In this document: positions 1 to 64,000 of the stretch, piece by piece
How the letters are laid out: the number at the start of each line of letters is the position of its first letter
How positions within the stretch are numbered: position 1 is the stretch's first letter
DNA from: Alphaproteobacteria bacterium
GTDB lineage: Bacteria > Pseudomonadota > Alphaproteobacteria > Bin95
DNA length: 64,000 bases
Direction of reading: 5' to 3'
NCBI GenBank assembly: GCA_965205265.1
Contig: CBDBGH010000003.1
Span: 3,808,001-3,872,000, forward strand
The notes under the pieces: generated by a model
What the model was told of the DNA's origin: nothing
Database searches by the model: none
The model's input: only the letters and a program-made list of their open reading frames with translations
Program-made: the position numbers and the translations under genes

Positions 1-52
1 GGTTTTAGACGAAGCTCCTCCGCTGACGGGACGGTTAGTGAGGAGGAGCTCA

Positions 53-238
53 ATGAAGTCTTTGGCTGTACCGGCGAGGCCGCCGGGCGAGTTCCGACAG
101 CTCAGCATGCTGTTGGACACACCGGCGCTGCGTGGCCTGAACCGGGAGGAACGCGACGCGGTCGTGGGCGCGCTGGCCGGGCTGCTTCTGGAAGCGGCGG
201 ATTTCGCGGTGAAGGAGGATGACGATGAGCACCTCTGA
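53..238 (+). CDS. small accessory protein of the serine-recombinase element
   Basis: ATG 53 follows a GAGGAGGAG RBS. The ORF overlaps the recombinase start, an arrangement typical of IS-like large serine recombinase elements. Confidence 0.6.
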   Translation: MKSLAVPARPPGEFRQLSMLLDTPALRGLNREERDAVVGALAGLLLEAADFAVKEDDDEHL

Positions 239-2297
239 TGCGTTGCCGCGATCGGTGTTGACGCGCAAGGCCGTGGTTTATGTCCGTCAGTCCACGCCCC
301 AGCAGATGCGGAACAATCTCGAGAGCCAGCGCCGCCAATACGATCTCGTCAACGTGGCGCGCGGGCACGGTTTCGCCCGGGTTGAGGTCATCGACGAAGA
401 TCTGGGCCTGTCGGCGAGTGGCGCCATCGCACGGCCGGGTTTCGAGCGTCTCGTCGCCTGGCTGTGTGCCGGGGACGTCGGAGCGGTACTTTGCTTCGAG
501 GCGTCTCGCATCTCCCGCAACGGCCGGGACTGGCACCATCTGCTCGAGCTCTGCGGTCTCGTGGAGGCCCGCGTCATCGACCTGGATGGCATCTATGATC
601 CTCGCCACCCAAACGACCGCTTGCTGCTCGGACTTAAGGGCCAGATCAGTGAGTTCGAACTCGGCGTTCTCCGCGCACGGATGCTCGACGCCGCCCGATC
701 CAAGGCAGCGCGCGGCGAGCTTCGCATCAGCGTCCCGATCGGTTACGTGTGGCATCCCCAAGGCGGGCTGGGGCTGGATCCTGACATTCGGGTTCAGGAA
801 GCGATCCGTCAGATATTCGCCCGATTTCGCGAGCTGGGCAGCGCGCGGCAGGTCCTGTTGACGCTGGTCGAGCAGCAGCATTGCTTCCCGCGCCCGTCAG
901 ATGGCAGGACAACGGTTAGCTTCGACTGGACGCCGATCCGCTATCGCAATGTGATTTCGGTATTGAAGAACCCCTTCTACGCTGGTGTCTATGCCTACGG
1001 CAAAAGCGAACAACGAACCGAGATCGTCGACGGGCGGGTGCACAAAAGCTATGGCCACCGGAGACCGATGGCGGAATGGGAGGTCATGCTGAAGGACCAT
1101 CACGAGGGCTACATCGATTGGGCGGAGTTCGAGCGCAACCAGGCGCAACTCGCCGCCAACGCCTTCGGCTGGTCCGGCGGCGCGAAGTCCGGGCGCGGCG
1201 GACGGGCGCTGCTGAGCGGACTTCTCAGCTGTGGGCGCTGCGGCCGCTCAATGTCAGTCGCCTATGCTGGGCAATCACCGGGCAATCCTGTTTATTTCTG
1301 CAACCGGCAACACCTCCAGCTCGGGCTCGATCGCTGTCTGAGGTTCGGCGGCGCGCGTGTGGATGCCGCCATTGCCGATGAGATCATCGGGGTCGTCGAG
1401 CCCTTGGCCGTGGAAGCCTCCTTGAAGGCCGAGCGGGTGAAGGTGGAGGGCCTGAGCGAACAACAGCGAGTGGCCGAGCTGGACCTGCAGCAAGCCCGCT
1501 ACGAAGCATCACTCGCCGAGCGGCGCTATGCCGCCTGCGATCCGGACAACCGGTTGATTGCCGCCGAGCTGGAGAAGAGTTGGGAGGCGGCGCTTCGCCG
1601 CGTCCAGGTGTGCGAAGCGCGGCTGGAGGCAATGCGGTCGCCGTCACCGCAGCCCTCGGGACCGGATCTGGCCGGGCTTGCCGATGACCTGAAGGCAGCC
1701 TGGAACGCGCCGGGGGTGAGCATGCGTGCCCGCCAGCGGCTCGTACGCACCCTGATCGCCGGCATCGTCGCCGATGTCGACGAGGAAGCGCGCGAAGTCC
1801 TGCTGACGATCCACTGGGTCGGTGGCCGCCATTCCCGATTGCGGGTTCGAAAGCCCAGAACCGGTGAACATGGCTGCCGAACGCCCGAGGAAGCGCTGGC
1901 GGTGATACGCAGCATGGCCGGGCGGTGGTCGGACGAACATATCGCTGCGTCTCTCAACCGGATGGGCATGCGGACCGGCCAGCACAAGAGCTGGACCGGC
2001 AAGCGGGTCGGATCGATCCGTCGCGTGAACGGGATCGACGGCTATCTCTCAGCGGACAAGCAGGGCGATTGGTACACCATGACCGAGGCGGCGAACGAGT
2101 TGGGCACCACCAGCCATACGCTCAGGCGCCTCATCGAGGATGGAACGCTACCCGCCACGCAGCTCGTTCCCCGAGCGCCTTGGCAGATCAGAGCCGCGGA
2201 CCTCCATTCAGAGAGCGTTGCTCACGCCCTGGCACAAAGGAAAGGCCCGCGTCGCACTTCATGCCGGGATCAGATGTCAATGTTTTCAGATAGTTGA
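225..2297 (+). CDS. large serine recombinase (resolvase + recombinase + Zn ribbon + coiled coil + C-terminal HTH)
   Basis: Catalytic YVRQST motif, SRISR, LKNPFYAG recombinase domain, LSGLLSCGRCG Zn ribbon and a C-terminal excisionase-like HTH. AAGGAGG RBS precedes ATG 225. Confidence 0.92.
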   Translation: MSTSDALPRSVLTRKAVVYVRQSTPQQMRNNLESQRRQYDLVNVARGHGFARVEVIDEDLGLSASGAIARPGFERLVAWLCAGDVGAVLCFEASRISRNGRDWHHLLELCGLVEARVIDLDGIYDPRHPNDRLLLGLKGQISEFELGVLRARMLDAARSKAARGELRISVPIGYVWHPQGGLGLDPDIRVQEAIRQIFARFRELGSARQVLLTLVEQQHCFPRPSDGRTTVSFDWTPIRYRNVISVLKNPFYAGVYAYGKSEQRTEIVDGRVHKSYGHRRPMAEWEVMLKDHHEGYIDWAEFERNQAQLAANAFGWSGGAKSGRGGRALLSGLLSCGRCGRSMSVAYAGQSPGNPVYFCNRQHLQLGLDRCLRFGGARVDAAIADEIIGVVEPLAVEASLKAERVKVEGLSEQQRVAELDLQQARYEASLAERRYAACDPDNRLIAAELEKSWEAALRRVQVCEARLEAMRSPSPQPSGPDLAGLADDLKAAWNAPGVSMRARQRLVRTLIAGIVADVDEEAREVLLTIHWVGGRHSRLRVRKPRTGEHGCRTPEEALAVIRSMAGRWSDEHIAASLNRMGMRTGQHKSWTGKRVGSIRRVNGIDGYLSADKQGDWYTMTEAANELGTTSHTLRRLIEDGTLPATQLVPRAPWQIRAADLHSESVAHALAQRKGPRRTSCRDQMSMFSDS

Positions 2298-2315
2298 AGA
2301 GGGGGTGCAGAATGA

Positions 2316-2705
2316 CTCCATCGTCGCGGCGCACAGCAGAGAAGGCCCGGCGAAATCATATTCGTTGTTACATCGATCACCCGTCTTGAGGAAGCTGGCG
2401 CCCGATGCCTCGTGACCGACTCTCATGCGTATTTTGGGGCAGCGAAATTTTCCACACCTCAGTCGGGTCTCGACTTGATCGACTGGGAACTGCTGCAACA
2501 GAGAAACTTTAAGCGTGATCCGAACGATCCAGATAAGATCGGGCGCTATCAGGCGGAGGCGCTAGTTCACATGCACGTGCCTATGAACGCTCTGCTTGGG
2601 TTGGCGACAAAGACGGCCTCAGATGCACGAAAAATAGAATTGCTCGTCGAAGACGCAGGTGTTAAACTTACAGTAGCGGAGCGGCCGAAATGGTATTTCC
2701 GGTGA
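2316..2705 (+). pseudogene. darT: 3' half of DarT ssDNA ADP-ribosyltransferase toxin (DUF4433), truncated by insertion
   Basis: Frame open from 2316 (LHRRGAQQRRPGEIIFVVTS...TDSHAY...IDWELL...RYQAEALVH...RPKWYF). It retains the catalytic QAE but has no N-terminus. Its stop overlaps the darG start (GTGA). Confidence 0.8.
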
Positions 2706-3772
2706 TCGAAACCGGGACGGGGAATCTGCTTGACGCCGAAGCGGAGGCGCTGGTCAACACCGTCAACTGCGTCGGTGTGATGGGCAAGGGTGTTGCGCTG
2801 ATGTTCCGCGAGGCGTTCCCGGAGAACTACCGTTCCTACCGGGCCGCTTGCAATGCCGGCGAACTCCGCCCCGGTAGTCTGTTCGTCCATCGTACAAACG
2901 ATCTGGTCGGTCCGCGGTTGATCGTGAACTTCGCAACCAAGGACCACTGGCGCGGCAAGTCGCGCATGGAGTGGATCGAAAGCGGTCTTGCGGAACTGGC
3001 AGCGCTAGTGCGGGCGGAAGGAATCCGTTCCGTTGCATTGCCGCCACTAGGAGCCGGCAATGGCGGGCTCGACTGGAACGAGGTGCGGCCGCGCATCGAC
3101 GAGCACCTGGGCGACCTCGAAAGCGTCCGGGTCATTGTCTTCGAGCCGACGGACGAATACCGCAATGTGAGCAAGCGCGCCGGCGTCGAAACGCTTACTC
3201 CGGCGCGCGCTGTGATGGCGGCCCTGCTGCGCCGCTACGAGGTGCTGGGCTTCGAATGCAGCCTGCTTGAAATGCAGAAGCTCGCCTGGTTTGCAGAGCG
3301 GATCGCGGCGAAGCTGGGATTACCCGACCGACTGGGGTTGCAATTCGAAGCCGAACGCTACGGCCCCTATTCGCACCGGCTGACCCATCTGCTCGACGGG
3401 CTGGACGGCAGCTATCTCCATTCCGACATCCGCATCCCGGACGCCAAGCCCTTCGATGTCGTGCGGTGCCGCTACGACCGTGCCGACCGGGTAGAAGCAT
3501 TTCTCAGGACGGCCGAGGCGAACGGCTACGGTGCGGTGGTGAAGAAGACCGACGAATTGATAGATGGTTTTCAGTCACCCTTCGGCATGGAACTGCTGGC
3601 GACGGTCGATTGGCTCCTGCACCGGGAAGGGTGCGCTCCGGAGGTTCCTGCAATCGCGGACGCCGTTGCGGCATGGCCGGCCGGACCCAAATGGGGACGG
3701 CGCAAGCGCAGAATCTTCGACGACCGCGTATTGGGTATCGCCCTTGAGCGATTGCAGTCCGCCGGTATGTAA
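2702..3772 (+). CDS. darG: DarG macrodomain ADP-ribosylglycohydrolase antitoxin
   Basis: Macrodomain motifs VNTVNCVGVMGKGVAL, NFATKDHW and PPLGAGNGGLDW, plus a DarG C-terminus (QKLAWF, YGPYS, MELLATVDW). Confidence 0.9.
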   Translation: MIETGTGNLLDAEAEALVNTVNCVGVMGKGVALMFREAFPENYRSYRAACNAGELRPGSLFVHRTNDLVGPRLIVNFATKDHWRGKSRMEWIESGLAELAALVRAEGIRSVALPPLGAGNGGLDWNEVRPRIDEHLGDLESVRVIVFEPTDEYRNVSKRAGVETLTPARAVMAALLRRYEVLGFECSLLEMQKLAWFAERIAAKLGLPDRLGLQFEAERYGPYSHRLTHLLDGLDGSYLHSDIRIPDAKPFDVVRCRYDRADRVEAFLRTAEANGYGAVVKKTDELIDGFQSPFGMELLATVDWLLHREGCAPEVPAIADAVAAWPAGPKWGRRKRRIFDDRVLGIALERLQSAGM

Positions 3773-3842
3773 CAGTCATTGCCGGTTGCCGGCCCCGCCG
3801 GGCGTGTTAGCTTTGTGCCCGAATTGAGAGGGGGAGGGCCGG

Positions 3843-4631
3843 ATGGCCGGGGGTTGCGACGGATATTGGCGGGAGACGAAAGTTGCGGGGGTGCCGGTGC
3901 GTTATTGCCGCTGCGGCACGGGCAGCCCGGTCGTGATCCTGCACCACGATATCGGCTGTCCGGACCGCGCGGACTTCGCGTCGGCGCTCTCAGGCTCCCA
4001 CGATGTGCTGATGCCGGTCCATCCGGGCTTCGGCCTCGGCAGCGAGCGGGCGGAGTGGATGCGCAGCGTGCGCGACCTGGCGGTGCTCTATCGCGGCCTG
4101 CTGGCGGGGCTCGGCATCGGGCGCGTTACTCTTGTAGGCCTCGGTTTCGGCGGCTGGGTGGCGGCGGAGATGGCGAGCATGGCGCCCGCGGATGTGGACC
4201 GGCTGGTGCTGGTCGGCGCGATGGGCCTCCAGCCGCGCGAGGGCTTCATCCTCGACCAGGCGCTGGTCGGTTATATCGACTACGCCCAGGCCTTCTTCAA
4301 GGACCCCGCCGCCTTCGACGCCGTCTATGGCCGCGAGCCCACGAACGACCAGCTCGAGGCCTGGGACATCTGCCGCGAAATGTGCTTCCGCATCGCGTGG
4401 AAGCCCTACATGTACAGCCAGACCCTGGCGCCGCTGCTGGGCAGCGTCACGGCGCCGGCGCTGGTCGTGCATGGCAACGCGGACGAGGTGGTGCCTATGG
4501 ACTGCGCGGCGCAATATGCCGCCGCCCTGCCGAATTCGCGCCTCGAAACGATGGCCGACTGCGGCCACGCCGTCGCGCTGGAGCGCCCGGAGGCGCTGGC
4601 GCGGCTCGTTCAGGACTTCATCGGGGAGTAA
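3843..4631 (+). CDS. alpha/beta fold hydrolase-like protein
   Basis: HPGFG, a GLGFGG elbow lacking the usual Ser nucleophile, and C-terminal CGH...ERPE. Confidence 0.8.
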   Translation: MAGGCDGYWRETKVAGVPVRYCRCGTGSPVVILHHDIGCPDRADFASALSGSHDVLMPVHPGFGLGSERAEWMRSVRDLAVLYRGLLAGLGIGRVTLVGLGFGGWVAAEMASMAPADVDRLVLVGAMGLQPREGFILDQALVGYIDYAQAFFKDPAAFDAVYGREPTNDQLEAWDICREMCFRIAWKPYMYSQTLAPLLGSVTAPALVVHGNADEVVPMDCAAQYAAALPNSRLETMADCGHAVALERPEALARLVQDFIGE

Positions 4632-4637
4632 CGGCCA

Positions 4638-5879
4638 ATGCACCTCATGTATTTCACCGAGCAGCCCATGTCCACCTACCCGGCGGACAAGGGGCTGGAG
4701 TTCGGCGCGACGGCGCTGATGTTCTCCAACCGTTATTTCGACCCGGTGGACGGCAGCCGCCTCTACAACGAGTTCCTGGAGCAATACCTCTACGCCGAGG
4801 AAGTCGGCATAGACGGCATCATGCTGAACGAGCACCACAATGCGCCGTTCTGCATGCAGGCCAAGGCCAACATCTTCGGGGCGATCCTGGCCGGCATGAC
4901 GGAGAAGGTGAAGATCGTCATGCTCGGCAACCCGCTGCCGCTGGCGGAGAACCCGGTCCGGCTCGCCGAAGAGCTCGCCATGATCGACATGATCTCCAAG
5001 GGCCGCCTCGTCTCCGGCTTCGTGCGCGGCGGCGGCCAGGAGCAGCTCGCCGCGGGCGTCAACCCCGCCTACAACCGCGAGCGCTTCGAGGAGGCGCACG
5101 AGCTTGTCGTGCGCGCCTGGACCGAGACCGGCCCCTTCCGCTTCGAGGGCAGGCACTACCAGAACCGGGTGGTGAACCCCTGGGCGGTGCCGCTGCAGAA
5201 GCCCTATCCGCGCGTCTGGGTGCCGGGCGTCATCAGCCGCGAGACCATCGTGTGGGCGGCCGAGCAGCGCTATCCCTATATCGCGCTCAACACCTCCATC
5301 GCCGACACGAAGAAGATCTGGCAGGTCTATGACGATGTCGCGCTGGAATGCGGCTACGAGGCCGGGCCGGAGAACCGGGGCTACCTGATCCAGGTCCATG
5401 TCTCCGACAATGAGGAGAAGGCCATCGAGAACGCGCGCCAGTTCCGCTGGATGCAGGGCGAGTTCACGGGGCTTGCGCACCCGGTCTGGTCCACGCCGTC
5501 CGGCTATTCCTCGCCACGCAACCGCCGCGCCTTCGTTGAGTTCGCCGCCGGCCGCCGGCCCAATCCGCGCGGGCAGACGAGCTTCGAGCAGCAGATGGAG
5601 GATCTGCGCATCATCGCCGGCACGCCGGACACGGTGGTGCCGAAGCTGCGGCGCATCCTGGAGGAGACGCGGCCCGGAATCCTCGCGCTCTGGGGCAATG
5701 ACGGCATCGTGAGCCAGGAAGACTCGATGACCTGCATCCGCATGATCGGCACGGAGGTCTTCCCGGCGATCCGCGAGATCGCGAAGGAACTCGACCTCAA
5801 GAGCCCCTTCGAGGCCGACGCCCCGGTGTCGATCAAATACTCGACGGACCTGAAGGCCCCGGCTGCGGCGGCGGAGTAG
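4638..5879 (+). CDS. LLM class flavin-dependent oxidoreductase
   Basis: Luciferase-like motifs NEHH and NPVRLAEELAMIDMISKGR. Confidence 0.9.
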   Translation: MHLMYFTEQPMSTYPADKGLEFGATALMFSNRYFDPVDGSRLYNEFLEQYLYAEEVGIDGIMLNEHHNAPFCMQAKANIFGAILAGMTEKVKIVMLGNPLPLAENPVRLAEELAMIDMISKGRLVSGFVRGGGQEQLAAGVNPAYNRERFEEAHELVVRAWTETGPFRFEGRHYQNRVVNPWAVPLQKPYPRVWVPGVISRETIVWAAEQRYPYIALNTSIADTKKIWQVYDDVALECGYEAGPENRGYLIQVHVSDNEEKAIENARQFRWMQGEFTGLAHPVWSTPSGYSSPRNRRAFVEFAAGRRPNPRGQTSFEQQMEDLRIIAGTPDTVVPKLRRILEETRPGILALWGNDGIVSQEDSMTCIRMIGTEVFPAIREIAKELDLKSPFEADAPVSIKYSTDLKAPAAAAE

Positions 5880-5894
5880 CCCTTCCCGCCCCGG

Positions 5895-6956
5895 TCAAGG
5901 CCGCCGGATCACCGCCTCGGAGAAGGCGCGCATGTTGGCCAGCGCCTCCTCGCGCTCCATGGCGCCGAAGGCGGTCTGGCAGAGGAGGTGGCCGACGCCG
6001 GCATCGCCGAGGGCCGCCACCTGTTCGCGCACGCGGGCGGGGGAGCCCCAGATCGAGCCCGTCTCCATCGCCTGAGCCACCGCCTCGCCGTCCGGGACCG
6101 AGGGGTCGCTCATCGCATTGAGCATGGCGGGGTCGATCTCGAAATCCGGCGGGTTGAGCGCGGCGCGCAGATGCATGATATGGGCGCGGGCCGCCACCAG
6201 ATGCGCATGGAGCCGGTCTTCCGCCTCGGCGTCGGAGTCCGCCACATAGACATTGCGCCAGACCGCCGCGTCGGCCAGCAGGCGGGCCCGCTTTGCAGGC
6301 GCATGGCCGCCCGCCTCCAGCCCCTGGGCATAGAGCTTCCAGCGCGCCGGGATGGCCTCCAGCGGCAGGCGCGTCGTCAGGAGCGGCAGCCCGGCCTCGC
6401 CGCATTCGCGGAACGACGCCGGGGAAATGGCCGAGCGCCAGAGCGGCGGCCCCGGCCGCTGCACCGGCCGCGGGCGGATTTCCGGCATCTCGAAGTCGTG
6501 GAAGGCGCCCTTGTGGCGGAACGGCGCCTCGGTCCATACCCGCTCCAGGATGGAGACGGTCTCGGCCATGCGCGCGCGGGAATCGCCGCTCCTGAGGCCA
6601 TAGCCCACGAACTCGTATTCGTTATAGACCGTGCCCTTGCCGATGCCGATGTCGATGCGCCCGCCGGAGAGGTTGTCCAGCAGGGAGAGCTGCGTTGCGA
6701 GCCGCACCGGATGGTGGAACGGCGCCTGCACCACGGCGAAGCCGATACGCAGGTGCGTCGTGCGCATGGCGAGCGCGGCGGCGAAGGTGAGCGCGTCGCA
6801 ATAGACGCTCTCGCCGGTGAAGTAGTGCTCCGTCAGCCAGACATCGGAGAAGCCCGCGGCCTCGGCCGTCTCCGCGAGCGCGATCTGGTCGGCGATGCGC
6901 TCCCGGTCCGCTTCCGGCGCCGGCGAGGCCGACAGCGTCAGCCAGCCGAACTTCAC
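5895..6956 (-). CDS. LLM class flavin-dependent oxidoreductase
   Basis: WLTEHYF and HPVRLATQLSLLDNLSGGR motifs. GTG start at 6956 with a GAGGGA RBS. Confidence 0.88.
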   Translation of the reverse strand: MKFGWLTLSASPAPEADRERIADQIALAETAEAAGFSDVWLTEHYFTGESVYCDALTFAAALAMRTTHLRIGFAVVQAPFHHPVRLATQLSLLDNLSGGRIDIGIGKGTVYNEYEFVGYGLRSGDSRARMAETVSILERVWTEAPFRHKGAFHDFEMPEIRPRPVQRPGPPLWRSAISPASFRECGEAGLPLLTTRLPLEAIPARWKLYAQGLEAGGHAPAKRARLLADAAVWRNVYVADSDAEAEDRLHAHLVAARAHIMHLRAALNPPDFEIDPAMLNAMSDPSVPDGEAVAQAMETGSIWGSPARVREQVAALGDAGVGHLLCQTAFGAMEREEALANMRAFSEAVIRRP

Positions 6957-7000
6957 GCCGTGTCTTCCCTCATCGCTGTTTCCGGCGAATGCAGCCGCCG

Positions 7001-7357
7001 TCAAGCGGCGGGGCGGCGGCCGGCAATCGCCTCGCGGAGGCCTTCGAGCAGGCCTTCCAGCCGCGCCTGCCCGTGCTCCACCGCCCGCAGCCGCCCTTCG
7101 ATCCCGTCGAGACGCCTGTTTGTGTCGTCGATGCGTGCGCCGAGGCGGTTGTTGACCTCGTCGATGCGGGCGCTGAGACTCTTGTTGACCTCGTCGATGC
7201 GTGCGCCGAGGTTCTTGTTGACCTCGTCGATGCGCCTGTTGGTCTCGTCGATGCGGGCGCCGAGACGCTCCTCAAGCCGCGAGTTGCTGCGCAGCAGCAG
7301 CGCCGCGACGGCGATGAGGATAGCGGGCGTAAGCCAAGCGGACAGTTCCAGCGGCAT
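7001..7357 (-). CDS. small N-terminally membrane-anchored coiled-coil protein with 11-aa (ARIDEVNKNLG) repeats
   Basis: 118 aa. Hydrophobic N-terminus WLTPAILIAVAALLL followed by hendecad repeats. GGAAAGG RBS. Confidence 0.75.
   Translation of the reverse strand: MPLELSAWLTPAILIAVAALLLRSNSRLEERLGARIDETNRRIDEVNKNLGARIDEVNKSLSARIDEVNNRLGARIDDTNRRLDGIEGRLRAVEHGQARLEGLLEGLREAIAGRRPAA
7110..7270. repeat. 33-bp coding tandem repeat (TTGACCTCGTCGATGCG core)
   Basis: About 4-5 imperfect units encoding the RID-E/D repeats. Confidence 0.8.
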
Positions 7358-7549
7358 GGACGACCTTTCCTTCGGCGAGGGAGTGTGCCCCCAACGGAGC
7401 GCGCCGGCAAGAGGCCGCCTGTACCCGCGCGCCTTTTGCATTTCGCGGCCGGCTGGATTATGGCAGGGGTTCCGCCGCGTGCAACGCGGCGAACTGTTAT
7501 GAATGGCGGCGTTATGCGCCGCCGCGGGAACGGGAGGGGGCGCTTCCCC

Positions 7550-8530
7550 ATGAACGCGACCAACATGCGCAAGGTGCTCTGCGTGCAGGGCATGCCGAAG
7601 GCGGGGCTCGACCTGTTCGCGGCCCGCGACGATATCGAGGTCGAGATCGTCCGTGAGGGCCCGGGTTTCGACCTCCGGGCGCATCTGGGCGATATCCACG
7701 GGATCACGCTGTTCGGCACGCCCTACACGCGCGAGCTGATCGCGGCCACGCCCAATCTGGAAGTCTGCTCGCGCTTCGGCGTCGGCTTCGACTCGGTCGA
7801 TGTGCCGGCGCTGACCGAGCGCGGCGTGCCGCTGATGGTCGCCGGCACCGCCAATTCGGTGACCGTGGCCGAGCACGCCATGTTCATGATGCTCGACCTC
7901 GCCAAGATGGCGCGCCAGTACCATGCGGGCGTGGCGGCCGGGAATTTCGGCGTGCGCAACGAGTATTCGGCGCTCGACCTCTACGAGAAGCGGCTCTTGT
8001 CGGTCGGCTTCGGGCGCATCGGCTCGCGCACGGTGAAGCGCGCCGTCGCCTTCGAGATGGACGTGCAGGTGTATGACCCCTATGCGGACCCGGCGGCCGT
8101 GCGCGCGGCGGGCGCGGAGCCGGTGGACGACCTCGACGCGGCGCTGGCGGAGGCGGATTTCGTCACCATCCACTGCCCGCGCAACGAGGAGACCTACGGC
8201 CTGATCGGCGCGGAACGGCTCGCGCGCATGAAGCCCACCGCCATCATCGTCACCACGGCGCGCGGCGGCATCGTCAACGAGGCCGCGCTGATCGAGGCGC
8301 TGCGGAACCGGACCATCCTGGCCGCCGGCATCGACGTGTTCGACCCCGAGCCGCCGCTGCCCGGCAACCCGCTCTTCACCATGGACAATGTGCTGCTCTC
8401 GCCCCATTCGGCGGGCGTGACGCGGGAATCGATGGACCGCATGGCCATGGTCACCTGCCAGAATGTGATCGACGTCTTCGACGGCAGGCCCGTGCCTGCC
8501 CATGTGGTCAACAGGGAAGTCCTCGGCTAA
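7550..8530 (+). CDS. D-isomer-specific 2-hydroxyacid dehydrogenase (SerA-like)
   Basis: RFGVGFD, VAEHA, GFGRIG, ARGGIV, IDVFDPEP and SPHSAG motifs. Confidence 0.9.
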   Translation: MNATNMRKVLCVQGMPKAGLDLFAARDDIEVEIVREGPGFDLRAHLGDIHGITLFGTPYTRELIAATPNLEVCSRFGVGFDSVDVPALTERGVPLMVAGTANSVTVAEHAMFMMLDLAKMARQYHAGVAAGNFGVRNEYSALDLYEKRLLSVGFGRIGSRTVKRAVAFEMDVQVYDPYADPAAVRAAGAEPVDDLDAALAEADFVTIHCPRNEETYGLIGAERLARMKPTAIIVTTARGGIVNEAALIEALRNRTILAAGIDVFDPEPPLPGNPLFTMDNVLLSPHSAGVTRESMDRMAMVTCQNVIDVFDGRPVPAHVVNREVLG

Positions 8531-8544
8531 GGAACGCAAGGAAC

Positions 8545-9339
8545 ATGCGCAAGAACAACGTCCTCGAAACCTGGAAGGCCGGCGGCGCGGTCGTCAATGG
8601 CTGGCTCGCGATCCCGAGCGGCTTCTCCGCCGAGGTCATGGCCGGCTGCGGCTGGGACAGCGTCACCATCGACCTCCAGCACGGCATGGTCGATTACACC
8701 GCCGCCGTGCCCATGCTGCAGGGCATCTCGCTCTCCGACGCCACGCCCATGGCGCGCGTGCCGTGGCTGGAGCCCGGCATCATCCAGAAGCTGCTCGACG
8801 CCGGCAGCTACGGCATCATCTGCCCGATGATCAACACCCGCGAGGAATGCGAGCTGCTCGTCGCGTGCTGCAATTACGCGCCCAAGGGCTCGCGCAGCTT
8901 CGGCCCGATCCGCGCCGTCATGTATGCAGGGGCCGATTACGGCCGGCACGCCAACGACACGGTGCTCGCGATCGCGATGATCGAGACGCAGCAGGCCATC
9001 GACAATCTGGACGACATCCTGTCCACGCCCGGCCTCGACGGCATCTATGTCGGCCCCTCGGACCTCTCGCTCTCGCTCGGCCACGCGCCGCAGCTCGACA
9101 CCGAGGTGCCGGAGGTGGTGGCGGCCATCGACACCATCCTCGCCGGGGCGAAGAAGCACGGCGTGCCGGCCGGCCTGCATTGCGGCTCGCCGGAATACGC
9201 CGCGCGGATGTTCGAGAAGGGCTTCCAGCTCGCCACCATCGCCAATGACAGCCGCCTGATGGCGGCAGGCGCCACGGCCGCGGTCGCCGCCCTCAAGGGC
9301 AAAATGGCCGACAGCAACATCTCCGGCAGCCCTTACTGA
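8545..9339 (+). CDS. HpcH/HpaI aldolase family protein
   Basis: IDLQHG, MIET and YVGPSDL motifs. Confidence 0.9.
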   Translation: MRKNNVLETWKAGGAVVNGWLAIPSGFSAEVMAGCGWDSVTIDLQHGMVDYTAAVPMLQGISLSDATPMARVPWLEPGIIQKLLDAGSYGIICPMINTREECELLVACCNYAPKGSRSFGPIRAVMYAGADYGRHANDTVLAIAMIETQQAIDNLDDILSTPGLDGIYVGPSDLSLSLGHAPQLDTEVPEVVAAIDTILAGAKKHGVPAGLHCGSPEYAARMFEKGFQLATIANDSRLMAAGATAAVAALKGKMADSNISGSPY

Positions 9340-9423
9340 GTGGCCAGGGGCCAGTGGATAGTGGTTAGCGGTTGGCAGACCGCGACGAAACGCTATCCAC
9401 TAGCCACCATCTACTGACCACTA
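9339..9423. repeat. inverted array of 7-bp repeats (AGTGGNN) between convergent genes; probable bidirectional terminator
   Basis: AGTGGCC-AGGGGCC-AGTGGAT-AGTGGTT-AGCGGTT, a spacer, then ATCCACT-AGCCACC-ATCTACT-GACCACT. Confidence 0.7.
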
Positions 9424-9654
9424 CTCCGCGGGCGCAGCGGGCCGTTCGTTGCGGCCGACGATATAGGCTTCGAGGAAGTCCATCTTGCCTTCGAGCCGGC
9501 TCAGCCGGTCGCGGATTTCACGCATCTCCGCCTCGAAACCGTCCATGCGGGCGTCCAGCCGGTCCATACGGCCGCCGAGGCTTTGCTGTCCTTTCAGGAC
9601 GATGCCCGCCAGCGCAATGCCGACGCCAAGGATCGCAATCAGTTCGGGGGTCAA
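9421..9654 (-). CDS. small membrane-anchored coiled-coil protein (paralog of 7001-7357 and 54881-55123)
   Basis: TTG 9654 behind a GGAGG RBS (alternative ATG 9690). TPELIAILGVGIALAGIVL helix followed by a heptad coiled coil. Confidence 0.7.
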   Translation of the reverse strand: MTPELIAILGVGIALAGIVLKGQQSLGGRMDRLDARMDGFEAEMREIRDRLSRLEGKMDFLEAYIVGRNERPAAPAE

Positions 9655-9756
9655 GGATGTCCTCCCCAGCCACATGTTGCCGGCCGTCATGCGACCTTGC
9701 CGCGACCTGCGCCGGCAATCAAGGGAAATCCCTGCCCGCCCGGTCAGGGCTCCGCC

Positions 9757-10305
9757 CTATTCCGCCTTCCTGCGGTCCAGCAGGGCGGCGGCGAGCGCGG
9801 CGAGGCCGGGGGCGGGCTGGCCGGCGGCGAGCGCCTTGTCGCGCGAGCGCTCATGCACCGCCACCCCGAGCACCGCGAGCGCCACGCCCCACATGGCGCT
9901 GAGCGAGGCGGCCGCCGCCAGGATCGCCGGCGCGTCGGTCGGGTGCGCCATCACCGCCCAGGCGATGGCGGCCATCTGCAGCGCCCAGGCGGCCGTCACC
10001 GCATAGCCGAAGGTCGGCCGCCAGCGGCGCACATAGGCATCTTCCGTGCGGGTCTCGGCGCGCATGGTGGCGTTGACCTCGCGCAACGCGGTCTCGGCCT
10101 CGCGCGAGCGCGCCTTCACCTCGATGCGCCGGTTCGCGGCGTCGAGCGCTTCCGGGGCGACGCCGCCGTTCCTGAGCACGCCGTCCACCTCGCGCAGCGC
10201 CTTGGCGGCGGCATCGGCGGCCGGATTGTCGAGCGCCTCCAGACCTGCGCCCGCGAGGCGCGCGATCAGCGGCAGCCCGATCTGGGCGAGAAGTGCGGGA
10301 ATCAT
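9757..10305 (-). CDS. 3TM-type holin-like protein
   Basis: VNATMRAE...YVRRWRPTFGY followed by hydrophobic helices and LGVAVHERSRDK, as in GTA_holin_3TM-like proteins. Last gene of the virion operon. Confidence 0.75.
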   Translation of the reverse strand: MIPALLAQIGLPLIARLAGAGLEALDNPAADAAAKALREVDGVLRNGGVAPEALDAANRRIEVKARSREAETALREVNATMRAETRTEDAYVRRWRPTFGYAVTAAWALQMAAIAWAVMAHPTDAPAILAAAASLSAMWGVALAVLGVAVHERSRDKALAAGQPAPGLAALAAALLDRRKAE

Positions 10306-10319
10306 GGGTTCGTCCTTCT

Positions 10320-11780
10320 TCAGATGCGGAAATTGCTGCGGGCGCGGCCGGGCCGGGCGCCCCGCCGCCAGTCATTGCGGGGCGCGGGGCTCACCGGCGA
10401 AAGCCGCCATGGCTCCGCCAGCAGCGCGCCCGCCGCCGCGTCCAGCCCGTCGTCCCGCCCCCTGCCCTCGGGCCGCCATTCCCGCAATTCGCGCAGGAAG
10501 GGGGTCTCGAACACGCTCGCATGGGCGGAAAGCCTGCCCGCGGCCAGCGGCGCGTCGAAGGCTTCCAGAATGCGCTCATGCTTCGGGCGGTGGTTCTTTT
10601 TCTCCACCACCGACGCACCGTGCCCTTCCCGGCCGAGCTCTCCCTTCAGAATACCCGGCAGGAAGATCCCGACTCCGTTCGCTTCCACATAGACGACCGG
10701 CAGGAACAGCTCTCGCACATGCGCGGCCATCCGGCGGCAAAGCTGCGTCGCCGCGTCCTCGGAGTCTTCCGGTTCGCGATGGATATAGGCGACCCGGTGC
10801 AGCAGCCGCCGGCCGAGATCGTCGGTGAAGACGGCCGCCAGCACATTGGCGTCGCCCTTCTCCCGCTTGCCGTAGGCCGGGTCCCACCAGCCCGAGGCGG
10901 AAACCAGCCGCCGGCCTTCCAGCCACAATTCCGGCCGGCCGCCGGCCTCCCTGTATTCGAGCTCGCCCTCGTAACGGCGCAGCCAGTCCGCGTTCAGCCG
11001 GCCCTCCACCGCCTGCACGGGCTCCAGCAGCATCTGGCTCTCATAACGCGCGGGGCCTGTATGACGGCGGATTTCCGCAATCGCCGGCGACGGGTAGCGC
11101 GCCGGCCAGGACGCCTCGCGAAGCGGCTCCTCCTTCCGCCGGAAGCCCCAGAGGAAGGGCCGCTTCTCGTCCTCCTCCGGCCGCGGGTCTTTCGCATAGA
11201 TGGAGTAGTAGCTGTGCGGCGTGCCGCTGTAGATCCGGAAGCCGCCAGGGCTCAGCACATAGTCGATCTCGGAGAGCCGGGCGCGCAGGTCGGCCCGCTT
11301 CGCCGGCGTGCCGCAGGTGTTCGGCACCTCGACATCGTCGCAGATCACGACATCGGCATGCGCGCCGGTGATATTGGCGCCGATGCCGCGCGCCAGCAGC
11401 GAAGGGTCGCGCGAAACGGTCTTGCGCGAAACGGTCAGCCGGTCGGCCGCCCATTCCTCGGCCAGTTTCGGGCGCAGCGCCCCGGTGTCGGGATGGCGCT
11501 CCAGAATGCGGCGCACGGTGCGCACCATTCTGGCGGCGAGCGGCGTCTCCGCCGACAGCACCAGGATGCGCCGGTCGGGATCGCGCCTGAGCATCCACGC
11601 GGACAGCAGGCCGAGCAGGGTCGATTTGCCCGCGCCCCGGAAAGCCATCAGCAGCATTCGGCGCGCGCCCTCTGCGATCCGCCCGTCGAGCCATCCGGCA
11701 ATGCGCCGGTGGAGCGCCGGCGTCGCGATCCTCTGGGTCCGGTTCCAGGCGTCGAGGAAAGAGGAGAAGGTCGTGTCCAT
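10320..11780 (-). CDS. phage terminase large subunit
   Basis: Walker A AFRGAGKST, Walker B ICDDVE, coupling motif GTPH, and nuclease motifs WDPA, VEANG and DDGLDA. AAGGGAGG RBS before ATG 11780. Confidence 0.92.
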   Translation of the reverse strand: MDTTFSSFLDAWNRTQRIATPALHRRIAGWLDGRIAEGARRMLLMAFRGAGKSTLLGLLSAWMLRRDPDRRILVLSAETPLAARMVRTVRRILERHPDTGALRPKLAEEWAADRLTVSRKTVSRDPSLLARGIGANITGAHADVVICDDVEVPNTCGTPAKRADLRARLSEIDYVLSPGGFRIYSGTPHSYYSIYAKDPRPEEDEKRPFLWGFRRKEEPLREASWPARYPSPAIAEIRRHTGPARYESQMLLEPVQAVEGRLNADWLRRYEGELEYREAGGRPELWLEGRRLVSASGWWDPAYGKREKGDANVLAAVFTDDLGRRLLHRVAYIHREPEDSEDAATQLCRRMAAHVRELFLPVVYVEANGVGIFLPGILKGELGREGHGASVVEKKNHRPKHERILEAFDAPLAAGRLSAHASVFETPFLRELREWRPEGRGRDDGLDAAAGALLAEPWRLSPVSPAPRNDWRRGARPGRARSNFRI

Positions 11781-11836
11781 CGAACCTCCCTTGAATGGTG
11801 GATAGCGGCCGGCGGTCAGCGCTTCCCGGCCGGCGT

Positions 11837-12016
11837 TCAACGCCGGAGCGCGTCGATCTTCTCCGCCAGCACGGCGAGCGCGCGCGTATTGGCGACGATG
11901 ACGTCGAGCACCAGCTGGCGGCCGCGGGCATCGCGGTGCAGCAGCCAGACGGCAAGGCCCCAGCCGAGCGCGAGCGGCCCGTATTCGGCGAAGACCCTGA
12001 GCGCGAGCGTGTCCAC
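11837..12016 (-). CDS. small single-TM holin-like protein (BhlA/UviB-like)
   Basis: 59 aa: YGPLALGWGLAVWLL transmembrane segment then a coiled tail. Fills the gap in the virion operon. RBS is weak. Confidence 0.5.
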   Translation of the reverse strand: MDTLALRVFAEYGPLALGWGLAVWLLHRDARGRQLVLDVIVANTRALAVLAEKIDALRR

Positions 12017-12026
12017 GGGCCGCCCG

Positions 12027-12443
12027 TCAGCCGGTTCGCCGCGGCGCGCGAAGCGCGAGCAGCCCGCCCGTCCGGCGCAGGAGGCCCAGCCGTTCGAGCC
12101 GGTCTGCATGGGCGCTGTCGGCCCGGAGCGAGGCGAGGCGCCGCGAGGCGGCCGCCCCCGCATGACGGCCCTCCCGCTCGCTTTCGGCGGCAAGCCCGCC
12201 CAGCAGCGCGGCGGCCGAGCCGGCGTCGGAGCCGGTGCCGGCCGCGCCGAACCGGGCACGGGCGCGGGCCAGCGCCTGCTTCAGCCGGCGCCGCCGCAGG
12301 CGTTCGCGCTCGGCGGCGCCGGCGCGGACATCGGCGGCCTGCGCGCCCGCGGCGGCGCGGCGCCGGGAGGCCGCCTCGGCGGCGGAGGCTTCGGCGAGCA
12401 GGGCATTGCCCGCCGCCAGGGCTACGGGGAGAAGTGCGCTCAT
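12027..12443 (-). CDS. Ala/Arg-rich helical virion protein (putative small internal/ejection protein)
   Basis: Overlaps the tail tube B stop. ARARFGAAG..GSAAALL motif. Same position as podoviral small internal virion genes. Confidence 0.55.
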   Translation of the reverse strand: MSALLPVALAAGNALLAEASAAEAASRRRAAAGAQAADVRAGAAERERLRRRRLKQALARARARFGAAGTGSDAGSAAALLGGLAAESEREGRHAGAAASRRLASLRADSAHADRLERLGLLRRTGGLLALRAPRRTG

Positions 12444-14317
12444 ATGTCTGTCACCTTGAGTTCGGTTGCAGCGGAAAGGAGGTGGAAGGGAAGCGGGCTC
12501 TCATCCTCGATGCGCCAGAGCGGGGCCGCACCGTCGCGCCGCCAGCCGCCCGCGCCGAGCGAGACATCGCCGGTGAAGGCGCCGTCGCCGAGCGCGGCCC
12601 GGCGGAAGCCGAAGCCCGTGTCGCAGCGCAGCGCGCGGGTGCGGTCGAGACGGAGCGCCAGCCGCACCGCCCGGTGGGCCACGCCCTGCATCGCGCCCCG
12701 CGCAAGCTGGACGCCGGGCGGGAGCGGTTCGACCGTGTGGGTGAAGGGAAGCCCCGCCTGGACGGCGCGCGCCGGCGCGTCGAGCTGGATGCGCCCGCCG
12801 GAGACCCGGAGGCCCGAAAGCGCCTTGCCGTCGGCGACGGCGGCGACCTCCCGGCCTTCGAGATGGGCGAGGCCGCCCCAGGAGCGGGTGGGGTTCGCCG
12901 CCGTTCCGGCGACCGCGGCGTCCAGGCCGAGCGCCTCGTCGAAGCGCTCGACCGAATAGCGCCCGTCGCGCTCTACCAGCGCCCAGGCCCGGCCGCCCGC
13001 AACCGCCGCCGACCGGAAAGTCCCGTCGGTCTCCAGCCGCGTCCAGGCATGCACGCCCTCGGCCCGCCAGAGCGTGAGCGCGGCGATGGACCCGTCGCCC
13101 ATGACGACCGACAGCCGCCGGGCCGCCTCGTCCCAGACGATCTCGACCGGCGCGGCGAACAGGTGGCTGGCCAGCAGCGCCAGGTCCTGCGCCCGGTAGG
13201 CGAGCTCGGCATCCGCAAACAGGAACTCGCGCAGCTCGCGCCCGTTGCGGGCCAGGAACATCACGGCGCCCTCGACATCCACCGGCCGGACGGCGCGGTC
13301 GGCGGGCGAGCCGATGCGCGTCTGGCGGCGAAGCTGGATCGAGGCGGGCGTGAGCGGGTCGCCGGAGACGGTCCATTCCGCGCCCGAGGTGAATATCTGC
13401 AATTGCCGCCCGGACATGACCGCACGCACCGCATTCGCCTGGTCCGCCAGCAGCGGGAAGGCGATGGCCTCGTCGTCCAGCCCCTCGCCGGGGTCGAAGT
13501 CGAAATAGGCGCCCGAGCGTGAAAGCCAGAGCCGGTCCGGCAGCGAGCGCGATCCGCCGATCGCCAGCCTGTCCTGGTGGAACACGACCGAGACCGGCCA
13601 GCCGCGCCGGGCCGAAAAGGCAGGCTCCTGCCAGTCCGCGGTCGCCGCCGTGCCGCCCGCAAGCGTGCCCGTGACATCCGCCTCGGCCTCCGTCGCGGAG
13701 ACGACCCGGACGATCCGGACTTCGTCCTTGCCGATCCGGAAGGGCTGGCCCGCATCCCCCGCCGCGAAGACGCCGGCCGAGGCGGTGAGCCGGACGCGGC
13801 CCGAAGCCGCCGAGGCGGCCAGCGTCACCGAAGACGCGGCATAGCGGTGGTAGGGCTGCATCGACCGCCCGCCCCGCTCGGCCCATTCCCAGGGCGCGAT
13901 CCGCCAGTCGTCCTGCCCCCGGCGCGCCACGGTTCGCGGCGAATAGTCGGGATGGACGACCAGCAGCGTGTCGGCGGTCTGCGTCCAGTTGAGCCCGGCC
14001 AGATCGGCTTCCTTCCAGGGCGCGGCGACGAGCGCCGTCCGGACGCCGTTCCTGTAGATCCGGAGCGCCCGGTCGGTGAACAGCAGCAGGTAGCTCTCTT
14101 CCGTGTTGAACTCGAAGGCGGCGAGCCGGCCGGGGCCGGGCGCGGCCTCGACGAAGGCGAGCCCCGGCCGCCGCGAAAGCCCGCCCGTCGGGTGGACGGT
14201 GACATTGCGCAGCCGGCGCGCGCCGTCGCGATAGGCCGCGAGGTCGGGCCGTCCGGCGAGGCGCGGGCCGAGCTCGCCCGCGCTGAAATTGGTCTTGAGC
14301 GTGTTGATCCGGGTCAT
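12440..14317 (-). CDS. podoviral tail tubular protein B / nozzle (T7 gp12-like)
   Basis: N-terminal TNFSAGELGP..GR.D, NV.V.PTGGL.RRPG, and GWP..V.FHQDRL..GG...PD.LWLSRSG beta-propeller motifs. 625 aa. Confidence 0.82.
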   Translation of the reverse strand: MTRINTLKTNFSAGELGPRLAGRPDLAAYRDGARRLRNVTVHPTGGLSRRPGLAFVEAAPGPGRLAAFEFNTEESYLLLFTDRALRIYRNGVRTALVAAPWKEADLAGLNWTQTADTLLVVHPDYSPRTVARRGQDDWRIAPWEWAERGGRSMQPYHRYAASSVTLAASAASGRVRLTASAGVFAAGDAGQPFRIGKDEVRIVRVVSATEAEADVTGTLAGGTAATADWQEPAFSARRGWPVSVVFHQDRLAIGGSRSLPDRLWLSRSGAYFDFDPGEGLDDEAIAFPLLADQANAVRAVMSGRQLQIFTSGAEWTVSGDPLTPASIQLRRQTRIGSPADRAVRPVDVEGAVMFLARNGRELREFLFADAELAYRAQDLALLASHLFAAPVEIVWDEAARRLSVVMGDGSIAALTLWRAEGVHAWTRLETDGTFRSAAVAGGRAWALVERDGRYSVERFDEALGLDAAVAGTAANPTRSWGGLAHLEGREVAAVADGKALSGLRVSGGRIQLDAPARAVQAGLPFTHTVEPLPPGVQLARGAMQGVAHRAVRLALRLDRTRALRCDTGFGFRRAALGDGAFTGDVSLGAGGWRRDGAAPLWRIEDESPLPFHLLSAATELKVTDI

Positions 14318-14874
14318 GCCCTGGCCTCGATCAGCGGGAAACGGAGCGGCGCGCGCGCCGGGTCCTGGAGCGCGTCCGTGCGCCGGGCGCGGCGAAGCGC
14401 TGTGTCCGCCAGCCGCTGAAGCGCCTCCGCGCGGGACGTATTCTCCGTCACCGGCAGGCAGAGGGCGGCGGCGAGATGGGCGGCGAGCGCATCCGCGAAC
14501 CAGGGCGGGAACTCCGCCTCCCCGGCGCGGAAGACATAGGCGAGCCGGAGCGGGGCCGTATGGGCATGCAGCCTGCCGCCGGCGATGCGCCAGCCGGTTT
14601 CGCGCCCCTCCCCCACGGCCAGCGCATTCAGGAAACCGGCCGGCAGCCGGAAGGCGTGCGCGAAGCCGTCGAGCGGCGCCTCCGCCGCCGGCGAAAGCTC
14701 CGCCTCTGCCGTGGCGAAGCGCCAGGCATGGCCCGCAAGCAGCGTGTCGCGGAGGGTCGGATAGAGCGCGGCGGCGGTGCGCGCCTCGAGGGTCGCCTCC
14801 GCGAAGTCGGAAATCGGGAGCGCACCGAGCCGGACGAGCGCCTGGCTCGCGATCTGGACGGCGGTCAGCGCCAT
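14314..14874 (-). CDS. podoviral tail tubular protein A / adaptor (T7 gp11-like)
   Basis: QIASQALVRLGA.PI, LLAGHAWRFA and FPPWFADALA..LA motifs. AAAGGAGA RBS. Confidence 0.82.
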   Translation of the reverse strand: MALTAVQIASQALVRLGALPISDFAEATLEARTAAALYPTLRDTLLAGHAWRFATAEAELSPAAEAPLDGFAHAFRLPAGFLNALAVGEGRETGWRIAGGRLHAHTAPLRLAYVFRAGEAEFPPWFADALAAHLAAALCLPVTENTSRAEALQRLADTALRRARRTDALQDPARAPLRFPLIEARA

Positions 14875-14953
14875 GAGGGACGTCTCCTTTCTGGAATATG
14901 CGGGGATGGCGGATGGCGGCCGGTGGACATGCCGTCCACCGGCCGCCGGTCCG

Positions 14954-15313
14954 TCAGGCCGCCAGCACGCCGACCCGTTCGAGCGCGCGGATGACCGCGT
15001 TGACGGCGGTGCGCGCCTCGGCATCGACGGTTGCCCCGCCGGCCGCGTCGGCCACCGCCGCCTGGGTCTCCCAGTCGGTGGTGAAGCCGACCCCGACATT
15101 GCCGTTGCGGTTGGACGACACGCGGACCAGCGCCGCGCTGTCGTCCGCGCCGTTCAGCGCCAGCATGTCGCCGGGGCGGAGCAGGTCGGCGGCGCCGTTG
15201 AAATAGCCGGCCGCGGTCATGTCGCCGTCGGCGTCCTCGGCGGACTTGTAGTGCCAGAAGGTGAAGCCGTTGGCATAGGCCAGCACGGAGAGGTTTGCGG
15301 ATTTGAACGCCAT
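14954..15313 (-). CDS. putative capsid decoration / head fibre protein
   Basis: Immediately after the capsid gene with a strong RBS. LSVLAYANGFTFWHY..GYFN N-terminus and a C-terminal DAEARTAVNAVI.AL...G.LA trimer-like motif. Confidence 0.55.
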   Translation of the reverse strand: MAFKSANLSVLAYANGFTFWHYKSAEDADGDMTAAGYFNGAADLLRPGDMLALNGADDSAALVRVSSNRNGNVGVGFTTDWETQAAVADAAGGATVDAEARTAVNAVIRALERVGVLAA

Positions 15314-15341
15314 TGCTCGGGCGGTCTCCTTTCTGTTCCGG

Positions 15342-16160
15342 TCAGTTCTCGAGGCAGCGCATGGTCACGACGCCCTCGGCGTCGATCAGCACGGCGCCCT
15401 GGCTCATCCAGTTGGCGACGAACCAGGCGGCGCGGTCGCCATGCCAGGTGATGTCGGTGGTGACTTCCGCGCCGGCGGCGTGGCCGACCGCGCTCTTGTG
15501 GTACCAGTGGCAGAGCCGGACCGAGTTGCTGAGCGTCAGCCCCGAATGCGGCAGCCAGAGCGTGCCGAGCCAGCGCTTGGCCTGGGTGCCGCGCCAGGGC
15601 AGGTCCTCCGCGCCGACATAGTCGGCATTGGCGAACTCCTCGATCTTCATGAGGTCCGACCACTGCTTCCAGCCGATGACGGCCGTGCGCTCGCCGTCGT
15701 CCGGCACGTCGGCCTGGCCCAGCATCTCGAAGGCGGTGAGCACCTTGTCCTTCGTCAGCCCGTCCGTGTCGGTGCCGGCATGGTTGGTCGAGCCGTCGAG
15801 CGCGGCGGCGATGAGCTGGTCGGTCTTGCGGCCGAGCGCATAGGCGCCGGCCTTGGCGACCGTGTCGCGCTCGCCGCCGCCGATCTTGAGGTCGTCGAGC
15901 CGGTCCACCCACTCGCCGGCATAGTAGTCGCGGAGATTGCACTCGACCGCGGCGTGATCGACATTCATCACCGGGATCTGGCCGTGCCGGGCCTTGGTGG
16001 CGGCGGCGCCGCGCCCGACCTTGCGGAAGGTCACGCTGGAGCCCATGACGCCGCGGCGGGTGCGCACCGTGTCGCGGAGCTTGGAGCCCTGGCGCTGATA
16101 GGCGTTGTGGACTTCGCCTTCGAACGCCTTGATGAAGGAAGGGGAAAGATCGACGGGCAT
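15342..16160 (-). CDS. major capsid protein (HK97 fold, podoviral type)
   Basis: F...F..EVH.AYQRQGSKLR.TVR, AYALGRKTD.LI and MSQGAVLID.EGVV motifs. Follows the scaffold gene. AGGAGG RBS. Confidence 0.85.
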   Translation of the reverse strand: MPVDLSPSFIKAFEGEVHNAYQRQGSKLRDTVRTRRGVMGSSVTFRKVGRGAAATKARHGQIPVMNVDHAAVECNLRDYYAGEWVDRLDDLKIGGGERDTVAKAGAYALGRKTDQLIAAALDGSTNHAGTDTDGLTKDKVLTAFEMLGQADVPDDGERTAVIGWKQWSDLMKIEEFANADYVGAEDLPWRGTQAKRWLGTLWLPHSGLTLSNSVRLCHWYHKSAVGHAAGAEVTTDITWHGDRAAWFVANWMSQGAVLIDAEGVVTMRCLEN

Positions 16161-16212
16161 ATTGCCTGTCCTCCTGTTGTGGTTTCAGGGTTTACTGTGT
16201 GCCGGCCCTTTG

Positions 16213-16899
16213 TCAGGCCGGGCGGTCGTCGGGATTGTCCGTCCCTTCGCCCGGATAGAGGCGCCGGTAGCCCTCCATCACCTGCCGGACGAGGACGGGG
16301 TCGCGGTCGCGCCAGTAGCGGGGGTCGCCCTGGAGGCGGCGCAGGCCGTCGAGCGTCGCCGCTCCGGCCGCCCGGTCGCCGTCGCGGCCGCCGAGGCCGG
16401 GCTCGCCCGCATCCATCAGCCGCTCCAGCGCCACCGCGCCTTCGACCGAGCCGATGAGCGCGTCGCCCACGCCGGCGGGCAGGTTGGCCGCCGCCCAGGC
16501 CTCCATCTGGCCCTTCGCGCGCCGCCAGCCGTCCTCGCCGCCATAGCGGTCCGCGAGGCGGGCGTCGCGCTCGGCCCGCTCCAGCTCGCCCGCGACCTCG
16601 CCTGCCAGCGGCAGCAGCAGCGACGACGCCATGTCATAGACGAGCTGGACCTGACCGTTGGTGAAGCCGGCCTCGTGCATCCGTCGGTTGGCTTCCGCGT
16701 CCGGGCCGCCGATCAGGCCGTCCAGCTCGAGCCGATAGTCCTCCGGGCTCGCGGGCGGGCGCTCCGCCGAGGCCAGGGCTCCGTAGGCCCCGACCAGCTC
16801 GTCGAGACGCACTTGGCCGGCGTCGGCGTCCCAGAACTCGTCCGGCAGGCCGTCCGGGCGAACCGGCGCCTCCATTTCGGTTTCGTTGTCCGTTTCCAC
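16213..16899 (-). CDS. capsid assembly scaffolding protein
   Basis: RPDGLPDEFWD, P.SPEDY, GFTNGQ and DPRYWRDRDP motifs. Acidic. Lies between portal and capsid. GAAGGAGA RBS. Confidence 0.75.
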   Translation of the reverse strand: METDNETEMEAPVRPDGLPDEFWDADAGQVRLDELVGAYGALASAERPPASPEDYRLELDGLIGGPDAEANRRMHEAGFTNGQVQLVYDMASSLLLPLAGEVAGELERAERDARLADRYGGEDGWRRAKGQMEAWAAANLPAGVGDALIGSVEGAVALERLMDAGEPGLGGRDGDRAAGAATLDGLRRLQGDPRYWRDRDPVLVRQVMEGYRRLYPGEGTDNPDDRPA

Positions 16900-16937
16900 G
16901 GTGCGGTGTCTCCTTCATGTCTTCGGAGTGAGGGGTT

Positions 16938-16972
16938 GAAAGAAAACGGGCGGCCCCCGGAGGAGCCGCCCG
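16938..16972 (-). terminator. intrinsic terminator inside the virion operon, after the portal gene
   Basis: Minus strand reads CGGGCGGCTCC-TCCG-GGGGCCGCCCG followed by TTTTCTTTC. Confidence 0.75.
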
Positions 16973-17000
16973 CGCGGGAATTGCGGTGCGGTTCGCCTCG

Positions 17001-18446
17001 TCAGGCGGCGCCGGGCAGCAGGTCCGGCGGCTCCAGCAGGGCGGGCGGCACGCCGAGGCGGGTGCCGAGCCAGCGCGCGGCGCGGCCGGTATCGACGGCG
17101 GCCAGCGCCCCGGGCCCGAGCCCCGCCACGGCGCCCAGCCAGGTGAGCGCCGCCCCCGCCTCGCGCCGCCCGGCCGCCTGCGCCAGCGGCGAGCGCAGCC
17201 GGAGCCCCGCTTCGCGCCCGTCAAGCGCGAAGGCCGGGACCTCGCCGCGCCGGGCGAGGATGGAGAGCGCGCGTCCGATCAGCGGCGTCAGCAGCTCGGA
17301 CTCCAGACGCCCGTAGGTCGCGCCGAGCAGCCGCGCCGTCTCCGCCGAGCGCTCCAGCACCTCGGTCGCGGTCATGGCCGGGCTCGCGGGCTCGGCCAGC
17401 CGGTCGGCGAGCAGCGCGTGGCGGATGCGTTTGCGCAGGTCCTCCAGCACGAGCTGCGACACGTCGAAACGCCCCGGTGCGGCAAGCGGCGTCAGCCCCG
17501 CCGAGCCCACCGCCTTCGGCATGACCGCGCCCGGCACCAGCTCCACCGCCGTCGGGTCGAGCACGCCGTCATCGTCGGCCTGCCAGATGCCGGTCGCGGC
17601 GATCGAGGCGTTCTTCAGGATGAGCTCCACCACCTTGTCGGCGGTCTTGATATCGGGCAGCGCCTTCATCACCGGCGAGCGCCCATAGACCTCGCCCGGC
17701 GCCTTCAGCCAGCGGAAGCAGATGAAGGGCGAGACCGCGAAGCGGCCCTCCGCCAGCATTTGCGCCGCCCGGCCGCCGCCGCCTTCCAGCACCGCCAGAT
17801 AGCGGTAGCCGGCGCCCTTGAGTTCGGGCGCAACGCCCTCCACGACGCCGAACGGGCCTTCGCCGGAAAGAACCGGCGCGCGGGGAAAGCGGGCGCGGAG
17901 CGCGGCCGGGCCGAGCTCCCGCCGCCGCCACACCCGGTCGAGCCGCCCTTCCGGCCCCTCCTCCAGCACCGCTTCGCGAAGCGGCACGGCGGTGAAGCGG
18001 AAGGCCGAGGCTGCGCCGAGCGCGCTTTCCTCGAACAGCAGGCAGCCCGTGCCCAGCGCCACGAGGTCCAGCAGCGCCTGGTGCATCTCGACCGCAAAGG
18101 CGGAGCGGTCCAGATGGCCCTGCAGGGCCTCGGCCGCCATGTCCAGCATCTCGGCGCTTTCGGGACCCGCCTCCTGTCCCGGCTCGAAGCCGACCCAGCG
18201 CTCGAAGGGCGGCGTGAGTTCGGCGAGCAGGCTGGCGGCAAGCTGCTCCGCGGCGTCGGCGGCGGTGGCGTCGTAGATGCGCCCGGCGGCGCCGGCGCCG
18301 CCATCGCCATTGACCGCCCCACCCGTCCCGTAGGGAAGGGCATGGGCCGCGCAGTCGCGCCAGAGCGCCTCCCAGGGACGCCGCCGGGCCTCGGCGCGGC
18401 GGTAGCCCGCCAGCAGAACCTCCGGATCCGGTGTTTCGGCAATCAT
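17001..18446 (-). CDS. podoviral portal (head-to-tail connector)
   Basis: IYDATA..A...LAA.L...LTPP...W, DLVALGTG, RW.K.PGEVYGRSP...ALPDIK and MTATEV.ER motifs. Confidence 0.9.
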   Translation of the reverse strand: MIAETPDPEVLLAGYRRAEARRRPWEALWRDCAAHALPYGTGGAVNGDGGAGAAGRIYDATAADAAEQLAASLLAELTPPFERWVGFEPGQEAGPESAEMLDMAAEALQGHLDRSAFAVEMHQALLDLVALGTGCLLFEESALGAASAFRFTAVPLREAVLEEGPEGRLDRVWRRRELGPAALRARFPRAPVLSGEGPFGVVEGVAPELKGAGYRYLAVLEGGGGRAAQMLAEGRFAVSPFICFRWLKAPGEVYGRSPVMKALPDIKTADKVVELILKNASIAATGIWQADDDGVLDPTAVELVPGAVMPKAVGSAGLTPLAAPGRFDVSQLVLEDLRKRIRHALLADRLAEPASPAMTATEVLERSAETARLLGATYGRLESELLTPLIGRALSILARRGEVPAFALDGREAGLRLRSPLAQAAGRREAGAALTWLGAVAGLGPGALAAVDTGRAARWLGTRLGVPPALLEPPDLLPGAA

Positions 18447-18450
18447 GTGT

Positions 18451-18465
18451 GTTCCCTTCATGTTC
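18451..18465 (-). promoter_or_regulatory. alphaproteobacterial LexA (SOS) box overlapping the portal RBS
   Basis: GTTC-CCTTCAT-GTTC, an exact GTTC-N7-GTTC, 4 nt upstream of ATG 18446. Confidence 0.7.
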
Positions 18466-18515
18466 TAGACCATCCTACCCCATGTTTCTGATTTGTTAAC
18501 CCAGCGCGAGAAACG

Positions 18516-18938
18516 TTACCCATTATCGAGGAGGAAATCGTGCAACTGGCCGGGCGTAAGCACCCGCCAGGAGGCAATTCCGAGCACCCGCTTGGCCACT
18601 TCGACGCAGGTGGCGGGCAAGAGCGGCGCCGGGCGGAAGCGCCGCCGCCGCCGTGTCTCGACCACGGTGAAACCCCGCTCGCGGTAGAACCCGGCAAGGT
18701 CGAAGGCCGCCGGCACGGGCTGCACCGCGACATCGGTATAGCCGGCCAGCGGATCGACCGTGATCCAGCGCCCCGCCTCCTCCAGCGCGACGAAGCAATG
18801 GCGGAACCCCGGCCGGAGCAGCCGGAGCCAGCCGAGGTCCGCCTTGCCGGAAAACACCGCGAGCGCCCGCCCGCCGCCATTCGTAACGTTCGCCGCGTTG
18901 CGCGCGGCTGCGCCGTTGTGCCCGGAACTGCCCGTCAT
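18516..18938 (-). CDS. conserved hypothetical protein of the phage-like cassette (possible permuted papain/NlpC-like fold)
   Basis: WLRLLRPGFRHCFV and TCVE..KR.LG......TP.QL motifs. Overlaps the stop of the upstream gene. Confidence 0.65.
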   Translation of the reverse strand: MTGSSGHNGAAARNAANVTNGGGRALAVFSGKADLGWLRLLRPGFRHCFVALEEAGRWITVDPLAGYTDVAVQPVPAAFDLAGFYRERGFTVVETRRRRRFRPAPLLPATCVEVAKRVLGIASWRVLTPGQLHDFLLDNG

Positions 18939-19303
18939 GCCGCGGCCCCCCGGCGTCCGGAGCCGCCGCCGGCAACGATCCCCTTGGCGCGCAGCAGCTC
19001 CTCCAGCCGCGCCATGCCCTCTTCCCAGAGCCGGGCGAGCGGGCCGTGCGCCGGAGCTTCGAGGCGGCGGCCGAACCCGGTCAGCACCTGCAGGTGCCGC
19101 CGGGTGAGCACACCGGGCTTTACCAGCCGGCGCAGGCAGGCCAGCATGTCGAGCGGCGTGCAGGGCCGGCCACGGCCCTCATGGCCCGGCACGCCGCCAT
19201 CCTCGACCACGAGGCGCCAGGACATGAACCAGAACCAGGCTTCTTCGGCGTTCCTGAACGGCTTTTCGCCGCCGGAGCCTCGCGAAAAATCGGGAACAGG
19301 CAT
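18935..19303 (-). CDS. conserved hypothetical protein, candidate activator/antiterminator of the cassette
   Basis: PF.NAEEAWFWF...RPC.P.D...L.RL...LW.E.M.RL...LRAKGIV. First gene of the operon, divergent from the repressor. Function is inferred. Confidence 0.65.
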   Translation of the reverse strand: MPVPDFSRGSGGEKPFRNAEEAWFWFMSWRLVVEDGGVPGHEGRGRPCTPLDMLACLRRLVKPGVLTRRHLQVLTGFGRRLEAPAHGPLARLWEEGMARLEELLRAKGIVAGGGSGRRGAAA

Positions 19304-19316
19304 GAATCCCCCATCT

Positions 19317-19331
19317 GTTCTTTGAATGTTC
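19317..19331 (-). promoter_or_regulatory. alphaproteobacterial LexA (SOS) box
   Basis: GTTC-TTTGAAT-GTTC, 13 nt upstream of ATG 19303. Confidence 0.7.
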
Positions 19332-19396
19332 CGATTTTGCCTATGTGGTCAAATTCCTAGTGCATGTCAAGCGGATTTGTGCCTATGATGAATTCC

Positions 19397-20026
19397 ATGC
19401 TGACCCATTCCGAAGTCTGGGCCGCGATCGACGCGCTGGCGGACCATCACGGCCTGTCGGTATCCGGGCTCGCCAAGCGGTCGGGGCTGGATGCCACCAC
19501 TTTCAACCGCAGCAAGCGGACCACCAGGGGCGGGCGGCCGCGTTGGCCCAGCACGGAGAGCATCTCCAAGGCGATGGCGGCGACCGGCTGCGGCGTTTCG
19601 GGGCTGTTTGCCGAGCAATTGCGCCGCGAGGGCGCGCCGGCGAGTACCATCCCGGTGATCGGCCACGCCCAGGCGGGCCTCCACGGCTATTTCGACGATG
19701 CCGGCTACCCGGTAGGCGCGGGATGGGACGAGGTCGCTTTCCCGGACCTCGGCGACCCCAACGCCTATGCGCTGGAGATCGCGGGCGACAGCATGGAGCC
19801 CGTCTATCGCGACGGGGATATCGTGGTGGTCTCGCCGGCGGCCAGCCTCCGGCGCGGGGACCGCGTGGTGGCGCGCACCCGCGAGGGCGAGGTGCTGGCC
19901 AAATGGCTCGGCCGGCTGGGCGCGCGGCGTATTGAGCTGCATTCCTTCAATTCCGACCATGAGGACTACGTCCTCGCTCGAAGCGACCTCGACTGGATCG
20001 CCCGTATCGTCTGGGCCAGCCAGTAG
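19397..20026 (+). CDS. HTH + S24 peptidase (CI/LexA-like) repressor
   Basis: MLTH..VW.AID.LA...GLS.SGLA..SGLD.TTFN.SKR HTH, AQAG autocleavage site, GDSMEP catalytic Ser and VLAK catalytic Lys. Confidence 0.9.
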   Translation: MLTHSEVWAAIDALADHHGLSVSGLAKRSGLDATTFNRSKRTTRGGRPRWPSTESISKAMAATGCGVSGLFAEQLRREGAPASTIPVIGHAQAGLHGYFDDAGYPVGAGWDEVAFPDLGDPNAYALEIAGDSMEPVYRDGDIVVVSPAASLRRGDRVVARTREGEVLAKWLGRLGARRIELHSFNSDHEDYVLARSDLDWIARIVWASQ

Positions 20027-20092
20027 CAGCAGCCCTTTCCGGGCCTCCCTCCCCTCGTTTCTTCCTGCCCTTGCGGGCTACATCGACAGTCG

Positions 20093-20761
20093 TTGACCGG
20101 AACTCATATCGATTGCCACCCGAACACTCTTCCCCCGCCCCGGGCCGGCGCGGTCCGGCGGTGGCGGGCCGGGCTGGCGGCGCTGGCGGAGCGGGATGCC
20201 CGTATCCGGATGGCGCTGGCCGAGGTCGGGGCGCCGCCCATGGCGCTCAGGGGGGCGGGCTTTGCGGCGCTCTTGCGGGCGATTGCGGCGCAGCAGGTTT
20301 CCGCCGCCTCGGCGCGGGCGATCTGGGGCCGGCTGGAGGAGGCTGCGGGCGGCAGGGTGACGGCGCGCGCCGTGCTGGCGCTCGGGCCGGAGGGGCTTCG
20401 CGCCGCCGGGCTCTCGCGGCCCAAGGCGGGTTACGCGCTCGACATCGCGGGGGCGCTTGCCTCGGGGCGGGTTTCGCTCTGGCGCATTGCGCGCATGCCG
20501 GATGAGGAGGCCGTCGCCGCCCTCTCGGCGCTGAAGGGCGTCGGGCGCTGGACGGCGGAAGTCTGGCTCCTGTTCGCGGCCGGCCGCCCCGACATCTGGC
20601 CGGCGGCCGACCTCGCGCTCTGCATCGCGCTCCAGAGAACCCTCGGCCTGGACGCCCGCCCGACGCCCGCCGAGGCGGCGCGCCTCACCGAAGCCTGGTC
20701 GCCCCACCGCAGCGCCGCCGCTATCCTCCACTGGCACATCTACCGCACCGCGCCTTCCTAG
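20093..20761 (+). CDS. alkA: DNA-3-methyladenine glycosylase II (AlkA family)
   Basis: QQVSAASA, HhH motif LKGVGRWTAE, PAADL and WSPHRS. Start is uncertain. Confidence 0.85.
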   Translation: MTGTHIDCHPNTLPPPRAGAVRRWRAGLAALAERDARIRMALAEVGAPPMALRGAGFAALLRAIAAQQVSAASARAIWGRLEEAAGGRVTARAVLALGPEGLRAAGLSRPKAGYALDIAGALASGRVSLWRIARMPDEEAVAALSALKGVGRWTAEVWLLFAAGRPDIWPAADLALCIALQRTLGLDARPTPAEAARLTEAWSPHRSAAAILHWHIYRTAPS

Positions 20762-20767
20762 CCCGGG

Positions 20768-21421
20768 TCATCGCGGCCGCGAGCCTTGCGCGGCGAGGCC
20801 GGCGGCGAGCGCGGCGAGCACCGCCCAGCCCTGCCAGGAGTCCAAGGCGAGCAGGGTAAGCGCCGAGAGGGCGAGCCAGAGCGCCGGCGGGAGGCAGACG
20901 AGCGCCGTCCAGCGGTTGCGCGGCGCGAGCGCGACGAGGCCGAGCGTGGCGATGGCGGTCGGGTCGGGCGCAATCGCAACGATCTCGGCCTCCCGCCAGG
21001 ACCGCCCGTCCAGCAGCGCCAGCAGCGGCCAGACGAACAGCGCCGCCGCCAGGAGGCCGATGCCTGTTGCAGCGCCGGGTCCCCGCCGGGAGAAGGCGAG
21101 CCGGCCCGCGAGGCCGAGCGCCGCCAGCAGCGCGGCTTCCGCGTAGAAGCCCCAGGCGAAGCGCGGCGCGGCCCAGTTTACCGCCCCGTAGCCGAGCGCG
21201 ACGAACTGCCAGCCGGTCCAGAGCCAGACCGCGCCGAGCAAGGGGCCGAGCCGGCGTCCGGACGGCCGCCGGTCCTTGAGCAGCCTGTAGAGGAGCGCCG
21301 CGCCCGCCGCCAGCAGCAACGGCTGGACCGGCCAGAGCGCCTCGTTCTCCAGCGCGAACAGCCGCCAATAGACGCGCGGCTCGAACGGCAGCATATCCGC
21401 CAGCGCCCGGAACCCGTCCAT
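20768..21421 (-). CDS. multi-pass membrane protein (DUF6064-like)
   Basis: PF..RVYWRLF...N..LWP and APDPTAIATLG motifs. Typically coupled to an aldo/keto reductase. Confidence 0.7.
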   Translation of the reverse strand: MDGFRALADMLPFEPRVYWRLFALENEALWPVQPLLLAAGAALLYRLLKDRRPSGRRLGPLLGAVWLWTGWQFVALGYGAVNWAAPRFAWGFYAEAALLAALGLAGRLAFSRRGPGAATGIGLLAAALFVWPLLALLDGRSWREAEIVAIAPDPTAIATLGLVALAPRNRWTALVCLPPALWLALSALTLLALDSWQGWAVLAALAAGLAAQGSRPR

Positions 21422-21449
21422 GGCGGCGCGCTAACCGGCCCCCGATGCG

Positions 21450-22352
21450 CTACAGGTCCCGGACATGCGCCGCCATGCGCCGGCGGAGCGCCGCATCCGG
21501 CATAGGCCCGAAGGCGGCGGACTTGTTCTCGCGCAAATGGTCAACCCGCCGGGTCGCCGGGATGGCCGCGGTGACGGCAGGATGGGAGAGAATGAATTTC
21601 AACAGGAATTGCGGCCAGGTGGAGACGCCGATTTCGGCCGCCCAGCCGGGCATGGCGCGGCCGGCGAGCCGGTCCGGCAGCCGGCCGCGCCGGAAGGGCC
21701 GGTTGCAGATGACGGCGATGCCGCGCTCCCGCGCGAGCGGCAGCAGGCGGCGCTCCGCTTCCCGGTCCACGATGTTGTAGGTGAGCTGGACGAAATCGGG
21801 CCGGCGGCGGCGCATCGCCTGCTCCAGCTCGCCATGCCGGCGGCCGTGCGAGGTGGTGACGCCGGTATGGCGGATGGCGCCGGCCTCCTTCATCGCCTCC
21901 AGACTATCGAGGTTCCGTTCCCAGTCGATCAGGTTGTGGACCTGGAGGAGGTCGAATCGAGCAACGCCCCAGCGCCGGGCGGTTTCCGCGATCTGCGCAC
22001 GCGCGTCGGCCGCGCGGGTCCAGACCTTGTCGGCGGAGAAGAGGCCCGCCGGGCGGCCGAGCTTCGCGAACCCCTCGCCGATCACCGCCTGCGAGGAGCC
22101 GTACATGGGCGAGGAATCGATCATGCCCCCGCCCGCCTCGAAGAAGGCCGCCATGACGGCGCGGCACTCGGCGCGGAGCAGCGGGTCGTTGCCGACATTG
22201 AAGGTGATCCAACTGCCGAGCCCGACCGCCGGCACGGGCTCCCCGGTCGCCGGAACGGGCTTCATCAACGCCCCGCCGGGCGCCACGCCCAGAGCGGGCG
22301 CCGCCAGCGCCGCGCCTGCGCCGGCCAGGACTGTCCGCCGGGTCGCGCGCAT
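21450..22352 (-). CDS. Tat-exported aldo/keto reductase
   Basis: TRRTVL twin-arginine signal; GLGSW, IDSSPMYG, DLLQVHNL and IPAT motifs. Confidence 0.88.
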   Translation of the reverse strand: MRATRRTVLAGAGAALAAPALGVAPGGALMKPVPATGEPVPAVGLGSWITFNVGNDPLLRAECRAVMAAFFEAGGGMIDSSPMYGSSQAVIGEGFAKLGRPAGLFSADKVWTRAADARAQIAETARRWGVARFDLLQVHNLIDWERNLDSLEAMKEAGAIRHTGVTTSHGRRHGELEQAMRRRRPDFVQLTYNIVDREAERRLLPLARERGIAVICNRPFRRGRLPDRLAGRAMPGWAAEIGVSTWPQFLLKFILSHPAVTAAIPATRRVDHLRENKSAAFGPMPDAALRRRMAAHVRDL

Positions 22353-22487
22353 GGGGGCTCCTCCCCTTCCTGCCGGCCGCGAGGGTAGCGCCGGGGCCGG
22401 GACCGGCCAAGCGGCTGGCCGGGCCGGCGGCTTTCGTGGCAGAGTGCAGGCGGTTCCGAAAACCCGAGGCGAAGGGGGCGACTGCCC

Positions 22488-23282
22488 ATGGCGGTGCTCA
22501 GGATTTTCTCCTACCTGCCCAATCCGCGCGTCTGGAAGGCGACGATCGCCGCGCGGCTGCTCGGCGTCGAGGTCGAGGTTGTGGGCGACCGCCCGAAGGC
22601 GCTGCCGGGCTGGCTCTGGGATTTCGACGCGAGGCCGCTCGAAGAGGCCGAGAAGACGCCCGGCAACCCGCATGCGCGCGCGAGCAAGCGCGGCTTCGAC
22701 GCCACCATGCTCTACAAGACGGACGCCTTCCTCGCGGCCCACCCCTTCGGCACCGTGCCGGCGGCCTTCGACCCGACGGGGGCGACCGGCGTGTTCGAAT
22801 CGAACAGCATCCTGCGCGCCGTCGCCCGCGCGGCTGGCGGGCTTTACGGCGAGGGGCCGTACGAGGCGGCGCGGATCGACAGCTTCCTCGATGCGGGGCT
22901 CGTCTTCGCGCGCGAGGCGCAGGCCTATCTGCTGAAGCTGGTGGCCCGCGAGGCGACGCAGGAGCTTTCCGACCGCATGCGCGAGGCTTACGCCTTCTAC
23001 CTGGACGGCATCGACAATGCCGCGAGGCGCGGCGGCGAAGGTCTGGCCGGCCCGTTCTCGATCGCCGACATCGCCTTCGTGTGCGATTTCGCGCAATTCC
23101 GCCGCGAGGAGCGCATGCACGACCGGCTGGCGGATTGCGGCCTCGAGCCCATCTACCGGCCCGGCGGCCACCCGCATGCGCACGCCCATTTCGACCGCCT
23201 GCGCCGCCTGCCCGCCTTCGCCGCCGACCTCGGCGGCGGCTATGTGCTCGAAACGCAGGCCGAAGAGAGGAAAAGCGCATGA
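22488..23282 (+). CDS. glutathione S-transferase family protein
   Basis: FLAAHPFGTVPA, FESNSILR and FSIADI motifs. Confidence 0.8.
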   Translation: MAVLRIFSYLPNPRVWKATIAARLLGVEVEVVGDRPKALPGWLWDFDARPLEEAEKTPGNPHARASKRGFDATMLYKTDAFLAAHPFGTVPAAFDPTGATGVFESNSILRAVARAAGGLYGEGPYEAARIDSFLDAGLVFAREAQAYLLKLVAREATQELSDRMREAYAFYLDGIDNAARRGGEGLAGPFSIADIAFVCDFAQFRREERMHDRLADCGLEPIYRPGGHPHAHAHFDRLRRLPAFAADLGGGYVLETQAEERKSA

Positions 23283-23989
23283 GCCGGCCGGTTGCGCTCG
23301 TCACCGGCGTCGGCCCCGACGGGGGCACCGGCGCCGAAATCGCCCGGCGCTTCGCCGATGGCGGCTACCTGACCGCCATGCTCGCCCGCGACGCGGAGCG
23401 GCTGGCCGCGCTCGAAGCCGACATAGAGAACGCCGCCGCCTTCCCCTGCGATGTGGGCGACATCGACGCGCTCAAGGCCACCATCGAGGCAGTCCGCGAG
23501 CGGCTGGGCCCGCCGACGGTCGTGGTGCATAACGCGCTCAGGAGCACGCGGGGCCCGTTCCTGGAGCAGGACCCGGAGGAGCTCGAACGCAATTTCCGCG
23601 TGAACGCGACGGCGCTGCTGCATCTCGCCCGCGAGACGATTCCGGGCATGCTGGACGCGGGCGGCGGCGCGCTGCTGGTCACCGGCAACACTTCGGCCAC
23701 GCGCGGCAAGGCGCATTGGGGCTTCTTCGCTTCCACCAAGGCCGCTCAGCGCATCCTCGCGGAGTCCATCGCGCGCGAGTTCGGGCCGCAGGGCATCCAT
23801 GTCGCCTATTTCATCATCGACGCCGCCATCGACACGCCGCGCACGCGCCCCTTCATCGCGCCGGATGCGCCGGACGAGTTCTTCGCCAGGCCCGTCGCCA
23901 TCGCCGAGGAGATGTACCGCGTCGCCCACCAGGACCGCTCCGCCTGGTCGTTCCGCGTCGAGCTCCGCCCCTTCGGCGAGACCTGGTAG
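23279..23989 (+). CDS. SDR family oxidoreductase
   Basis: VTGVGPDGGTG, HNA and FASTK motifs. Confidence 0.88.
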   Translation: MSRPVALVTGVGPDGGTGAEIARRFADGGYLTAMLARDAERLAALEADIENAAAFPCDVGDIDALKATIEAVRERLGPPTVVVHNALRSTRGPFLEQDPEELERNFRVNATALLHLARETIPGMLDAGGGALLVTGNTSATRGKAHWGFFASTKAAQRILAESIAREFGPQGIHVAYFIIDAAIDTPRTRPFIAPDAPDEFFARPVAIAEEMYRVAHQDRSAWSFRVELRPFGETW

Positions 23990-23991
23990 GC

Positions 23992-24378
23992 CTATGCGGC
24001 CCGGATATCGGTCTGCGGGAAGTCGCCGCCCTTGAACAGCAACGGCTCGCCGGTGGTGCTCGCAAGCGCATAGGCGAAGCAATCGCCGAAGTTCAGCGCG
24101 GCCGGATGGTTGCCCCTGCCGAAGCGCCGCCAGGCCTGCCGGGCCGCTTCCATCTGCTCCCCCGTCACCGGCACCGCCTCGATCCCGGCGCGCGCCAGAA
24201 CAACATCGAGCTCATGCCCGGCCGCCGCGCCGCCGCGGCCCTCCACCACCATGCATGCCTCCAGAATGTTGGCGACCGACATGCGGCAATTCGGGGCGGT
24301 GAGCATCGCTTCCTCATAGCGCTCGGCATCGCTCTCTCTGTTCACAACCGCAATCAGGGCCGAACTGTCGACGATCAC
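23992..24378 (-). CDS. vapC: VapC PIN toxin
   Basis: IVDSSAL and LNFGDCFAYA..LLFKGGDF motifs. Confidence 0.92.
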   Translation of the reverse strand: MIVDSSALIAVVNRESDAERYEEAMLTAPNCRMSVANILEACMVVEGRGGAAAGHELDVVLARAGIEAVPVTGEQMEAARQAWRRFGRGNHPAALNFGDCFAYALASTTGEPLLFKGGDFPQTDIRAA

Positions 24379-24632
24379 CTCGGCAATCCCCGCTCGTCAT
24401 AGAGGAAATCGCCAAGCTCAACCGCCGAAGGACCGGGTCCCATCAGCTTGGCGCAACGCTCCGCTGCGGCGCGCAGATCCCGGCGCCGCTCTTCAATGTC
24501 GCGCGTCCGCCTTTCCCGCTCCAGCCGTTCCCGCAGCGCTACGGTTATGGCGCCGGTCTTGGTCTCGCCGGTCAACCGGGCCAGTTCGGCAGCGAGCCGG
24601 CAGGTTTCCTCGTTCTTGATATTGAGGCTCAT
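24375..24632 (-). CDS. vapB: VapB antitoxin (Rv0623-like)
   Basis: MSLNIKN...LA.LTGE.KT.AI..AL and LYDERGLP motifs. Confidence 0.9.
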   Translation of the reverse strand: MSLNIKNEETCRLAAELARLTGETKTGAITVALRERLERERRTRDIEERRRDLRAAAERCAKLMGPGPSAVELGDFLYDERGLPR

Positions 24633-24642
24633 CGCAACCGCC

Positions 24643-24675
24643 TAGGGTAGAATTCCGGTTTGCCGTTCTACCCTA
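24643..24675. promoter_or_regulatory. inverted repeat, probable VapBC autoregulatory operator
   Basis: TAGGGTAGAA-N13-TTCTACCCTA, a perfect 10-bp inverted repeat just upstream of vapB. Confidence 0.6.
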
Positions 24676-26178
24676 ACCGCCGCCCAGCTCCTCGCGCAAG
24701 AGGCGCTTCAGCACCTTGCCGGAGGGGTTGCGCGGCAGTTCGGCCCTCAGGTGCAGCTCCTTCGGCACCTTGAAGCCGGCCAGCCGGGCGCGGCAATAGC
24801 GCTGCAATTCCTCCAGGGTCAATGAGGCGCCGGGCCGGAGCGCCACGACCGCGGCCGGCCGCTCGCCCCAGCGCTCGTCCGCAAGGCCGATGGCCGCCGC
24901 CTCATGCACGGCGTCGTGCTCGTAGAGCACCCGCTCGATCTCCGAGGACGCGATGTTCTCGCCGCCGGAAAGGATCATGTCCTTGCGCCGGTCGGTGAGG
25001 TAGAGGAAGCCCTCCTCGTCCAGCCAGCCGACATCGCCGGTTCTCAGCCGGTCTCCGAAAAACGCTTCGGCCGTGCGTTCCGGGTCGTGCCAGTAGCCGC
25101 GCGTGATCTTCGGGCCTCTCAGGCAGATCTCGCCCTCCTCGCCCGGCGCGAGCGCGCGGCCCGCCTCGTCGCGCACCGTCACCTCGACATGGGCGATCGC
25201 GCGGCCGACCGAGCCGATCTTCTCCAGCTCGCGTCCCGCCTCCATCAGTGTGTCGCCGCCGACGCTTTCCGTCAGCCCGTAGGCGTCGATATAGCGGGCG
25301 CCCGGAAAGGCGGCGGCGAATTCCCGGATGCGCGATTCGGGCGTGCGCTCGCCGCCGCCGATCACCCATTCGAGCGCGCTTGCGTCGAAGCGGCCGAGCC
25401 CCGGGTCGGCGAGCACGCCATTGGTGATCGTGGGCGCGAGCCAGGCGCCGGTGACGCGCTCGGCCTCCAGCGCCTCCAGGATTGCCCGCGGCCGCGCCTC
25501 CCGGTGCAGAACGATGCAGCCGCCCCGGCGCCAGACATCGATCCCCGGCAGGTCGAAGCCGCCGACATGGTAGAGCGGGCCCACCACCAGCAGCCGGTCG
25601 TCGGGCCCGCCGCCGAGCGCGGCCGTCTGGTCGAGGCACTTCCAGTAGAAGTTCGCGTAGCTGTGCTGCACGCCCTTCGGCCGGTCGGTGGTGCCGGAGG
25701 TGTACATGAGGCGGAAGACATCGTCGGGCGCGGCCCCGGCCATAGGCGGAGCCTCCGCCCCGGCACTCAGCCGCCGGCTGTCGCGCGCCGTCCCGGCGTC
25801 GAGCGGCGTAAAGGGCACGCGCGCCGCTTCCGCCGCTGCGGCGGCGGCATCGAGTTCCTCGTCGGCGAACAGGCGCCGGGCGCCCGCATGGTCGAGAATC
25901 CAGGCGATTTCGTCGGCGGCGAGGCGGAAGTTGAGCGGCAGGAAGACCGCGCCGACATGGCTGGCGGCGAAGGCGAGGTCGTAGAAGGCGGGGCTGTTCT
26001 TCAGGCAGGCCGCGACGACATCGCCGGGGCCGAGGCCGAGCACCGCCAGCCTGCCGGCCATCGCCGTCATGTTGTCCAGGAGCGCGCCGTAACCGAGCCG
26101 GAGGTCTTCATAGACGAGCGCCTCGCGCTCCGGCGTGCGCCGGGCGTGAAAGGCGATGAAGCTCGTGAGCGCAATCAT
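24673..26178 (-). CDS. acyl-CoA synthetase (AMP-binding)
   Basis: YTSGTTDRPKG, YGLTE, RTGD, SGGENI and PRNPSGK motifs. Confidence 0.92.
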   Translation of the reverse strand: MIALTSFIAFHARRTPEREALVYEDLRLGYGALLDNMTAMAGRLAVLGLGPGDVVAACLKNSPAFYDLAFAASHVGAVFLPLNFRLAADEIAWILDHAGARRLFADEELDAAAAAAEAARVPFTPLDAGTARDSRRLSAGAEAPPMAGAAPDDVFRLMYTSGTTDRPKGVQHSYANFYWKCLDQTAALGGGPDDRLLVVGPLYHVGGFDLPGIDVWRRGGCIVLHREARPRAILEALEAERVTGAWLAPTITNGVLADPGLGRFDASALEWVIGGGERTPESRIREFAAAFPGARYIDAYGLTESVGGDTLMEAGRELEKIGSVGRAIAHVEVTVRDEAGRALAPGEEGEICLRGPKITRGYWHDPERTAEAFFGDRLRTGDVGWLDEEGFLYLTDRRKDMILSGGENIASSEIERVLYEHDAVHEAAAIGLADERWGERPAAVVALRPGASLTLEELQRYCRARLAGFKVPKELHLRAELPRNPSGKVLKRLLREELGGG

Positions 26179-26407
26179 GGCGCCGCCGAGCTTCGCCGCC
26201 CCTCCGGGCCGATGCAAGCCCGCCGGGCGGCGCACAAAGGAACGGCCGGCATGGACGAGGAAGGTCCATGCCGGCCGCGAGGCACAGGAAGGAGTCCGAG
26301 GGGACATGACGGCGCCGGAGCCGGAAACCCCGCCGCCGGATGCCAATATGGCCGCCGAATGGGGCGCAAATGCGGCGCGTTCCTGTCCCGGGCGTAATGT
26401 TCCCGCC

Positions 26408-26770
26408 TCAGGCGTAATAGTGGATTTCGAGCAGCATGCAGCCGCCGTCGGAGCGGAACGGCCCGTGATACGCGCCCGGCGGGCGGCAGGCATAGGTGTT
26501 GGGCGCGAAGCTCTCGGCCGCCGGCCCGGTCCCGACGACGAGGTCGCCCGAGAGCAGATAGACCTCCTCCCAGTAGTCATGCACGAAGGGCTCGGTGGTG
26601 AACGCGCCGGGTGCAAAGCGCAGCAGGCGCGACCGGCTGCCCTCGCCGGCGGCTTCGTCCAGCCCGCCCGCCAGGATTTTCTGCTCGATGCCGGCCGGAT
26701 AGCCCTCCGGCACCTCCCAGCCCGTGTCTAGATCGACGCTGTGGAACTCCAGATGCCCCTTGTCGAACAT
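26408..26770 (-). CDS. cupin (ChrR-like) protein
   Basis: H...EEVYLLSG and RPPG..HGPF motifs. Confidence 0.8.
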   Translation of the reverse strand: MFDKGHLEFHSVDLDTGWEVPEGYPAGIEQKILAGGLDEAAGEGSRSRLLRFAPGAFTTEPFVHDYWEEVYLLSGDLVVGTGPAAESFAPNTYACRPPGAYHGPFRSDGGCMLLEIHYYA

Positions 26771-26853
26771 CCCCCGGCCCTCCTGCCTGCCCCGGTCGGT
26801 TGCGCGGCGTCCACTCTGCCACAGGGAGCGCGCCTGCGGAATGCAGGCGGGGT

Positions 26854-27675
26854 TCAGGCAGGCCGGGCGTCGCCGCCGGGAACTCCCTCGATGCGGAACT
26901 CCGCGCGGCCGTAGCCGGCTTCGGCGGGAATGCGCATGATCCGCCCGCCCTCCACGAACTCGACCTCCGGCAGCACGGGCACGACCGCCGCCGCGGCCGC
27001 CGCGCCGCGCGCTTCGCCCACGGTCCGCGAGCGGGCGAGCTTCTCCATGTTGAGCCTCGTGGGGAAGAGCACCGTGTAGCGGCCGTCGGCCTGTCCCTGC
27101 CGGAGCGCCTCCCAGGAAATCCAGACCGAATCCACCGACTCGCGCCCGTCATGCGCCGCCGCGCGGACCTGCGCCGGCGGCGCTTCGGCGAGGTAAAAAT
27201 GCGTGTCGAAGCGCTTCGGCATGTGCTCGGGCGTCACCCAGTGGGCGAAGCGGGTGAGCGCGTCGGTCGCGAATTCCAGGTTCTCCGCCTCCGCCATCTC
27301 GGCCATGGCGGCGCGGTCCTGCTCCAGCGCCAGCCGCCAGCGGTCCCGAAGCGCGGCCAGCCGGTCCGGCCCGACGAAATCCCCGCCGCCCCGCTCGCGC
27401 GCCAGCAGCACGCCCGCTTCCTCGAACGCTTCGCGCACGCAGGCCGTGCGGATCGCGAGCGCGGCGTCGGAAAGCGCCTCGGCGCCCCGGCAGCGGGAGC
27501 GGAGCCGGGGGTCGCGGTCCGCGTCCTCGACCTTGCCGCCGGGAAAGACAAGCGCGCCGGTGGCGAAATCGATCCGGTGGTGGCGCACCACCATGAAGAC
27601 CTCGATGCCGTCCGGCCCGTCGCGGCCGAGCATGAGCGTGGCCGCGAGCCGGGGCTCGACCGCCGCACCGCTCAA
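26854..27675 (-). CDS. NUDIX hydrolase (NudT19-like)
   Basis: VFPGGKV, REAFEEAG and WVTP....RFDT motifs. Confidence 0.88.
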   Translation of the reverse strand: MSGAAVEPRLAATLMLGRDGPDGIEVFMVVRHHRIDFATGALVFPGGKVEDADRDPRLRSRCRGAEALSDAALAIRTACVREAFEEAGVLLARERGGGDFVGPDRLAALRDRWRLALEQDRAAMAEMAEAENLEFATDALTRFAHWVTPEHMPKRFDTHFYLAEAPPAQVRAAAHDGRESVDSVWISWEALRQGQADGRYTVLFPTRLNMEKLARSRTVGEARGAAAAAAVVPVLPEVEFVEGGRIMRIPAEAGYGRAEFRIEGVPGGDARPA

Positions 27676-28130
27676 TTCTCGCGGCCCTTCATCATGCGCA
27701 CGGCCTTGTAGCTCACCACCGTCTCGCCGCGCTGGTTCACCACGTCGTTCCGGGTCGTCACGATGCCGCGATTACCCTTGCTGGTGGCGCGCACATGCAG
27801 CACCTCGACCTCGACATGGATGGTGTCGCCGACATTGGTGGGACCCAGCACCTTGAGCTCGGTTTCCAGCATGGCGAGCCCGGTGTGCTGCATGGTGGAC
27901 TGCACCAGCAACCCCTCCGCGAAGGTGTAGCAGAGCGCGCCCGGCACCGGCCGCGCGCCCGCGATCGCGCCCTGGCCGGCATAGGTCGCGTCGGTGAAGA
28001 TCATCTCCACCATGCCGCAGGCATTGATGAAGTTGACGAGGTCCGCTTCGGTCACGGTGCGGTTGATGGTGCGGAACCGCTCCCCGACCTCGAGTTCGTC
28101 CCAGTGCAGGCCGAGGCCGACTGTGCGCAT
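27672..28130 (-). CDS. MaoC family dehydratase
   Basis: RTVTEADL, VGDTI and NQRGE motifs. Confidence 0.88.
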   Translation of the reverse strand: MRTVGLGLHWDELEVGERFRTINRTVTEADLVNFINACGMVEMIFTDATYAGQGAIAGARPVPGALCYTFAEGLLVQSTMQHTGLAMLETELKVLGPTNVGDTIHVEVEVLHVRATSKGNRGIVTTRNDVVNQRGETVVSYKAVRMMKGREN

Positions 28131-28179
28131 GGATTGGTGTTTCTTGTGCTTCGGTAGGATACTGCCTGACGGGCCGGGC

Positions 28180-29568
28180 TTACCCGGCCGGATCGGGGTC
28201 CCGATCCGTTTCCATCAGAAGTTGGACATCGTGTTCTGTCGGGGAATGCTCCCCAATTCCTTCCAGGATGAATTCGCCCATGCTGAACATGGTGCGCACG
28301 GCCTCTGCAATCAGGAAGAGGCGGAAACTCGGAATCGGGCAGACCAGCCTATGGTCCTCGCCCTCCTGCAGTGCGCCCCTGTGAACGAGGTGGTTCAGGA
28401 GTCCCGTGGGAGACATGCCCTCCGGCAACTGCCTGGCGCTGCTGCCTTCGGGCCTGTCGCGGATGCGCGCTCGGATGGTATCCACAACCTGATGCCGGTG
28501 CAGCCCGCCATCCCGGGCCGCCGCCATAATGTTGCCGACAAGTATGACGGCGTCACGCATCTCCTGGCTCCTGCGTCTCTCATAAGAGTCCAGACGCAAT
28601 GCGAGAGCGTGGCCGGTCACCGCCCGCTCATCGACCTTTGCAAGCACACCGCCAAACTCAAGAAGCCCTTCGCCGAGCGCCTGCATCGCATTCTGCAAAT
28701 GTTGCGGCCAACGGTCCGAAATGCGTTCCAGCAGCGCTGCCCAACGCTCGACATCGGCATTTTCGGCCTCAATGCGGAAGCTGGCCATCATCCGCCGTAC
28801 CGCCTCGGCCGCCTGCCCGGCATCCAGACAGCCGATTGTAAACACCGAGCCGGTCGAGAGGCGTGAGATTCCTCCCCGCTCGGTAAGCGCTGCCTGCGAA
28901 CTGGACAGACCGGCCAATACCGGCACAATCGGCAGACGGTCTACGGCGAGATGCAGGGATTCCAGTATCTTTCCCTCTTTCGGGTCCAGATTCTGGATTT
29001 CATCCACCATAAGGCAGATCGGCCGGTTCCAATCGGCGGGCGGGAATATCCGACGGAGCTCGGAAAGACCGGCGAGCGGTGGCGAGGTCGCCGTCGCTTG
29101 CGTCCCGCTGCCGCCAAGGGGGCCGATTCCGACGGTGGCTGCCCGGCTGCGCGTCACCGTCTGGCGGAACTGTTTCGCCTTGTCCGGGTCGAGCAGTTCG
29201 GCAATGGCGAGCACAAGAGCAGCCGGGTCATCCAGGGTCGGGCGATCCACCAATAACGGATGTGGGTTGCCGTCGCCCGATTGCGCCCAACTTTGCTGAA
29301 GATGCATGAGCAGGGCGGTCTTGCCGGCGCCGGGCGCCCCTTGGAAGAGGCGGGTTGCTCCTGCCAGCGCCTTTCCCTCCTTGAAGCGGCGGAAGGCGAG
29401 CGCGCAGGTCTGCTCGATCTCGTCGATTTCCGCCTTGCGGCCGACGAAGAACCATGCCGCGTTCCGGTCGCGCTCGGCGACGAACTCCCGAAGCCTGTCC
29501 AGATCGGGGCTGCGATCCTGTCCGGTGTCTGCCGTCATCTCCGTGGAACCCGCCATTAGGCGTGTCAT
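28180..29568 (-). CDS. stand-alone P-loop/AAA ATPase
   Basis: FVGRKAEI, Walker A GAPGAGKT, Walker B LMVDEIQ and C-terminal CPIPSF. Codon usage is less GC-biased than neighbours. Start is approximate. Confidence 0.8.
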   Translation of the reverse strand: MTRLMAGSTEMTADTGQDRSPDLDRLREFVAERDRNAAWFFVGRKAEIDEIEQTCALAFRRFKEGKALAGATRLFQGAPGAGKTALLMHLQQSWAQSGDGNPHPLLVDRPTLDDPAALVLAIAELLDPDKAKQFRQTVTRSRAATVGIGPLGGSGTQATATSPPLAGLSELRRIFPPADWNRPICLMVDEIQNLDPKEGKILESLHLAVDRLPIVPVLAGLSSSQAALTERGGISRLSTGSVFTIGCLDAGQAAEAVRRMMASFRIEAENADVERWAALLERISDRWPQHLQNAMQALGEGLLEFGGVLAKVDERAVTGHALALRLDSYERRRSQEMRDAVILVGNIMAAARDGGLHRHQVVDTIRARIRDRPEGSSARQLPEGMSPTGLLNHLVHRGALQEGEDHRLVCPIPSFRLFLIAEAVRTMFSMGEFILEGIGEHSPTEHDVQLLMETDRDPDPAG

Positions 29569-29618
29569 TTCCTGTCCGGGCAACCTAACGACTGCGGGAC
29601 ATCGCGCAAGCGGGACGC

Positions 29619-30806
29619 CTAAATGGCTGCCCCGGCGGCCTTGAGCGCGTCGATCTCCTCCGCTCCGTAGCCTACCTCGCCCAGCAACTCGGCGGTGTGC
29701 TGGCCGAGGCGCGGCGGGTGATGCGTATAGACATGCCCGCTCTTCTCGAAGCGCACCGGGAAGTCGGGCTGGACGATGGGCCCCTCGCTCGGATGCTCCA
29801 TATGGCGGAAGAAGCCGACCGCCTTCAGATGCGGGTCCTCGGGCAGGTCCTCCATCGCGTTCACGCGCATATAGGGAATTTCCAGCCGTTCCAGCAGTTC
29901 GACCCATTCCTCCGTGGTGCGCGTCGCCAGGATTTCGCCGACGACCGCATAGAGTTTCTCGACATTCTCCGTGCGCGCACCCATGTCGGCGTATAGCGGA
30001 TCGTCCGCCAGCCCCGCCCGGCCCGCCGCCTCCACGAACCGGCGCCACTGGCCGTCATTGTAGGCGAGCACGTTCAGATGCCCGTCCGCCGTCGGATAGG
30101 GCTTGCGCCAGCGCGCCAGCACGCGCGGATAGCCCATCGGCGCCAGCGGCGGATCGAACACATGGCCGTAGAGATGCTCCATGGCGTTGAAATGCGCCAT
30201 GGACTCGAACATCGGCACCTCGACGAACTGGCCCTCGCCCGTTCGCTCCCGGTGCAGCAGCGCCGCCGCCACCGCCCAGGCCGCCATGAGCCCGCAGGTC
30301 TTGTCGGCGGCCACCATCGGCGTGAAGCGCGGCTCGCCCGCAAGCGGCTCCATCAGCGCCGCCAGTCCCGAGCCGCCCTGGATGATGTCGTCATAGGCCG
30401 GCCGCCCGGCATAGGGGCCTTTCTCGGAAAAGCCGTGCAGGCCCGCATAGACGATGCGCGGGTTGCGCGCCCCGACCGCGTCGGGCCCGAAGCCGAGACG
30501 CTGTATCGCCTGCGGGCGGATCGAGTGGATGAACACGTCGGCCGTGTCCACCAGCCGCCAGAGCGCCTCGCGCGCCTCCTCGCGCTTGAGGTCGAGGCAG
30601 ACGCCGCGCTTGTTGCGGTTGCAGAGCAGGAAGAAGGCCGCCATGCCGGGATTGCGCCCCGGCCCGGTCTTGCGGGTCGTGTCGCCTGCGGGCGCCTCGA
30701 TCTTCACGACATCGGCGCCCATGTCTCCCAGCAGCATGGTGCAATAGGGGCCGAACAGCACGGAGGTGAGGTCAAGGACCCGGATGCCTTCCATCGGCGC
30801 GCTCAC
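29619..30806 (-). CDS. CaiB/BaiF family CoA transferase
   Basis: GIRVLDL, GADVVKIE, NRNKR and PAYD motifs. Confidence 0.92.
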   Translation of the reverse strand: MSAPMEGIRVLDLTSVLFGPYCTMLLGDMGADVVKIEAPAGDTTRKTGPGRNPGMAAFFLLCNRNKRGVCLDLKREEAREALWRLVDTADVFIHSIRPQAIQRLGFGPDAVGARNPRIVYAGLHGFSEKGPYAGRPAYDDIIQGGSGLAALMEPLAGEPRFTPMVAADKTCGLMAAWAVAAALLHRERTGEGQFVEVPMFESMAHFNAMEHLYGHVFDPPLAPMGYPRVLARWRKPYPTADGHLNVLAYNDGQWRRFVEAAGRAGLADDPLYADMGARTENVEKLYAVVGEILATRTTEEWVELLERLEIPYMRVNAMEDLPEDPHLKAVGFFRHMEHPSEGPIVQPDFPVRFEKSGHVYTHHPPRLGQHTAELLGEVGYGAEEIDALKAAGAAI

Positions 30807-31690
30807 AACCCGTCCTCCCGCCCGGCGCCCGAATAGTCGAGCTCGAACCAGGACGGCCGCCCGAACGCCCAGGGATCGCCCCAGAGCTGCTGGCCGCCGT
30901 CCACCGTCACCACCTCGCCGGTGACGAACTTGCCCGACGGCGCGGAGAGGTAGGCGATGGCCTCCGCTACATCCCATTCGTCGCCGGCGCGCAGCATCGG
31001 GTTGGACTGGGCGAATGTGGCGGCTCCCGATGCCGGGTAGCGGCCGAAGGCGGTCGTCTCGCAGCAGCCGGGGGCCACGCAATTGATGCGGATGCCGAGC
31101 GGCGCCCACTCGACCGCCACCGTCCTGGAGAGATACACGACGCCCGCGCGCGCCGCGGCGGTATGCGCCACGCCGGGAATGCCGCGCCATATATCGGCCA
31201 CCACATTGACGATGGAGCCGCTTTCCTCCCGCTCCCGCCAGAGGCGCGCGGCGGTCTGCATCATCCACCAGGTGCCGTTCAGATTGGTGTCGATGACGGC
31301 CCGCCAGCCCTTGACCGAGAAGTCGATGGCGTCCTGCGCGAACTGGCCGCCGGCATTGTTGACGAGATGGTCCAGCCGGCCGTGCTCCTCGAACACGCGG
31401 CCGAGCAGCGCGCCCACGGCTTCCGGGTCGCGGATGTTGCAGACGGCCGTGTCGAGGGCGAAGCCGCGCTCCCGGAACAACGCCTCCAGCGCATGGAGCT
31501 TGGCCCGGTCGCGCCCGATGACCACGACCCGGGCCCCCAGCCGCGCGAACAGGATCGCCGTCGCCTTGCCGAGCCCGCTGCCGCCGCCCGAGACCAGCGC
31601 CGTCTCGCCCTGGAACAGGTCCCCGCGATAGACCGTCGGCCAGTCGAACATCCGCTCGTCATGGCCGTATGCCGCCGGGCCGCCGGTCAT
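30803..31690 (-). CDS. SDR oxidoreductase (2,4-dienoyl-CoA reductase-like)
   Basis: SGGGSGLG, NNAGGQF and HTAAARAG motifs. Confidence 0.88.
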   Translation of the reverse strand: MTGGPAAYGHDERMFDWPTVYRGDLFQGETALVSGGGSGLGKATAILFARLGARVVVIGRDRAKLHALEALFRERGFALDTAVCNIRDPEAVGALLGRVFEEHGRLDHLVNNAGGQFAQDAIDFSVKGWRAVIDTNLNGTWWMMQTAARLWREREESGSIVNVVADIWRGIPGVAHTAAARAGVVYLSRTVAVEWAPLGIRINCVAPGCCETTAFGRYPASGAATFAQSNPMLRAGDEWDVAEAIAYLSAPSGKFVTGEVVTVDGGQQLWGDPWAFGRPSWFELDYSGAGREDGL

Positions 31691-31852
31691 GCGGACGGGC
31701 GGCCTCCGGCCCGCACGCGCCGGGCATGGCGAACCGGATAACGGCCGGGCGGTCCTGCCCCGTTCTGTCCGGTCCCGTGCAAATGCCTGCCTCCCGCGTC
31801 CTCCCGGCGCGGCCGGAATGTGGCAGTCCCCGCGCCGCCGCGCAACCGGCGG

Positions 31853-32410
31853 TCAGTCGCGTCCGCCCAGCTTGGCCAGCAGGGCGAGGGCCTCGCCCGC
31901 GGTTTCGACGAAGGCCGTGTCGTCGAGGAGTTCCGGCGAAAGGAAGCCGGCGCGTTCCATCTCCGAAAGCAGGTGCGAGAGCGGCGACCAGAAGGCGCGG
32001 TCCACCAGGATGACCGGCTTGCGGTGCAGGTCGAGGCTGATCCAGGACAGCGCCTCGGCAACCTCGTCCAGCGTGCCGATGCCGCCGGGCAGGACGAGGA
32101 AGGCGTCGGAGCGGGCATGCATTTCCGCCTTGCGTTCGTGCATGGACGGGGTCACCACAAGTTCCGTCAGGCCGGAATGCATCACCTCCCGCTCATGCAG
32201 GAATTCGGGGATGACGCCTATGACCTCGCCGCCGGCCTCCAGCGCGGCGTCGGCGAGCACGCCCATCAGGCCCACATGGCCGCCGCCATAGACGGTGCGC
32301 ATGCCTGCCCTTGCGATAAGCCGCCCGGTCTCCGCCGCAAGCGCGCGGCGCGCCGGCCCGTCCCCGACCCGGGAGCCGCAGAACACGCAGACGCTCTCGA
32401 TCTTCGCCAT
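31853..32410 (-). CDS. LOG family protein (TIGR00730)
   Basis: VCVFCGS, YGGG..GLMG, MHERK and PGGIGTLDE motifs. Confidence 0.92.
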   Translation of the reverse strand: MAKIESVCVFCGSRVGDGPARRALAAETGRLIARAGMRTVYGGGHVGLMGVLADAALEAGGEVIGVIPEFLHEREVMHSGLTELVVTPSMHERKAEMHARSDAFLVLPGGIGTLDEVAEALSWISLDLHRKPVILVDRAFWSPLSHLLSEMERAGFLSPELLDDTAFVETAGEALALLAKLGGRD

Positions 32411-32467
32411 GTCGAACCTTTCTTCGGCGGGTAGCACAGTTTATGTTGCCATCGTAACGAAACGGCA

Positions 32468-34708
32468 GTGTTCGTGGCCCGTATTATTCCCATAGCCCTT
32501 GTCGGCCTTGCGCTGGTTCTCTATGCCTTGTGGCGGGGTGCCTATCCCGACCTGTTCGAGGAGACGGAGACGGCGCCGCCGGCGCAGACCGCCGCAGCGC
32601 CCGAGAGGGCCCCGTCCGCGGAGGCGCCGGGCGCGTCGGAGACGCCTGCCGCCGCCCCCGCTGCGGCGCCCGACAGGCTGCCGGAGAAACCGCAACTCGA
32701 CGTCGTGCGCATAAACGAGGACGGCGATACCGTGATCGCCGGCAAGGCCGAGCCCGGCGCATCGGTCACCATCGCCACCCAGGACGGACCTCTCGCGACG
32801 GTGAAGGCCGACGAGCGGGGCAAGTGGGTTGCGCTTCCCGAAAAGCCGCTGCCCGCGGGCGACCACGCCGTGACGATCGAATCGACCGGAAAGAACGGCG
32901 AGACGGAAGTGGGCGACAAGACGATCGTCGTCTCGATCCCGGAGGGGACGGGCGGCAAGCCGCTCGTGGTCGCCGTGCCGACGAGGGATTTCGGCGCCAG
33001 CGAGGTTATCCAGCGGCCCGAAAGCCCCCCCGGCGCAGAGACGACGGCCGGGATCGGGCAAGAGCCTCCGGAGGGCGCGCCGGCCGAAAAGCCGGTCGTC
33101 GTGGCCGAGGCGCCGAAAGCGCCGGCGCAGCCGGCCGGGACCGGCGCTGCGGCGCCCGAACCGCAAGGGGAGGGGGCAACGGGCGAAGAAGCGGCGCAAG
33201 GCAGCGCAGCAGACAAGCCGGCCGTCGTGGCCGAAGCGCCCGCAACACCCGCCGGACAGGCCGCGCAATCGGATGAGGCCACCCCGCAGGACGGCGCCAC
33301 CGATCGGACGCCTTCGACGGTCGCGCAAGCCTCCGGGGCCGAGGGACAAAAGGTCCCGGCTGCCGGGGAGACCAAGGAACCGCGGGTCGCGGCCAAGGCT
33401 CCCGAACAGCCGACACCCGCAGCCGAAGAGTCCGCGACCCCGCCGGCACAGCAGATGGCTGCTGCCGACAAGACCGCTCCGGCCGCCCGGAAGGATGAGG
33501 AAACGCCGGTAGCGGCCAAGGCCCCCGAACAGCCGAAACCCGCAGCCGAAGACTCCGCGGCCCCGCCGGCGCAGCAGATGGCTGCTGCCGACAAGACCGC
33601 TCCGGCCGCCCGGAAGGATGAGGAAACGCCGGTAGCGGCCAAGGCTCCCGAACAGCCGAAACCAGCGGCCGAAGAGTCCGCGGCCCCGCCGGCGCAGCAG
33701 GTGGCTGCTGCCGACAAGACCGCTCCGGCCGCCCGGAAGGATGAGGAAACGCCGGTAGCGGCCAAGGCCCCCGAACAGCCGAAACCCGCAGCCGAAGACT
33801 CCGCGGCCCCGCCAGCACAGCAGAAGCAGGCGGCTGCCGACAAAGCTGATCCGGAAGCCGGGAAGGTGGAGGAAGCGCCGGTCGCGGCCGAGGCTCCCAG
33901 GATCGCGAAACCGGGTGCCGGAGGCCCTGCGACACCGTCTGCGCAGCAGCAGGCATCTGCCGACAAGGCCGCTCCGGCAGCCGGGAAGGATGGGGAAGCG
34001 CCGGTCGCGGCCGAGGCTTCCAGGATCGCGAAACCGGGTGTCGGAGGCTCTGCAACACCGTCTGCGCAGAAGCAGGCAGCTGCCGACAAGGCCGCTCCGG
34101 CAGCCGGGAAGGATGAGGAAGCGCCGGTCGCAGCCAAGGCCCCCGAGGCGCCGAAACCCGCCGGCGGAGAGACCGCGACGCCGACTGCGCAGCAGCAGGC
34201 CGCGGCCGGCGGCAAGCCGTCGCCGGGAGGCGTGTCCGTCGATTCGGTCGATTACGACGACAAGGGCAATCTGGCGCTTTCCGGAACGGCGAAGCCCGGC
34301 TCGACCGTCGAGCCGAAGATCGCCGGGGCGGAATCCGGCGTCGAATCGCTGGGCAAGGCCCGCGCGGACGAAAAAGGCGAGTGGCGCCTTCGCGTGGAGC
34401 GCGATGTCGCGCCCGGACGCTACGACCTCACGGTTGAGGAACGCGGCCCCGGGGGCGAACCGCGCTCGCGCATCCGCCTGCCCTTCGAGCGCGCGGACCC
34501 GATCACCGACTTCCCGCCGGGCGACATCGTGGTGGTGCAGCCGGGCAACAGCCTCTGGCGCATCGCGCGCAGGATCTACGGCCAGGGCGTGCGCTACACC
34601 GTCATCTACGCCGCCAACCGGGGGCAGATCGGCGATCCGGACCTGATCTTCCCCGGCCAGATCTTCTCGGTCCCGCAGGAAGACCGGGCCGCCCGCGCGC
34701 CGGGCTAG
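32468..34708 (+). CDS. LysM peptidoglycan-binding protein with Ig-like domains and a long Pro/Ala repeat linker
   Basis: N-terminal TM, DVVRI..DG..VIAG.AEPG domain and C-terminal VQPGNSLWRIA...YG.G..Y..IY.AN..QI.DPDLIFPGQ. Confidence 0.9.
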   Translation: MFVARIIPIALVGLALVLYALWRGAYPDLFEETETAPPAQTAAAPERAPSAEAPGASETPAAAPAAAPDRLPEKPQLDVVRINEDGDTVIAGKAEPGASVTIATQDGPLATVKADERGKWVALPEKPLPAGDHAVTIESTGKNGETEVGDKTIVVSIPEGTGGKPLVVAVPTRDFGASEVIQRPESPPGAETTAGIGQEPPEGAPAEKPVVVAEAPKAPAQPAGTGAAAPEPQGEGATGEEAAQGSAADKPAVVAEAPATPAGQAAQSDEATPQDGATDRTPSTVAQASGAEGQKVPAAGETKEPRVAAKAPEQPTPAAEESATPPAQQMAAADKTAPAARKDEETPVAAKAPEQPKPAAEDSAAPPAQQMAAADKTAPAARKDEETPVAAKAPEQPKPAAEESAAPPAQQVAAADKTAPAARKDEETPVAAKAPEQPKPAAEDSAAPPAQQKQAAADKADPEAGKVEEAPVAAEAPRIAKPGAGGPATPSAQQQASADKAAPAAGKDGEAPVAAEASRIAKPGVGGSATPSAQKQAAADKAAPAAGKDEEAPVAAKAPEAPKPAGGETATPTAQQQAAAGGKPSPGGVSVDSVDYDDKGNLALSGTAKPGSTVEPKIAGAESGVESLGKARADEKGEWRLRVERDVAPGRYDLTVEERGPGGEPRSRIRLPFERADPITDFPPGDIVVVQPGNSLWRIARRIYGQGVRYTVIYAANRGQIGDPDLIFPGQIFSVPQEDRAARAPG
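33380..34205. repeat. 123-126 bp coding tandem repeat (~7 units)
   Basis: GCTGCCGACAAG recurs at 33461, 33584, 33707, etc. Encodes 41-42 aa PVAAKAPEQPKPAAE...AADK units. Confidence 0.9.
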
Positions 34709-34974
34709 CCCGCATTTCTCACGAAGGTCATGGTCTGCGCGGCGCTGTCGGGCCGGCAGGGTAGGAGAGCTGCGCCGCGCGATGCGGGGCATCGGGCAAG
34801 CGGCTCGACGCACCATGCCGGCCCGACAGCGCCGCCCTCCGGGTCGCGCCCAGGCGTCCGCCCGCGGCGTCGCGGGCCTCGCCCGTAGCCCCGCTACGCT
34901 CTTCGGCCCGCTCCTTGCGGAGCGGACGCCTGGACGCGACGCAGGCCGCGACCTTCGTGAGAAAGGCGGGCTAG
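34705..34974. mobile_element. MITE (~270 bp) with ~35-bp terminal inverted repeats
   Basis: Left end CTAGCCCGCATTTCTCACGAAGGTCATGGTCTGCG; reverse complement of right end CTAGCCCGCCTTTCTCACGAAGGTCGCGGCCTGCG. No ORF of note. Confidence 0.75.
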
Positions 34975-36027
34975 AGCGGAATCCGATCATGTTGCGGAGT
35001 ATCCTGCGGCGTTGAAGTAGTTTTTGCATTCTTGCGGTGAGAAGGTCTGGGAGATTTGTCCGATGGTGTTCCAGAGGCCGTCGACAGTTCTCTCGGCAGC
35101 TTTTCGTAGCCTTGCCTTGAGCTTTGCGAAGGCGAGTTCGATGGGATTGAAGTCAGGGCTGTAGGGCGGCAGGAAGAGGAGTTGCGCGCCGGCGTCCTCG
35201 ATCATCTTGCAAACCCTGGGTCCCTTGTGGCTTGAGAGGTTGTCCATGACGACGATATCGCCGGGCCTCAGTTCGGGGACGAGGACCACTTTGACGTAGG
35301 CCTCGAAGGCATCGCGGTCGATGGCGCCGGAGAGCACGAAGGGGGCAATCATGCCGCGCGGCGTGAGCCCGGCGACGAAGGTGGTTGTGTTCCAGTGTCC
35401 GTGAGGGACGGCCATGCGCAGACGTTTGCCGCGCGGGGCCCAGCCGTGGGTGCGGGCCATGTTGGTCTTGGCCCCTGTCTCATCGATGAACACCAGCCGG
35501 TCGGGGTCGAGGCCGGGCTGGCTGTCGCGCCAGGTGCGCCGTCGGCTCAGCACGTCCGGGCGATCCTGCTCCGCCGCCTGGCCGGTCTTTTTTTGCGCGT
35601 GATGGCGTGGCGCACGAGGAAGCGCTGTATCGCCCCGTAGCTGAAGGCGAGGCCCCGGTCCCCGAGAGCCGCGCGCAACTCCTCGATGGTCATGTCCCGC
35701 TTCTCCTCAAGAAGACCCAGGATCACATCGCGCTGCGCTTCGATCCGCCCCGAGCGACGGTCCCCGCCAAGCGCCTTCGGGCGCGCGTCTCCCTGTTCGC
35801 GCGCCAGCGCACGCCAGCGGCTCACGCTCGCCGCACTCACCCCAAAACGCGCACCAGCCGCTCTATGGCTCATGCCCGCACATACCGCCGACAGAACCCG
35901 ATTGCGAAGATCAAGGGAAAGCGCTTTCGACATCTCAGCCGGCCTCCTCATCCCGGCCGACATCTTGAATCACAAATCCTCCGCCCCGTGAATCCCCCTC
36001 GATTCAATCAGGTCAGATCATGCTCTA
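34972..36027 (-). mobile_element. IS630 family insertion sequence
   Basis: TAGAGC...GCTCTA ends at CTAG/TA targets, enclosing a two-frame transposase. Confidence 0.88.
34987..35933 (-). CDS. IS630 transposase (orfA 35547-35933, orfB 34987-~35590; -1 programmed frameshift)
   Basis: HTH in orfA; FIDET, MDNL..HK and LPPYSPDFNPIE in orfB. A7G slippery site at 35587-35594, with orfB in the -1 frame. Confidence 0.88.
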
Positions 36028-36246
36028 GGCGGCGGCGCGCTCCGCTTCGCGCTCCTCGTCGGGGTCGCGATAGGCCCGCTCGACATGGGCGGCGCAGTAG
36101 GAGTGCGGCGCGAGCGTCGGTTCGCCGCAATAGCGGAAGGTCTCCAGGTCCTGCGGATCGCCGAACGGCCACTGGCAGGTGCGGAAGGGAGACTGTTTGG
36201 CGTTTTCGAACAGGGAGCGCACGGAGGCACCGTTGGCAGCGGACAT
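36025..36246 (-). CDS. mini-protein consisting of a GcrA C-terminal-like domain
   Basis: TCQWPFGDP...FRYCG.......YCAAH...AY. No N-terminal HTH. Confidence 0.72.
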   Translation of the reverse strand: MSAANGASVRSLFENAKQSPFRTCQWPFGDPQDLETFRYCGEPTLAPHSYCAAHVERAYRDPDEEREAERAAA

Positions 36247-36265
36247 GGCTCATGTCTCCCGGTGG

Positions 36266-36312
36266 ATGTTGCGTTGCAGCGAAGAATGTTGCATTGCGGC
36301 ATTGCCGTCAAG
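36266..36312 (-). promoter_or_regulatory. promoter region with tandem TGC-rich (PhaR-like) boxes
   Basis: ATGTTGCRTTGCRGC repeated at 20-bp period (36266, 36286), overlapping a promoter with a CTTGAC -35. Confidence 0.45.
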
Positions 36313-36423
36313 CGGCTTTCTTTGCGCCCGCAATGCCGATGCGTCTGCGGCAGAATGGGGCGGCGTTTCGGGATTTCAAGGCCCGTCGCGGAAAAAAATT
36401 TTATCGGCTAGGCTCGCCGGGCC

Positions 36424-37659
36424 ATGCAGGAGCAGCCGCAATTGCCGGCCTGGCCGGGTCCGGGCCTGACCCGTGTGCCCTACGAGGTTTACCGCGACCC
36501 CGCCCTCTATGAAGCGGAGCAGGAGCGTCTGTTTCGCGGCCCGGCCTGGCATTTCCTGTGCATGGAGGCGGAACTGCCGGAGCCCGCCGCCTGGCGCACG
36601 ACGTTCGTCGGCGAGACGCCGGTCATCGTGAGCCGCGACGGCCGGGGGGCGCTGCATGCCTTCGAGAACCGCTGCGCCCATCGCGGCGCGCTGATCTGCC
36701 TCGGCGAAGGCGGGCGCGGGCGGCGCATCCAGTGCGTCTATCACGCCTGGAACTACGACCTCGAAGGCAATCTCCGGGGCGTCGCCTTCGAGGGCGGCAT
36801 AGACGGCGCGGGCGGCATGCCGGCGGGCTTCGACAAGGCCCGGCACGGGCCCCGCAAGCTGCGCGTCGGCGCATATTGCGGGCTGGTGTTCGGCACCTTC
36901 AGCCCGGACGCGGCCGGTCTCGAGGACTGGCTCGGGGCCGAAATCCGCGTCCGGCTCGCGCGCGTGCTGGGCAAGCCCGTGCGCCTGCTCGGCCGCCACC
37001 GCCAGATGCTGCCGAACAACTGGAAGCTCTATGCCGAGAATGTGCGGGACAGCTACCACGCAAGCCTGCTGCATTCCTTCTTCGCCACCTTCCGGCTGAA
37101 CCGGCTCTCGCAGGAGGGCGGCGTCGAGGTGGACGGGAGCGGCGGCCACCATGTCAGCTGGTCGCGCATGCTGACCGACCGCGCCAGTGACGACTACGAG
37201 AAGGGCGGCCTGCGGTCGCACAAGGAGGATTTCGCGCTTGCCGACCCGCGCCTGCTCGAGTGGCGGGACGAGTTCGACGACGGCGTCTCGCTCCAGATTC
37301 TGACCGTGTTCCCGACCTTCGTCGCGCAGCAGGTGCAGAACACGCTCGCCATACGCCACATCGTGCCGAAGGGCGTGGACCGCACGGAATTGCTCTGGAC
37401 CTATTACGGCTTCGGGGACGACGACCCCGAGCTCGCGGAACTGCGGCTCCTGCAGGCGAACCTCGTGGGGCCGGCGGGCTACATCTCCATGGAGGACGGC
37501 GCGGTGGGCGGCTTCGTGGCGCGCGGCGCGGCCGGCGCGGCGGGGCTTGCCAGCGTGGTCGAGATGGGCGGCGCCGGCATCGAAAGCCAGCGGGGCCGCG
37601 CGACCGAGACCTCGGTGCGCGGCTTCTGGAAGGCCTGGCGGGCGGTCATGGGGCTGTGA
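36424..37659 (+). CDS. Rieske aromatic ring-hydroxylating oxygenase alpha subunit (salicylate/anthranilate type)
   Basis: NRCAHRG...CVYHAW Rieske motif, NWKLY.EN..D.YHA..LH and MEDG. Confidence 0.92.
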   Translation: MQEQPQLPAWPGPGLTRVPYEVYRDPALYEAEQERLFRGPAWHFLCMEAELPEPAAWRTTFVGETPVIVSRDGRGALHAFENRCAHRGALICLGEGGRGRRIQCVYHAWNYDLEGNLRGVAFEGGIDGAGGMPAGFDKARHGPRKLRVGAYCGLVFGTFSPDAAGLEDWLGAEIRVRLARVLGKPVRLLGRHRQMLPNNWKLYAENVRDSYHASLLHSFFATFRLNRLSQEGGVEVDGSGGHHVSWSRMLTDRASDDYEKGGLRSHKEDFALADPRLLEWRDEFDDGVSLQILTVFPTFVAQQVQNTLAIRHIVPKGVDRTELLWTYYGFGDDDPELAELRLLQANLVGPAGYISMEDGAVGGFVARGAAGAAGLASVVEMGGAGIESQRGRATETSVRGFWKAWRAVMGL

Positions 37660-38108
37660 GCGGCCTCCAGGACGCCGTGGACGGCCTGTTCGCGCGCTAC
37701 GCCATGGCCATAGACGACGACCGGCTGGAGGACTGGCTGGAACTGTTCGCGGAGGATTGCCGCTACCGCATCGCCGCGCGCGACAATGTGGAAGCCGGCC
37801 TGCCGGTCTCGGTGGTCTATGCCGACGGGCGCGCCATGCTGGCCGACCGGGTGGCGGCGCTGCGCCGCGCGAATGTCTTCGAGGCGCAGCGCTACCGCCA
37901 CGTCGTCGGCCGCGCGCTGGTGGAAGCGGGGCCGCCCGTCGCCGCGCGCGCCGGCTACCATGCGGCGCGCATCATGCGCGAGGGCGATCTCATGCTGTTC
38001 AGCACCGGCGAATACCGCGCCGTCTTCGACGAGGCGTTGCGCATAAGCGAGCTGACGGTCGTGTATGACAATGCCCGCATCGACACCCTGCTGGCGCTGC
38101 CGCTGTGA
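37656..38108 (+). CDS. ring-hydroxylating oxygenase beta subunit
   Basis: YA.AIDDDRLEDW..LF, ML.DRV.ALR and IDTLLALPL motifs. Confidence 0.88.
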   Translation: MSGLQDAVDGLFARYAMAIDDDRLEDWLELFAEDCRYRIAARDNVEAGLPVSVVYADGRAMLADRVAALRRANVFEAQRYRHVVGRALVEAGPPVAARAGYHAARIMREGDLMLFSTGEYRAVFDEALRISELTVVYDNARIDTLLALPL

Positions 38109-38374
38109 CGGGCGCGAACGGGGCGCGGGACGAGCTGCTGGTCCGGGGCGCGCTGGCGCTCTGGGACGCGGAACCGGACGGGGTGACGGCAGCGCGGGAG
38201 GACTCGCCGCTCGGCCCCGTCTGGCGGGTGACCGGGCCGGACGGCCGGAGCCGCGTCCATCCCTCCGTCTCCGGCGCGCTCCGCCATCTGCGCGCGCTGG
38301 CCGCCCCGGAGCGCCGGGCGAGCCGGGTGCTGTTCATGCGCGCCGGCGAGGACGGTAGCGGGGAGCCGCAATGA
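38105..38374 (+). CDS. hypothetical protein
   Basis: 4-nt overlaps with both neighbours in the operon. Confidence 0.55.
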   Translation: MTGANGARDELLVRGALALWDAEPDGVTAAREDSPLGPVWRVTGPDGRSRVHPSVSGALRHLRALAAPERRASRVLFMRAGEDGSGEPQ

Positions 38375-39288
38375 GCCGCGTCATTGCCATTACGGGCTTT
38401 CTCGGCTCCGGCAAGACGACCCTGCTGAAGGCGCTGCTCGCCCATGAGGCGCTGGCGGGCGACGGCGTCATCGTCAACGAGTTCGGCGATGTCGGCATCG
38501 ACCATGCGCTGCTGGAAGCGGGCGAGGAGGAGCTGGTGGAGCTCGGCTCGGGGTGCCTCTGCTGCGCGGCGCGGGGCGACATTCCGACCGCCGCCGCCCG
38601 CCTGCAGGCGCAGCGGCCCTGCGCGCGCATCTGGCTGGAGACGAGCGGCCTCGCCGACCCCGCGCCCATCCTCCAGACGCTGATCGCCGCATACGGCCTG
38701 GAAGCGGGCGGCCTTGCCACCACGGTGGACGCGGTGAACGGCGCGGAGACCCTGGAGCACTATCCCGAGGCGGTGAAGCAGGCGGCGCTGGCGGACCTGC
38801 TGATCGTCACCAAACGCGACCTCGCCCCGGCGCAGGACCTCGAAGCCCGCCTCCGCCAACTCAACCCCGGCGCGGAGATCGTGGAAGCCAGCTTCGGCGC
38901 GCTCGACCCCGCCCGCCTGCTCGCCATCGAGCCCCGGCTCGACGCGCCGGACGGCCACGACCACGCCGCCGGCATCTCGACCTTCACGCTCCGGCGCGCG
39001 GAGCCCGTCCCGGCCGTGGCGCTCACCCTCTTCCTGGAGACGCTGGCGGACGCGGCGGGCCCGGACCTGCTGCGCCTCAAGGGGCTGGTCAGGATCGCCG
39101 AGGCGCCGGAGCGGCCGGTCGTGGTGCATGGCGTGCAGCATGTCTTCCATCCGCTGGAGCGGCTCGCCCGCTGGCCGGACGCCGACACCTCGACAAGACT
39201 GGTCGTCATCGGGCGCGGCATAAGGCAGGATTGGGCGGAGGCGCTCATGGCGGCGCTTATCGAGGAGGTGGAGCGATGTTCGACCTGA
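38371..39288 (+). CDS. CobW/COG0523 GTPase metallochaperone
   Basis: GFLGSGKTT, NEFG, GCLCC, ETSGLADP and LLRLKG motifs. Confidence 0.9.
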   Translation: MSRVIAITGFLGSGKTTLLKALLAHEALAGDGVIVNEFGDVGIDHALLEAGEEELVELGSGCLCCAARGDIPTAAARLQAQRPCARIWLETSGLADPAPILQTLIAAYGLEAGGLATTVDAVNGAETLEHYPEAVKQAALADLLIVTKRDLAPAQDLEARLRQLNPGAEIVEASFGALDPARLLAIEPRLDAPDGHDHAAGISTFTLRRAEPVPAVALTLFLETLADAAGPDLLRLKGLVRIAEAPERPVVVHGVQHVFHPLERLARWPDADTSTRLVVIGRGIRQDWAEALMAALIEEVERCST

Positions 39289-40700
39289 TCCTGCGCAGCG
39301 ACCGGGTGGTGACGCCCCAAGGCGTCGGCGCGCATGATGTGGCGGTCTCGGGCCAGCGCATCGCGGCCGTGGCGGAACGCGGCGCCATCCCGGACGACTC
39401 GGCCGCGCGCGTGGTGGACGCGACCGGGCGGATCGTCCTGCCGGGCGGCATCGACCCGCATGTGCATTGCCTCTGGCACCTGCCGCTGCCCGACGGCACG
39501 GCGATGCTGACCGACCCGCCCGCGGTGGTGAGCCGCGCCGCGCTCCACGGCGGCACCACCACAATGATCGACTTCGCCGCCCGCCAGGAGCCGCTGCCGC
39601 TGAAGGAGGTGATCGCGCGGCGCGACGCCGACTGGGAGGGCGCCTGCTACTGCGACTACGCCTACCATGTGATGCTGCTCGGCGACATTCCCCCGGAGAC
39701 GGTCTCCGAGCTGGAGGGGGTCATCGCCGACGGCTATCCGACCGTGAAGATCTTCACCACCGACATCACGCCCTCGCGCCGCGGGCGGATGGTGCATTTC
39801 GGCGACATCTGGGAGGTCTTCAAGGCGATCACGCGCGCAGGCGGCCTCGGCGTCATCCATGCCGAGGACAACGACATCGTCATGCACATGTACGAGACGC
39901 TGATCCGCGAGGGCCGGACCGGCTTCGAGAACATGGCGGAAGTCCACAACGCGCTCTCGGAGGACCTCTCCTTCCGCCGCGTGCTGAGGCTGGCGGAAGC
40001 GGAGGGCACGCCGCTCTACATGATGCATGTGAGCGCCGCGACGGGCGTGCAGGCGATCCGCGAGGCCCGCGCGAAGGGCTGCCCGATCTACGGCGAGACA
40101 CTGCATCAATACATGCTCTACACCAGCGACGACTACCGGCGGCCCAACGGCCAGATCTACCACACCTATCCCTCGCTCAAGTCGCCGGCGGACCAGGCGG
40201 CGCTCTGGGCCGGCACGCTCGACGGCGCGATCAATTGCGTCGCCACGGACGAGATCTGCTGCACGCTCAAGGTCAAGACCATCGGCAACCGCATCGACGA
40301 CACCACGGGCGGCAATGCCGGCGTCGAGCCGCGCATGGGCGTGATGTATGACGAGATGGTGACGAAGCGCGGCTACAGCCTGGAGCGCTACACCGACCTC
40401 GTCTCGACCAACGCCGCGAAGATCATGGGGCTCTGGCCGCAGAAGGGCGCGCTCGCCCCCGGCTCCGACGCCGACATCTGCGTGCTCGACCCCGAAGCGC
40501 GCGGCACGGTCCGCGCCGAAGACCTCCACGAAGCCGACTACACCCCCTGGGAAGGCCACGCCATAACCGGCTGGCCCGCCATGACAATCCTGCGCGGCAA
40601 GGTGGTAGTCGAGGACGGCGCGTTCCTGGGCGACCCGGCGGACGGGAAGTATCTCAAGCGCGCGGTGCCGGAGGCGGTTAGGGCGGGGCCGGGGGTTTGA
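39276..40700 (+). CDS. dihydropyrimidinase/hydantoinase-like amidohydrolase
   Basis: [18 protein letters not shown] and GSDAD motifs. Confidence 0.9.
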
Positions 40701-40711
40701 GGGGGGACGCC

Positions 40712-40996
40712 ATGCTCATGCACGATCCACCCCATCCCGGCAGCGTCATCCGGCGGCAATGCCTCGAACCGCTGGGATTGACAGTGACCGAAGCCGCCAA
40801 GGGCCTTGCGGTGTCGCGCAACACGCTCTCCATGCTCCTCAACGGCCGCCTCGGAATTTCCCCGGAAATGGCGATCCGGCTTTCGGAGGCTTTCGGGGGC
40901 AGCCCGGAAAGCTGGCTGCTCCAGCAGATGCAATACGACCTCTGGCAGGCGAAGGCCAACCGCGGGCCGGTCACCGTCCGCAGATTCGCCGCATGA
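40712..40996 (+). CDS. higA: HigA family antitoxin (orphan)
   Basis: PPHPG..IR...LEPLGL...ISPEMAIRL...ESWL..Q..YDL. Confidence 0.88.
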
Positions 40997-41103
40997 CCCG
41001 CGCCGCCACGCCCGCCGTTTCTTCCGCTTGACCGGCAGGCACAATCGGGAAAGGTTGGCGGCCCAGAGGACGGGAACAGGAAACCGAAGGCGGGCGGTCT
41101 GCA

Positions 41104-42339
41104 ATGCGCTTCATCGAGAGCCTGAAACTGGCCGGCCTGCTCTCCTTCCCGCCGGACATGGAGCCGTTCGAGCTCGAATCCCTCAACGTCCTCATCGGCC
41201 CCAACGGCTCGGGCAAGTCGAACCTGATCGAAGCGTTCGAATTACTGCGCGCCCTGCCGGCGGATTTTGCGATGGCTGCCAGCCGCGCGGGCGGGGTAAG
41301 GGAGTTGATATGGAAAGGAGAAGGAGGAGGGTTATTCGAGAGCGCATCGATCGGATTGACCACACGCAGGCCACCGGGCGGTTTGTTGAAGAGGCCGCCT
41401 GCAATGGATTATCTCATCGAATTCGATGCGGCAATGAATCCTGTGTCGGGAATGGATCGTATGCGCATCATCAGGGAAATTATTTCCAAATCCGGCTCGA
41501 CAGAAGATGGCGATGAACCGGTCTTCTATTACAGAAACGAACTTGGCGAGCCTGCAATAATTCTGGAGCAAGATATCGATAAGGATACGCTGAATGAAGG
41601 GTCGCAGAGGGAAATCGATCCATCCGATATATCGGACAATCAATCGGTTCTTGCGCAATTCCGGGATCCTAACAAATACCGGCAAATGTTCTGGCTGGAA
41701 AGAAACCTGCCTCGCATCCGGATTTTCCGGGAATGGTCATTCGGTCCGCAGTCTCCGGTGCGGCAACCTCAATCGGTGAACATGCCAGAATACCGGCTGT
41801 TGCCGGATGCCAGCAATCTTGCAATAATCGTCAATCAACTCGAGAATCAGGGCAGGTGGCAGGAATTCAACGATTTACTACGGCGTTTTTTCCCACGTTT
41901 CGAGCGTTTGAGCACTTGGTTCATTGGCGGAACCATTCAGCTCCGACTCCATGAAAAGGGCTTCGACACGCCCATCCCCGCGATGCGCATCTCAGACGGC
42001 ACGCTCCGCTTCATCGCCATGCTGGCGGTGCTGCTGTCGCCGGTGCCGCCGCCGCTTGTGTGCATCGAAGAGCCGGAATTAGGACTGCACCCGGACGCGG
42101 TAATGCTGATGGGCGATGTGTTGAAGGAGGCTTCCGAACGGATGCAGCTTGTCGTGACCACTCATTCGCACGCGCTGGTCTCTGCGTTCGACGACCGGGC
42201 GAACGCAATTGTGACATGCGAGCGGCCGGGCGCGAGCACGGTGCTGCGCCGGCTGGACCCGGACACCCTCGCCGACCTGCTGGAGACACATTCGCTAGGC
42301 CATTTGTGGCGGCAGGGCGAACTTGGCGCCAATCCGTGA
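41104..42339 (+). CDS. ABC/AAA_21-type ATPase
   Basis: Walker A IGPNGSGKSN, signature ISDGTLR, Walker B IEEPELGLHP and TTHS. Confidence 0.9.
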   Translation: MRFIESLKLAGLLSFPPDMEPFELESLNVLIGPNGSGKSNLIEAFELLRALPADFAMAASRAGGVRELIWKGEGGGLFESASIGLTTRRPPGGLLKRPPAMDYLIEFDAAMNPVSGMDRMRIIREIISKSGSTEDGDEPVFYYRNELGEPAIILEQDIDKDTLNEGSQREIDPSDISDNQSVLAQFRDPNKYRQMFWLERNLPRIRIFREWSFGPQSPVRQPQSVNMPEYRLLPDASNLAIIVNQLENQGRWQEFNDLLRRFFPRFERLSTWFIGGTIQLRLHEKGFDTPIPAMRISDGTLRFIAMLAVLLSPVPPPLVCIEEPELGLHPDAVMLMGDVLKEASERMQLVVTTHSHALVSAFDDRANAIVTCERPGASTVLRRLDPDTLADLLETHSLGHLWRQGELGANP

Positions 42340-42953
42340 GCGTCGTGACGGTCTATATGGAAGGCGGCGGCGACGACGAAGAACGGCAGGCCGCTTTGCG
42401 CACGGGCATGGAGAGTTTCCTGGCGCGCGGGTTGGCCGGCGGCGAAGCGCGCCCCACCGTGGTCCCTTGCGGCGGCCGCAGCGCCGCCTTTGCCCGGTTC
42501 CGCAGCGCGATGGAGGGTCGGAAGGGTGCAGCCGCCGTGCTTCTCGTCGATTCCGAGCAACGGGTGACTGCCGCGACAGCGCGGGAGCATCTTCGGGAAC
42601 GGCCGGAAGACACTTGGGCCAAGAATCTCGACTTTGCAACCGACGATCAGATTCACCTCATGATCCAGACCATGGAGACATGGATCGCCGCGGATACAAA
42701 GGCGTTGGCCCTTTACTACGGCGAAGGGTTCGACGAGAGCGAACTGCCCGAAACCGGCGATCTGGAGAGTGTATCGAAAGGCTCCATCGCCCGCGCCCTG
42801 AGAGCGGCAACGGGAAACTCCGCCAGAAAGCGGTACCACAAGATTCGGCACGCAAGAGACCTGCTACAGCGTATAGACCCCGAAATAGTGCAGCGGCATT
42901 GCTGCGCCTGCCGACGGCTGTTCGAGACGCTGGCGGAGGAGATCGGACGGTAA
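42336..42953 (+). CDS. DUF4276 (TOPRIM-like) protein
   Basis: YMEGGG, CGGR, LVDSE, METWI.AD and Y.K..HA motifs. GTGA overlap with the ATPase. Confidence 0.8.
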   Translation: MSVVTVYMEGGGDDEERQAALRTGMESFLARGLAGGEARPTVVPCGGRSAAFARFRSAMEGRKGAAAVLLVDSEQRVTAATAREHLRERPEDTWAKNLDFATDDQIHLMIQTMETWIAADTKALALYYGEGFDESELPETGDLESVSKGSIARALRAATGNSARKRYHKIRHARDLLQRIDPEIVQRHCCACRRLFETLAEEIGR

Positions 42954-43381
42954 TCCCTGGCGAAGCCGTCGAGGGGCGCAGCAAGTCCCCGATGCCGCAT
43001 CGCGGAGGCCTGCGTTGCCCCTTCCATAAGAAAAATTTCGGAATCAGCCCGCCAGGGGCTTGACCTGGGGGAAAGTGTGGTATGATGGGTGCAGGAAGGG
43101 CGGCTTGCGGGGCCGCCTTTTCCGTTTTCTGCAGAGGGCGGCTGGGGCCGGAAACCCCGGCGGGAACGGACGAGGAAGGTGCGTCCGCCGTCTCGCGCGC
43201 GCAATCAGGCGCGCGAACCGCGCCGGCGCGAAACGCCCGCCCGCCCGCGCAGGGGCGCGCACGCGATACGCGCGAAACAGGGTCCCGCCGCGCCGGGCAG
43301 CCCGGCGGCGGAATGGAACGAAGCGCAAGGGAGGCGCGATATGCAGGAACGGGACGGCAAGGCATCGGTGGAGGCATGGCG

Positions 43382-43474
43382 AACATGACATCGCATGACA
43401 GACCATGACGCTCTATGTGGAGTGGGCCCCGCGCGCCCGCGGGAGGACCGCCGCCCGCCCTTTCCTCTCCGGGG
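43382..43474. repeat. left copy (part 1) of the 111-bp IS1634 target duplication; continues at 46271-46288
   Basis: Identical to 48205-48297. Confidence 0.9.
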
Positions 43475-43655
43475 TGCGGCGCGACAATCAGCTTGAGACG
43501 CTGGCGACAATCAGGATGAGACGGGGGAAGGCGGCGGCCCGGAACGGAGGGAGGGCGTAGCCCGACCGGAGTTCCGGGCCGCCGCCTCAAAAATTTTTCC
43601 TGGACCTTCTGGCGGGGTCGGTCGGCTGGGCGAACGGTGACGTTTTTCCGAGTAG

Positions 43656-46003
<2,348 letters not shown>

Positions 46004-46288
46004 ACCGCTGCCGCCAGATCGGCCCAGCGGCCACAACACTCACAGCCCGCGGGAATCGCCTCCGCGGGCCGTCTCTTCTCCGACCCGACGGCCCCCCCGC
46101 GACAATCAAAACGCTCTCCGAAAACCCTGTTTGTCGCGCCGCGACAATCAAAATCCGAAACCGCTTGCAATCCGCGCCCCGCGCGACAATCATCAACTCG
46201 CCGATGCCGCCGGGGAATCTCATCCTGATTGACGCGCGGCTCTCACCCAGATTGTCGCGCTATACCGGGGGCGAGTGCTGTATGTCTT

Positions 46289-48204
46289 CCTGACTTCGAC
46301 GGTTGATTCGCATAAGTAGTTGATATTGCCTGGTTCTCATTTCGGCTAGGCACTACATCCGGCATTTCTTCGAGCCGTGCTTCGTCGACGGTCAGGCGAG
46401 TTGATACGGGGTGATCGTCAGGGGCAGCCCCATGGTTGCGTAAATCTGCTCCGCCGCCGGTGTCGGCTTCGAGGGGATGACGTAGCGGTTGCCCGATTGC
46501 CGACAGCGCAGCAGGGAGCACTGGCGGTGGACGAGGGCGGAGCGGATGACCTCCGGGGACATCCGCCGCTTCTGGATGGCGACGCGGTACGCAAGGTGTC
46601 GAACGCAGGCGAAGGCCAGGAAGGCGATGGCGATGTGAGCGCGGATCCGGTCCGGGTTCCAGTGCCAGATGGGACGTATCTTCAGGTCGTGTTTGGTGAT
46701 CCGGAAGCTCTCCTCGACCTGCCAGAGCCCCTGGTAGTGAGCCATCACTTCGGTGACGCGCGCGTCGCGCAGATTGGTGATGACGCCGGTGAGCCCGTCC
46801 CATCGTGCGGCCTCGGCGATCTTCTCCGGGTTCACCGTGAGCCGTGCGTCGCCCTCGACGGCGATGAAGCGCTTCGCCCCGTGATTGGAGAGCAGTTCCC
46901 TGGGATTGTCGCTGCGGGCCAGCCTGTCGAGCAGGCGTTCCACCTGATGGCGGCGCTCGTGCGCGTCCTTGCGTGCGCGCTGGGGGCAGAAGACGACGAT
47001 CAGGCGACGGCCCTTGTACTCCCACTCGCCGACCCGGCGGTCCTGTGAGCCCTCCAGCGGGGCATAGGTCCCGGGGTCGAGAACCTGCCCCAGCAGCGCG
47101 AGCGGCAGCTTGCGCAGCCGCGCGCCGACGACATACTCGCCGCCGATGGCGTCCATGGCGTCGAGGTTGTCGGCGCTCAGCATGCCCCGGTCGGCCACGC
47201 ATACCGTGCGCTCCACCTGGTGGCGGCGCTGCATGTCCTGCAGGACCGGGACCATGCTGTGTCCCTCGTAGGTGGCGCCGGGGAAGACCTCGTAGCTGAT
47301 CGGCAGCCCTTCGCGCGTCACCATCAGCGCCAGCAGAACCTGCGAGTCCTTGTGTTTGCCGTCCTTGCTGAAGCCGTGCTGGCGAAGCTCGTCCTCGGCG
47401 GCCGTCTCGAAGTAGAGCGTGGTGCAATCGAAGAAGAGGATCGCGACCGGCTCCGGCAGCAGCGACCGGCTCGCCTCGCCGACGCGCGTGCGCAGTCGCT
47501 CGATCACCGTCGCGTCGAGCTGATCCATCATCCGGTAGACCTTCTCGAGCGGAAGACTCACGCCGAAGTCCTCCTCGAGCCGGCGCACGCTGCCCCGCTT
47601 GCTGTCGGGGTTGGCTACCCGCGCCATCACCACATGGAACAGCGCGTCATGGGAGGCCCGGTAGCGCGAGCGCGGCAGCAGCGCGTCGAGGCCCAGCAGC
47701 CGGTAGATCTCGCCATAGACCTCGTGGATGCCTGTGATCAGGCGCTGCTCCTCTTCAAGCTGCTTGAGGTCGACCGGGAGTTCCTCCTTGCCGTCCCCCC
47801 GGCGGCCGACACGGATCGCCTGCTCAGCGATCTTCTCGGGCGCAAACAATGCCGGCTGACGCTCGTCCTCCAGCTTCGCCTTGACGTACTCGCCGAGCTG
47901 CCTCAGGCGCTCGAGCTCGTCCTCGTCCATGGCCACGCCGACATGGCGGACGATGCGCTGTCGGACCTTGCCGCCGTCGCGCACGGCCTCGACGATCTGG
48001 ACCGAGCGTCGCGGGCTGTTGGGGGAGGTCTTGATGCGCACGAACATGGGGGGAGTGTAGCGCGTGGCGGAGGCATTGACAGTCTCAAAGATTTACTAGG
48101 CACTACAACGCAGCTTGACCGCACCGCAACTGCCAACTCATTGGCTTTACTGAAAACTCCAGACGCGAGATCGGTCAGAAGTCAGCCCAACCGTCGAAGT
48201 CAGG
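46289..48204 (-). mobile_element. IS1634 family element
   Basis: Perfect 17-bp TIRs CCTGACTTCGACGGTTG / CAACCGTCGAAGTCAGG, flanked by 111-bp direct repeats. Confidence 0.9.
46392..48047 (-). CDS. IS1634 family DDE transposase
   Basis: FFDCTTLYFE, GFSKDGK, VADRGM and Y..LWQVEESFR..K..L.IRPI.HW motifs. Confidence 0.92.
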   Translation of the reverse strand: MFVRIKTSPNSPRRSVQIVEAVRDGGKVRQRIVRHVGVAMDEDELERLRQLGEYVKAKLEDERQPALFAPEKIAEQAIRVGRRGDGKEELPVDLKQLEEEQRLITGIHEVYGEIYRLLGLDALLPRSRYRASHDALFHVVMARVANPDSKRGSVRRLEEDFGVSLPLEKVYRMMDQLDATVIERLRTRVGEASRSLLPEPVAILFFDCTTLYFETAAEDELRQHGFSKDGKHKDSQVLLALMVTREGLPISYEVFPGATYEGHSMVPVLQDMQRRHQVERTVCVADRGMLSADNLDAMDAIGGEYVVGARLRKLPLALLGQVLDPGTYAPLEGSQDRRVGEWEYKGRRLIVVFCPQRARKDAHERRHQVERLLDRLARSDNPRELLSNHGAKRFIAVEGDARLTVNPEKIAEAARWDGLTGVITNLRDARVTEVMAHYQGLWQVEESFRITKHDLKIRPIWHWNPDRIRAHIAIAFLAFACVRHLAYRVAIQKRRMSPEVIRSALVHRQCSLLRCRQSGNRYVIPSKPTPAAEQIYATMGLPLTITPYQLA

Positions 48205-48315
48205 AACATGACATCGCATGACAGACCATGACGCTCTATGTGGAGTGGGCCCCGCGCGCCCGCGGGAGGACCGCCGCCCGCCCTTTCCTCTCCGGGGGCG
48301 AGTGCTGTATGTCTT
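48205..48315. repeat. right copy of the 111-bp IS1634 target duplication
   Basis: Equals 43382-43474 joined to 46271-46288. Confidence 0.9.
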
Positions 48316-48353
48316 GAGGCCCCGCCCCCCGCGCAAGGAAAGGAACGCGCGCC

Positions 48354-49100
48354 ATGCGCCCCTCGATGGATCTCTCCGGGAAGACCGCGATCGTGACGGG
48401 AGCCGGTTCCGGCATCGGGCGGGCCGTGGCGGAGACGCTGGCGGGCGCGGGCGCGCATGTGGTCGCGACCGACATCGACGGGGCGGCCGTCGCGGAGACC
48501 GCCGCGGCGGCGCAGGAGGCCGGCGGCTCGGCGGAGGCGCGCGCGCTCGACGTGACCGACAAGGCCGCCATCCTGGACATCGCCGCTTCGCTCGGCGCCG
48601 TCGATGTGCTGGCCAATGTCGCGGGCTGGGACCGGATCATGCCCTTCACCGAGAACACGCCCGAGTTCATCGAGCGCATCGTCGAGCTCAACTATCTGGG
48701 CGCGGTGCGCATGTGCCACGCGCTGCTGCCGGCGATGATCGAGGCGGGCGGGGGCAAGATCGTCTCGGTCTCCTCCGACGCCGGGCGCGTCGGCTCGATG
48801 GGCGAGACCGTCTATGCCGGGGCCAAGGGCGGGGTCATCGCGTTTTCCAAGTCGCTCGCCCGCGAGACGGCGCGGCACAACATCAATGTCAATGTGGTCT
48901 GCCCCGGCCCGACCGACACGCCGCTCTTCCGCGGCCAGCCGGAGCGCATGCAGCAGGCGCTGATCCGCGCCATCCCCTTCCGCCGGGTCGGCACGCCGCA
49001 GGACCTCGCCAACGCCGTGCTGTTCTTCGCCGGGCCGCTCAGCGACTATGTCACCGGCCAGGTGCTGAGCGTCTCCGGCGGCCTCACCATGGTGGACTGA
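48354..49100 (+). CDS. SDR oxidoreductase (BadH-like)
   Basis: TGAGSGIG, NVAGWD, SSDAGRVGS and YAGAK motifs. Confidence 0.88.
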   Translation: MRPSMDLSGKTAIVTGAGSGIGRAVAETLAGAGAHVVATDIDGAAVAETAAAAQEAGGSAEARALDVTDKAAILDIAASLGAVDVLANVAGWDRIMPFTENTPEFIERIVELNYLGAVRMCHALLPAMIEAGGGKIVSVSSDAGRVGSMGETVYAGAKGGVIAFSKSLARETARHNINVNVVCPGPTDTPLFRGQPERMQQALIRAIPFRRVGTPQDLANAVLFFAGPLSDYVTGQVLSVSGGLTMVD

Positions 49101-49147
49101 CCGCGCTCTTGCGGCGGGCGGGCAAGCGGACATAAACAGGGCGCCCC

Positions 49148-49963
49148 ATGACCGACGCCATGCCGACCCTGCCCGAGAGCGAGGCCAGCGGAGCCGCCGC
49201 CGCCCTCTATGCCGACATAAGGGCCGTGACGGGCGTTCCCGTGGTCAACCTCATCTGGCGCCGGCTCGCCGTCTTTCCGGGCGCTCTGGAATGGGCCTGG
49301 GCCGCGGTGCGCCCGCTCTATGCCGGCGGGCTGGCGGATGCGGCCGCGGCGCGCATCCTAGCGGGGACGCCGCTGCCGGACCTGCCGCCCTGGCCCGGCG
49401 CGCTGCTGCCGGCCGCCGGCCTCTCCGGGGCGGACCGCGCGGCCGTCACCCGCATGCTGGCGAGCTACGACCGCGGCAACCGGCTGAACCTCGCCGCCCT
49501 CGGCGCGCTGCTGCAGGCGCTGGAGGGCGCGCCCGCTGCCGGACCGCCTCCCGCAGCCGGGAGCGGCGCGCGGACGCCGGTCGAGGGCGAACTGCCGCCG
49601 ATTCCCGCGATGGAGGCGCTCCGGCCGGAGGTGCGCGAACTGGTGCTGGCGCTGAACCGGCTCGGCAACAGCGGCGATACGGTGGTGGCGAGCCTCTACC
49701 GGCATCTCGCTTACTGGCCGGGATATCTGGCGCTCGCCTGGGCGCAGCTCGCGCCGCTCGACCGCGACGGGCGGCTCGCTGCCGCGATCGCCGGCGGGGC
49801 GGAGGCCGCGCGCGAGGCCTCGGCCGGGATTGCGGGCGGCCTCGCTTTGCCGCCGGAGCCGCCGCCGCCCGAAGTCGGCGAGGCGGTGGGGCAGTTCGTG
49901 CGCGGCCCCATCGCGCGGATGACGCCGGTTTCCGCCCTGCTGCTGCGCCTGCTCGGGACATGA
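49148..49963 (+). CDS. DehI-like (group I haloacid dehalogenase-like) two-repeat protein
   Basis: LYADIR....VP.VNLIWR.LA.FP..L..AW, with an internal repeat VASLYRHLAYWP.YL..AW. Confidence 0.5.
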   Translation: MTDAMPTLPESEASGAAAALYADIRAVTGVPVVNLIWRRLAVFPGALEWAWAAVRPLYAGGLADAAAARILAGTPLPDLPPWPGALLPAAGLSGADRAAVTRMLASYDRGNRLNLAALGALLQALEGAPAAGPPPAAGSGARTPVEGELPPIPAMEALRPEVRELVLALNRLGNSGDTVVASLYRHLAYWPGYLALAWAQLAPLDRDGRLAAAIAGGAEAAREASAGIAGGLALPPEPPPPEVGEAVGQFVRGPIARMTPVSALLLRLLGT

Positions 49964-50730
49964 CGCCGGAACTGCCGAGGCTGGCGCCGGGCGAGGTCTG
50001 GCTCGTGGGCGCGGGGCCCGGCGACCCCGGCCTGCTCACCCTGCTCGCGGCCCGCGCGCTCGAAGACGCCGATGTCGTGGTGCATGACGCGCTGGTCGAT
50101 CCCGGCGTGCTGGCGCGGGCGCGGGCGGGCGCGCAGATCGTCCCTGCCGGCAAGCGCGGCGGCCGGCCCTCGCCCTGCCAGCCGGACATTTCCGCGCGCC
50201 TCGTCGCCGAGGCGAAGGCAGGCCGGCGCGTGCTGCGGCTCAAGGGCGGCGACCCCTTCGTGTTCGGGCGGGGCGGCGAGGAGGCGCTGGCGCTGGCGGC
50301 GGCCGGCGTGCCCTTCCGCATCGTGCCGGGGGTGACGGCCGGCATCGGCGGGCTCGCCTATGCCGGCATACCGGCGACGCACCGGGACGCGAACTCCGCC
50401 GTCACCTTCGTCTCCGGCCATGCCGCGCCGGAGGAGAGCGGCCTCGACTGGGAGGCGCTGGCCCGGGGCGCGCCGGCGCTGGTGTTCTACATGGCGCTCC
50501 GGCGGATCGGGGCCATCGCGGAGCGCCTGATGGCGCACGGCCGCCCGCCGGACGAGCCCGCCGTCATCGTCAGCCACGCCGCCACCCCCCGCCAGCATGT
50601 CATCGAGACCACGCTCGCCGGCCTCGGCGCAGCGGCACAGCAGGCCGAGCCCCCCGCCGTCATAGCGCTGGGCCCCATAACCGCGCTGCGCCCCCAGCTG
50701 GACTGGCTCGGCCGGCCGGGGATGGGGTAA
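49960..50730 (+). CDS. cobA: uroporphyrinogen-III C-methyltransferase
   Basis: LVGAGPGDPGLLT and RLKGGDPFVFGRGGEE motifs. Confidence 0.93.
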   Translation: MTPELPRLAPGEVWLVGAGPGDPGLLTLLAARALEDADVVVHDALVDPGVLARARAGAQIVPAGKRGGRPSPCQPDISARLVAEAKAGRRVLRLKGGDPFVFGRGGEEALALAAAGVPFRIVPGVTAGIGGLAYAGIPATHRDANSAVTFVSGHAAPEESGLDWEALARGAPALVFYMALRRIGAIAERLMAHGRPPDEPAVIVSHAATPRQHVIETTLAGLGAAAQQAEPPAVIALGPITALRPQLDWLGRPGMG

Positions 50731-50757
50731 GGCGGGAACCGGCGCGGCAATCCGGCG

Positions 50758-51186
50758 TCAGGCGAGAGGATTGACCCACCTGAGGCCCGGAAACCGCGCC
50801 ATGTCGGCGTCGGTCGAGTGAAGTTCGGCCTGGTGTTCGATTGCGAGCGCGGCAAGGTGGGCGTCCGTCGTCAGATTGGCGGCTGTGCCCGCCGCTTCAA
50901 GAAGAGCGAACAGAATGTCCGCATGGCGGTCTCCCGGATGAATGAACACCGTCTGCGGCCTCCCCAGCCAAGACCGGACGCGCATGCAGGCGCTTTTTGC
51001 GTCGAGGGGCCTGTCGAAAATCCTGGGATTTGTGGCGATGCGGATGAAGCCGAGAATCGCGATCCAGGGAAGGCCGACGCTGACGGCGCCGTTCATCAGC
51101 GTCTCCCACCACTCCCGCGCCGCCTCGTGTCGGGGCGAACGGGAATGATGACTATGCAGAAGCAGATTGACGTCGGGAACGATCAA
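50758..51186 (-). CDS. vapC: VapC PIN toxin
   Basis: IVPDVNLL and DAHLAALA.E....L.STD.D motifs. Confidence 0.9.
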   Translation of the reverse strand: MIVPDVNLLLHSHHSRSPRHEAAREWWETLMNGAVSVGLPWIAILGFIRIATNPRIFDRPLDAKSACMRVRSWLGRPQTVFIHPGDRHADILFALLEAAGTAANLTTDAHLAALAIEHQAELHSTDADMARFPGLRWVNPLA

Positions 51187-51443
51187 CGGCCGGGCCGCCG
51201 GGCGAATTCCTCGGCTTCCAGTTCATCGACAAGCTGGTTGAAACGATCCATGTCAACGCCCGGCTTAGTGCCGAAATCATGAGGTTCGACCTTGTAGTGA
51301 GGCAAGCGGGGCGGTTTGCCGCGCGCTCCGAGCCCGAGGCGCAACGCATCGTTGATGACGGCCTTCATGCTCCTGTCGGTACGCCGGAGTGCGCGCTGAA
51401 GCAGTTGTTCGACATCCGGATCGAGGGTCAGCGTGGTTCTCAT
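51183..51443 (-). CDS. RHH antitoxin (VapB-like)
   Basis: MRTTLTLDPDV...K.VINDALR.GL. Overlaps vapC. Confidence 0.85.
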   Translation of the reverse strand: MRTTLTLDPDVEQLLQRALRRTDRSMKAVINDALRLGLGARGKPPRLPHYKVEPHDFGTKPGVDMDRFNQLVDELEAEEFARRPGR

Positions 51444-51549
51444 ATTTGGCATCGTGATGCGCGATTGAATTGCAGTCAAGATGCCATATAACCCTCCGCC
51501 CACGGCTGGACCGGGTCGGCCGGGGATGGACTTCCGAACGGCCCCCGCC

Positions 51550-52377
51550 TCAGCGCCTGCGGGCGACGAGCCTCATGCCGCCGAGATTGCCGCCCCGGAA
51601 GAGCCCGGCGATGCTGGAATAGAAGTCGTCGAGCCCGGCGAAGACCTCCTCGCCGTGGAGCGCCGCCTCGCGCTCGCGGCCGGCGCGCCAGGACCGGGCG
51701 CGTTCCGCGACATGCTCCGTCCAGAAGGCCGTCACGTCCTCGATTTCGACTTCGGCGAAGCCCGCGCCGGCGAGGTCGCGGCGGAGTTCGTCCAGCCGGG
51801 GCAGGTCGCGGCAATAGACCTTGTCGGCGAGCGTCCCGCGTTCCGCGTCCGTCAGCGTGCCCCGCTCGAAATAGTCCTCGACATACATCGCCCCGCCCGG
51901 CCGGAGCGCCTCGAAGCAGCGCCGGTAGAGGCGCTCGCGGTCGGGGATGTGCAGGAACACGAGCCAGGCGAAGAGCGCGTCGAAGCCGCCGGGCCCAGGC
52001 GCGCCCTCCAGAATGTCGCCCTGCCGGTGCGCCACAAGGTCCGCGAGGCCGGCGCGCACGGTCAGCCGGGCGGCGACCTCATGCACGTCCGGCTGGAGCT
52101 CGAGCGCGGTGACCGCACAGCCCGCCCGGTCGGCGATGATGCGCGCGGGCCCGCCGAGCCCGGAGCCGACATCGAGCACCCGGTGGCGCGGCGCGAGCGC
52201 GAGCCGGGCGATCCCCTCCTCTACCGCGGCCACGCCGTCATAGTGGTACTGGTCGAAGCGGGAGAGCACATCGAGGGGCACCGGGCCGTCATCCGCGATT
52301 CCGGCGTCGCGCAGCTGCGCATAGACCCGCTCCACGCGCGAATAGAGCTTCATGCTCTTGATGGCCTGCCCGCTCAT
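51550..52377 (-). CDS. SAM-dependent methyltransferase (sarcosine/DMG or phosphoethanolamine N-MT-like)
   Basis: DQYHY, VLDVGSGLGGPAR, FLHIPDR and LRPGG motifs. Confidence 0.85.
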   Translation of the reverse strand: MSGQAIKSMKLYSRVERVYAQLRDAGIADDGPVPLDVLSRFDQYHYDGVAAVEEGIARLALAPRHRVLDVGSGLGGPARIIADRAGCAVTALELQPDVHEVAARLTVRAGLADLVAHRQGDILEGAPGPGGFDALFAWLVFLHIPDRERLYRRCFEALRPGGAMYVEDYFERGTLTDAERGTLADKVYCRDLPRLDELRRDLAGAGFAEVEIEDVTAFWTEHVAERARSWRAGREREAALHGEEVFAGLDDFYSSIAGLFRGGNLGGMRLVARRR

Positions 52378-52521
52378 TGGCCCGCCCGCTCCGCTTCGTT
52401 CCCGGGCGTAAAGAGTGCGCGCCCGGCGGCCGGTATGCAACGGGGCGGGCCGGCTCTCGCACGAGAGGGGGTTTGCCCCCGCCCCTTCCCGGCGCGCCGT
52501 CCGGCCGCTATATCCGCCCCC

Positions 52522-52953
52522 ATGACGGGTTTCGATTCGGTGCTTCTCGGGATTGCGGTCACCGCCAGCGCGCTGGCCTTCGGCGGCATGGTGACCTTCA
52601 CCGGCTTCTTCGCGCCGATGGTGTTCCGCAAGCTCGACAAGCCGGTGGCCGACGCCTTCATGCGGGACGCCTTCGGCCCCTACTACATGTTCATGGCGGT
52701 GGTCTCGGGCATCGCGGCGGTCGCGGCGGTCGCGGTGCAGCCCTGGGATGCGGCGATCATGGCGATGGTCGCGGTCGCCTTCCTCGCCTCGCGCTATGTG
52801 ACCATGCCGCAGACCCAGCGCCTCTTCGATGCCCGCGAGCGCGGCGAATACGGCGCGGCGGACGAGTTCACCCGCGCCCACAAGCGCGCCGCCTTCGTCA
52901 ACATGATCCAGCTGGTCGCCGTGCTCGCGGCGCTGTTGCGGCTGGCGCTCTGA
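52522..52953 (+). CDS. DUF4149 membrane protein
   Basis: Four hydrophobic helices; FFAPMVF, F..YY and F...H motifs. Confidence 0.75.
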   Translation: MTGFDSVLLGIAVTASALAFGGMVTFTGFFAPMVFRKLDKPVADAFMRDAFGPYYMFMAVVSGIAAVAAVAVQPWDAAIMAMVAVAFLASRYVTMPQTQRLFDARERGEYGAADEFTRAHKRAAFVNMIQLVAVLAALLRLAL

Positions 52954-52968
52954 GGCGCCGCCCGCGCC

Positions 52969-53559
52969 ATGCGCAAGAGCCTGCGGATCGGGCTGCTGGT
53001 CTCCGGCGCCATCGTCGCGGCGCTGGCCGGCTACTGGCTCTGGTGGGCGCTGGAAGGCCGGCCGCAGGAGGGCCGGCCGGCGGTCGGCGGGCCGTTCGAA
53101 CTCATCGACGGCGACGGGCGCACGGTGACGGAGCGGGACTTCCGCGGCCGGCACATGCTGGTCTATTTCGGCTTCACTTTCTGCCCCGACGTGTGCCCGA
53201 CCACGCTCTTCAACGCGAGCCAGGCGCTGGAGGAGATCGGCCCGGCGCTGGCCTCGAAGGTGCGGCTCGTCTTCGTCTCCGTCGACCCCGAGCGCGACAC
53301 GCCCGAAGTCGTGAAGGACTATGCCGGCCATTTCCATCCCGGCACGGTGGGCCTGACCGGCACGCCCGAACAGGTGGCCGCCGCCGCCCGCGCCTTCCGC
53401 ATCTACTACCGCAAGGCCGCCCCGGACGAGGACGGCGGCTACCTGGTGGACCACTCCTCGATCCTGTTCCTGATGGACGGGGAGGGGCGCTATGTCACCC
53501 ATTTCGGCCATGAGGCGACGGCGGCCGACATGGCGGCGGCGTTGAAGCGCCTGCTGTGA
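52969..53559 (+). CDS. SCO1/SenC copper chaperone
   Basis: FGFTFCPDVCP, SVDPERD and DHS motifs. Confidence 0.93.
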   Translation: MRKSLRIGLLVSGAIVAALAGYWLWWALEGRPQEGRPAVGGPFELIDGDGRTVTERDFRGRHMLVYFGFTFCPDVCPTTLFNASQALEEIGPALASKVRLVFVSVDPERDTPEVVKDYAGHFHPGTVGLTGTPEQVAAAARAFRIYYRKAAPDEDGGYLVDHSSILFLMDGEGRYVTHFGHEATAADMAAALKRLL

Positions 53560-54809
53560 AGGGGGTCGTGCTCGCCGCCCCGGCCTCGGGCAGCGGCAAG
53601 ACGACCGTCGCCGCGGGCCTCGTCCGCGCGCTCCGCCGCCAGGGCCTCGCCGTGCAGCCCTACAAGGCGGGGCCGGACTATATCGACGCCGGTTTCCTCG
53701 CCGCCGCAGCCGGGCGGCCCTGCCCGAACCTCGACCCCTGGGCGATGCGCCCGGAAACGCTGGCGGCCGCGCTCGACGCCGACGCCGACATCGCCGTCGT
53801 CGAGGGCGTGATGGGCCTCTTCGACGGGCCGGAGGGCCGCGGCGGCTCGACGGCCGACCTCGCCGCGCTCACCGGCTGGCCGGTTGTGCTGGTCGTGGAC
53901 TGCGCGCGGCAGGGCCAGTCGGTCGCGGCGCTGCTGGAGGGGTTCGCCGGCCATCGGGGCGACATCCGCATCGCCGGCGCGGTGCTGAACCGGGTTGCGG
54001 GCGCGCGGCATGAAGCATTGCTGCGCGAGCGGGCGGGCGCGGTGCCGATCCTGGCGGCGCTCCCGCGCGAGCCGGCGCTCGCGCTCCCCTCGCGCCATCT
54101 GGGGCTGGTGCAGGCGCAGGAACATGCCGCGCTCGAAGACTGGCTGGAACGCGCGGCGGACCTGGCCCCGGCCGCGGCGATGCCCTTCGGCCCGCTCAAC
54201 CTGCCGGCGACGGGAAGCGCGGACGGCGCGCCGCTGCCGCCGCCCGGCCAGCGGATCGCGGTCGCGCGCGACGAGGCTTTCGCCTTCGCCTATGAGCATG
54301 TGCTGGCCGGCTGGCGGCGCGCCGGGGCCGAGCTTGCCTTCTTCTCGCCGCTCGCCGACGAGGCGCCGGAGGGCGACGCGGTGTTCCTGCCGGGCGGTTA
54401 TCCGGAACTTCATGCCGGGCGGCTCGCGGCCGCCGGCAATTTTATGGCCGCGCTCCGCCGCCATGAGGGGCCGGTTTACGGCGAGTGCGGCGGCTACATG
54501 GTGCTGGGCGAGGGGCTGGAGGATGCGGCGGGCAAGCGCCACGCCATGGCGGGCCTTCTGCCGCTGGAGACGAGCTTCGCCGCGCCCGCCCGCCGGCTCG
54601 GCTACCGCCGCCTCGCGGCCAGGGGCGGCGGCTTTCCGCCAGGCCGGGCCTTCCGGGGCCACGAATTCCACTATGCGCGCGCGCTCCGCGAAGGCCCGGG
54701 CGAGGCGCTGTTCGAGACGGCGGACGCGCAGGGCCGCCCGCTCGGCCCGGCCGGCCTCCGGCGCGGCCGCGTCGCCGGCTCCTTCATGCATCTGATCGAC
54801 GGAGCCTGA
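53556..54809 (+). CDS. cobB: cobyrinate a,c-diamide synthase
   Basis: SGSGKTT, KAGPDYID, EGVMGLFDG, GGYPELH, GECGG and GHEFHY motifs. Confidence 0.93.
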   Translation: MKGVVLAAPASGSGKTTVAAGLVRALRRQGLAVQPYKAGPDYIDAGFLAAAAGRPCPNLDPWAMRPETLAAALDADADIAVVEGVMGLFDGPEGRGGSTADLAALTGWPVVLVVDCARQGQSVAALLEGFAGHRGDIRIAGAVLNRVAGARHEALLRERAGAVPILAALPREPALALPSRHLGLVQAQEHAALEDWLERAADLAPAAAMPFGPLNLPATGSADGAPLPPPGQRIAVARDEAFAFAYEHVLAGWRRAGAELAFFSPLADEAPEGDAVFLPGGYPELHAGRLAAAGNFMAALRRHEGPVYGECGGYMVLGEGLEDAAGKRHAMAGLLPLETSFAAPARRLGYRRLAARGGGFPPGRAFRGHEFHYARALREGPGEALFETADAQGRPLGPAGLRRGRVAGSFMHLIDGA

Positions 54810-54880
54810 GACGGGACCCAGCCCTCCTCCGGCGGCGAAAAGTCTTGCCGCGCCTTGCCTGCGCGGCGAGAATGGGCTCC

Positions 54881-55123
54881 ATGGCCGTCGCCGACCTCGC
54901 ACCCTGGATCACTCCCGCCATCGTTCTGGGCGTATTCGCCTGGCTGCGCTCCGATATCCGCGAACTGCGCACGGATATCCGCGAACTGAGGGAACGCATG
55001 GACCGGTTCGACGACCGGCTGCGCGGGGTCGCGCGGGACCTGTCGGAAATGAAGGGCAAGCTGACCTTCATCGGGAACTACATTCTGGGGCGCTACAAGC
55101 CGGCCGCCGACCCGGCGGAATAA
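54881..55123 (+). CDS. small membrane-anchored coiled-coil protein (third paralog)
   Basis: WITPAIVLGVFAWL TM, DIRELR heptad repeats and a YILGR..PAADPAE tail. Confidence 0.7.
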   Translation: MAVADLAPWITPAIVLGVFAWLRSDIRELRTDIRELRERMDRFDDRLRGVARDLSEMKGKLTFIGNYILGRYKPAADPAE

Positions 55124-55165
55124 CGGCGGCCGCTTCGTTCGGGTCCCGGCGGACGGGCTGCGGCG

Positions 55166-56824
55166 ATGAGCGAAGGCCCGGTCTTCGATTACATCGTGAT
55201 CGGCGCGGGATCGGCGGGATGCGTGCTCGCCAACCGGCTGACCGAGGACGGCGGGGCGACGGTGCTGCTGCTGGAGGCCGGCGGCAGCGACCGCAGCATC
55301 GTCCTGCAGATGCCGTCTGCGCTCGCCATCGCCATGGGGCACAGGCGCTATGGCTGGCACTACCGGACGGAGCCCGAGCCGCATCTGGGCGGGCGGCGCC
55401 TCCACTGCCCGCGCGGCCGGGTGCTCGGCGGCTCCTCCTCTGTCAACGGCATGGCCTATGTGCGCGGCAACCCGCTCGATTTCGACGGCTGGGCGGAAGG
55501 CGGCGCGGCGGGCTGGTCCTGGGCCGGGGTGCTGCCCTATTTCCGAAGGGCGGAGAGCTTCAGCGGCGGCGGCGACGACTGGCGCGGCGATTCGGGGCCG
55601 CTCAACACCTCGCGCGGGCGGATGGCGAACCCGCTCTACGCCGCCTTCATCGAAGCGGGCGGGCAGGCCGGCTACGCACAGACGGCCGACATGAACGGCT
55701 ACCGGCAGGAAGGCTTCGGACCCATGGACATGACCGTCCACCGGGGCCGGCGCTGGAGCGCCGCCAACGCCTATCTCCGGCCCGCCGCCGGCAGGCCCGG
55801 CCTCGCCGTGGAGACCGGCGCGCTCGCAACGCGCATCCTGCTGGACGGACGCCGCGCCACAGGCGTCGAATACCGGCGGGGCGGCGCTGTCCGGACCGCT
55901 CGGGCGCGGCGCGAGGTCGTTCTGAGCGGCGGGCCCATCAATGCGCCGCAACTCCTGATGCTGTCGGGCATCGGCCCGGCCGCGCATCTTGCAGAACACG
56001 GAATTGCCGTCGCCTGCGACCTGCCCGGCGTCGGCCGCAACCTCCAGGACCATCTGGAGCTTTACGTCCAGCAGGAATGCCTTCGCCCGATCACGCTCTA
56101 TTCCGCAACGGGCCTCCTGCAGAGGGCGCTGATCGGCGCCCGCTGGATGCTGTTCCGGTCCGGCCCCGGCGCCACCAACCATTTCGAGGCCGGCGGCTTC
56201 ATCCGCTCGCGTCCGGGCGTGCGCTGGCCGGACATCCAGTACCATTTCCTGCCGCTTGCGGCCTCCTACGACATGAGCGACCGGGTCCGCTGCCACGGCT
56301 ACCAGGCGCATGTCGGCCCGATGCGCTCGAAATCGCGCGGCGAAGTCCGGCTCGCCGCCGCCAACCCGCTGGAGCCGCCGCGTGTGCAATTCAACTATAT
56401 GAGCCATGCGGACGACTGGACCGAGATGCGCGCCTGCGTCCGCCTCACGCGCGAGCTTTTCGCCCAGCCCGCCTTCGACCCGTATCGGGGCCGGGAGCTT
56501 GCGCCGGGCGAGGCGGCTGAGAGCGACGGGGAGATCGACGCCTTCGTGCGCGAGACCGTCCAGAGCGCCTACCATCCCTGCGGCACCTGCCGGATGGGCG
56601 CGGACGACCTGGCGGTGGTCGATCCGGAGCTCCGGGTTCGCGGCATGGATAGCCTGCGCGTCGTGGACAGCTCGATCATGCCGGCGATCACTACCGGCAA
56701 TCTCAACGCGCCGACCGTCATGATTGCGGAGAAGGCTGCGGACATGATCCGCGGCCGGGCGCCCCTGCCGCCCTCCGAAGCCTCTTTCTACACCGCGCCC
56801 GACTGGCGGACGGCCCAGCGCTGA
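55166..56824 (+). CDS. betA: choline dehydrogenase (GMC oxidoreductase)
   Basis: GAGSAG, RGRVLGGSSSVNGM, NLQDHLE, AYHPCGTCRMG and GNLNAP motifs. Confidence 0.9.
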   Translation: MSEGPVFDYIVIGAGSAGCVLANRLTEDGGATVLLLEAGGSDRSIVLQMPSALAIAMGHRRYGWHYRTEPEPHLGGRRLHCPRGRVLGGSSSVNGMAYVRGNPLDFDGWAEGGAAGWSWAGVLPYFRRAESFSGGGDDWRGDSGPLNTSRGRMANPLYAAFIEAGGQAGYAQTADMNGYRQEGFGPMDMTVHRGRRWSAANAYLRPAAGRPGLAVETGALATRILLDGRRATGVEYRRGGAVRTARARREVVLSGGPINAPQLLMLSGIGPAAHLAEHGIAVACDLPGVGRNLQDHLELYVQQECLRPITLYSATGLLQRALIGARWMLFRSGPGATNHFEAGGFIRSRPGVRWPDIQYHFLPLAASYDMSDRVRCHGYQAHVGPMRSKSRGEVRLAAANPLEPPRVQFNYMSHADDWTEMRACVRLTRELFAQPAFDPYRGRELAPGEAAESDGEIDAFVRETVQSAYHPCGTCRMGADDLAVVDPELRVRGMDSLRVVDSSIMPAITTGNLNAPTVMIAEKAADMIRGRAPLPPSEASFYTAPDWRTAQR

Positions 56825-56833
56825 CAGGCCGGG

Positions 56834-57250
56834 CTACGGGCCGGCGTCGATCTCGATGCTGCGGCTGCGGACCTCCGGCTCCGGGCGCATAAGGTCGATA
56901 TGCAGAAGGCCGTTTTCCGTATGCGCTTTCTGCACCTCGATGCCTTCGGCCAGCACGAAGCGGCGCTGGAACTGGCGCGCCGCGATGCCGCGATGGAGGA
57001 AGACGCGCCCCTCGGCCTCCTCGCTCTGGCGGCCGCGCACGATCAGCTGCCGGTCCTCGACCGAGATCGTGAGGTCCTCGCGCGCGAAACCCGCTACCGC
57101 CAATGAAATGCGCAGCCGGTTGTCGCCTGTCCGCTCGATATTATAGGGCGGGTAGCCGTCTGCGGACGCCTTCGATACCGAATCGAGCATCTGCTCCAGA
57201 CGGTCGAACCCGAGCAGCAGCGGACTGTTGAAAACCGGCATTCGCGACAT
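56834..57250 (-). CDS. ibpA: Hsp20 small heat-shock protein
   Basis: YPPYNIE, LAVAGF, HRGIAAR.F.R.F.LA and NGLLHIDL motifs. Confidence 0.92.
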   Translation of the reverse strand: MSRMPVFNSPLLLGFDRLEQMLDSVSKASADGYPPYNIERTGDNRLRISLAVAGFAREDLTISVEDRQLIVRGRQSEEAEGRVFLHRGIAARQFQRRFVLAEGIEVQKAHTENGLLHIDLMRPEPEVRSRSIEIDAGP

Positions 57251-57322
57251 GGCGCTGTTTCTCCCCAATACAAAGCGAGACGCGCATCGGCCGGACCCAA
57301 GCATTGCGGCGTCCGGCGGCAT
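57251..57322 (-). ncRNA. putative ROSE RNA thermometer in the ibpA 5' UTR
   Basis: TCTCGCT-TTGTATT-GGGGAGA: the UCGCU motif pairs with the Shine-Dalgarno sequence. Confidence 0.5.
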
Positions 57323-57325
57323 TGG

Positions 57326-57354
57326 TATATGGGAGGCGGGAGAGGGAGTGCAAG
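57326..57354 (-). promoter_or_regulatory. RpoH (sigma32) promoter of ibpA
   Basis: CTTG-N17-CCCATATA. Confidence 0.75.
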
Positions 57355-57362
57355 CGCCGCCC

Positions 57363-60131
57363 ATGACCGAAAAGCCCGACACGACAGCCGAGCAAACCCC
57401 CTTCACCCTGGACGGCCGCGAGGTGCTTGCGCTGCCGGGCGAAACCATCTGGCAGGCGGCGGCGCGCCTCGGCACGGTGCTGCCGCATCTCTGCTACGCG
57501 CCGGAGCCCGGCTACCGCGCCGACGGCAATTGCCGCGCCTGCATGGTCGAGATCGAGGGCGAGCGGGCGCTGGCCCCGTCCTGCTTGCGGGCCCCCGAGC
57601 CGGGCATGGTCGTGAACAGCGCGGGCGAGCGGCCGGAACGCGCCCGGCGCATGGTGCTGGAACTGCTGCTGGCGGACCAGCCACCGGAGGCCCACGACCC
57701 CGCTTCGCGCTTCGGCCGCTGGATTGCCGATGCCGGGCTCGAAGCCGGGCGGCTGCCGGCGCGCGAGGCGCCGCCGGAGGATGCGAGTCACCCGGCCATG
57801 GCGGTCAATCTCGACGCCTGCATCCATTGCAATCTCTGCGTGCGCGCCTGCCGGGAAGTGCAGGTCAACGACGTCATCGGCATGGCCGGGCGCGGTGCGG
57901 AAACGCGGATCGTCTTCGATTTCGACGACCCGATGGGCGGCTCGACCTGCGTGGCCTGCGGCGAGTGCGTGCAGGCCTGCCCGACGGGTGCGCTGATGCC
58001 GAAAACGGCGCTCGGCGCGCCGCCGCCGGACCGCCGGGTGGACAGCGTCTGCCCTTATTGCGGCGTCGGCTGCCAGATCACCTACTCGATAAGCGGCGAC
58101 CGGCTGGTTTCGGTCGAGGGCCGCGACGGCCCGGCCAATGAGCAGAGGCTCTGCGTCAAGGGCCGGTTCGGCTTCGACTACATTTCCCACCCGGAGCGGC
58201 TGACGCGCCCGCTGATCCGCCGCGACGGCGCGGCCAAGGGCATGAATGTGGATCCGGCGCGGCCGCTGACCCATTTCCGCGAGGCGAGCTGGGAGGAGGC
58301 GCTGGACAGGGCCGCCGCGGGCCTTGCAGCCGCGAAAGAAGCGCATGGACGCCGCGCGCTCGCCGGTTTCGGTTCCGCCAAGGGCTCGAACGAGGAGGCC
58401 TATCTCTTCCAGAAGCTGGTCCGCACGGGCTTCGGCTCCAACAATGTGGACCATTGCACGCGCCTTTGCCACGCCTCCTCGGTGGCGGCCTTGCTCGAAG
58501 GCATCGGCTCCGGGGCCGTCACCGCCACCTTCAACGAGGCCCGCAACGCCGATGCGCTGATCGTGATCGGCGCCAATCCGACCGAGAACCACCCCGTCGC
58601 CGCCACCTATTTCAAGCAGGCGGCGAAACGCGGCGCGGCGCTGATCGTCATGGATCCGCGCGGCCAGGCGTTGAAGCGCCATGCGACCCACATGCTGCAA
58701 TTCCGGCCCGGGCGCGATGTGGCGATGCTGAACGCGATCATGCACACCATCGTCGCCGAGGAGCTTTACGACCGGCAGTATGTCGCCGCGCACACCGCCG
58801 ATTTCGAGGCGTTGAAGGACCATCTCGCCGCCTTCCCGCCGGAACGGATGGCCCCGCTTTGCGGCATCGACGCCGGAATGCTGAAGGAGGTCGCGCGCGT
58901 CTATGCGCGGGCCGGCCGCGCGATGATCTTCTGGGGCATGGGCGTCTCGCAGCATGTCCACGGCACGGACAATGCCCGCTGCCTGATCGCGCTGGCGCTG
59001 ATGTGCGGCCATGTCGGCCGGCCCGGGACCGGGCTGCACCCGCTGCGCGGGCAGAATAACGTGCAGGGCGCCTCCGATGCGGGCCTTATCCCGATGATGT
59101 ATCCGGACTATCGGCGCGTCGCCGAGCCCGAGGCGCAGGCCCGCTTCGAGGCGGCATGGGGCGCGGAACTCGACCCGGAGCCCGGCCTGACCGTGGTCGA
59201 GATCGTCGATGCGATCCACAAGGGCGGCGTGCGGGCGATGTACATCATGGGCGAGAACCCGGCGATGTCGGACCCCGACGCGACCCATGCCCGCGAGGCG
59301 CTCGCAAAACTCGACCATCTTGTGGTCCAGGACCTGTTCCTGACCGAGACGGCGATGTTCGCCGATGTCGTGCTGCCGGCCTCGGCATGGCCTGAGAAGG
59401 ACGGCACCGTGACCAACACCAACCGCCAGGTGCAACGCGGGCGCAAGGCGTTCGAGGCGCCGGGCGAAGCGCGCGAGGACTGGCGGATCATCCAGGACAT
59501 CGCCCGGCGCATGGGGCTCGACTGGAACTACGGCCATCCGCGCGACGTCTATGCCGAAATGGCGGGGCTGATGCCGTCGCTGGACCATATCGACTGGGAG
59601 CGCCTGGAGGCCGAGAGCGCCGTCACCTATCCGTCCGACGGGCCGGACCACCCGGGCCATGCGGTGGTGTTCGCGGACCGCTTCCCGACCGGCGACGGCC
59701 GGGGGCGCTTCGTGCCCGCCGACATCCTGCCTCCCGCCGAGGAGCCCGATGCGGAGTTCCCGATGGTGCTGACGACGGGCAGGCAATTGGAGCACTGGCA
59801 TACCGGCGCCATGACGCGGCGCGCGAGCATGCTGGACGCCATCGAGCCCGAGGCCACCGCGAGCCTCGCGCCGGCGGACCTGCGCGCGCTCGGCCTTGCG
59901 CCGGGCGACCGGGTGCGCGTCGAGACCCGGCGGGGCGCCATCGAGCTCACCGCGCGCATGGACGGCGCGGTGCCGGCGGGCCTTGTCTTTGCGCCGTTCG
60001 CCTATGTCGAGGCGGCAGCGAACGAGCTCACCAACCCGCAATTGGACCCCTGGGGCAAGATCCCGGAGTTCAAGTTCTGCGCCGCCCGGATTGTGCCGGC
60101 CGGGGAAGGGACCGCGGCAGAGCGCCCGTGA
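57363..60131 (+). CDS. fdhF: formate dehydrogenase alpha subunit (FdhF/FdsA type)
   Basis: N-terminal Fe-S motifs, CPYCGVGC, catalytic RLCHA, LRGQNNVQG and PEFK. Confidence 0.92.
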   Translation: MTEKPDTTAEQTPFTLDGREVLALPGETIWQAAARLGTVLPHLCYAPEPGYRADGNCRACMVEIEGERALAPSCLRAPEPGMVVNSAGERPERARRMVLELLLADQPPEAHDPASRFGRWIADAGLEAGRLPAREAPPEDASHPAMAVNLDACIHCNLCVRACREVQVNDVIGMAGRGAETRIVFDFDDPMGGSTCVACGECVQACPTGALMPKTALGAPPPDRRVDSVCPYCGVGCQITYSISGDRLVSVEGRDGPANEQRLCVKGRFGFDYISHPERLTRPLIRRDGAAKGMNVDPARPLTHFREASWEEALDRAAAGLAAAKEAHGRRALAGFGSAKGSNEEAYLFQKLVRTGFGSNNVDHCTRLCHASSVAALLEGIGSGAVTATFNEARNADALIVIGANPTENHPVAATYFKQAAKRGAALIVMDPRGQALKRHATHMLQFRPGRDVAMLNAIMHTIVAEELYDRQYVAAHTADFEALKDHLAAFPPERMAPLCGIDAGMLKEVARVYARAGRAMIFWGMGVSQHVHGTDNARCLIALALMCGHVGRPGTGLHPLRGQNNVQGASDAGLIPMMYPDYRRVAEPEAQARFEAAWGAELDPEPGLTVVEIVDAIHKGGVRAMYIMGENPAMSDPDATHAREALAKLDHLVVQDLFLTETAMFADVVLPASAWPEKDGTVTNTNRQVQRGRKAFEAPGEAREDWRIIQDIARRMGLDWNYGHPRDVYAEMAGLMPSLDHIDWERLEAESAVTYPSDGPDHPGHAVVFADRFPTGDGRGRFVPADILPPAEEPDAEFPMVLTTGRQLEHWHTGAMTRRASMLDAIEPEATASLAPADLRALGLAPGDRVRVETRRGAIELTARMDGAVPAGLVFAPFAYVEAAANELTNPQLDPWGKIPEFKFCAARIVPAGEGTAAERP

Positions 60132-61252
60132 AACGGGCCGGACCCGTTCTTGTCGGCGGCCTGCTGCTGGCCGCAACGTCGATTCCGGGTCCGGCGGCAG
60201 GCCAGCGCGTCGTTTCGGTCAATCTGCCATTGCCGGCGGCCCATCCGGTCGCAGCCTCGGGCTGGCGCCGTTTTGCCGAGGCGGCCGAGCGGGGCCGGCA
60301 ATTCGCATTCCAGCTGTTCGTGGACGGCTCGCTCCTGGGCCGGAAGCATGTGGTAGTCGGCCTCGCGCATGGCGACGCGCAGATGGGCTATGCGACGCTC
60401 ACCGCCCACCCGGCCGGCCTGCCGCACAGGGTGACCCTCGGCCGCCTGGCGCTCGCCGGCCCCGACCCCATGGCCGGCGCCGCCGCCATGACCGAGTTCG
60501 TCATGCTGCATTGCCCGGCATGCCTGAAGTCCCTGGCGGCGCGCGGGATCGTCTTTCTCGGCAGCCATGCGGCCGGCCCTTTCCACCTGCTTTCCCCCAT
60601 GCCGCTGGCGCGCGCGGACACGTTGAAGGGCGCGCGCATCGCCAGCCCCGGACCGCCCTGGAACGACCTGCTGAAGCGTCTCGACGGCCAGCCGGAAGAG
60701 GTTGACGGAAGCCTGGCAGCGGCCATGAGAAAGGGGGAAATCGACGCTGTGCTCGGCCCGGTCGCGCTGCTTGCCGAGCCCGCCCTTGCGCGCCGGGTGC
60801 GGGCGGTCACGGCCATGCATCTGGGCGTCCACCGCGTCGCAAGTCCGTTTACCGCGAATCTGGGCTTCTGGCGGACGCTGACGCGGGATGAGCGGGCCGT
60901 GCTGCTGGAGGCCGCGCCGCCCGGCCTCGCCGCCGCCGCGATCGCCTACCGGGCCGCCGACGAAAAGGCCCGCGTCGCGATGCGGGAAGCCGGCATCGCC
61001 TTCAGCCGCGCCCATCCGGCGCTGGTGCACAAGGCTGTCGGGTTCGACGCCGGGCCGGAAACGGTGGAACTGCGCTCCGAAGCCGAAGGGCCGGGCGCGC
61101 TCGCGGCCGTCTTCCGCCGGCTGCACGACAAATACCGCAGCCTGTTCGCAGAGGCCGGGCCGTCGGCCGGGCCGGTCGCCGGAATCCTGAGCCGGGAAAT
61201 CTTCGGGCGGCTCGACCCCGCAACCTACGGCCTGGGGCCGGAAACGCCGTGA
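60128..61252 (+). CDS. TRAP-type (DctP-like) solute-binding protein, divergent
   Basis: Signal peptide, DGSLLG, LKGARI and FWRTLT.DER motifs. Confidence 0.65.
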   Translation: MKRAGPVLVGGLLLAATSIPGPAAGQRVVSVNLPLPAAHPVAASGWRRFAEAAERGRQFAFQLFVDGSLLGRKHVVVGLAHGDAQMGYATLTAHPAGLPHRVTLGRLALAGPDPMAGAAAMTEFVMLHCPACLKSLAARGIVFLGSHAAGPFHLLSPMPLARADTLKGARIASPGPPWNDLLKRLDGQPEEVDGSLAAAMRKGEIDAVLGPVALLAEPALARRVRAVTAMHLGVHRVASPFTANLGFWRTLTRDERAVLLEAAPPGLAAAAIAYRAADEKARVAMREAGIAFSRAHPALVHKAVGFDAGPETVELRSEAEGPGALAAVFRRLHDKYRSLFAEAGPSAGPVAGILSREIFGRLDPATYGLGPETP

Positions 61253-61824
61253 GGCTCGGTATCGTCTCGGACCTGCACTGCAATATCGCAGGCCTCGAAA
61301 AGGCCGTCGCCCTCATGGGCCCGGTGGACGACCTGCTCTGCCTCGGCGATTCCATCTACGAATACCGCTTCTCCAACGAGGTCGCCGCGTTCCTGCGCGA
61401 CCGGGGCGCGAAGACGATTCTCGGCAATCACGAGGAAGTGTTCTTCGGCGCCGGCGGCGTGCGTGCCCGGCAGGCGGAATGGATCGACCCGGGCCTCATG
61501 GCGTGGCTCGGCAGCCAGCCGCGCACAAGGCGGCTCGACTATGGCGGCAAGACGCTGCTGATGGTCCATTCGACCGCCTGGGAGCCTTACGGCGCCTATG
61601 TCTATCCGCACAGCCGGGAGTTCCGCCGTTTCGGCGAGGCGGATGCGCGCTTCGTGCTCTACGGCCACACCCACATGCAGGTGGCCGCGCGCGTGGGCGA
61701 GGTGCTGGTCGTCAATCCGGGCTCGGCCGGGGATGCCCGCGACCACGCCAACGGCCGGCGCCTCAGCTTCGCCGTGCTCGATACCGAGACCGAAACCGCG
61801 GCGTTCACAGACTTCATCGTCTAG
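61249..61824 (+). CDS. metallophosphoesterase (YfcE-like)
   Basis: SDLH, LGD, GNHE, GHTH and NPGS motifs. Confidence 0.9.
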   Translation: MRLGIVSDLHCNIAGLEKAVALMGPVDDLLCLGDSIYEYRFSNEVAAFLRDRGAKTILGNHEEVFFGAGGVRARQAEWIDPGLMAWLGSQPRTRRLDYGGKTLLMVHSTAWEPYGAYVYPHSREFRRFGEADARFVLYGHTHMQVAARVGEVLVVNPGSAGDARDHANGRRLSFAVLDTETETAAFTDFIV

Positions 61825-61964
61825 CCCGCCTTGCTTGACAGCGCGGAACCGCAGGGGACAAGGTCCCGCCTACATCGCGGTTGCGCGCCTGCCGCCGCTC
61901 GCCCCTCTCTTCGCCGGTTTCGATGCGGCGGCGTCTTGCGGGAGGAATCCGGGCTGGGTCACCG

Positions 61965-63401
61965 ATGACATCGACGATCTCGCTGCCGGTCTGGTTGTTC
62001 GCCGTCATCGTTGCGCTCGCGGTGCTGGCGGTTGTGGACGACGTGTTCATGCCCGGCCTGCGCTGGTATCTGCGCCGCCGGGTCAACCGCGCCATCGCCG
62101 AGGTGAACGCCCGCTTCGGGCTGGAGCTGCCGACCTTCCAGCTGACCACCCGCCGGGTGCTGATCGACCGGCTCGTCTTCGACCCCGAGGTCATGAAGAC
62201 CGTGGGCGCGGTCGCCGCCGAGCGCGGCGAGGAGCGCGAGAGCCTGATGGCGGAGGTCTCCTCGATCGCCCGCGAGATGGTGCCGGCCTTCAACGCCTAT
62301 TTCTATTTCAAGCCGGGCTTCCACTGCGCCCGCCGGCTGCTGCGCGGCTTCTACAGGGTCCGGCTGGGTTTTGCGCATGAGCGCGCCGCGGCGCGGGCGC
62401 CGCCGGACACCGCCGTCGTCTTCTTCATCAACCACCGCAGCAATGTCGATTACCTGCTGGTGACCTATCTCGCGGCGCGCTCCGTCGCGCTGTCCTACGG
62501 CGCCGGCGAATGGGCGCGCGTCTGGCCGATCCGCAGCCTGCTCAGGCTTGCCGGCGTCTATATCCTGCGCCGCGATTCGGGCGATCCGCTCTACCGCAAG
62601 GTGCTGGAGCGCTATGTGCAGATGGCCACCGAAGCCTGCGTGCCCCACGCCATCTTCGCCGAGGGGAGGCTCTCCCGCGACGGCATGATCCGCCAGCCGA
62701 GGCTCGGCATGCTGGGCTACATCACCAAGAATTTCGACCCGGCCGGCGCCTATGACATCGAGTTCATTCCCGTCGCGACCAATTTCGACCGCGTGATGGA
62801 GGAGCGCACGCTCGTCGCCGATCCCGACGCCGATTTCAGGGGCCGCGGCGGCCGGTTCGTGTTCGGCTCGACGGCCCGCTTCCTCGCCCGCATGGCCTGG
62901 CGGAAACTCCAGGGCCGGTTTGCCGGTTTCGGGGTCGCCTGCGCCAATTTCGGCGAGCCGGTCTCGCTGAGGGAGTGGGCGGGCGAACGGGGGCTGAACT
63001 TCTCCGAGCTCGACCGGGAATCGCTGTTCGCCGCGGTCGAGGAGCTGGGCGAGGAGCTCACGCGCCGCATCGTCGATGTCGTGCCGGTGCTCGCCGTGCC
63101 GCTGGTCTCGACGGTGCTGGTCGAGGCCGACGGGCCGCTGGATGGCGAAGCGATAAAACGCCGCGCCCTCGAATGGCTCGATGAAGCCCGGGCGCTCGGT
63201 GCCCATATCGCGCTCAGGGACGGCGGCGAGGCCGCCGACATCGAAAGGGCGGTGCAGGCCTTGCGCAAGCGGCGGCTGATAGCGGAACGGGAGGGCGGCT
63301 TCGCGCCGGAGGACCGCCAGCGCCCGCTGCTCGCCTACTACGCCGCCTCGATCCAGCAGCTTCGCACGCATCTCGAGCAGAAACGGGCCCGCCCTGAATA
63401 G
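61965..63401 (+). CDS. glycerol-3-phosphate acyltransferase-like (PlsB/PlsC family)
   Basis: NHRSNVD and FAEGRLSRDG motifs; N-terminal TM. Confidence 0.85.
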   Translation: MTSTISLPVWLFAVIVALAVLAVVDDVFMPGLRWYLRRRVNRAIAEVNARFGLELPTFQLTTRRVLIDRLVFDPEVMKTVGAVAAERGEERESLMAEVSSIAREMVPAFNAYFYFKPGFHCARRLLRGFYRVRLGFAHERAAARAPPDTAVVFFINHRSNVDYLLVTYLAARSVALSYGAGEWARVWPIRSLLRLAGVYILRRDSGDPLYRKVLERYVQMATEACVPHAIFAEGRLSRDGMIRQPRLGMLGYITKNFDPAGAYDIEFIPVATNFDRVMEERTLVADPDADFRGRGGRFVFGSTARFLARMAWRKLQGRFAGFGVACANFGEPVSLREWAGERGLNFSELDRESLFAAVEELGEELTRRIVDVVPVLAVPLVSTVLVEADGPLDGEAIKRRALEWLDEARALGAHIALRDGGEAADIERAVQALRKRRLIAEREGGFAPEDRQRPLLAYYAASIQQLRTHLEQKRARPE

Positions 63402-63435
63402 CCCTGCACATCGCGGCCTTCCGGTGCCGGAACTG

Positions 63436-64000
63436 ATGATCGCCTGCCTCCGCTCGCCGCTGGGCGGGCTGGTCGCGCGGCCCTGGTTCGACCGTGCGGC
63501 GCTTGCGCTGCTGTCCGGCTGGTTCTTCCCGCTTTCGCGGCTCTGGGCGGCGGCGCGGACGGCGGAAGGCTCGGTCGAGCGCTACCGCGCCGAGCTTCCC
63601 GCCCCGCTCTCCCCGCGCCTGGAGCGCGCGCTGGTTGGCCGGCTCGTACGGTTCGAGCGGGCGCGGGCGCGGGCGCGGGCGAGCGACCGCGCCTGGAAGG
63701 ACGCCTTTTTCGGCCCCGCCGCCCCGGCCCCGGAGGCGCTGACGGCGGCGGAGCGGAGGCGGCTCGCCGACCGCCACGCCTACAATGCGCTGCGCCGGCT
63801 CTTCGCGCCCTTCGCCGCACAGGGCAGGGGCGCGCCCTTCCGCTGGCGCATTCCGGCCCCCGCGGAGGTGGAGGCGCTCTATGGCGGCGTGCTGGACGAG
63901 CCTGCGCGCGCCTTCGCCGTCCCGGACCCCATGCCGCCCGTCCGGGTCTCGCACCCCTTCCCGGCCGCGCCCGGCAGGCGCGACTACTGGCTGCGCTTCC
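63436..64000 (+). CDS. hypothetical protein, runs off the window end
   Basis: Frame read from ATG 63436 (MIACLRSPLGGLVARPWFD...FFPLSRLWAAA...). It appears to stay open to the window end. Confidence 0.55.
   Translation, partial: MIACLRSPLGGLVARPWFDRAALALLSGWFFPLSRLWAAARTAEGSVERYRAELPAPLSPRLERALVGRLVRFERARARARASDRAWKDAFFGPAAPAPEALTAAERRRLADRHAYNALRRLFAPFAAQGRGAPFRWRIPAPAEVEALYGGVLDEPARAFAVPDPMPPVRVSHPFPAAPGRRDYWLRF

Follow-up and report, generated by a model that had tools for sequence, protein, structure and literature searches.

Alphaproteobacterial chromosomes are known to hold fixed head-tail-terminase clusters of the RcGTA type (Rhodobacter capsulatus, Caulobacter crescentus; Rhodogtaviriformidae), which are under control of the CtrA/GafA type. 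The cf-PICIs and other satellites are another kind of small chromosomal element with their own capsid and packaging genes and an SOS/repressor switch. Satellites typically carry an integrase, att sites and replication genes and show a sporadic distribution at the strain level. A GTA-like element interpreted as podovirus-like, FpGTA, has been reported from Faecalibacterium prausnitzii (Nat Commun 2026, PMC12946183).

The current work concerns a gene cluster in a 64-kb stretch of an alphaproteobacterial genome (hereafter, the window). With moderate confidence, we read this cluster as what is left of a T7-like podovirus from the lineage of pelagiphage Hodr, now fixed in the chromosome and passed on vertically. 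As part of the same claim, we take its predicted product to be a podovirus-like particle of ancient domestication that packages DNA and is induced by the SOS response, i.e., a GTA-like viriform of independent podoviral origin. We infer the label “GTA” from the genes alone. If the reading is true, the cluster would represent a new kind of GTA-like viriform, podoviral in origin and independent of RcGTA. A literature search found no description of this cluster.

The cluster and RcGTA are both head-tail-terminase clusters fixed in alphaproteobacterial chromosomes, without integrase or replication genes, inherited vertically under purifying selection and subject to host regulatory control (predicted for the cluster). 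Their holins both belong to Pfam GTA_holin_3TM, and their DNA-entry machinery is incomplete, which is compatible with ComEC-dependent uptake. Their ancestry, in contrast, is unrelated: the cluster is T7-type with a predicted short tail, whereas RcGTA has an HK97-type siphovirus-like set, and its marker GTA_TIM is absent from genome G000. LexA boxes and an S24 repressor of its own further distinguish the cluster from RcGTA. Classical GTAs are small-headed, whereas the cluster, if it has kept a T=7 capsid, would have a head with room for much more DNA than the 10-kb locus. From FpGTA, the cluster differs as far as the published description goes (PMC12946183): FpGTA is from Firmicutes and has two loci, whereas the cluster is alphaproteobacterial, T7-type, in a single locus and present in many families.

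Gene content of the locus

The cluster occupies positions 9757-19303 of the window on the minus strand (Table 1) and codes for a T7-type portal, capsid, tail tubular proteins A and B, a gp14-like protein, a T7-type large terminase (TerL) and a 3-TM holin. The genes retained appear to be those for a DNA-filled short-tailed particle and for cell lysis. The initial annotation had described 12 co-oriented, packed genes and a divergent repressor; all 12 minus-strand ORFs lie where it placed them. The composition is indeed like that of the flanking metabolic genes, with GC3 of 0.84-0.93 in the cluster ORFs vs 0.85-0.94 in the flanks. Every cluster gene is single-copy in the genome. Host genes lie on both sides: HpcH aldolase, 2-hydroxyacid dehydrogenase and luciferase-like oxidoreductases on the left; HhH-GPD glycosylase, DUF6064, GST, AMP-binding enzyme and others on the right.

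Table 1. Features of the locus and their positions in the window
Feature	Position	Strand	Evidence
3-TM holin	9757..10305	-	PF11351 GTA_holin_3TM, E=2.2e-12; dN/dS 0.20
T7-type large terminase (TerL)	10320..11840	-	NF033889 termin_lrg_T7, 359.8 bits (cut-off 150); phrog_38, E=1e-71
Small ORF, ~58 aa, just upstream of TerL	11837..12013	-	Conservation pattern in genus
T7 gp14-like internal virion protein, 138 aa	12027..12443	-	phrog_418, E=6e-5
Tail tubular protein B (nozzle)	12440..14317	-	phrog_376, E=7e-135; weak Pfam Phage_nozzle; dN/dS 0.25
Tail tubular protein A	ORF 14314..15099, likely real gene 14314-14874	-	phrog_394, E=6e-42, residues 79-260
Small conserved protein after capsid gene	14954..15313	-	phrog_18004 (unknown function), E=2e-11
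Major capsid protein, 272 aa	15342..16160	-	PF19821, E=4.7e-80; phrog_3437; dN/dS 0.14
Putative scaffolding protein	16213..16899	-	Position between portal and capsid; dN/dS 0.21
Terminator-like hairpin, portal/scaffold gap	16946..16973	-	12-bp stem, 10 GC, T-rich tail; weak
T7-type portal (head-to-tail connector)	17001..18461	-	PF12236, E=3.6e-118; phrog_332
Internal promoter-like site + second box	18451..18499	-	TTAACA-16-TAGGAT at 18499-18472; GAAC-N7-GAAC at 18465-18451, portal start
Second operon gene, 140 aa, candidate permuted NlpC/P60 (YiiX/TseH-like) cysteine peptidase	18516..18938	-	Invariant residues, fold comparison
First operon gene, 122 aa, conserved four-helix protein	18935..19303	-	24-member alignment A2, model
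GTTC-N7-GTTC box (alphaproteobacterial LexA/SOS box type)	19317..19331	.	Exact motif, 60-bp S24/first-gene intergenic region
HTH + S24 peptidase repressor (LexA/CI-like, autocleavable type)	19364..20026	+	PF00717, E=1.5e-21

Portal identity is 80-95% within the genus and 56-64% in other genera; capsid identity across the genus is 91-99%. The holin has hydrophobic segments near residues 102 and 125-133.

Some of the smaller genes call for other labels than those given initially. The “scaffold” is named by its position, which is the same in all cluster loci; profile searches gave no family match for it. The gene after the capsid gene had been labelled “decoration”, a name not borne out by its sole family match, and its protein has no tblastn match in Roseomonadaceae loci. 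The tail tubular A label agrees with the phrog_394 match. However, this match begins at residue 79, and the ORF is probably over-called, with Met 76 as the true start. The 75 residues before it are rich in Arg/Pro, overlap the previous gene and probably do not belong to the coding gene. The “small virion protein” can be assigned to a gp14-like family, since Pfam T7_gp14 is matched by 13 of 27 aligned members (best E=3e-8), although the copy in the window itself has no such match. A 140-aa ORF near TerL, labelled “holin-like”, runs into the gp14-like gene in a different frame, and only its C-terminal half is conserved in the genus (85-94%). The real gene is more likely the ORF of about 58 aa listed in Table 1, in which a hydropathy scan flagged no TM segment. 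This ORF has no family match; its positional counterparts match phrog_1193 (weakly, E=1e-3) and phrog_31793.

The first operon gene has 10 invariant columns in its alignment, a dN/dS of 0.31 and a structure model with pLDDT of 83. It has no family match, and no significant fold match was found for its model; possibly it is a regulator or a TerS substitute. In the second operon protein (dN/dS 0.13), His47, Cys48 and Cys111 are invariant across 31 sequences; none of its 1203 relatives has a name or Pfam domain. Foldseek gave no significant match for its model (pLDDT 86). The top VIA-align matches, with middling Z values, were TseH (Z 7.3, 111 aligned), YiiX (Z 6.5) and a B. cereus cysteine peptidase (Z 5.8). 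The protein is thus a candidate permuted NlpC/P60-type peptidase, perhaps a cell-wall hydrolase.

Regulatory elements

The GDSM motif with its Ser, a downstream Lys and an Ala-Gly can be read in the sequence of the S24 repressor, which also matches LexA TIGR00498 weakly (E=3e-7, below the cut-off). Translation probably begins some 8-11 codons inside the called ORF. Of 58 judged loci, 49 have the repressor gene next to the cluster. The dN/dS of this gene is 0.20 in the window's genus and 0.09 in Roseomonadaceae.

Exact motifs of the LexA-box type are present at both putative promoter regions of the cluster. We assign them to LexA by the consensus GTTC-N7-GTTC / GAAC-N7-GAAC, which we take to be that of alphaproteobacteria, and by sites of the same type that precede the genome's two lexA genes; in 5.7 Mb the exact motif occurs only 120 times. 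The scanned region of recA (-300..+60) yielded no box. In the intergenic region between the S24 gene and the first gene, the exact motif is present in 16 of 37 examined loci from several clades. The internal promoter with its box was found in all 10 examined loci of the genus (the box being exact in seven and with one mismatch in three) and in none of eight loci from other clades. Terminators were scanned for by consensus only, which yielded four sites vs 4.5 expected in shuffles.

Functions sought around the cluster

In agreement with the initial annotation, integrase, att repeats, replication genes, phage RNA polymerase and TerS were not found. The window contains no tyrosine recombinase, tRNA or replication genes. 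There are 58 tyrosine recombinase matches in the genome, the nearest of which, 15.7 kb to the left of the cluster, is part of a repeated element. Flanking direct repeats were nothing better than imperfect GC-rich chance matches. No small ORF of the cluster has a TerS family match. T7-type RNA polymerase had no match in the genome, a weak result since the control matched nowhere either. An integrase HMM matched in four of 99 sequences (98 loci and the window), and two of the four matches are the mobile element that broke one cluster copy.

Core genes of gp15/gp16 size were found in no form of the cluster, compact or extended. Most lineages have a fibre with an enzymatic receptor-binding part, plus the gp14-like protein. 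In the window's genus, Geminicoccaceae and gut MAGs, the gp14-like gene and TerL have no fibre gene between them. The window's genus has the most reduced version, without the fibre and the recognised endolysin that relatives carry; a tail fibre and a Hydrolase_2 endolysin were undetected there genome-wide, in searches whose phrog_1640 control matched nowhere.

Distribution and synteny

Portal matches were obtained in all 16 congeners and in four of four genomes of the sister genus g2. The whole gene order is kept in the 18 fetched regions. It recurs in congeners and g2, and 49 of the 58 loci judged from Geminicoccaceae, Roseomonadaceae, Magnetospirillaceae and gut MAGs show it as well. Synteny with the S24 repressor extends well beyond the genus. 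Flanks are conserved within genera: the HpcH flank is common to five congeners, and the left flank is conserved in 10 of 12 Roseomonadaceae. The alkA gene, which had been proposed as a further anchor, accompanies the cluster in one other locus only (congener G010) and is outside the conserved unit.

Among 401 evenly sampled alphaproteobacterial genomes, 69 have a close capsid homologue (68 of them with one match), a capsid-only count that includes some phages because at least one true prophage, L040, carries a 69%-identical capsid (three of 58 judged loci are of this divergent type). The carriers include genomes of 0.9-1.4 Mb. GTA_TIM was found in 32 of the 401 genomes, none of them among the 69. 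The distribution is thus clade-wide rather than sporadic.

The cluster is lost or broken in three of 16 congeners: in G001 it was deleted in situ, leaving a remnant at the same locus; G008 has a truncated tubular B, and a mobile element interrupts its portal gene; in G016 TerL is split by an IS. A further congener, G005, has an IS between the scaffold and capsid genes.

Descent and selection

We compared a concatenated tree of portal, capsid, tubular B and TerL with the RpoB tree for 29 taxa. They share 14 of 26 splits, compared with a mean of 0.23 and a maximum of three after permutation, and the patristic distances are correlated (r=0.915; Mantel 0/2000). About half of the splits differ; every differing split inspected involves a node that is short or has poor support. 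Within the genus, capsid identity is 91% compared with 86% for RpoB. The dN/dS of cluster genes is 0.13-0.40 in the window's genus vs 0.08-0.12 for flank genes, and 0.09-0.27 in Roseomonadaceae, including the fibre (0.16). TerL has 0.40 in the window's genus vs 0.16 in Roseomonadaceae. These data indicate vertical descent of the cluster, which has co-diverged with RpoB under purifying selection.

A decaying prophage remnant, without current function and kept by recent common descent only, would agree with the losses in three congeners, the missing fibre of the genus and the raised dN/dS of TerL. We disfavour this explanation as hardly probable: frames and order are intact across lineages with RpoB identities of only 67-76%, all genes have a dN/dS well below 1 in each of two separate clades, GC3 is fully host-like and the regulatory boxes are conserved. 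Distribution, synteny, tree and dN/dS all support the initial view of an independently domesticated T7-like module under selection. In the window's genus the element is nevertheless dispensable, and possibly eroding, because the fibre and endolysin are missing, copies have been deleted in situ or broken by IS and mobile elements, and the dN/dS of TerL reaches 0.40.

Relation to phages and satellites

The nearest isolated phage by capsid is Pelagibacter phage EXVC031P Hodr (OQ414635.1), with 44.5% identity; capsid identity is below 60% for all isolated phages. No complete phage counterpart was apparent: all 37 relatives in IMG/VR are on contigs of at most 15.9 kb, and 36 of them have the cluster genes in the same order. 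In the capsid tree, 32 chromosomal capsids are on one side of a 99% branch vs four phages, and Hodr is sister to the chromosomal clade. Hodr has the same local order of capsid, small gene, tubular A, tubular B and small internal protein. Unlike the cluster, which has about 10 kb, Hodr is a 34-kb circular record of about 60 genes with a large early-gene block. It also has genes for 783 aa and 1247 aa after the small internal protein that the cluster lacks, and their size and place suggest a gp15/gp16 role.

The cluster might instead be a family of helper-dependent satellites or defective prophages, moved by a complete T7-like phage that provides replication, core proteins and, here, fibres. Such dependence would suit a module without TerS, gp15/gp16 and, in the window's genus, fibres. 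L040 is a true prophage with primase genes, and phage-to-cluster exchange is possible. IMG/VR pipelines also score the cluster as viral. We consider this explanation very unlikely, given that the integrase, att repeats, replication and excision genes and sporadic spread of satellites were not found for the cluster, its position is syntenic within genera (with the in-situ deletion remnant in G001), its tree is congruent with RpoB, and it is present in one copy per genome, even in genomes of 0.9-1.4 Mb.

Predicted function

All of the evidence for domestication would fit equally well a capsid particle with a non-transfer use, such as kin-discriminating killing, SOS lysis with DNA release, or a decoy or interference module that would hijack incoming T7-like phages or compete with them. 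Purifying selection that persists in the fibreless lineages, the lack of gp15/gp16-type ejection proteins in every form and the conserved peptidase-like leader gene all point in this direction. However, TerL of the T7 type is full-length and conserved everywhere among the cluster loci, which indicates DNA packaging, and in most lineages a fibre under purifying selection together with the gp14-like entry protein indicates delivery into cells. A non-transfer use thus seems rather unlikely.

Read as a GTA-like viriform, the cluster would operate as follows. As long as cells are undamaged, the operon would be kept off by host LexA together with the S24 repressor of the locus; upon DNA damage, RecA-stimulated self-cleavage of both would turn it on in some cells. 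TerL, without a recognisable sequence-specific TerS, would fill the heads with any available cellular DNA, and the particles would be released by the holin, perhaps also by the 140-aa peptidase-like protein. In lineages with a T7-type fibre, they would adsorb to kin; in the window's genus, where the fibre and Hydrolase_2 endolysin were lost, adsorption of the particle may not follow the ancestral route, or partial erosion of the system may be under way. The gp14-like protein would open the outer membrane, and the DNA would reach the periplasm only, because gp15/gp16 equivalents are missing. ComEC-type uptake, as in RcGTA, would then follow; a ComEC gene is present in the genome.

Gene content of the cluster

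The cluster consists of twelve close-packed genes and one divergent gene, as delimited by an ORF listing and a GC3 screen. A T7-type portal, a capsid, tail tubular proteins A and B and a large terminase (TerL) are all present, as in the virion module of a T7-like podovirus. The initial annotation had named these genes together with a 3-TM holin and an S24 repressor, and family matches agree with it on all of them. Two of its gene models did not stand. Tubular A was called over-long, with the start probably at residue 76 of the ORF, and the ORF described as a 140-aa holin-like protein probably corresponds to a gene of about 58 aa, in which a hydropathy scan flagged no TM segment. Its scaffold does lie between the portal and capsid genes, but no family match stands behind the name: the scaffold, 122-aa and 140-aa proteins had zero matches in Pfam, NCBIfam and PHROGs. 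The window's own gp14-like copy has no match to Pfam T7_gp14, and a small terminase (TerS) was not recognised in family searches of the cluster ORFs. Each cluster gene is single-copy in the 5.7-Mb genome (G000).

Features of the cluster, its surroundings and the related loci
Feature	Location	Strand	Evidence or remark
Twelve virion, packaging and lysis genes	window 9757-19303	-	
Leader genes, 122 and 140 aa	start of operon	-	no family
Portal, T7-type		-	PF12236, E=3.6e-118
Scaffold	between portal and capsid genes	-	named by position alone
Capsid, 272 aa		-	PF19821, E=4.7e-80
119-aa gene	after capsid	-	sole match a PHROG of unknown function
Tail tubular A		-	phrog_394
Tail tubular B		-	phrog_376, E=7e-135
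gp14-like	ORF next after tubular B	-	13 of 27 aligned family members match Pfam T7_gp14, best E=3e-8
Large terminase (TerL)		-	NCBIfam termin_lrg_T7, 359.8 bits (cut-off 150)
3-TM holin		-	PF11351, a Pfam family named after GTA release
S24 peptidase repressor	window 19364-20026	+	family match
First GTTC-N7-GTTC motif	window 19317-19331		exact; in the 60 bp that separate S24 from the first gene of the operon
Second GTTC-N7-GTTC motif	window 18451-18465		exact; follows closely on a promoter-like site, at the start of the portal gene
89-aa protein gene	window 9421-9690	-	between HpcH and holin genes
89-aa protein genes of four congeners	L014 10708-10950; L015 10756-10977; L019 10732-10953; L021 9155-9412	opposite to cluster	between scaffold and portal genes
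PIN-domain gene, 128 aa	window 23992-24632	-	follows an 85-aa ORF; some 4 kb to the right of the cluster
Junction in a contig of run X4	window 11726-13141		lacks 12271-12430
Two lexA genes	G000:C3 193357-196280 and 5303211-5303876		both full-length, each with its own GAAC-N7-GAAC box
Capsid match in two pieces (g2)	G046:C21 236387-237197		residues 2-181 and 180-271, adjacent, in different open frames
S24 gene of G001	L199 (G001:C215) 8850-9485		intact, 88% identity
Insertion in the G008 portal	G008:C1 ~762,000-791,100 (L019, L030)		adjacent tyrosine recombinase genes at both ends
135-aa and 787-aa genes (Geminicoccaceae)	L074 3053-5992	-	follow S24, on its strand; 787-aa protein pectate-lyase-like
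Prophage-like element	L040 120-17017		Ferrovibrio terrae MAG contig

The 89-aa protein encoded next to the cluster has an N-terminal hydrophobic segment and a coiled coil. There are 11 copies of it in G000, 35-58% identical, and with the copies of the four congeners it could be a small mobile or repeatedly recruited gene. A window-identical 1256-nt contig from the DNA run X4 joins position 13141 back to 11726 (it goes back 1416) at the gp14-like/tubular B junction, which could be an artefact of the assembly or a variant with a rearrangement.

Genomic surroundings

The flanks on both sides are ordinary metabolic genes. The cluster genes have the same GC3 (0.84-0.93) as the flanks, which bears out the match in composition described initially. 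The lack of integrase, att repeats and replication genes was likewise confirmed. The 64-kb window contains neither replication genes nor an integrase, such as a complete T7-like phage or prophage would need (the integrase if temperate). A tRNA is likewise absent from it, and no att-like flanking repeat was found around the cluster. Tyrosine recombinases are absent from the window, the nearest of 58 matches in the genome lying 15.7 kb off, inside a repeated element. An integrase HMM built from 30 of the genome's own recombinase domains matched only 4 of 99 sequences (98 loci plus the window), two of the four being the element that splits the portal gene of the congener G008. The T7-type RNA polymerase profile PF00940 had zero matches in G000, with the control silent in every genome. 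The cluster thus combines structural and packaging genes with a lack of self-replication and integration functions, which is a general feature of GTAs and other viriforms.

Many of the 58 recombinase matches come from neighbouring genes with identical scores, in pairs or triplets at several sites, which suggests an expanded family of recombinase-trio mobile elements in G000. The genome also has a 1.7-kb IS in at least five copies, 88% identical to an insert in the congener G005. The PIN-domain gene and the 85-aa ORF to the right of the cluster are likely a VapBC-type toxin-antitoxin pair.

Distribution and gene order in relatives

Portal matches were obtained in 27 of 41 genomes of relatives, namely in 16 of 16 of the window's genus, 4 of 4 of its sister genus (g2) and 2 of 4 of g3. 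The match in the congener G001 is a 45-residue fragment only, and several matches in MAGs are cut by contig ends. Among 37 genomes of the order, the capsid was found in 13/16, 10/10 and 3/10 genomes of the same groups, respectively, with just 29-31% identity in g3. The two-piece capsid match in the g2 genome G046 suggests a frameshift or an assembly error.

A single gene order was observed by tblastn with the window proteins in 18 of 18 fetched regions: S24, 122-aa gene, 140-aa gene, portal, scaffold, capsid, small gene, tubular A, tubular B, gp14-like, TerL, holin. Five congeners have the HpcH flank in common. A capsid search of contigs from one genome per species gave 102 relatives, and 80 loci were kept. 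These loci (54-72% identity) include members of Geminicoccaceae, Roseomonas and its allies, Paramagnetospirillum/Magnetospirillum, Phaeospirillum, Tagaea, Algihabitans, Roseospirillum, Caenispirillum and gut-derived alphaproteobacterial MAGs. Enough flanking DNA for a judgement was available at 58 loci, of which 49 have the full order with a divergent S24 gene; synteny with the repressor, which the initial annotation had put forward for checking, reaches well beyond the genus. The other nine are three ordinary clusters stretched by insertions, three clusters truncated at the 5' end (one beside an integrase), and three divergent elements, L040 among them, with a related capsid and unlike portal and tail genes. 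In Roseomonadaceae both flanks are conserved around the cluster: coverage is at least 0.82 on the left in 10 of 12 species, and 0.27-0.91 on the right in every one of the 12. The flanks are less evenly kept in Geminicoccaceae and the gut group.

In 401 evenly sampled genomes of the class, a capsid match (E<=1e-40) was found in 69, and it was the single match in 68 of these. By our own row count the carriers fall in about 45 family codes; several are genomes of 0.9-1.4 Mb. With the portal in every genome of the genus, this makes the distribution clade-wide rather than sporadic.

Descent and selection

We compared a tree of concatenated portal, capsid, tubular B and TerL with a tree of RpoB taken from the same genomes (found for 28 of 30 named handles and 3 of 5 G handles). 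The trees include 29 taxa; L040 was left out as atypical, and L039 and L072 were dropped for having fewer than three of the four genes. The trees share 14 of 26 splits (mean 0.23 and maximum 3 in 1000 label permutations), and the splits that differ sit at short or weakly supported nodes. Patristic distances correlate with r=0.915, a value reached in 0 of 2000 Mantel permutations; the slope is 1.56. The cluster tree is congruent with the RpoB tree.

Median pairwise dN/dS (NG86, pairs with dS<2) in the window's genus and in eight Roseomonadaceae
Gene	Window's genus	Roseomonadaceae
140-aa gene	0.13	0.20
Capsid	0.14	0.125
Portal	0.19	0.17
S24	0.20	0.09
Holin	0.20	
Tubular B	0.25	0.27
TerL	0.40	0.16
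Tail fibre	gene absent	0.16
Flank HpcH	0.08	
Flank luciferase-like	0.12	

The dN/dS values of the listed cluster genes, 0.13-0.40 within the genus and 0.09-0.27 in Roseomonadaceae, indicate purifying selection, in line with the initial annotation, which took the module to be maintained by selection. The value for tubular A within the genus is unusable because of the over-called start. For one pair of congeneric genomes, capsid identity (91%) exceeds RpoB identity (86%). Synteny, tree congruence and dN/dS together show the vertical inheritance under purifying selection that is expected of a GTA or another viriform. They fit a single old domestication of the virion, packaging and lysis genes of a T7-like phage, followed by vertical descent and occasional loss.

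Lineage variants and decay

The cluster has an extended and a compact form. In the extended form (g2, the genome G033, a Muricoccus locus, a Magnetospirillum-like locus and others) an extra 3-5 kb lies between the gp14-like gene and TerL. This region encodes a 540-860-aa protein with an N-terminal match to the adaptors of T7-type fibres (phrog_1640, E down to 2e-31; weak PF03906) and with domains of the pectate-lyase-like or GDSL esterase kind in the remainder. In some of these lineages TerL is also followed by a Hydrolase_2 lysin. The compact form is found in the window's genus, Geminicoccaceae and the gut group. A fibre with the T7 N-terminal adaptor is absent from the window cluster, and tblastn (E<=1e-3) with four fibres, one lysin and three small proteins of relatives found none of them in G000. 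The profiles phrog_1640 and PF07486 also matched nothing there, the phrog control being silent in all genomes. The sister genus g2 has the fibre, so the window's genus lost it after the split from g2. Genes of gp15/gp16 size are absent from the cluster here and in the relatives examined, and of the core/ejection proteins just the gp14-like one is present.

Several congeners have damaged clusters. G001 shows an in-situ deletion: at the same locus HpcH is kept and S24 is intact, the leader genes are degraded, and a stub of 40 residues is left of the portal. In G008 the portal is split by an insertion of about 29 kb bearing recombinases, and tubular B is truncated to residues 320-625. G016 has an IS inside TerL, and G005 has one between the scaffold and capsid genes. 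Such damage, like the loss of the fibre, might be read as a sign that the cluster is an inert remnant. This explanation fits poorly, and the remaining genes of the fibre-less genus are still under constraint. The S24 gene of G001 is intact although portal to holin are deleted and the leaders decayed; it may have a role beyond control of the cluster, or the deletion may be recent.

In some Geminicoccaceae a 787-aa pectate-lyase-like protein is encoded beside S24. As a tailspike candidate it falls short: it is without the T7 fibre adaptor, its likeness to the fibres begins only at about fibre residue 170, and the flank with this gene is common to just 3 of 10 relatives. It may be a relocated tailspike or unrelated.

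Relation to phages, satellites and known GTAs

A complete phage counterpart was not found in 50,697 phage records or IMG/VR. The phage records gave 100 capsid matches, all below 60% identity, the best being an unannotated 5-kb fragment from faeces (51%) and, among named phages, Hodr of Pelagibacter (44.5%). IMG/VR contains 37 relatives, every one on a contig of at most 15.9 kb and 36 with the gene order of the cluster; many are 12.5-13-kb predicted proviruses running from the 122-aa gene to just past TerL. In a capsid tree (a quick search with long phage branches) a 99% branch divides 32 chromosomal sequences from four phages, with Hodr the nearest. Hodr differs from the cluster in having genes of 783 and 1247 aa after the small internal protein, with a role judged from size and position.

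The prophage-like element L040 has primase genes and a different terminase before the portal. Its capsid is 69% identical to the window's and falls within the chromosomal group of the tree, with its portal and tail genes just 28-34% identical. L040 is a real prophage, and judging by its sequence real phages share the window's capsid type. Its position in the tree means that exchange with real phages happens, or that phage relatives persist.

A helper-dependent satellite also fits the cluster poorly. PICI and cf-PICI satellites have an integrase, att sites, a replication initiator and a sporadic strain-level distribution; none of the first three was found for the cluster, and its distribution is clade-wide.

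The cluster also differs from RcGTA. GTA_TIM (PF13547), the marker of RcGTA-like GTAs (Rhodogtaviriformidae), had no match in G000, with a positive Caulobacter control. It was found in 32 of the 401 class genomes, and none of these is among the 69 capsid carriers; this comparison was made from handle lists, and as kin are not independent we give no P value. The RcGTA-homologous capsid-portal clusters of Rickettsiales and Holosporaceae, as described in PMC9254644, are a different element. A Faecalibacterium element is presented in PMC12946183 (2026) as the first podovirus-like GTA-like element. Full-text searches of the literature (subscription journals being outside their coverage) yielded no description of a conserved T7-like cluster or GTA in Alphaproteobacteria.

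Regulation and expression

The exact motif between S24 and the operon has the form GTTC-N7-GTTC, which we take to be the alphaproteobacterial LexA box. The window has three exact motifs, with about one expected by chance; G000 has 120 in 5.7 Mb. In G000 each of the two lexA genes has this motif type as well, lying 71 and 81 bp, respectively, ahead of the family match, and none was found within -300..+60 of recA. We inspected 37 loci, hand-chosen from about 100, and found an exact motif in the corresponding intergenic region of 16, with varying spacers and orientation. These belong to the window's genus, G033, Roseomonadaceae, other Rhodospirillales-like lineages and gut MAGs. The second motif forms a promoter-plus-box arrangement that is present in 10 of 10 loci of the genus (seven exact, three with one mismatch) and in 0 of 8 loci of other clades. 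The S24 protein carries the Ser motif, downstream Lys and Ala-Gly of self-cleaving repressors, as read from the sequence. We infer that the LexA boxes and the S24 repressor point to induction by DNA damage. The comEC gene directly adjoins the first lexA gene. Anti-termination via a terminator-like hairpin after the portal is speculation only: the hairpin scan gives no more sites than shuffles.

Part of the window is covered by twenty sequencing runs; run X24 covers barely any. In X20, a sponge metatranscriptome library, contigs of a 90-97%-identical relative lie over tubular B and over portal plus the 140-aa gene, and also span the 122-aa gene through S24 to the glycosylase. The flanking metabolic genes have a like depth and the DNA run X7 looks the same, so DNA carry-over is possible.

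Possible function

GTAs are known from only a handful of independent domestications. To our knowledge, the well-studied alphaproteobacterial ones (RcGTA, Caulobacter, Bartonella) are not T7-like. The initial annotation proposed a podovirus-derived GTA or another capsid-based particle. The full-length terminase, the constrained fibre of most lineages, the gp14-like protein and the holin would together give a particle that is filled with DNA, binds cells and is freed by lysis. DNA damage would induce the cluster via the LexA boxes and the S24 repressor. That no TerS is recognisable and gp15/gp16 are absent agrees with unspecific packaging and with a delivery that would reach the periplasm only, from where ComEC could import the DNA.

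A possible reading, which we advance tentatively and with real doubt, is that the cluster represents a second, ancient and independent alphaproteobacterial GTA lineage, derived from a T7-like podovirus and wired to LexA and the SOS response. It would occupy some 40 or more families on the Rhodospirillales side, gut lineages and very small genomes included, with a distribution complementary to that of RcGTA. Having kept the outer-membrane protein gp14 as the only entry protein, it would pass DNA through the periplasm to ComEC uptake, and damaged cells would donate genome fragments to kin for recombinational repair. The remaining rival explanation is a particle kept for another use, for which the conservation of the virion genes would be equally natural; the full-length terminase, the constrained fibre of most lineages and the gp14-like protein are the parts that we read in favour of DNA packaging and delivery.

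If the GTA reading is true, a conserved podovirus-derived module tracking the host tree is a major new lineage of virus-derived cellular machinery, carried exactly where RcGTA markers were not found, and particle production is tied directly to the SOS response. It would also explain "prophage" calls in Roseomonas, Magnetospirillum, Azospirillum, Geminicoccus and gut alphaproteobacteria that mining pipelines now class as viral. With several carriers in culture, the idea is open to direct testing, and the window genus, being fibre-less, offers a natural experiment on the parts that selection still keeps. The cluster further offers two uncharacterised conserved proteins, a four-helix protein and a candidate peptidase family of about 1200 members.

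Leader proteins

Foldseek against PDB gave nothing at E<=0.001 for the models of the 122-aa and 140-aa proteins, and profile searches against PDB sequences gave nothing significant for the three protein alignments (A1, A2, A3). The 122-aa protein is modelled as four helices (pLDDT 83) and had no match in BFVD.

The 140-aa protein belongs to a family of 1203 members, none of them named or carrying a Pfam domain, in which His47, Cys48 and Cys111 are invariant; the structure model has pLDDT 86. Three of its top five VIA-align matches are of one type: TseH, a T6SS wall-hydrolase (Z 7.3, rmsd 3.5, 111 aligned), YiiX (Z 6.5) and a B. cereus cysteine peptidase (Z 5.8), Z scores of a size that is common by chance. 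All three are enzymes of the permuted NlpC/P60 type, with the catalytic His ahead of the Cys, an order that fits the invariant residues of the family. As a lead rather than an assignment, the model makes the 140-aa protein a candidate permuted NlpC/P60 peptidase.

Follow-up and report, generated by a model that had tools for sequence, protein, structure and literature searches.

Putative host LexA operators at two predicted promoters of a domesticated, podovirus-derived gene cassette in an alphaproteobacterium

Does the SOS response of an alphaproteobacterial host act directly on the virion genes of a phage-derived cassette in its chromosome? The question is raised by the window (the whole stretch of 64,000 nucleotides analyzed here), in which the start regions of the lead gene and the portal gene of such a cassette each carry the direct repeat GTTC-N7-GTTC. 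An earlier note on this DNA had described two exact boxes in the same orientation, and direct reading of the window confirmed both, GTTCCCTTCATGTTC (box 1) and GTTCTTTGAATGTTC (box 2), on the plus strand at the positions listed in Table 1. The repeat is perfect at both sites and reads GAAC-N7-GAAC on the minus strand, which encodes the portal and lead genes. Judging from the sequence, we consider it probable that the boxes are operators of the host LexA and that, together with the S24 repressor of the cassette, they lock a 10-kb, podovirus-derived and vertically inherited set of genes.

Table 1. Features of the cassette and its control regions, in window coordinates
Feature	Position	Strand	Remarks
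Box 1, putative LexA operator	18451-18465	-	GAACATGAAGGGAAC on the gene strand; over portal transcript start and RBS
Box 2, putative LexA operator	19317-19331	-	GAACATTCAAAGAAC on the gene strand; in the divergent S24/lead-gene control region
Portal operon promoter, predicted, sigma-70-type	18472-18499	-	TTAACA, 16 nt, TAGGAT
Degenerate box-like site over portal -35	18484-18498	-	TAACAAATCAGAAAC
Lead-gene promoter, predicted	19342-19370	-	TTGACA, 17 nt (TGCACTAGGAATTTGAC), CACATA; read from sequence
S24 (LexA/CI-like) repressor, 209 aa, divergent	19397-20026	+	PF00717, E 1.5e-21
Lead gene, 122 aa, four-helix protein	18935-19303	-	no named family
Second gene, 140 aa	18516-18938	-	conserved in all cassettes examined
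Portal (head-to-tail connector)	17001-18446	-	PF12236, E 3.6e-118; phrog_332
Scaffold	16213-16899	-	
Capsid	15342-16160	-	PF19821
119-aa gene	14954-15313	-	
Tail tubular A	14314-15099	-	
Nozzle/tubular B	12440-14317	-	
Small internal virion protein	12027-12443	-	
Large terminase	10320-11840	-	
Holin, 3-TM	9757-10305	-	PF11351
89-aa gene	9421-9690	-	

The boxes had been placed at translation starts and, as positions, this holds. Box 1 ends 4 nt before the portal ATG (18446) and contains the AAGGGA Shine-Dalgarno of the portal within its spacer; a further in-frame ATG inside the box (18461) is not kept, with AAAGAGG found there in loci L011 and L013. Box 2 ends 13 nt before the lead-gene ATG (19303), directly 5' of a GGGGGA ribosome binding site. 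The importance of the positions derives from predicted transcription starts rather than from translation starts: box 1 begins 6 nt downstream of the portal -10 element and box 2 begins 10 nt downstream of that of the lead gene, and both reach toward the ribosome binding site. The portal promoter was the only promoter-like match returned by a promoter scan of 18300-19500 (0.1 expected), and its -35 and -10 blocks are kept in the genus alignment. The lead-gene promoter was absent from this stricter scan; its TTGAC and CACTAGGAA are kept in relatives. The degenerate site over the portal -35, 33 nt start-to-start from box 1 and at genome rank 28 on the host-trained matrix described below, is possibly a weak tandem site. 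With two LexA-matching sites at predicted transcription starts, DNA damage probably turns the cluster on directly, similar to what is known from a few phages.

That the motif is the alphaproteobacterial LexA box is borne out both by published definitions and by its use at the host's own SOS promoters. The LexA box of Caulobacter is listed as GTTCN7GTTC in Table 1 of PMC9578287, and a definition of the alphaproteobacterial motif is also given in 10.1101/2025.01.26.634973. In the genome analyzed here, perfect boxes were found in the promoters of lexA1 (GAACCAATATAGAAC) and lexA2 (GAACTTATATAGAAC) as well as at the imuA-imuB-dnaE2 operon (GAACAAATATTGAAC, between -35 and -10), while the recA promoter (GTTCCTGAAATATTC), dinB and ssb carry boxes with one mismatch and no box with up to one mismatch lies upstream of uvrA. 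Within the genus, all 17 genomes keep the lexA box and 15 of the 17 keep the recA box, the loci of the other two being truncated. Tetranucleotides, 7-nt spacing and promoter overlap are the same in these canonical SOS boxes and in the boxes of the cassette; the host boxes overlap the -35/-10 spacer or the -10, whereas those of the cassette sit shortly past the -10 and cover the start site and leader.

For a quantitative comparison, a matrix was trained on host lexA/recA boxes (17 unique sequences), leaving out those of the cassette. Box 2 (score 19.7) ranked 19th of 11,399,584 genome positions, with 18 scoring higher, and thereby outranked the genome's own recA box (rank 22), while box 1 reached a modest 12.9 and was exceeded by 206 positions. 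The motif alone is a weak predictor, considering that uvrA lacks a box and that most one-mismatch sites with AT-rich spacers lie beside non-SOS genes. Inspection of the neighbours of 20 candidate sites from a genome scan for such sites yielded dinB as the only fitting SOS gene; the others were mostly non-SOS genes such as those for DAHP synthase, a sigma-70 factor, integrases, dehydrogenases, luciferase-like enzymes and IS630-like transposase HTH proteins, and these hits were therefore dropped as evidence. Perfect sites number 120 in the 5,699,834 bp of the genome, of which 68 lie within genes predicted by a crude gene caller. The three perfect matches in the window (1.00 expected; three were reached in 10 of 100 shuffles) are not significant by themselves, and the third, at 62985-62999 with a GC-rich spacer and within a coding frame, looks like a chance match.

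Conservation upstream of orthologs had been set beforehand as a test, and both boxes are largely retained, with at most one mismatch in 13 of 13 portal and 9 of 11 lead-gene regions of the genus. Box 1 was perfect in eight orthologs and had one mismatch in five. Box 2 was perfect in five and had one mismatch in four, and the lead-gene box was absent or decayed in the remaining two relatives (L012, L015). In the alignment the half-sites are retained, in contrast to variable spacers and a variable flank of 4-6 nt. Since the spacer of box 1 is also the ribosome binding site, part of the conservation of this box has another cause.

Beyond the genus, distant loci were compared in the best 80 of more than 534 contigs. 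Of 34 cassette loci, 18 (including three of this genus type) carry a perfect box in the 200 nt upstream of the lead gene, at a density of 2.65 per kb compared with 0.032 per kb elsewhere in the same loci. Both this enrichment of about 83-fold and the outcome of 2000 shuffles (mean 0.19 and maximum 3, against 18 observed) overstate the case, because related genomes are not independent. The box-bearing hosts include Ferruginivarius, Elioraea, Oleisolibacter, Telmatospirillum, two Azospirillum species and several MAGs. In loci that have a TTGAC, 20-39 nt separate it from the start of the box, and both orientations occur. The lexA promoters of five box-bearing hosts carry a GAAC-type box (perfect in four) and a GTTC-type box, and in six genomes half-site and spacing are identical between the cassette boxes and the hosts' own lexA operators, as in L146 (host lexA box GTTCCGGTATTGTTC, cassette box GTTCCGCATTTGTTC). 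The box is absent from a sister-genus clade (L063, L064, L119, L133, L134, L141, L143, L150 and L151); given this and the two relatives of the genus without an intact lead-gene box, LexA control is dispensable. A perfect box in the portal interval was seen in no more than 4 of 37 loci, three of the genus type and L164, where it lies at another spot. Of the two levels at which virion genes had been proposed to be wired to the SOS regulon, the one at the portal is genus-specific; the box at the lead gene recurs in distant cassettes.

The boxes might instead be operators of the cassette's own S24 repressor, with damage sensed only via S24 cleavage, a reading that we regard as unlikely. It draws on the fact that S24 is encoded beside box 2 in every cassette having one, and the usual target of a local repressor is the divergent control region beside its own gene. 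The protein, whose start at MLTH was chosen by homology, combines an N-terminal HTH-like domain with a C-terminal autopeptidase domain and shares with the host LexA the LexA-type autopeptidase motif YALEIAGDSM, which includes the catalytic serine. Every cassette examined encodes a dedicated S24 repressor. Identities to S24 were 52-88% in the search, and full-length homologs (62-88% identity) occur in 9 of 9 large loci, among them the box-less L063 and L064. The presence of the box does not track S24, however, because the N-terminal domain is nearly identical in cassettes with and without boxes and box-less cassettes keep the full-length protein. This domain gave no match and no alignment to LexA_DNA_bind, the LexA DNA-binding domain, and HTH phage repressors usually read inverted rather than direct repeats. 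The widely shared element of the lead-gene control regions is moreover not the box, it is CACTAGGAA / TAGGA (TAGGAA in 23 of 34), while the half-site and spacing of the boxes are those of the hosts' lexA operators.

According to a further alternative, LexA binds box 2 and mainly controls S24, or both divergent genes, and so tunes the supply of repressor rather than the virion genes directly. Many distant cassettes have their box as GAAC-N7-GAAC in the direction of S24. Among RNA libraries of relatives (90-99% identity; assembled contigs only), X1, which may contain DNA, covers the whole cassette, and X2 and X3 gave contigs over S24 only, the gaps elsewhere being uninformative. S24-covering contigs from two samples both end at 19316, one base from box 2, which weakly hints at a 5' end of S24 there, with the box at +2 to +16; contig ends are not transcript ends, however, and the two samples come from one study. 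No convincing -35/-10 was found left of 19316, the box keeps a fixed 20-39 nt from the TTGAC promoter of the lead gene in all cassettes but a variable distance from the S24 start, and no S24 gene lies near box 1, which together make this reading quite improbable. That the boxes bind nothing and arose by chance or as a by-product of ribosome binding sites, AT-rich promoter DNA or mRNA leader structure is highly improbable: the window-level count, the overlap of box 1 with the ribosome binding site and the share of perfect sites in coding DNA would fit it, but no shuffle neared the observed count behind the local enrichment, boxes recur in the same promoter-relative place in many lineages and in both orientations, and half-sites are kept while their neighbours drift.

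The sequence data support the view of the cassette as domesticated or GTA-like. The interval 9421-19303 holds regulator, virion, terminase and holin genes only, without integrase or replication genes, between flanks of metabolic host genes; shared flanking genes were found in three of six genus loci. Its gene order is kept in relatives, and all 16 other genomes of the genus gave a portal match (only a fragment in G001, and split in three). Capsid dN/dS was 0.115-0.199 in all six within-genus pairs. Structural genes without replication or integration functions and vertical inheritance under purifying selection, as in GTAs, are thus both found. An alkA gene beside the repressor, which had been mentioned in connection with a damage-responsive GTA, turned out not to be conserved (one of six loci from genus relatives). 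No homology to the RcGTA head-tail cluster was found: portal and capsid (families in Table 1) are T7-like, as are the tubular tail proteins, a Pelagibacter podophage has the nearest phage capsid (44.5%), and the holin is the only cassette gene that matches a GTA-named Pfam family. To our knowledge, Rhodospirillales-type bacteria lie outside the known range of RcGTA, and no description of a podovirus-type GTA in them was found in the literature searched. Tentatively, the cassette may represent a family of particle genes, domesticated from a podovirus (T7 / HTVC019P-like) and not described before, which would amount to a second and unrelated kind of alphaproteobacterial GTA that is inherited vertically across many Rhodospirillales-type lineages and held by a double lock of LexA and S24 that DNA damage would fire.

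Mitomycin-C-induced particles with about 10 kb of DNA are reported for Azospirillum in PMC2818188 and PMC3899980, according to which a prophage of this size could not be located in the B510 genome. The cassette could be the unexplained source of these particles. The link is loose, since Azospirillum lipoferum-type loci contain capsid, nozzle and terminase with no portal, S24 or lead gene within 8 kb and no promoter-placed boxes.

No Pfam, PHROG or NCBIfam family matched the lead protein or the 140-aa protein, the lead-protein profile had no PDB sequence match, and for both proteins Foldseek returned no match at E <= 0.001, with Atlas matches to unnamed clusters only. Homologs of the lead protein number 33 in 80 loci (the best 80 of more than 534 contigs). 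Its AlphaFold model (pLDDT 85) resembles Q21, sigma region 4 and AlpA weakly in structure (Z 5.0-6.2, below the caution line of the tool), the AlpA match being to the AlpA-loaded complex 7xyb (Z about 5); judged from the model, the protein is possibly a sigma-region-4-like or Q/AlpA-like transcription factor.

Under host LexA control as we propose it, the SOS repressor would bind both boxes, each just downstream of a sigma-70-type -10, and a LexA dimer at either would block initiation or promoter escape. The lead promoter would drive the lead gene and the 140-aa gene, and the internal promoter the portal through the holin, with minus-strand transcripts predicted to begin at about 19335 and at about 18465-18467, respectively. 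S24 probably binds a different conserved element, for which the CACTAGGAA / TAGGA repeats are the candidate operator. Two RecA-sensitive repressors would then hold the cassette off, and let it fire only once DNA is damaged; expression of the structural operon may then be promoted by the lead protein, and the output would be podovirus-like particles together with holin-driven lysis.

Parts of this arrangement have counterparts in known systems. In Pseudomonas aeruginosa, PrtR/PrtN (pyocins) and AlpR/AlpA (lysis) each pair an autocleaving S24 repressor with a divergent small positive regulator, and upon DNA damage these regulators activate structural and/or lysis genes of phage origin. The divergent S24 repressor and small lead gene of the cassette may form a module of this type, although the output of the Pseudomonas modules is tailocins or lysis, not capsids; we know of no host LexA boxes at their structural promoters. 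LexA influences GTA production in Rhodobacterales according to PMC6473078, which lists in silico LexA sites for the GTA cluster of Dinoroseobacter shibae and cites Kuchinski 2016 for an indirect action of LexA via the cckA promoter in Rhodobacter capsulatus. Those GTAs are HK97-like siphovirus derivatives without an adjacent S24 gene, whereas the cassette has boxes at its own promoters.

The closest precedent bears on the earlier note's statement that the wiring is unlike a normal prophage late operon, which does not hold: the late promoter P3 of phage GIL01 (Bacillus thuringiensis) is described in PMC6182141 as repressed at tandem LexA boxes. LexA at late virion promoters is thus already known, and the putative control of the cassette is a variant of it. 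In the descriptions of GIL01 in PMC6182141 and PMC4551915, host LexA boxes lie in an upstream regulatory promoter (P1) as well as in the virion/lysis promoter (P3), so that DNA damage acts at two levels, and late expression depends on a small factor encoded by the phage, which is the likeness to the cassette. GIL01 differs as a replicating tectivirus with the co-repressor gp7 and no dedicated repressor, while the cassette is chromosomal, podovirus-derived and without replication genes, and has the alphaproteobacterial direct-repeat box. LexA-only lysogeny control of the GIL01 type was not found, S24 being present in every cassette examined.

If LexA binds the boxes, the cassette would be a clear natural case of direct SOS control by a host over the structural promoters of a domesticated phage, and one in which lineages have repeatedly acquired, shifted, inverted and lost this control without a change in the element's own repressor. 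It would offer a tractable system for how hosts rewire captured phage genes, and for asking whether Rhodospirillales-type bacteria release particles or transfer genes in response to DNA damage.

Both sequences that an earlier note had read as exact host LexA boxes were confirmed at their positions. On the plus strand these are GTTCCCTTCATGTTC (box 1, the portal box) and GTTCTTTGAATGTTC (box 2, the lead-gene box), which read as GAACATGAAGGGAAC and GAACATTCAAAGAAC, respectively, on the minus strand that encodes the genes downstream of both. Box 1 ends 4 nt ahead of the portal ATG and its spacer contains the AAGGGA Shine-Dalgarno sequence; the alternative start of a longer portal ORF falls within the box, at 18461, and lacks conservation in relatives. 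Box 2 ends 13 nt ahead of the lead-gene ATG. The sole promoter-like match in a scan of 18300-19500 was TTAACA-16 nt-TAGGAT, and box 1 starts 6 nt past its TAGGAT, while box 2 starts 10 nt past the CACATA of a predicted lead-gene promoter found by eye (TTGACA-17 nt-CACATA). Since the boxes begin 6 and 10 nt after the predicted -10 elements, both overlie the leader and the predicted start of transcription. The proposed placement at the translation starts holds as to position, but for a DNA-binding repressor it is the overlap with the predicted transcription start that matters, not closeness to the start codons. In one study, two samples (X2 and X3) gave RNA-library contigs over the S24 repressor gene (window 19316-20013). 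Each of them stops at 19316, a single base from box 2, which is a weak hint of an S24 5' end.

Features of the cassette and its control region
Feature	Window coordinates	Strand	Remarks
alkA-like gene	20093-20761		HhH-GPD glycosylase; follows S24
S24 repressor	19397-20026	divergent from lead gene	209 aa; YALEIAGDSM catalytic-serine motif common with host LexA
Direct repeat TT(T/G)TGCCTATG	19335-19345 and 19377-19387		42 nt apart, either side of lead promoter; second copy overlaps ATG codons upstream of S24 start; loosely conserved among relatives
Predicted lead-gene promoter	19370-19342		
CACTAGGAA(T)	19352-19361		between -35 and -10 of lead promoter; conserved from this genus to distant families
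Box 2	19317-19331		
Lead gene	ATG 19303	minus	122 aa; head of cassette, followed downward by 140-aa gene
140-aa gene		minus	
Predicted portal promoter	18499-18472	minus	
Box 1	18451-18465		
Portal	ATG 18446	minus	T7-type, PF12236
Scaffold-sized gene		minus	between portal and capsid
Capsid		minus	T7-type, PF19821
119-aa gene, tail tubular protein A, nozzle/tubular protein B, small internal virion protein		minus	in that order after capsid
Large terminase, three-TM holin (PF11351), 89-aa gene	to 9421	minus	cassette end

The number of perfect boxes in the window (3 versus 1.0 expected) proves nothing, because it was equaled in 10 of 100 shuffles. The whole genome holds 120 perfect sites in 5.70 Mb, 68 of them inside genes predicted by a crude codon-usage caller whose coverage of the chromosome is only 78%. 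In Caulobacter the SOS box is GTTCN7GTTC, a direct repeat also used by related bacteria (PMC9578287; 10.1101/2025.01.26.634973). The same motif was found in the promoters of both lexA genes of the genome (GAACCAATATAGAAC and GAACTTATATAGAAC), with one mismatch at recA (GTTCCTGAAATATTC), between the -35 and -10 of an imuA-like/Y-family-polymerase-like/dnaE2-like operon (GAACAAATATTGAAC), and with one mismatch at dinB and ssb. In G000:C3:1376815-1377500 and 1379700-1380300, the ssb boxes overlap (GTTA-N7-GTTC-N7-TTTC) and no box within one mismatch was found upstream of uvrA; this organism may have a small SOS regulon. All 17 genomes of the genus keep the lexA box and 15 keep the recA box, the other two being truncated loci. 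The second lexA paralog (G000:C3:5303208-5303879, L002/L106; 67% identity to lexA1), which has its own perfect box, occurs only in the window genome among these 17, and a sequence identical to its box recurs at C3:357674. Scored against a weight matrix derived from 17 unique host lexA/recA boxes and none of the cassette boxes, box 2 ranked 19th of 11,399,584 scored positions, above the recA box of the window genome (rank 22), and 206 positions scored higher than box 1. Copies of an IS630-like element (HTH_32/HTH_Tnp matches) at G000:C3:739920, 1678657 and 185831 also bear GAACATATATAGAAC or a near variant, with near-copies at 2545556, 1246111 and 4090318. At 739920 this box is placed between the -10 and a TTGACA, and it may mark a LexA-controlled transposase or be part of the element's end.

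Absence of the boxes at orthologous loci had been named in the earlier note as a ground for rejecting its reading; both boxes are in fact conserved upstream of orthologs within the genus, and the lead-gene box far beyond it. The portal 5' end is available in 13 genus relatives, of which eight have a perfect box 1 and five a box with one mismatch. In their alignment the -35, the -10 and both GAAC blocks are conserved; variation falls in the 5-6 nt that separate the -10 from the box, in most of the spacer and in the 4-5 nt preceding the ATG. Box 2, with six different spacers among the 11 relatives that provide enough upstream sequence, is perfect in five, has one mismatch (second half AAAC) in four and is gone or decayed in two (L012 and L015).

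A search with a capsid profile identified relatives in over 534 genome contigs, and the analysis went on with the best 80; among the named hosts are Azospirillum, Niveispirillum, Elioraea, Oleisolibacter, Telmatospirillum, Magnetospirillum, Ferruginivarius, Rhodovibrio and Roseospira. A lead-gene homolog was present in 34 of these 80 loci, and 18 of the 34 (three of this genus type) exhibited a perfect box (GAAC-N7-GAAC or GTTC-N7-GTTC) within 200 nt upstream of it. This corresponds to 2.65 boxes per kb versus 0.032 per kb in the other 502 kb of the same loci, and 2000 shuffles gave a mean of 0.19 and a maximum of 3. Related genomes are not independent of one another, but the boxes are spread over about ten named or unnamed genera. 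Where a TTGAC is recognizable, the box begins 20-39 nt past it, over or just after the -10, in both orientations. Two Azospirillum species have a one-mismatch box where A. soli has a perfect one, and the sister genus and its kin form a box-less clade (L063, L064, L119, L133, L134, L141, L143, L150 and L151). Loci of the Azospirillum lipoferum type (L120-L132, L138, L153, L158, L166 and others) contain the capsid, nozzle and terminase block, but the 8 kb upstream of it lack a portal, S24 or lead gene, and boxes placed at promoters are absent; these genomes may carry the cluster in split form. The suggested control at two levels is general only in part, since the lead-gene box recurs in distant cassettes but the portal-proximal box was found, among 37 loci, only in three of this genus type; one further locus, L164, has a box directly after the 140-aa gene. 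Outside this genus a small extra gene, preceded by the second promoter, separates the 140-aa gene from the portal.

A less probable alternative is that the GAAC repeats are bound by the S24 repressor rather than by LexA. S24 homologs occur in 35 of the best 80 loci, full length in 9/9 large loci (62-88% identity); the N-terminal domain of the S24 repressor in the window does not align with that of host LexA. Against this alternative, the S24 N-terminal domain (MLxHxDxWxAIDxLAxxxGLSxSGLAxxAGLDxTTFNKSKR...RWPSTES) is nearly identical in box-bearing and box-less cassettes. Furthermore, the lexA promoters of five box-cassette hosts bear a GAAC-type box (perfect in 4/5) and a second, GTTC-type box, as in one host with GTTCCGGTATTGTTC at lexA and GTTCCGCATTTGTTC in the cassette, so that the boxes of the cassettes track the operators of their hosts. 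The word shared most widely among the cassette control regions is CACTAGGAA with further TAGGA copies (TAGGAA in 23/34), and the second promoter has TAGGA(A/T)T as its -10. This word may serve as the operator of S24 or as a site for the lead protein. As judged from the sequences, the most likely mechanism, and a probable one, is direct LexA repression at two promoters on top of the S24 repressor: putative LexA binding at boxes 1 and 2 would repress both predicted promoters, and S24 would add a further layer of control over the same cassette.

Sequence searches gave no family assignment for the lead protein and Foldseek returned nothing. Its confidently predicted four-helix fold (pLDDT 85) had weak, tied matches in a wide structural search (Z 5.0-6.2, values that may reflect common arrangements by the tool's own warning) with the Q21 antiterminator, with an AlpA-loaded complex and with numerous sigma region-4 domains, a lead towards a possible transcription factor. 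PrtR/PrtN and AlpR/AlpA are SOS modules of Pseudomonas, which the S24 and lead-gene pair would resemble if the lead protein were such a factor. The alkA-like gene, whose position after the repressor had been mentioned in the earlier note, neighbors S24 in only 1/6 genus relatives; it is therefore not part of the system and is probably an unrelated host gene.

No integrase, replication gene, tail fibre or large internal core protein was found within the cassette (9421-19303), and metabolic genes lie on both flanks, the same flanking genes being present in 3/6 genus relatives. Gene order is shared by six relatives within the genus, two genomes of the sister genus and one from another family. About 4.5 kb between nozzle and terminase, present in the sister genus and in that other family, is missing from this genus. 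Capsid dN/dS against the window was 0.115-0.199 in 6/6 genus comparisons. The cassette, under purifying selection and syntenic within the genus, looks domesticated. The portal was matched in 16/16 other genus and 10/10 sister-genus genomes, and the cassette is decaying in some lineages, with split portals in G005, G016 and G008 and only a 40-residue fragment in G001. The closest true phage capsid is that of a Pelagibacter podophage (44.5% identity).

Control of this kind had been described as unlike a normal prophage late operon, yet there is a precedent, repression of the late promoter P3 of phage GIL01 at tandem LexA boxes (PMC6182141). GIL01 and SOS-controlled tailocin/lysis modules are the closest cases to the combined LexA and S24 control considered here. 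The effect of LexA on RcGTA runs through cckA, and LexA sites have been reported in silico for the D. shibae GTA cluster (PMC6473078). In Azospirillum sp. B510 and A. lipoferum, mitomycin C induces the release of particles that contain about 10 kb of DNA, and the B510 genome was found to have no 10-kb prophage (PMC2818188; PMC3899980). A literature search for a podovirus-type GTA in these bacteria found no such description. Cassettes of this T7/HTVC019P-like type, S24 repressor included, are widespread, with capsid relatives across the more than 534 contigs of Rhodospirillales-type Alphaproteobacteria, and the wider, unproven possibility is that the cassette represents a new, widespread, SOS-fired podovirus-derived GTA.
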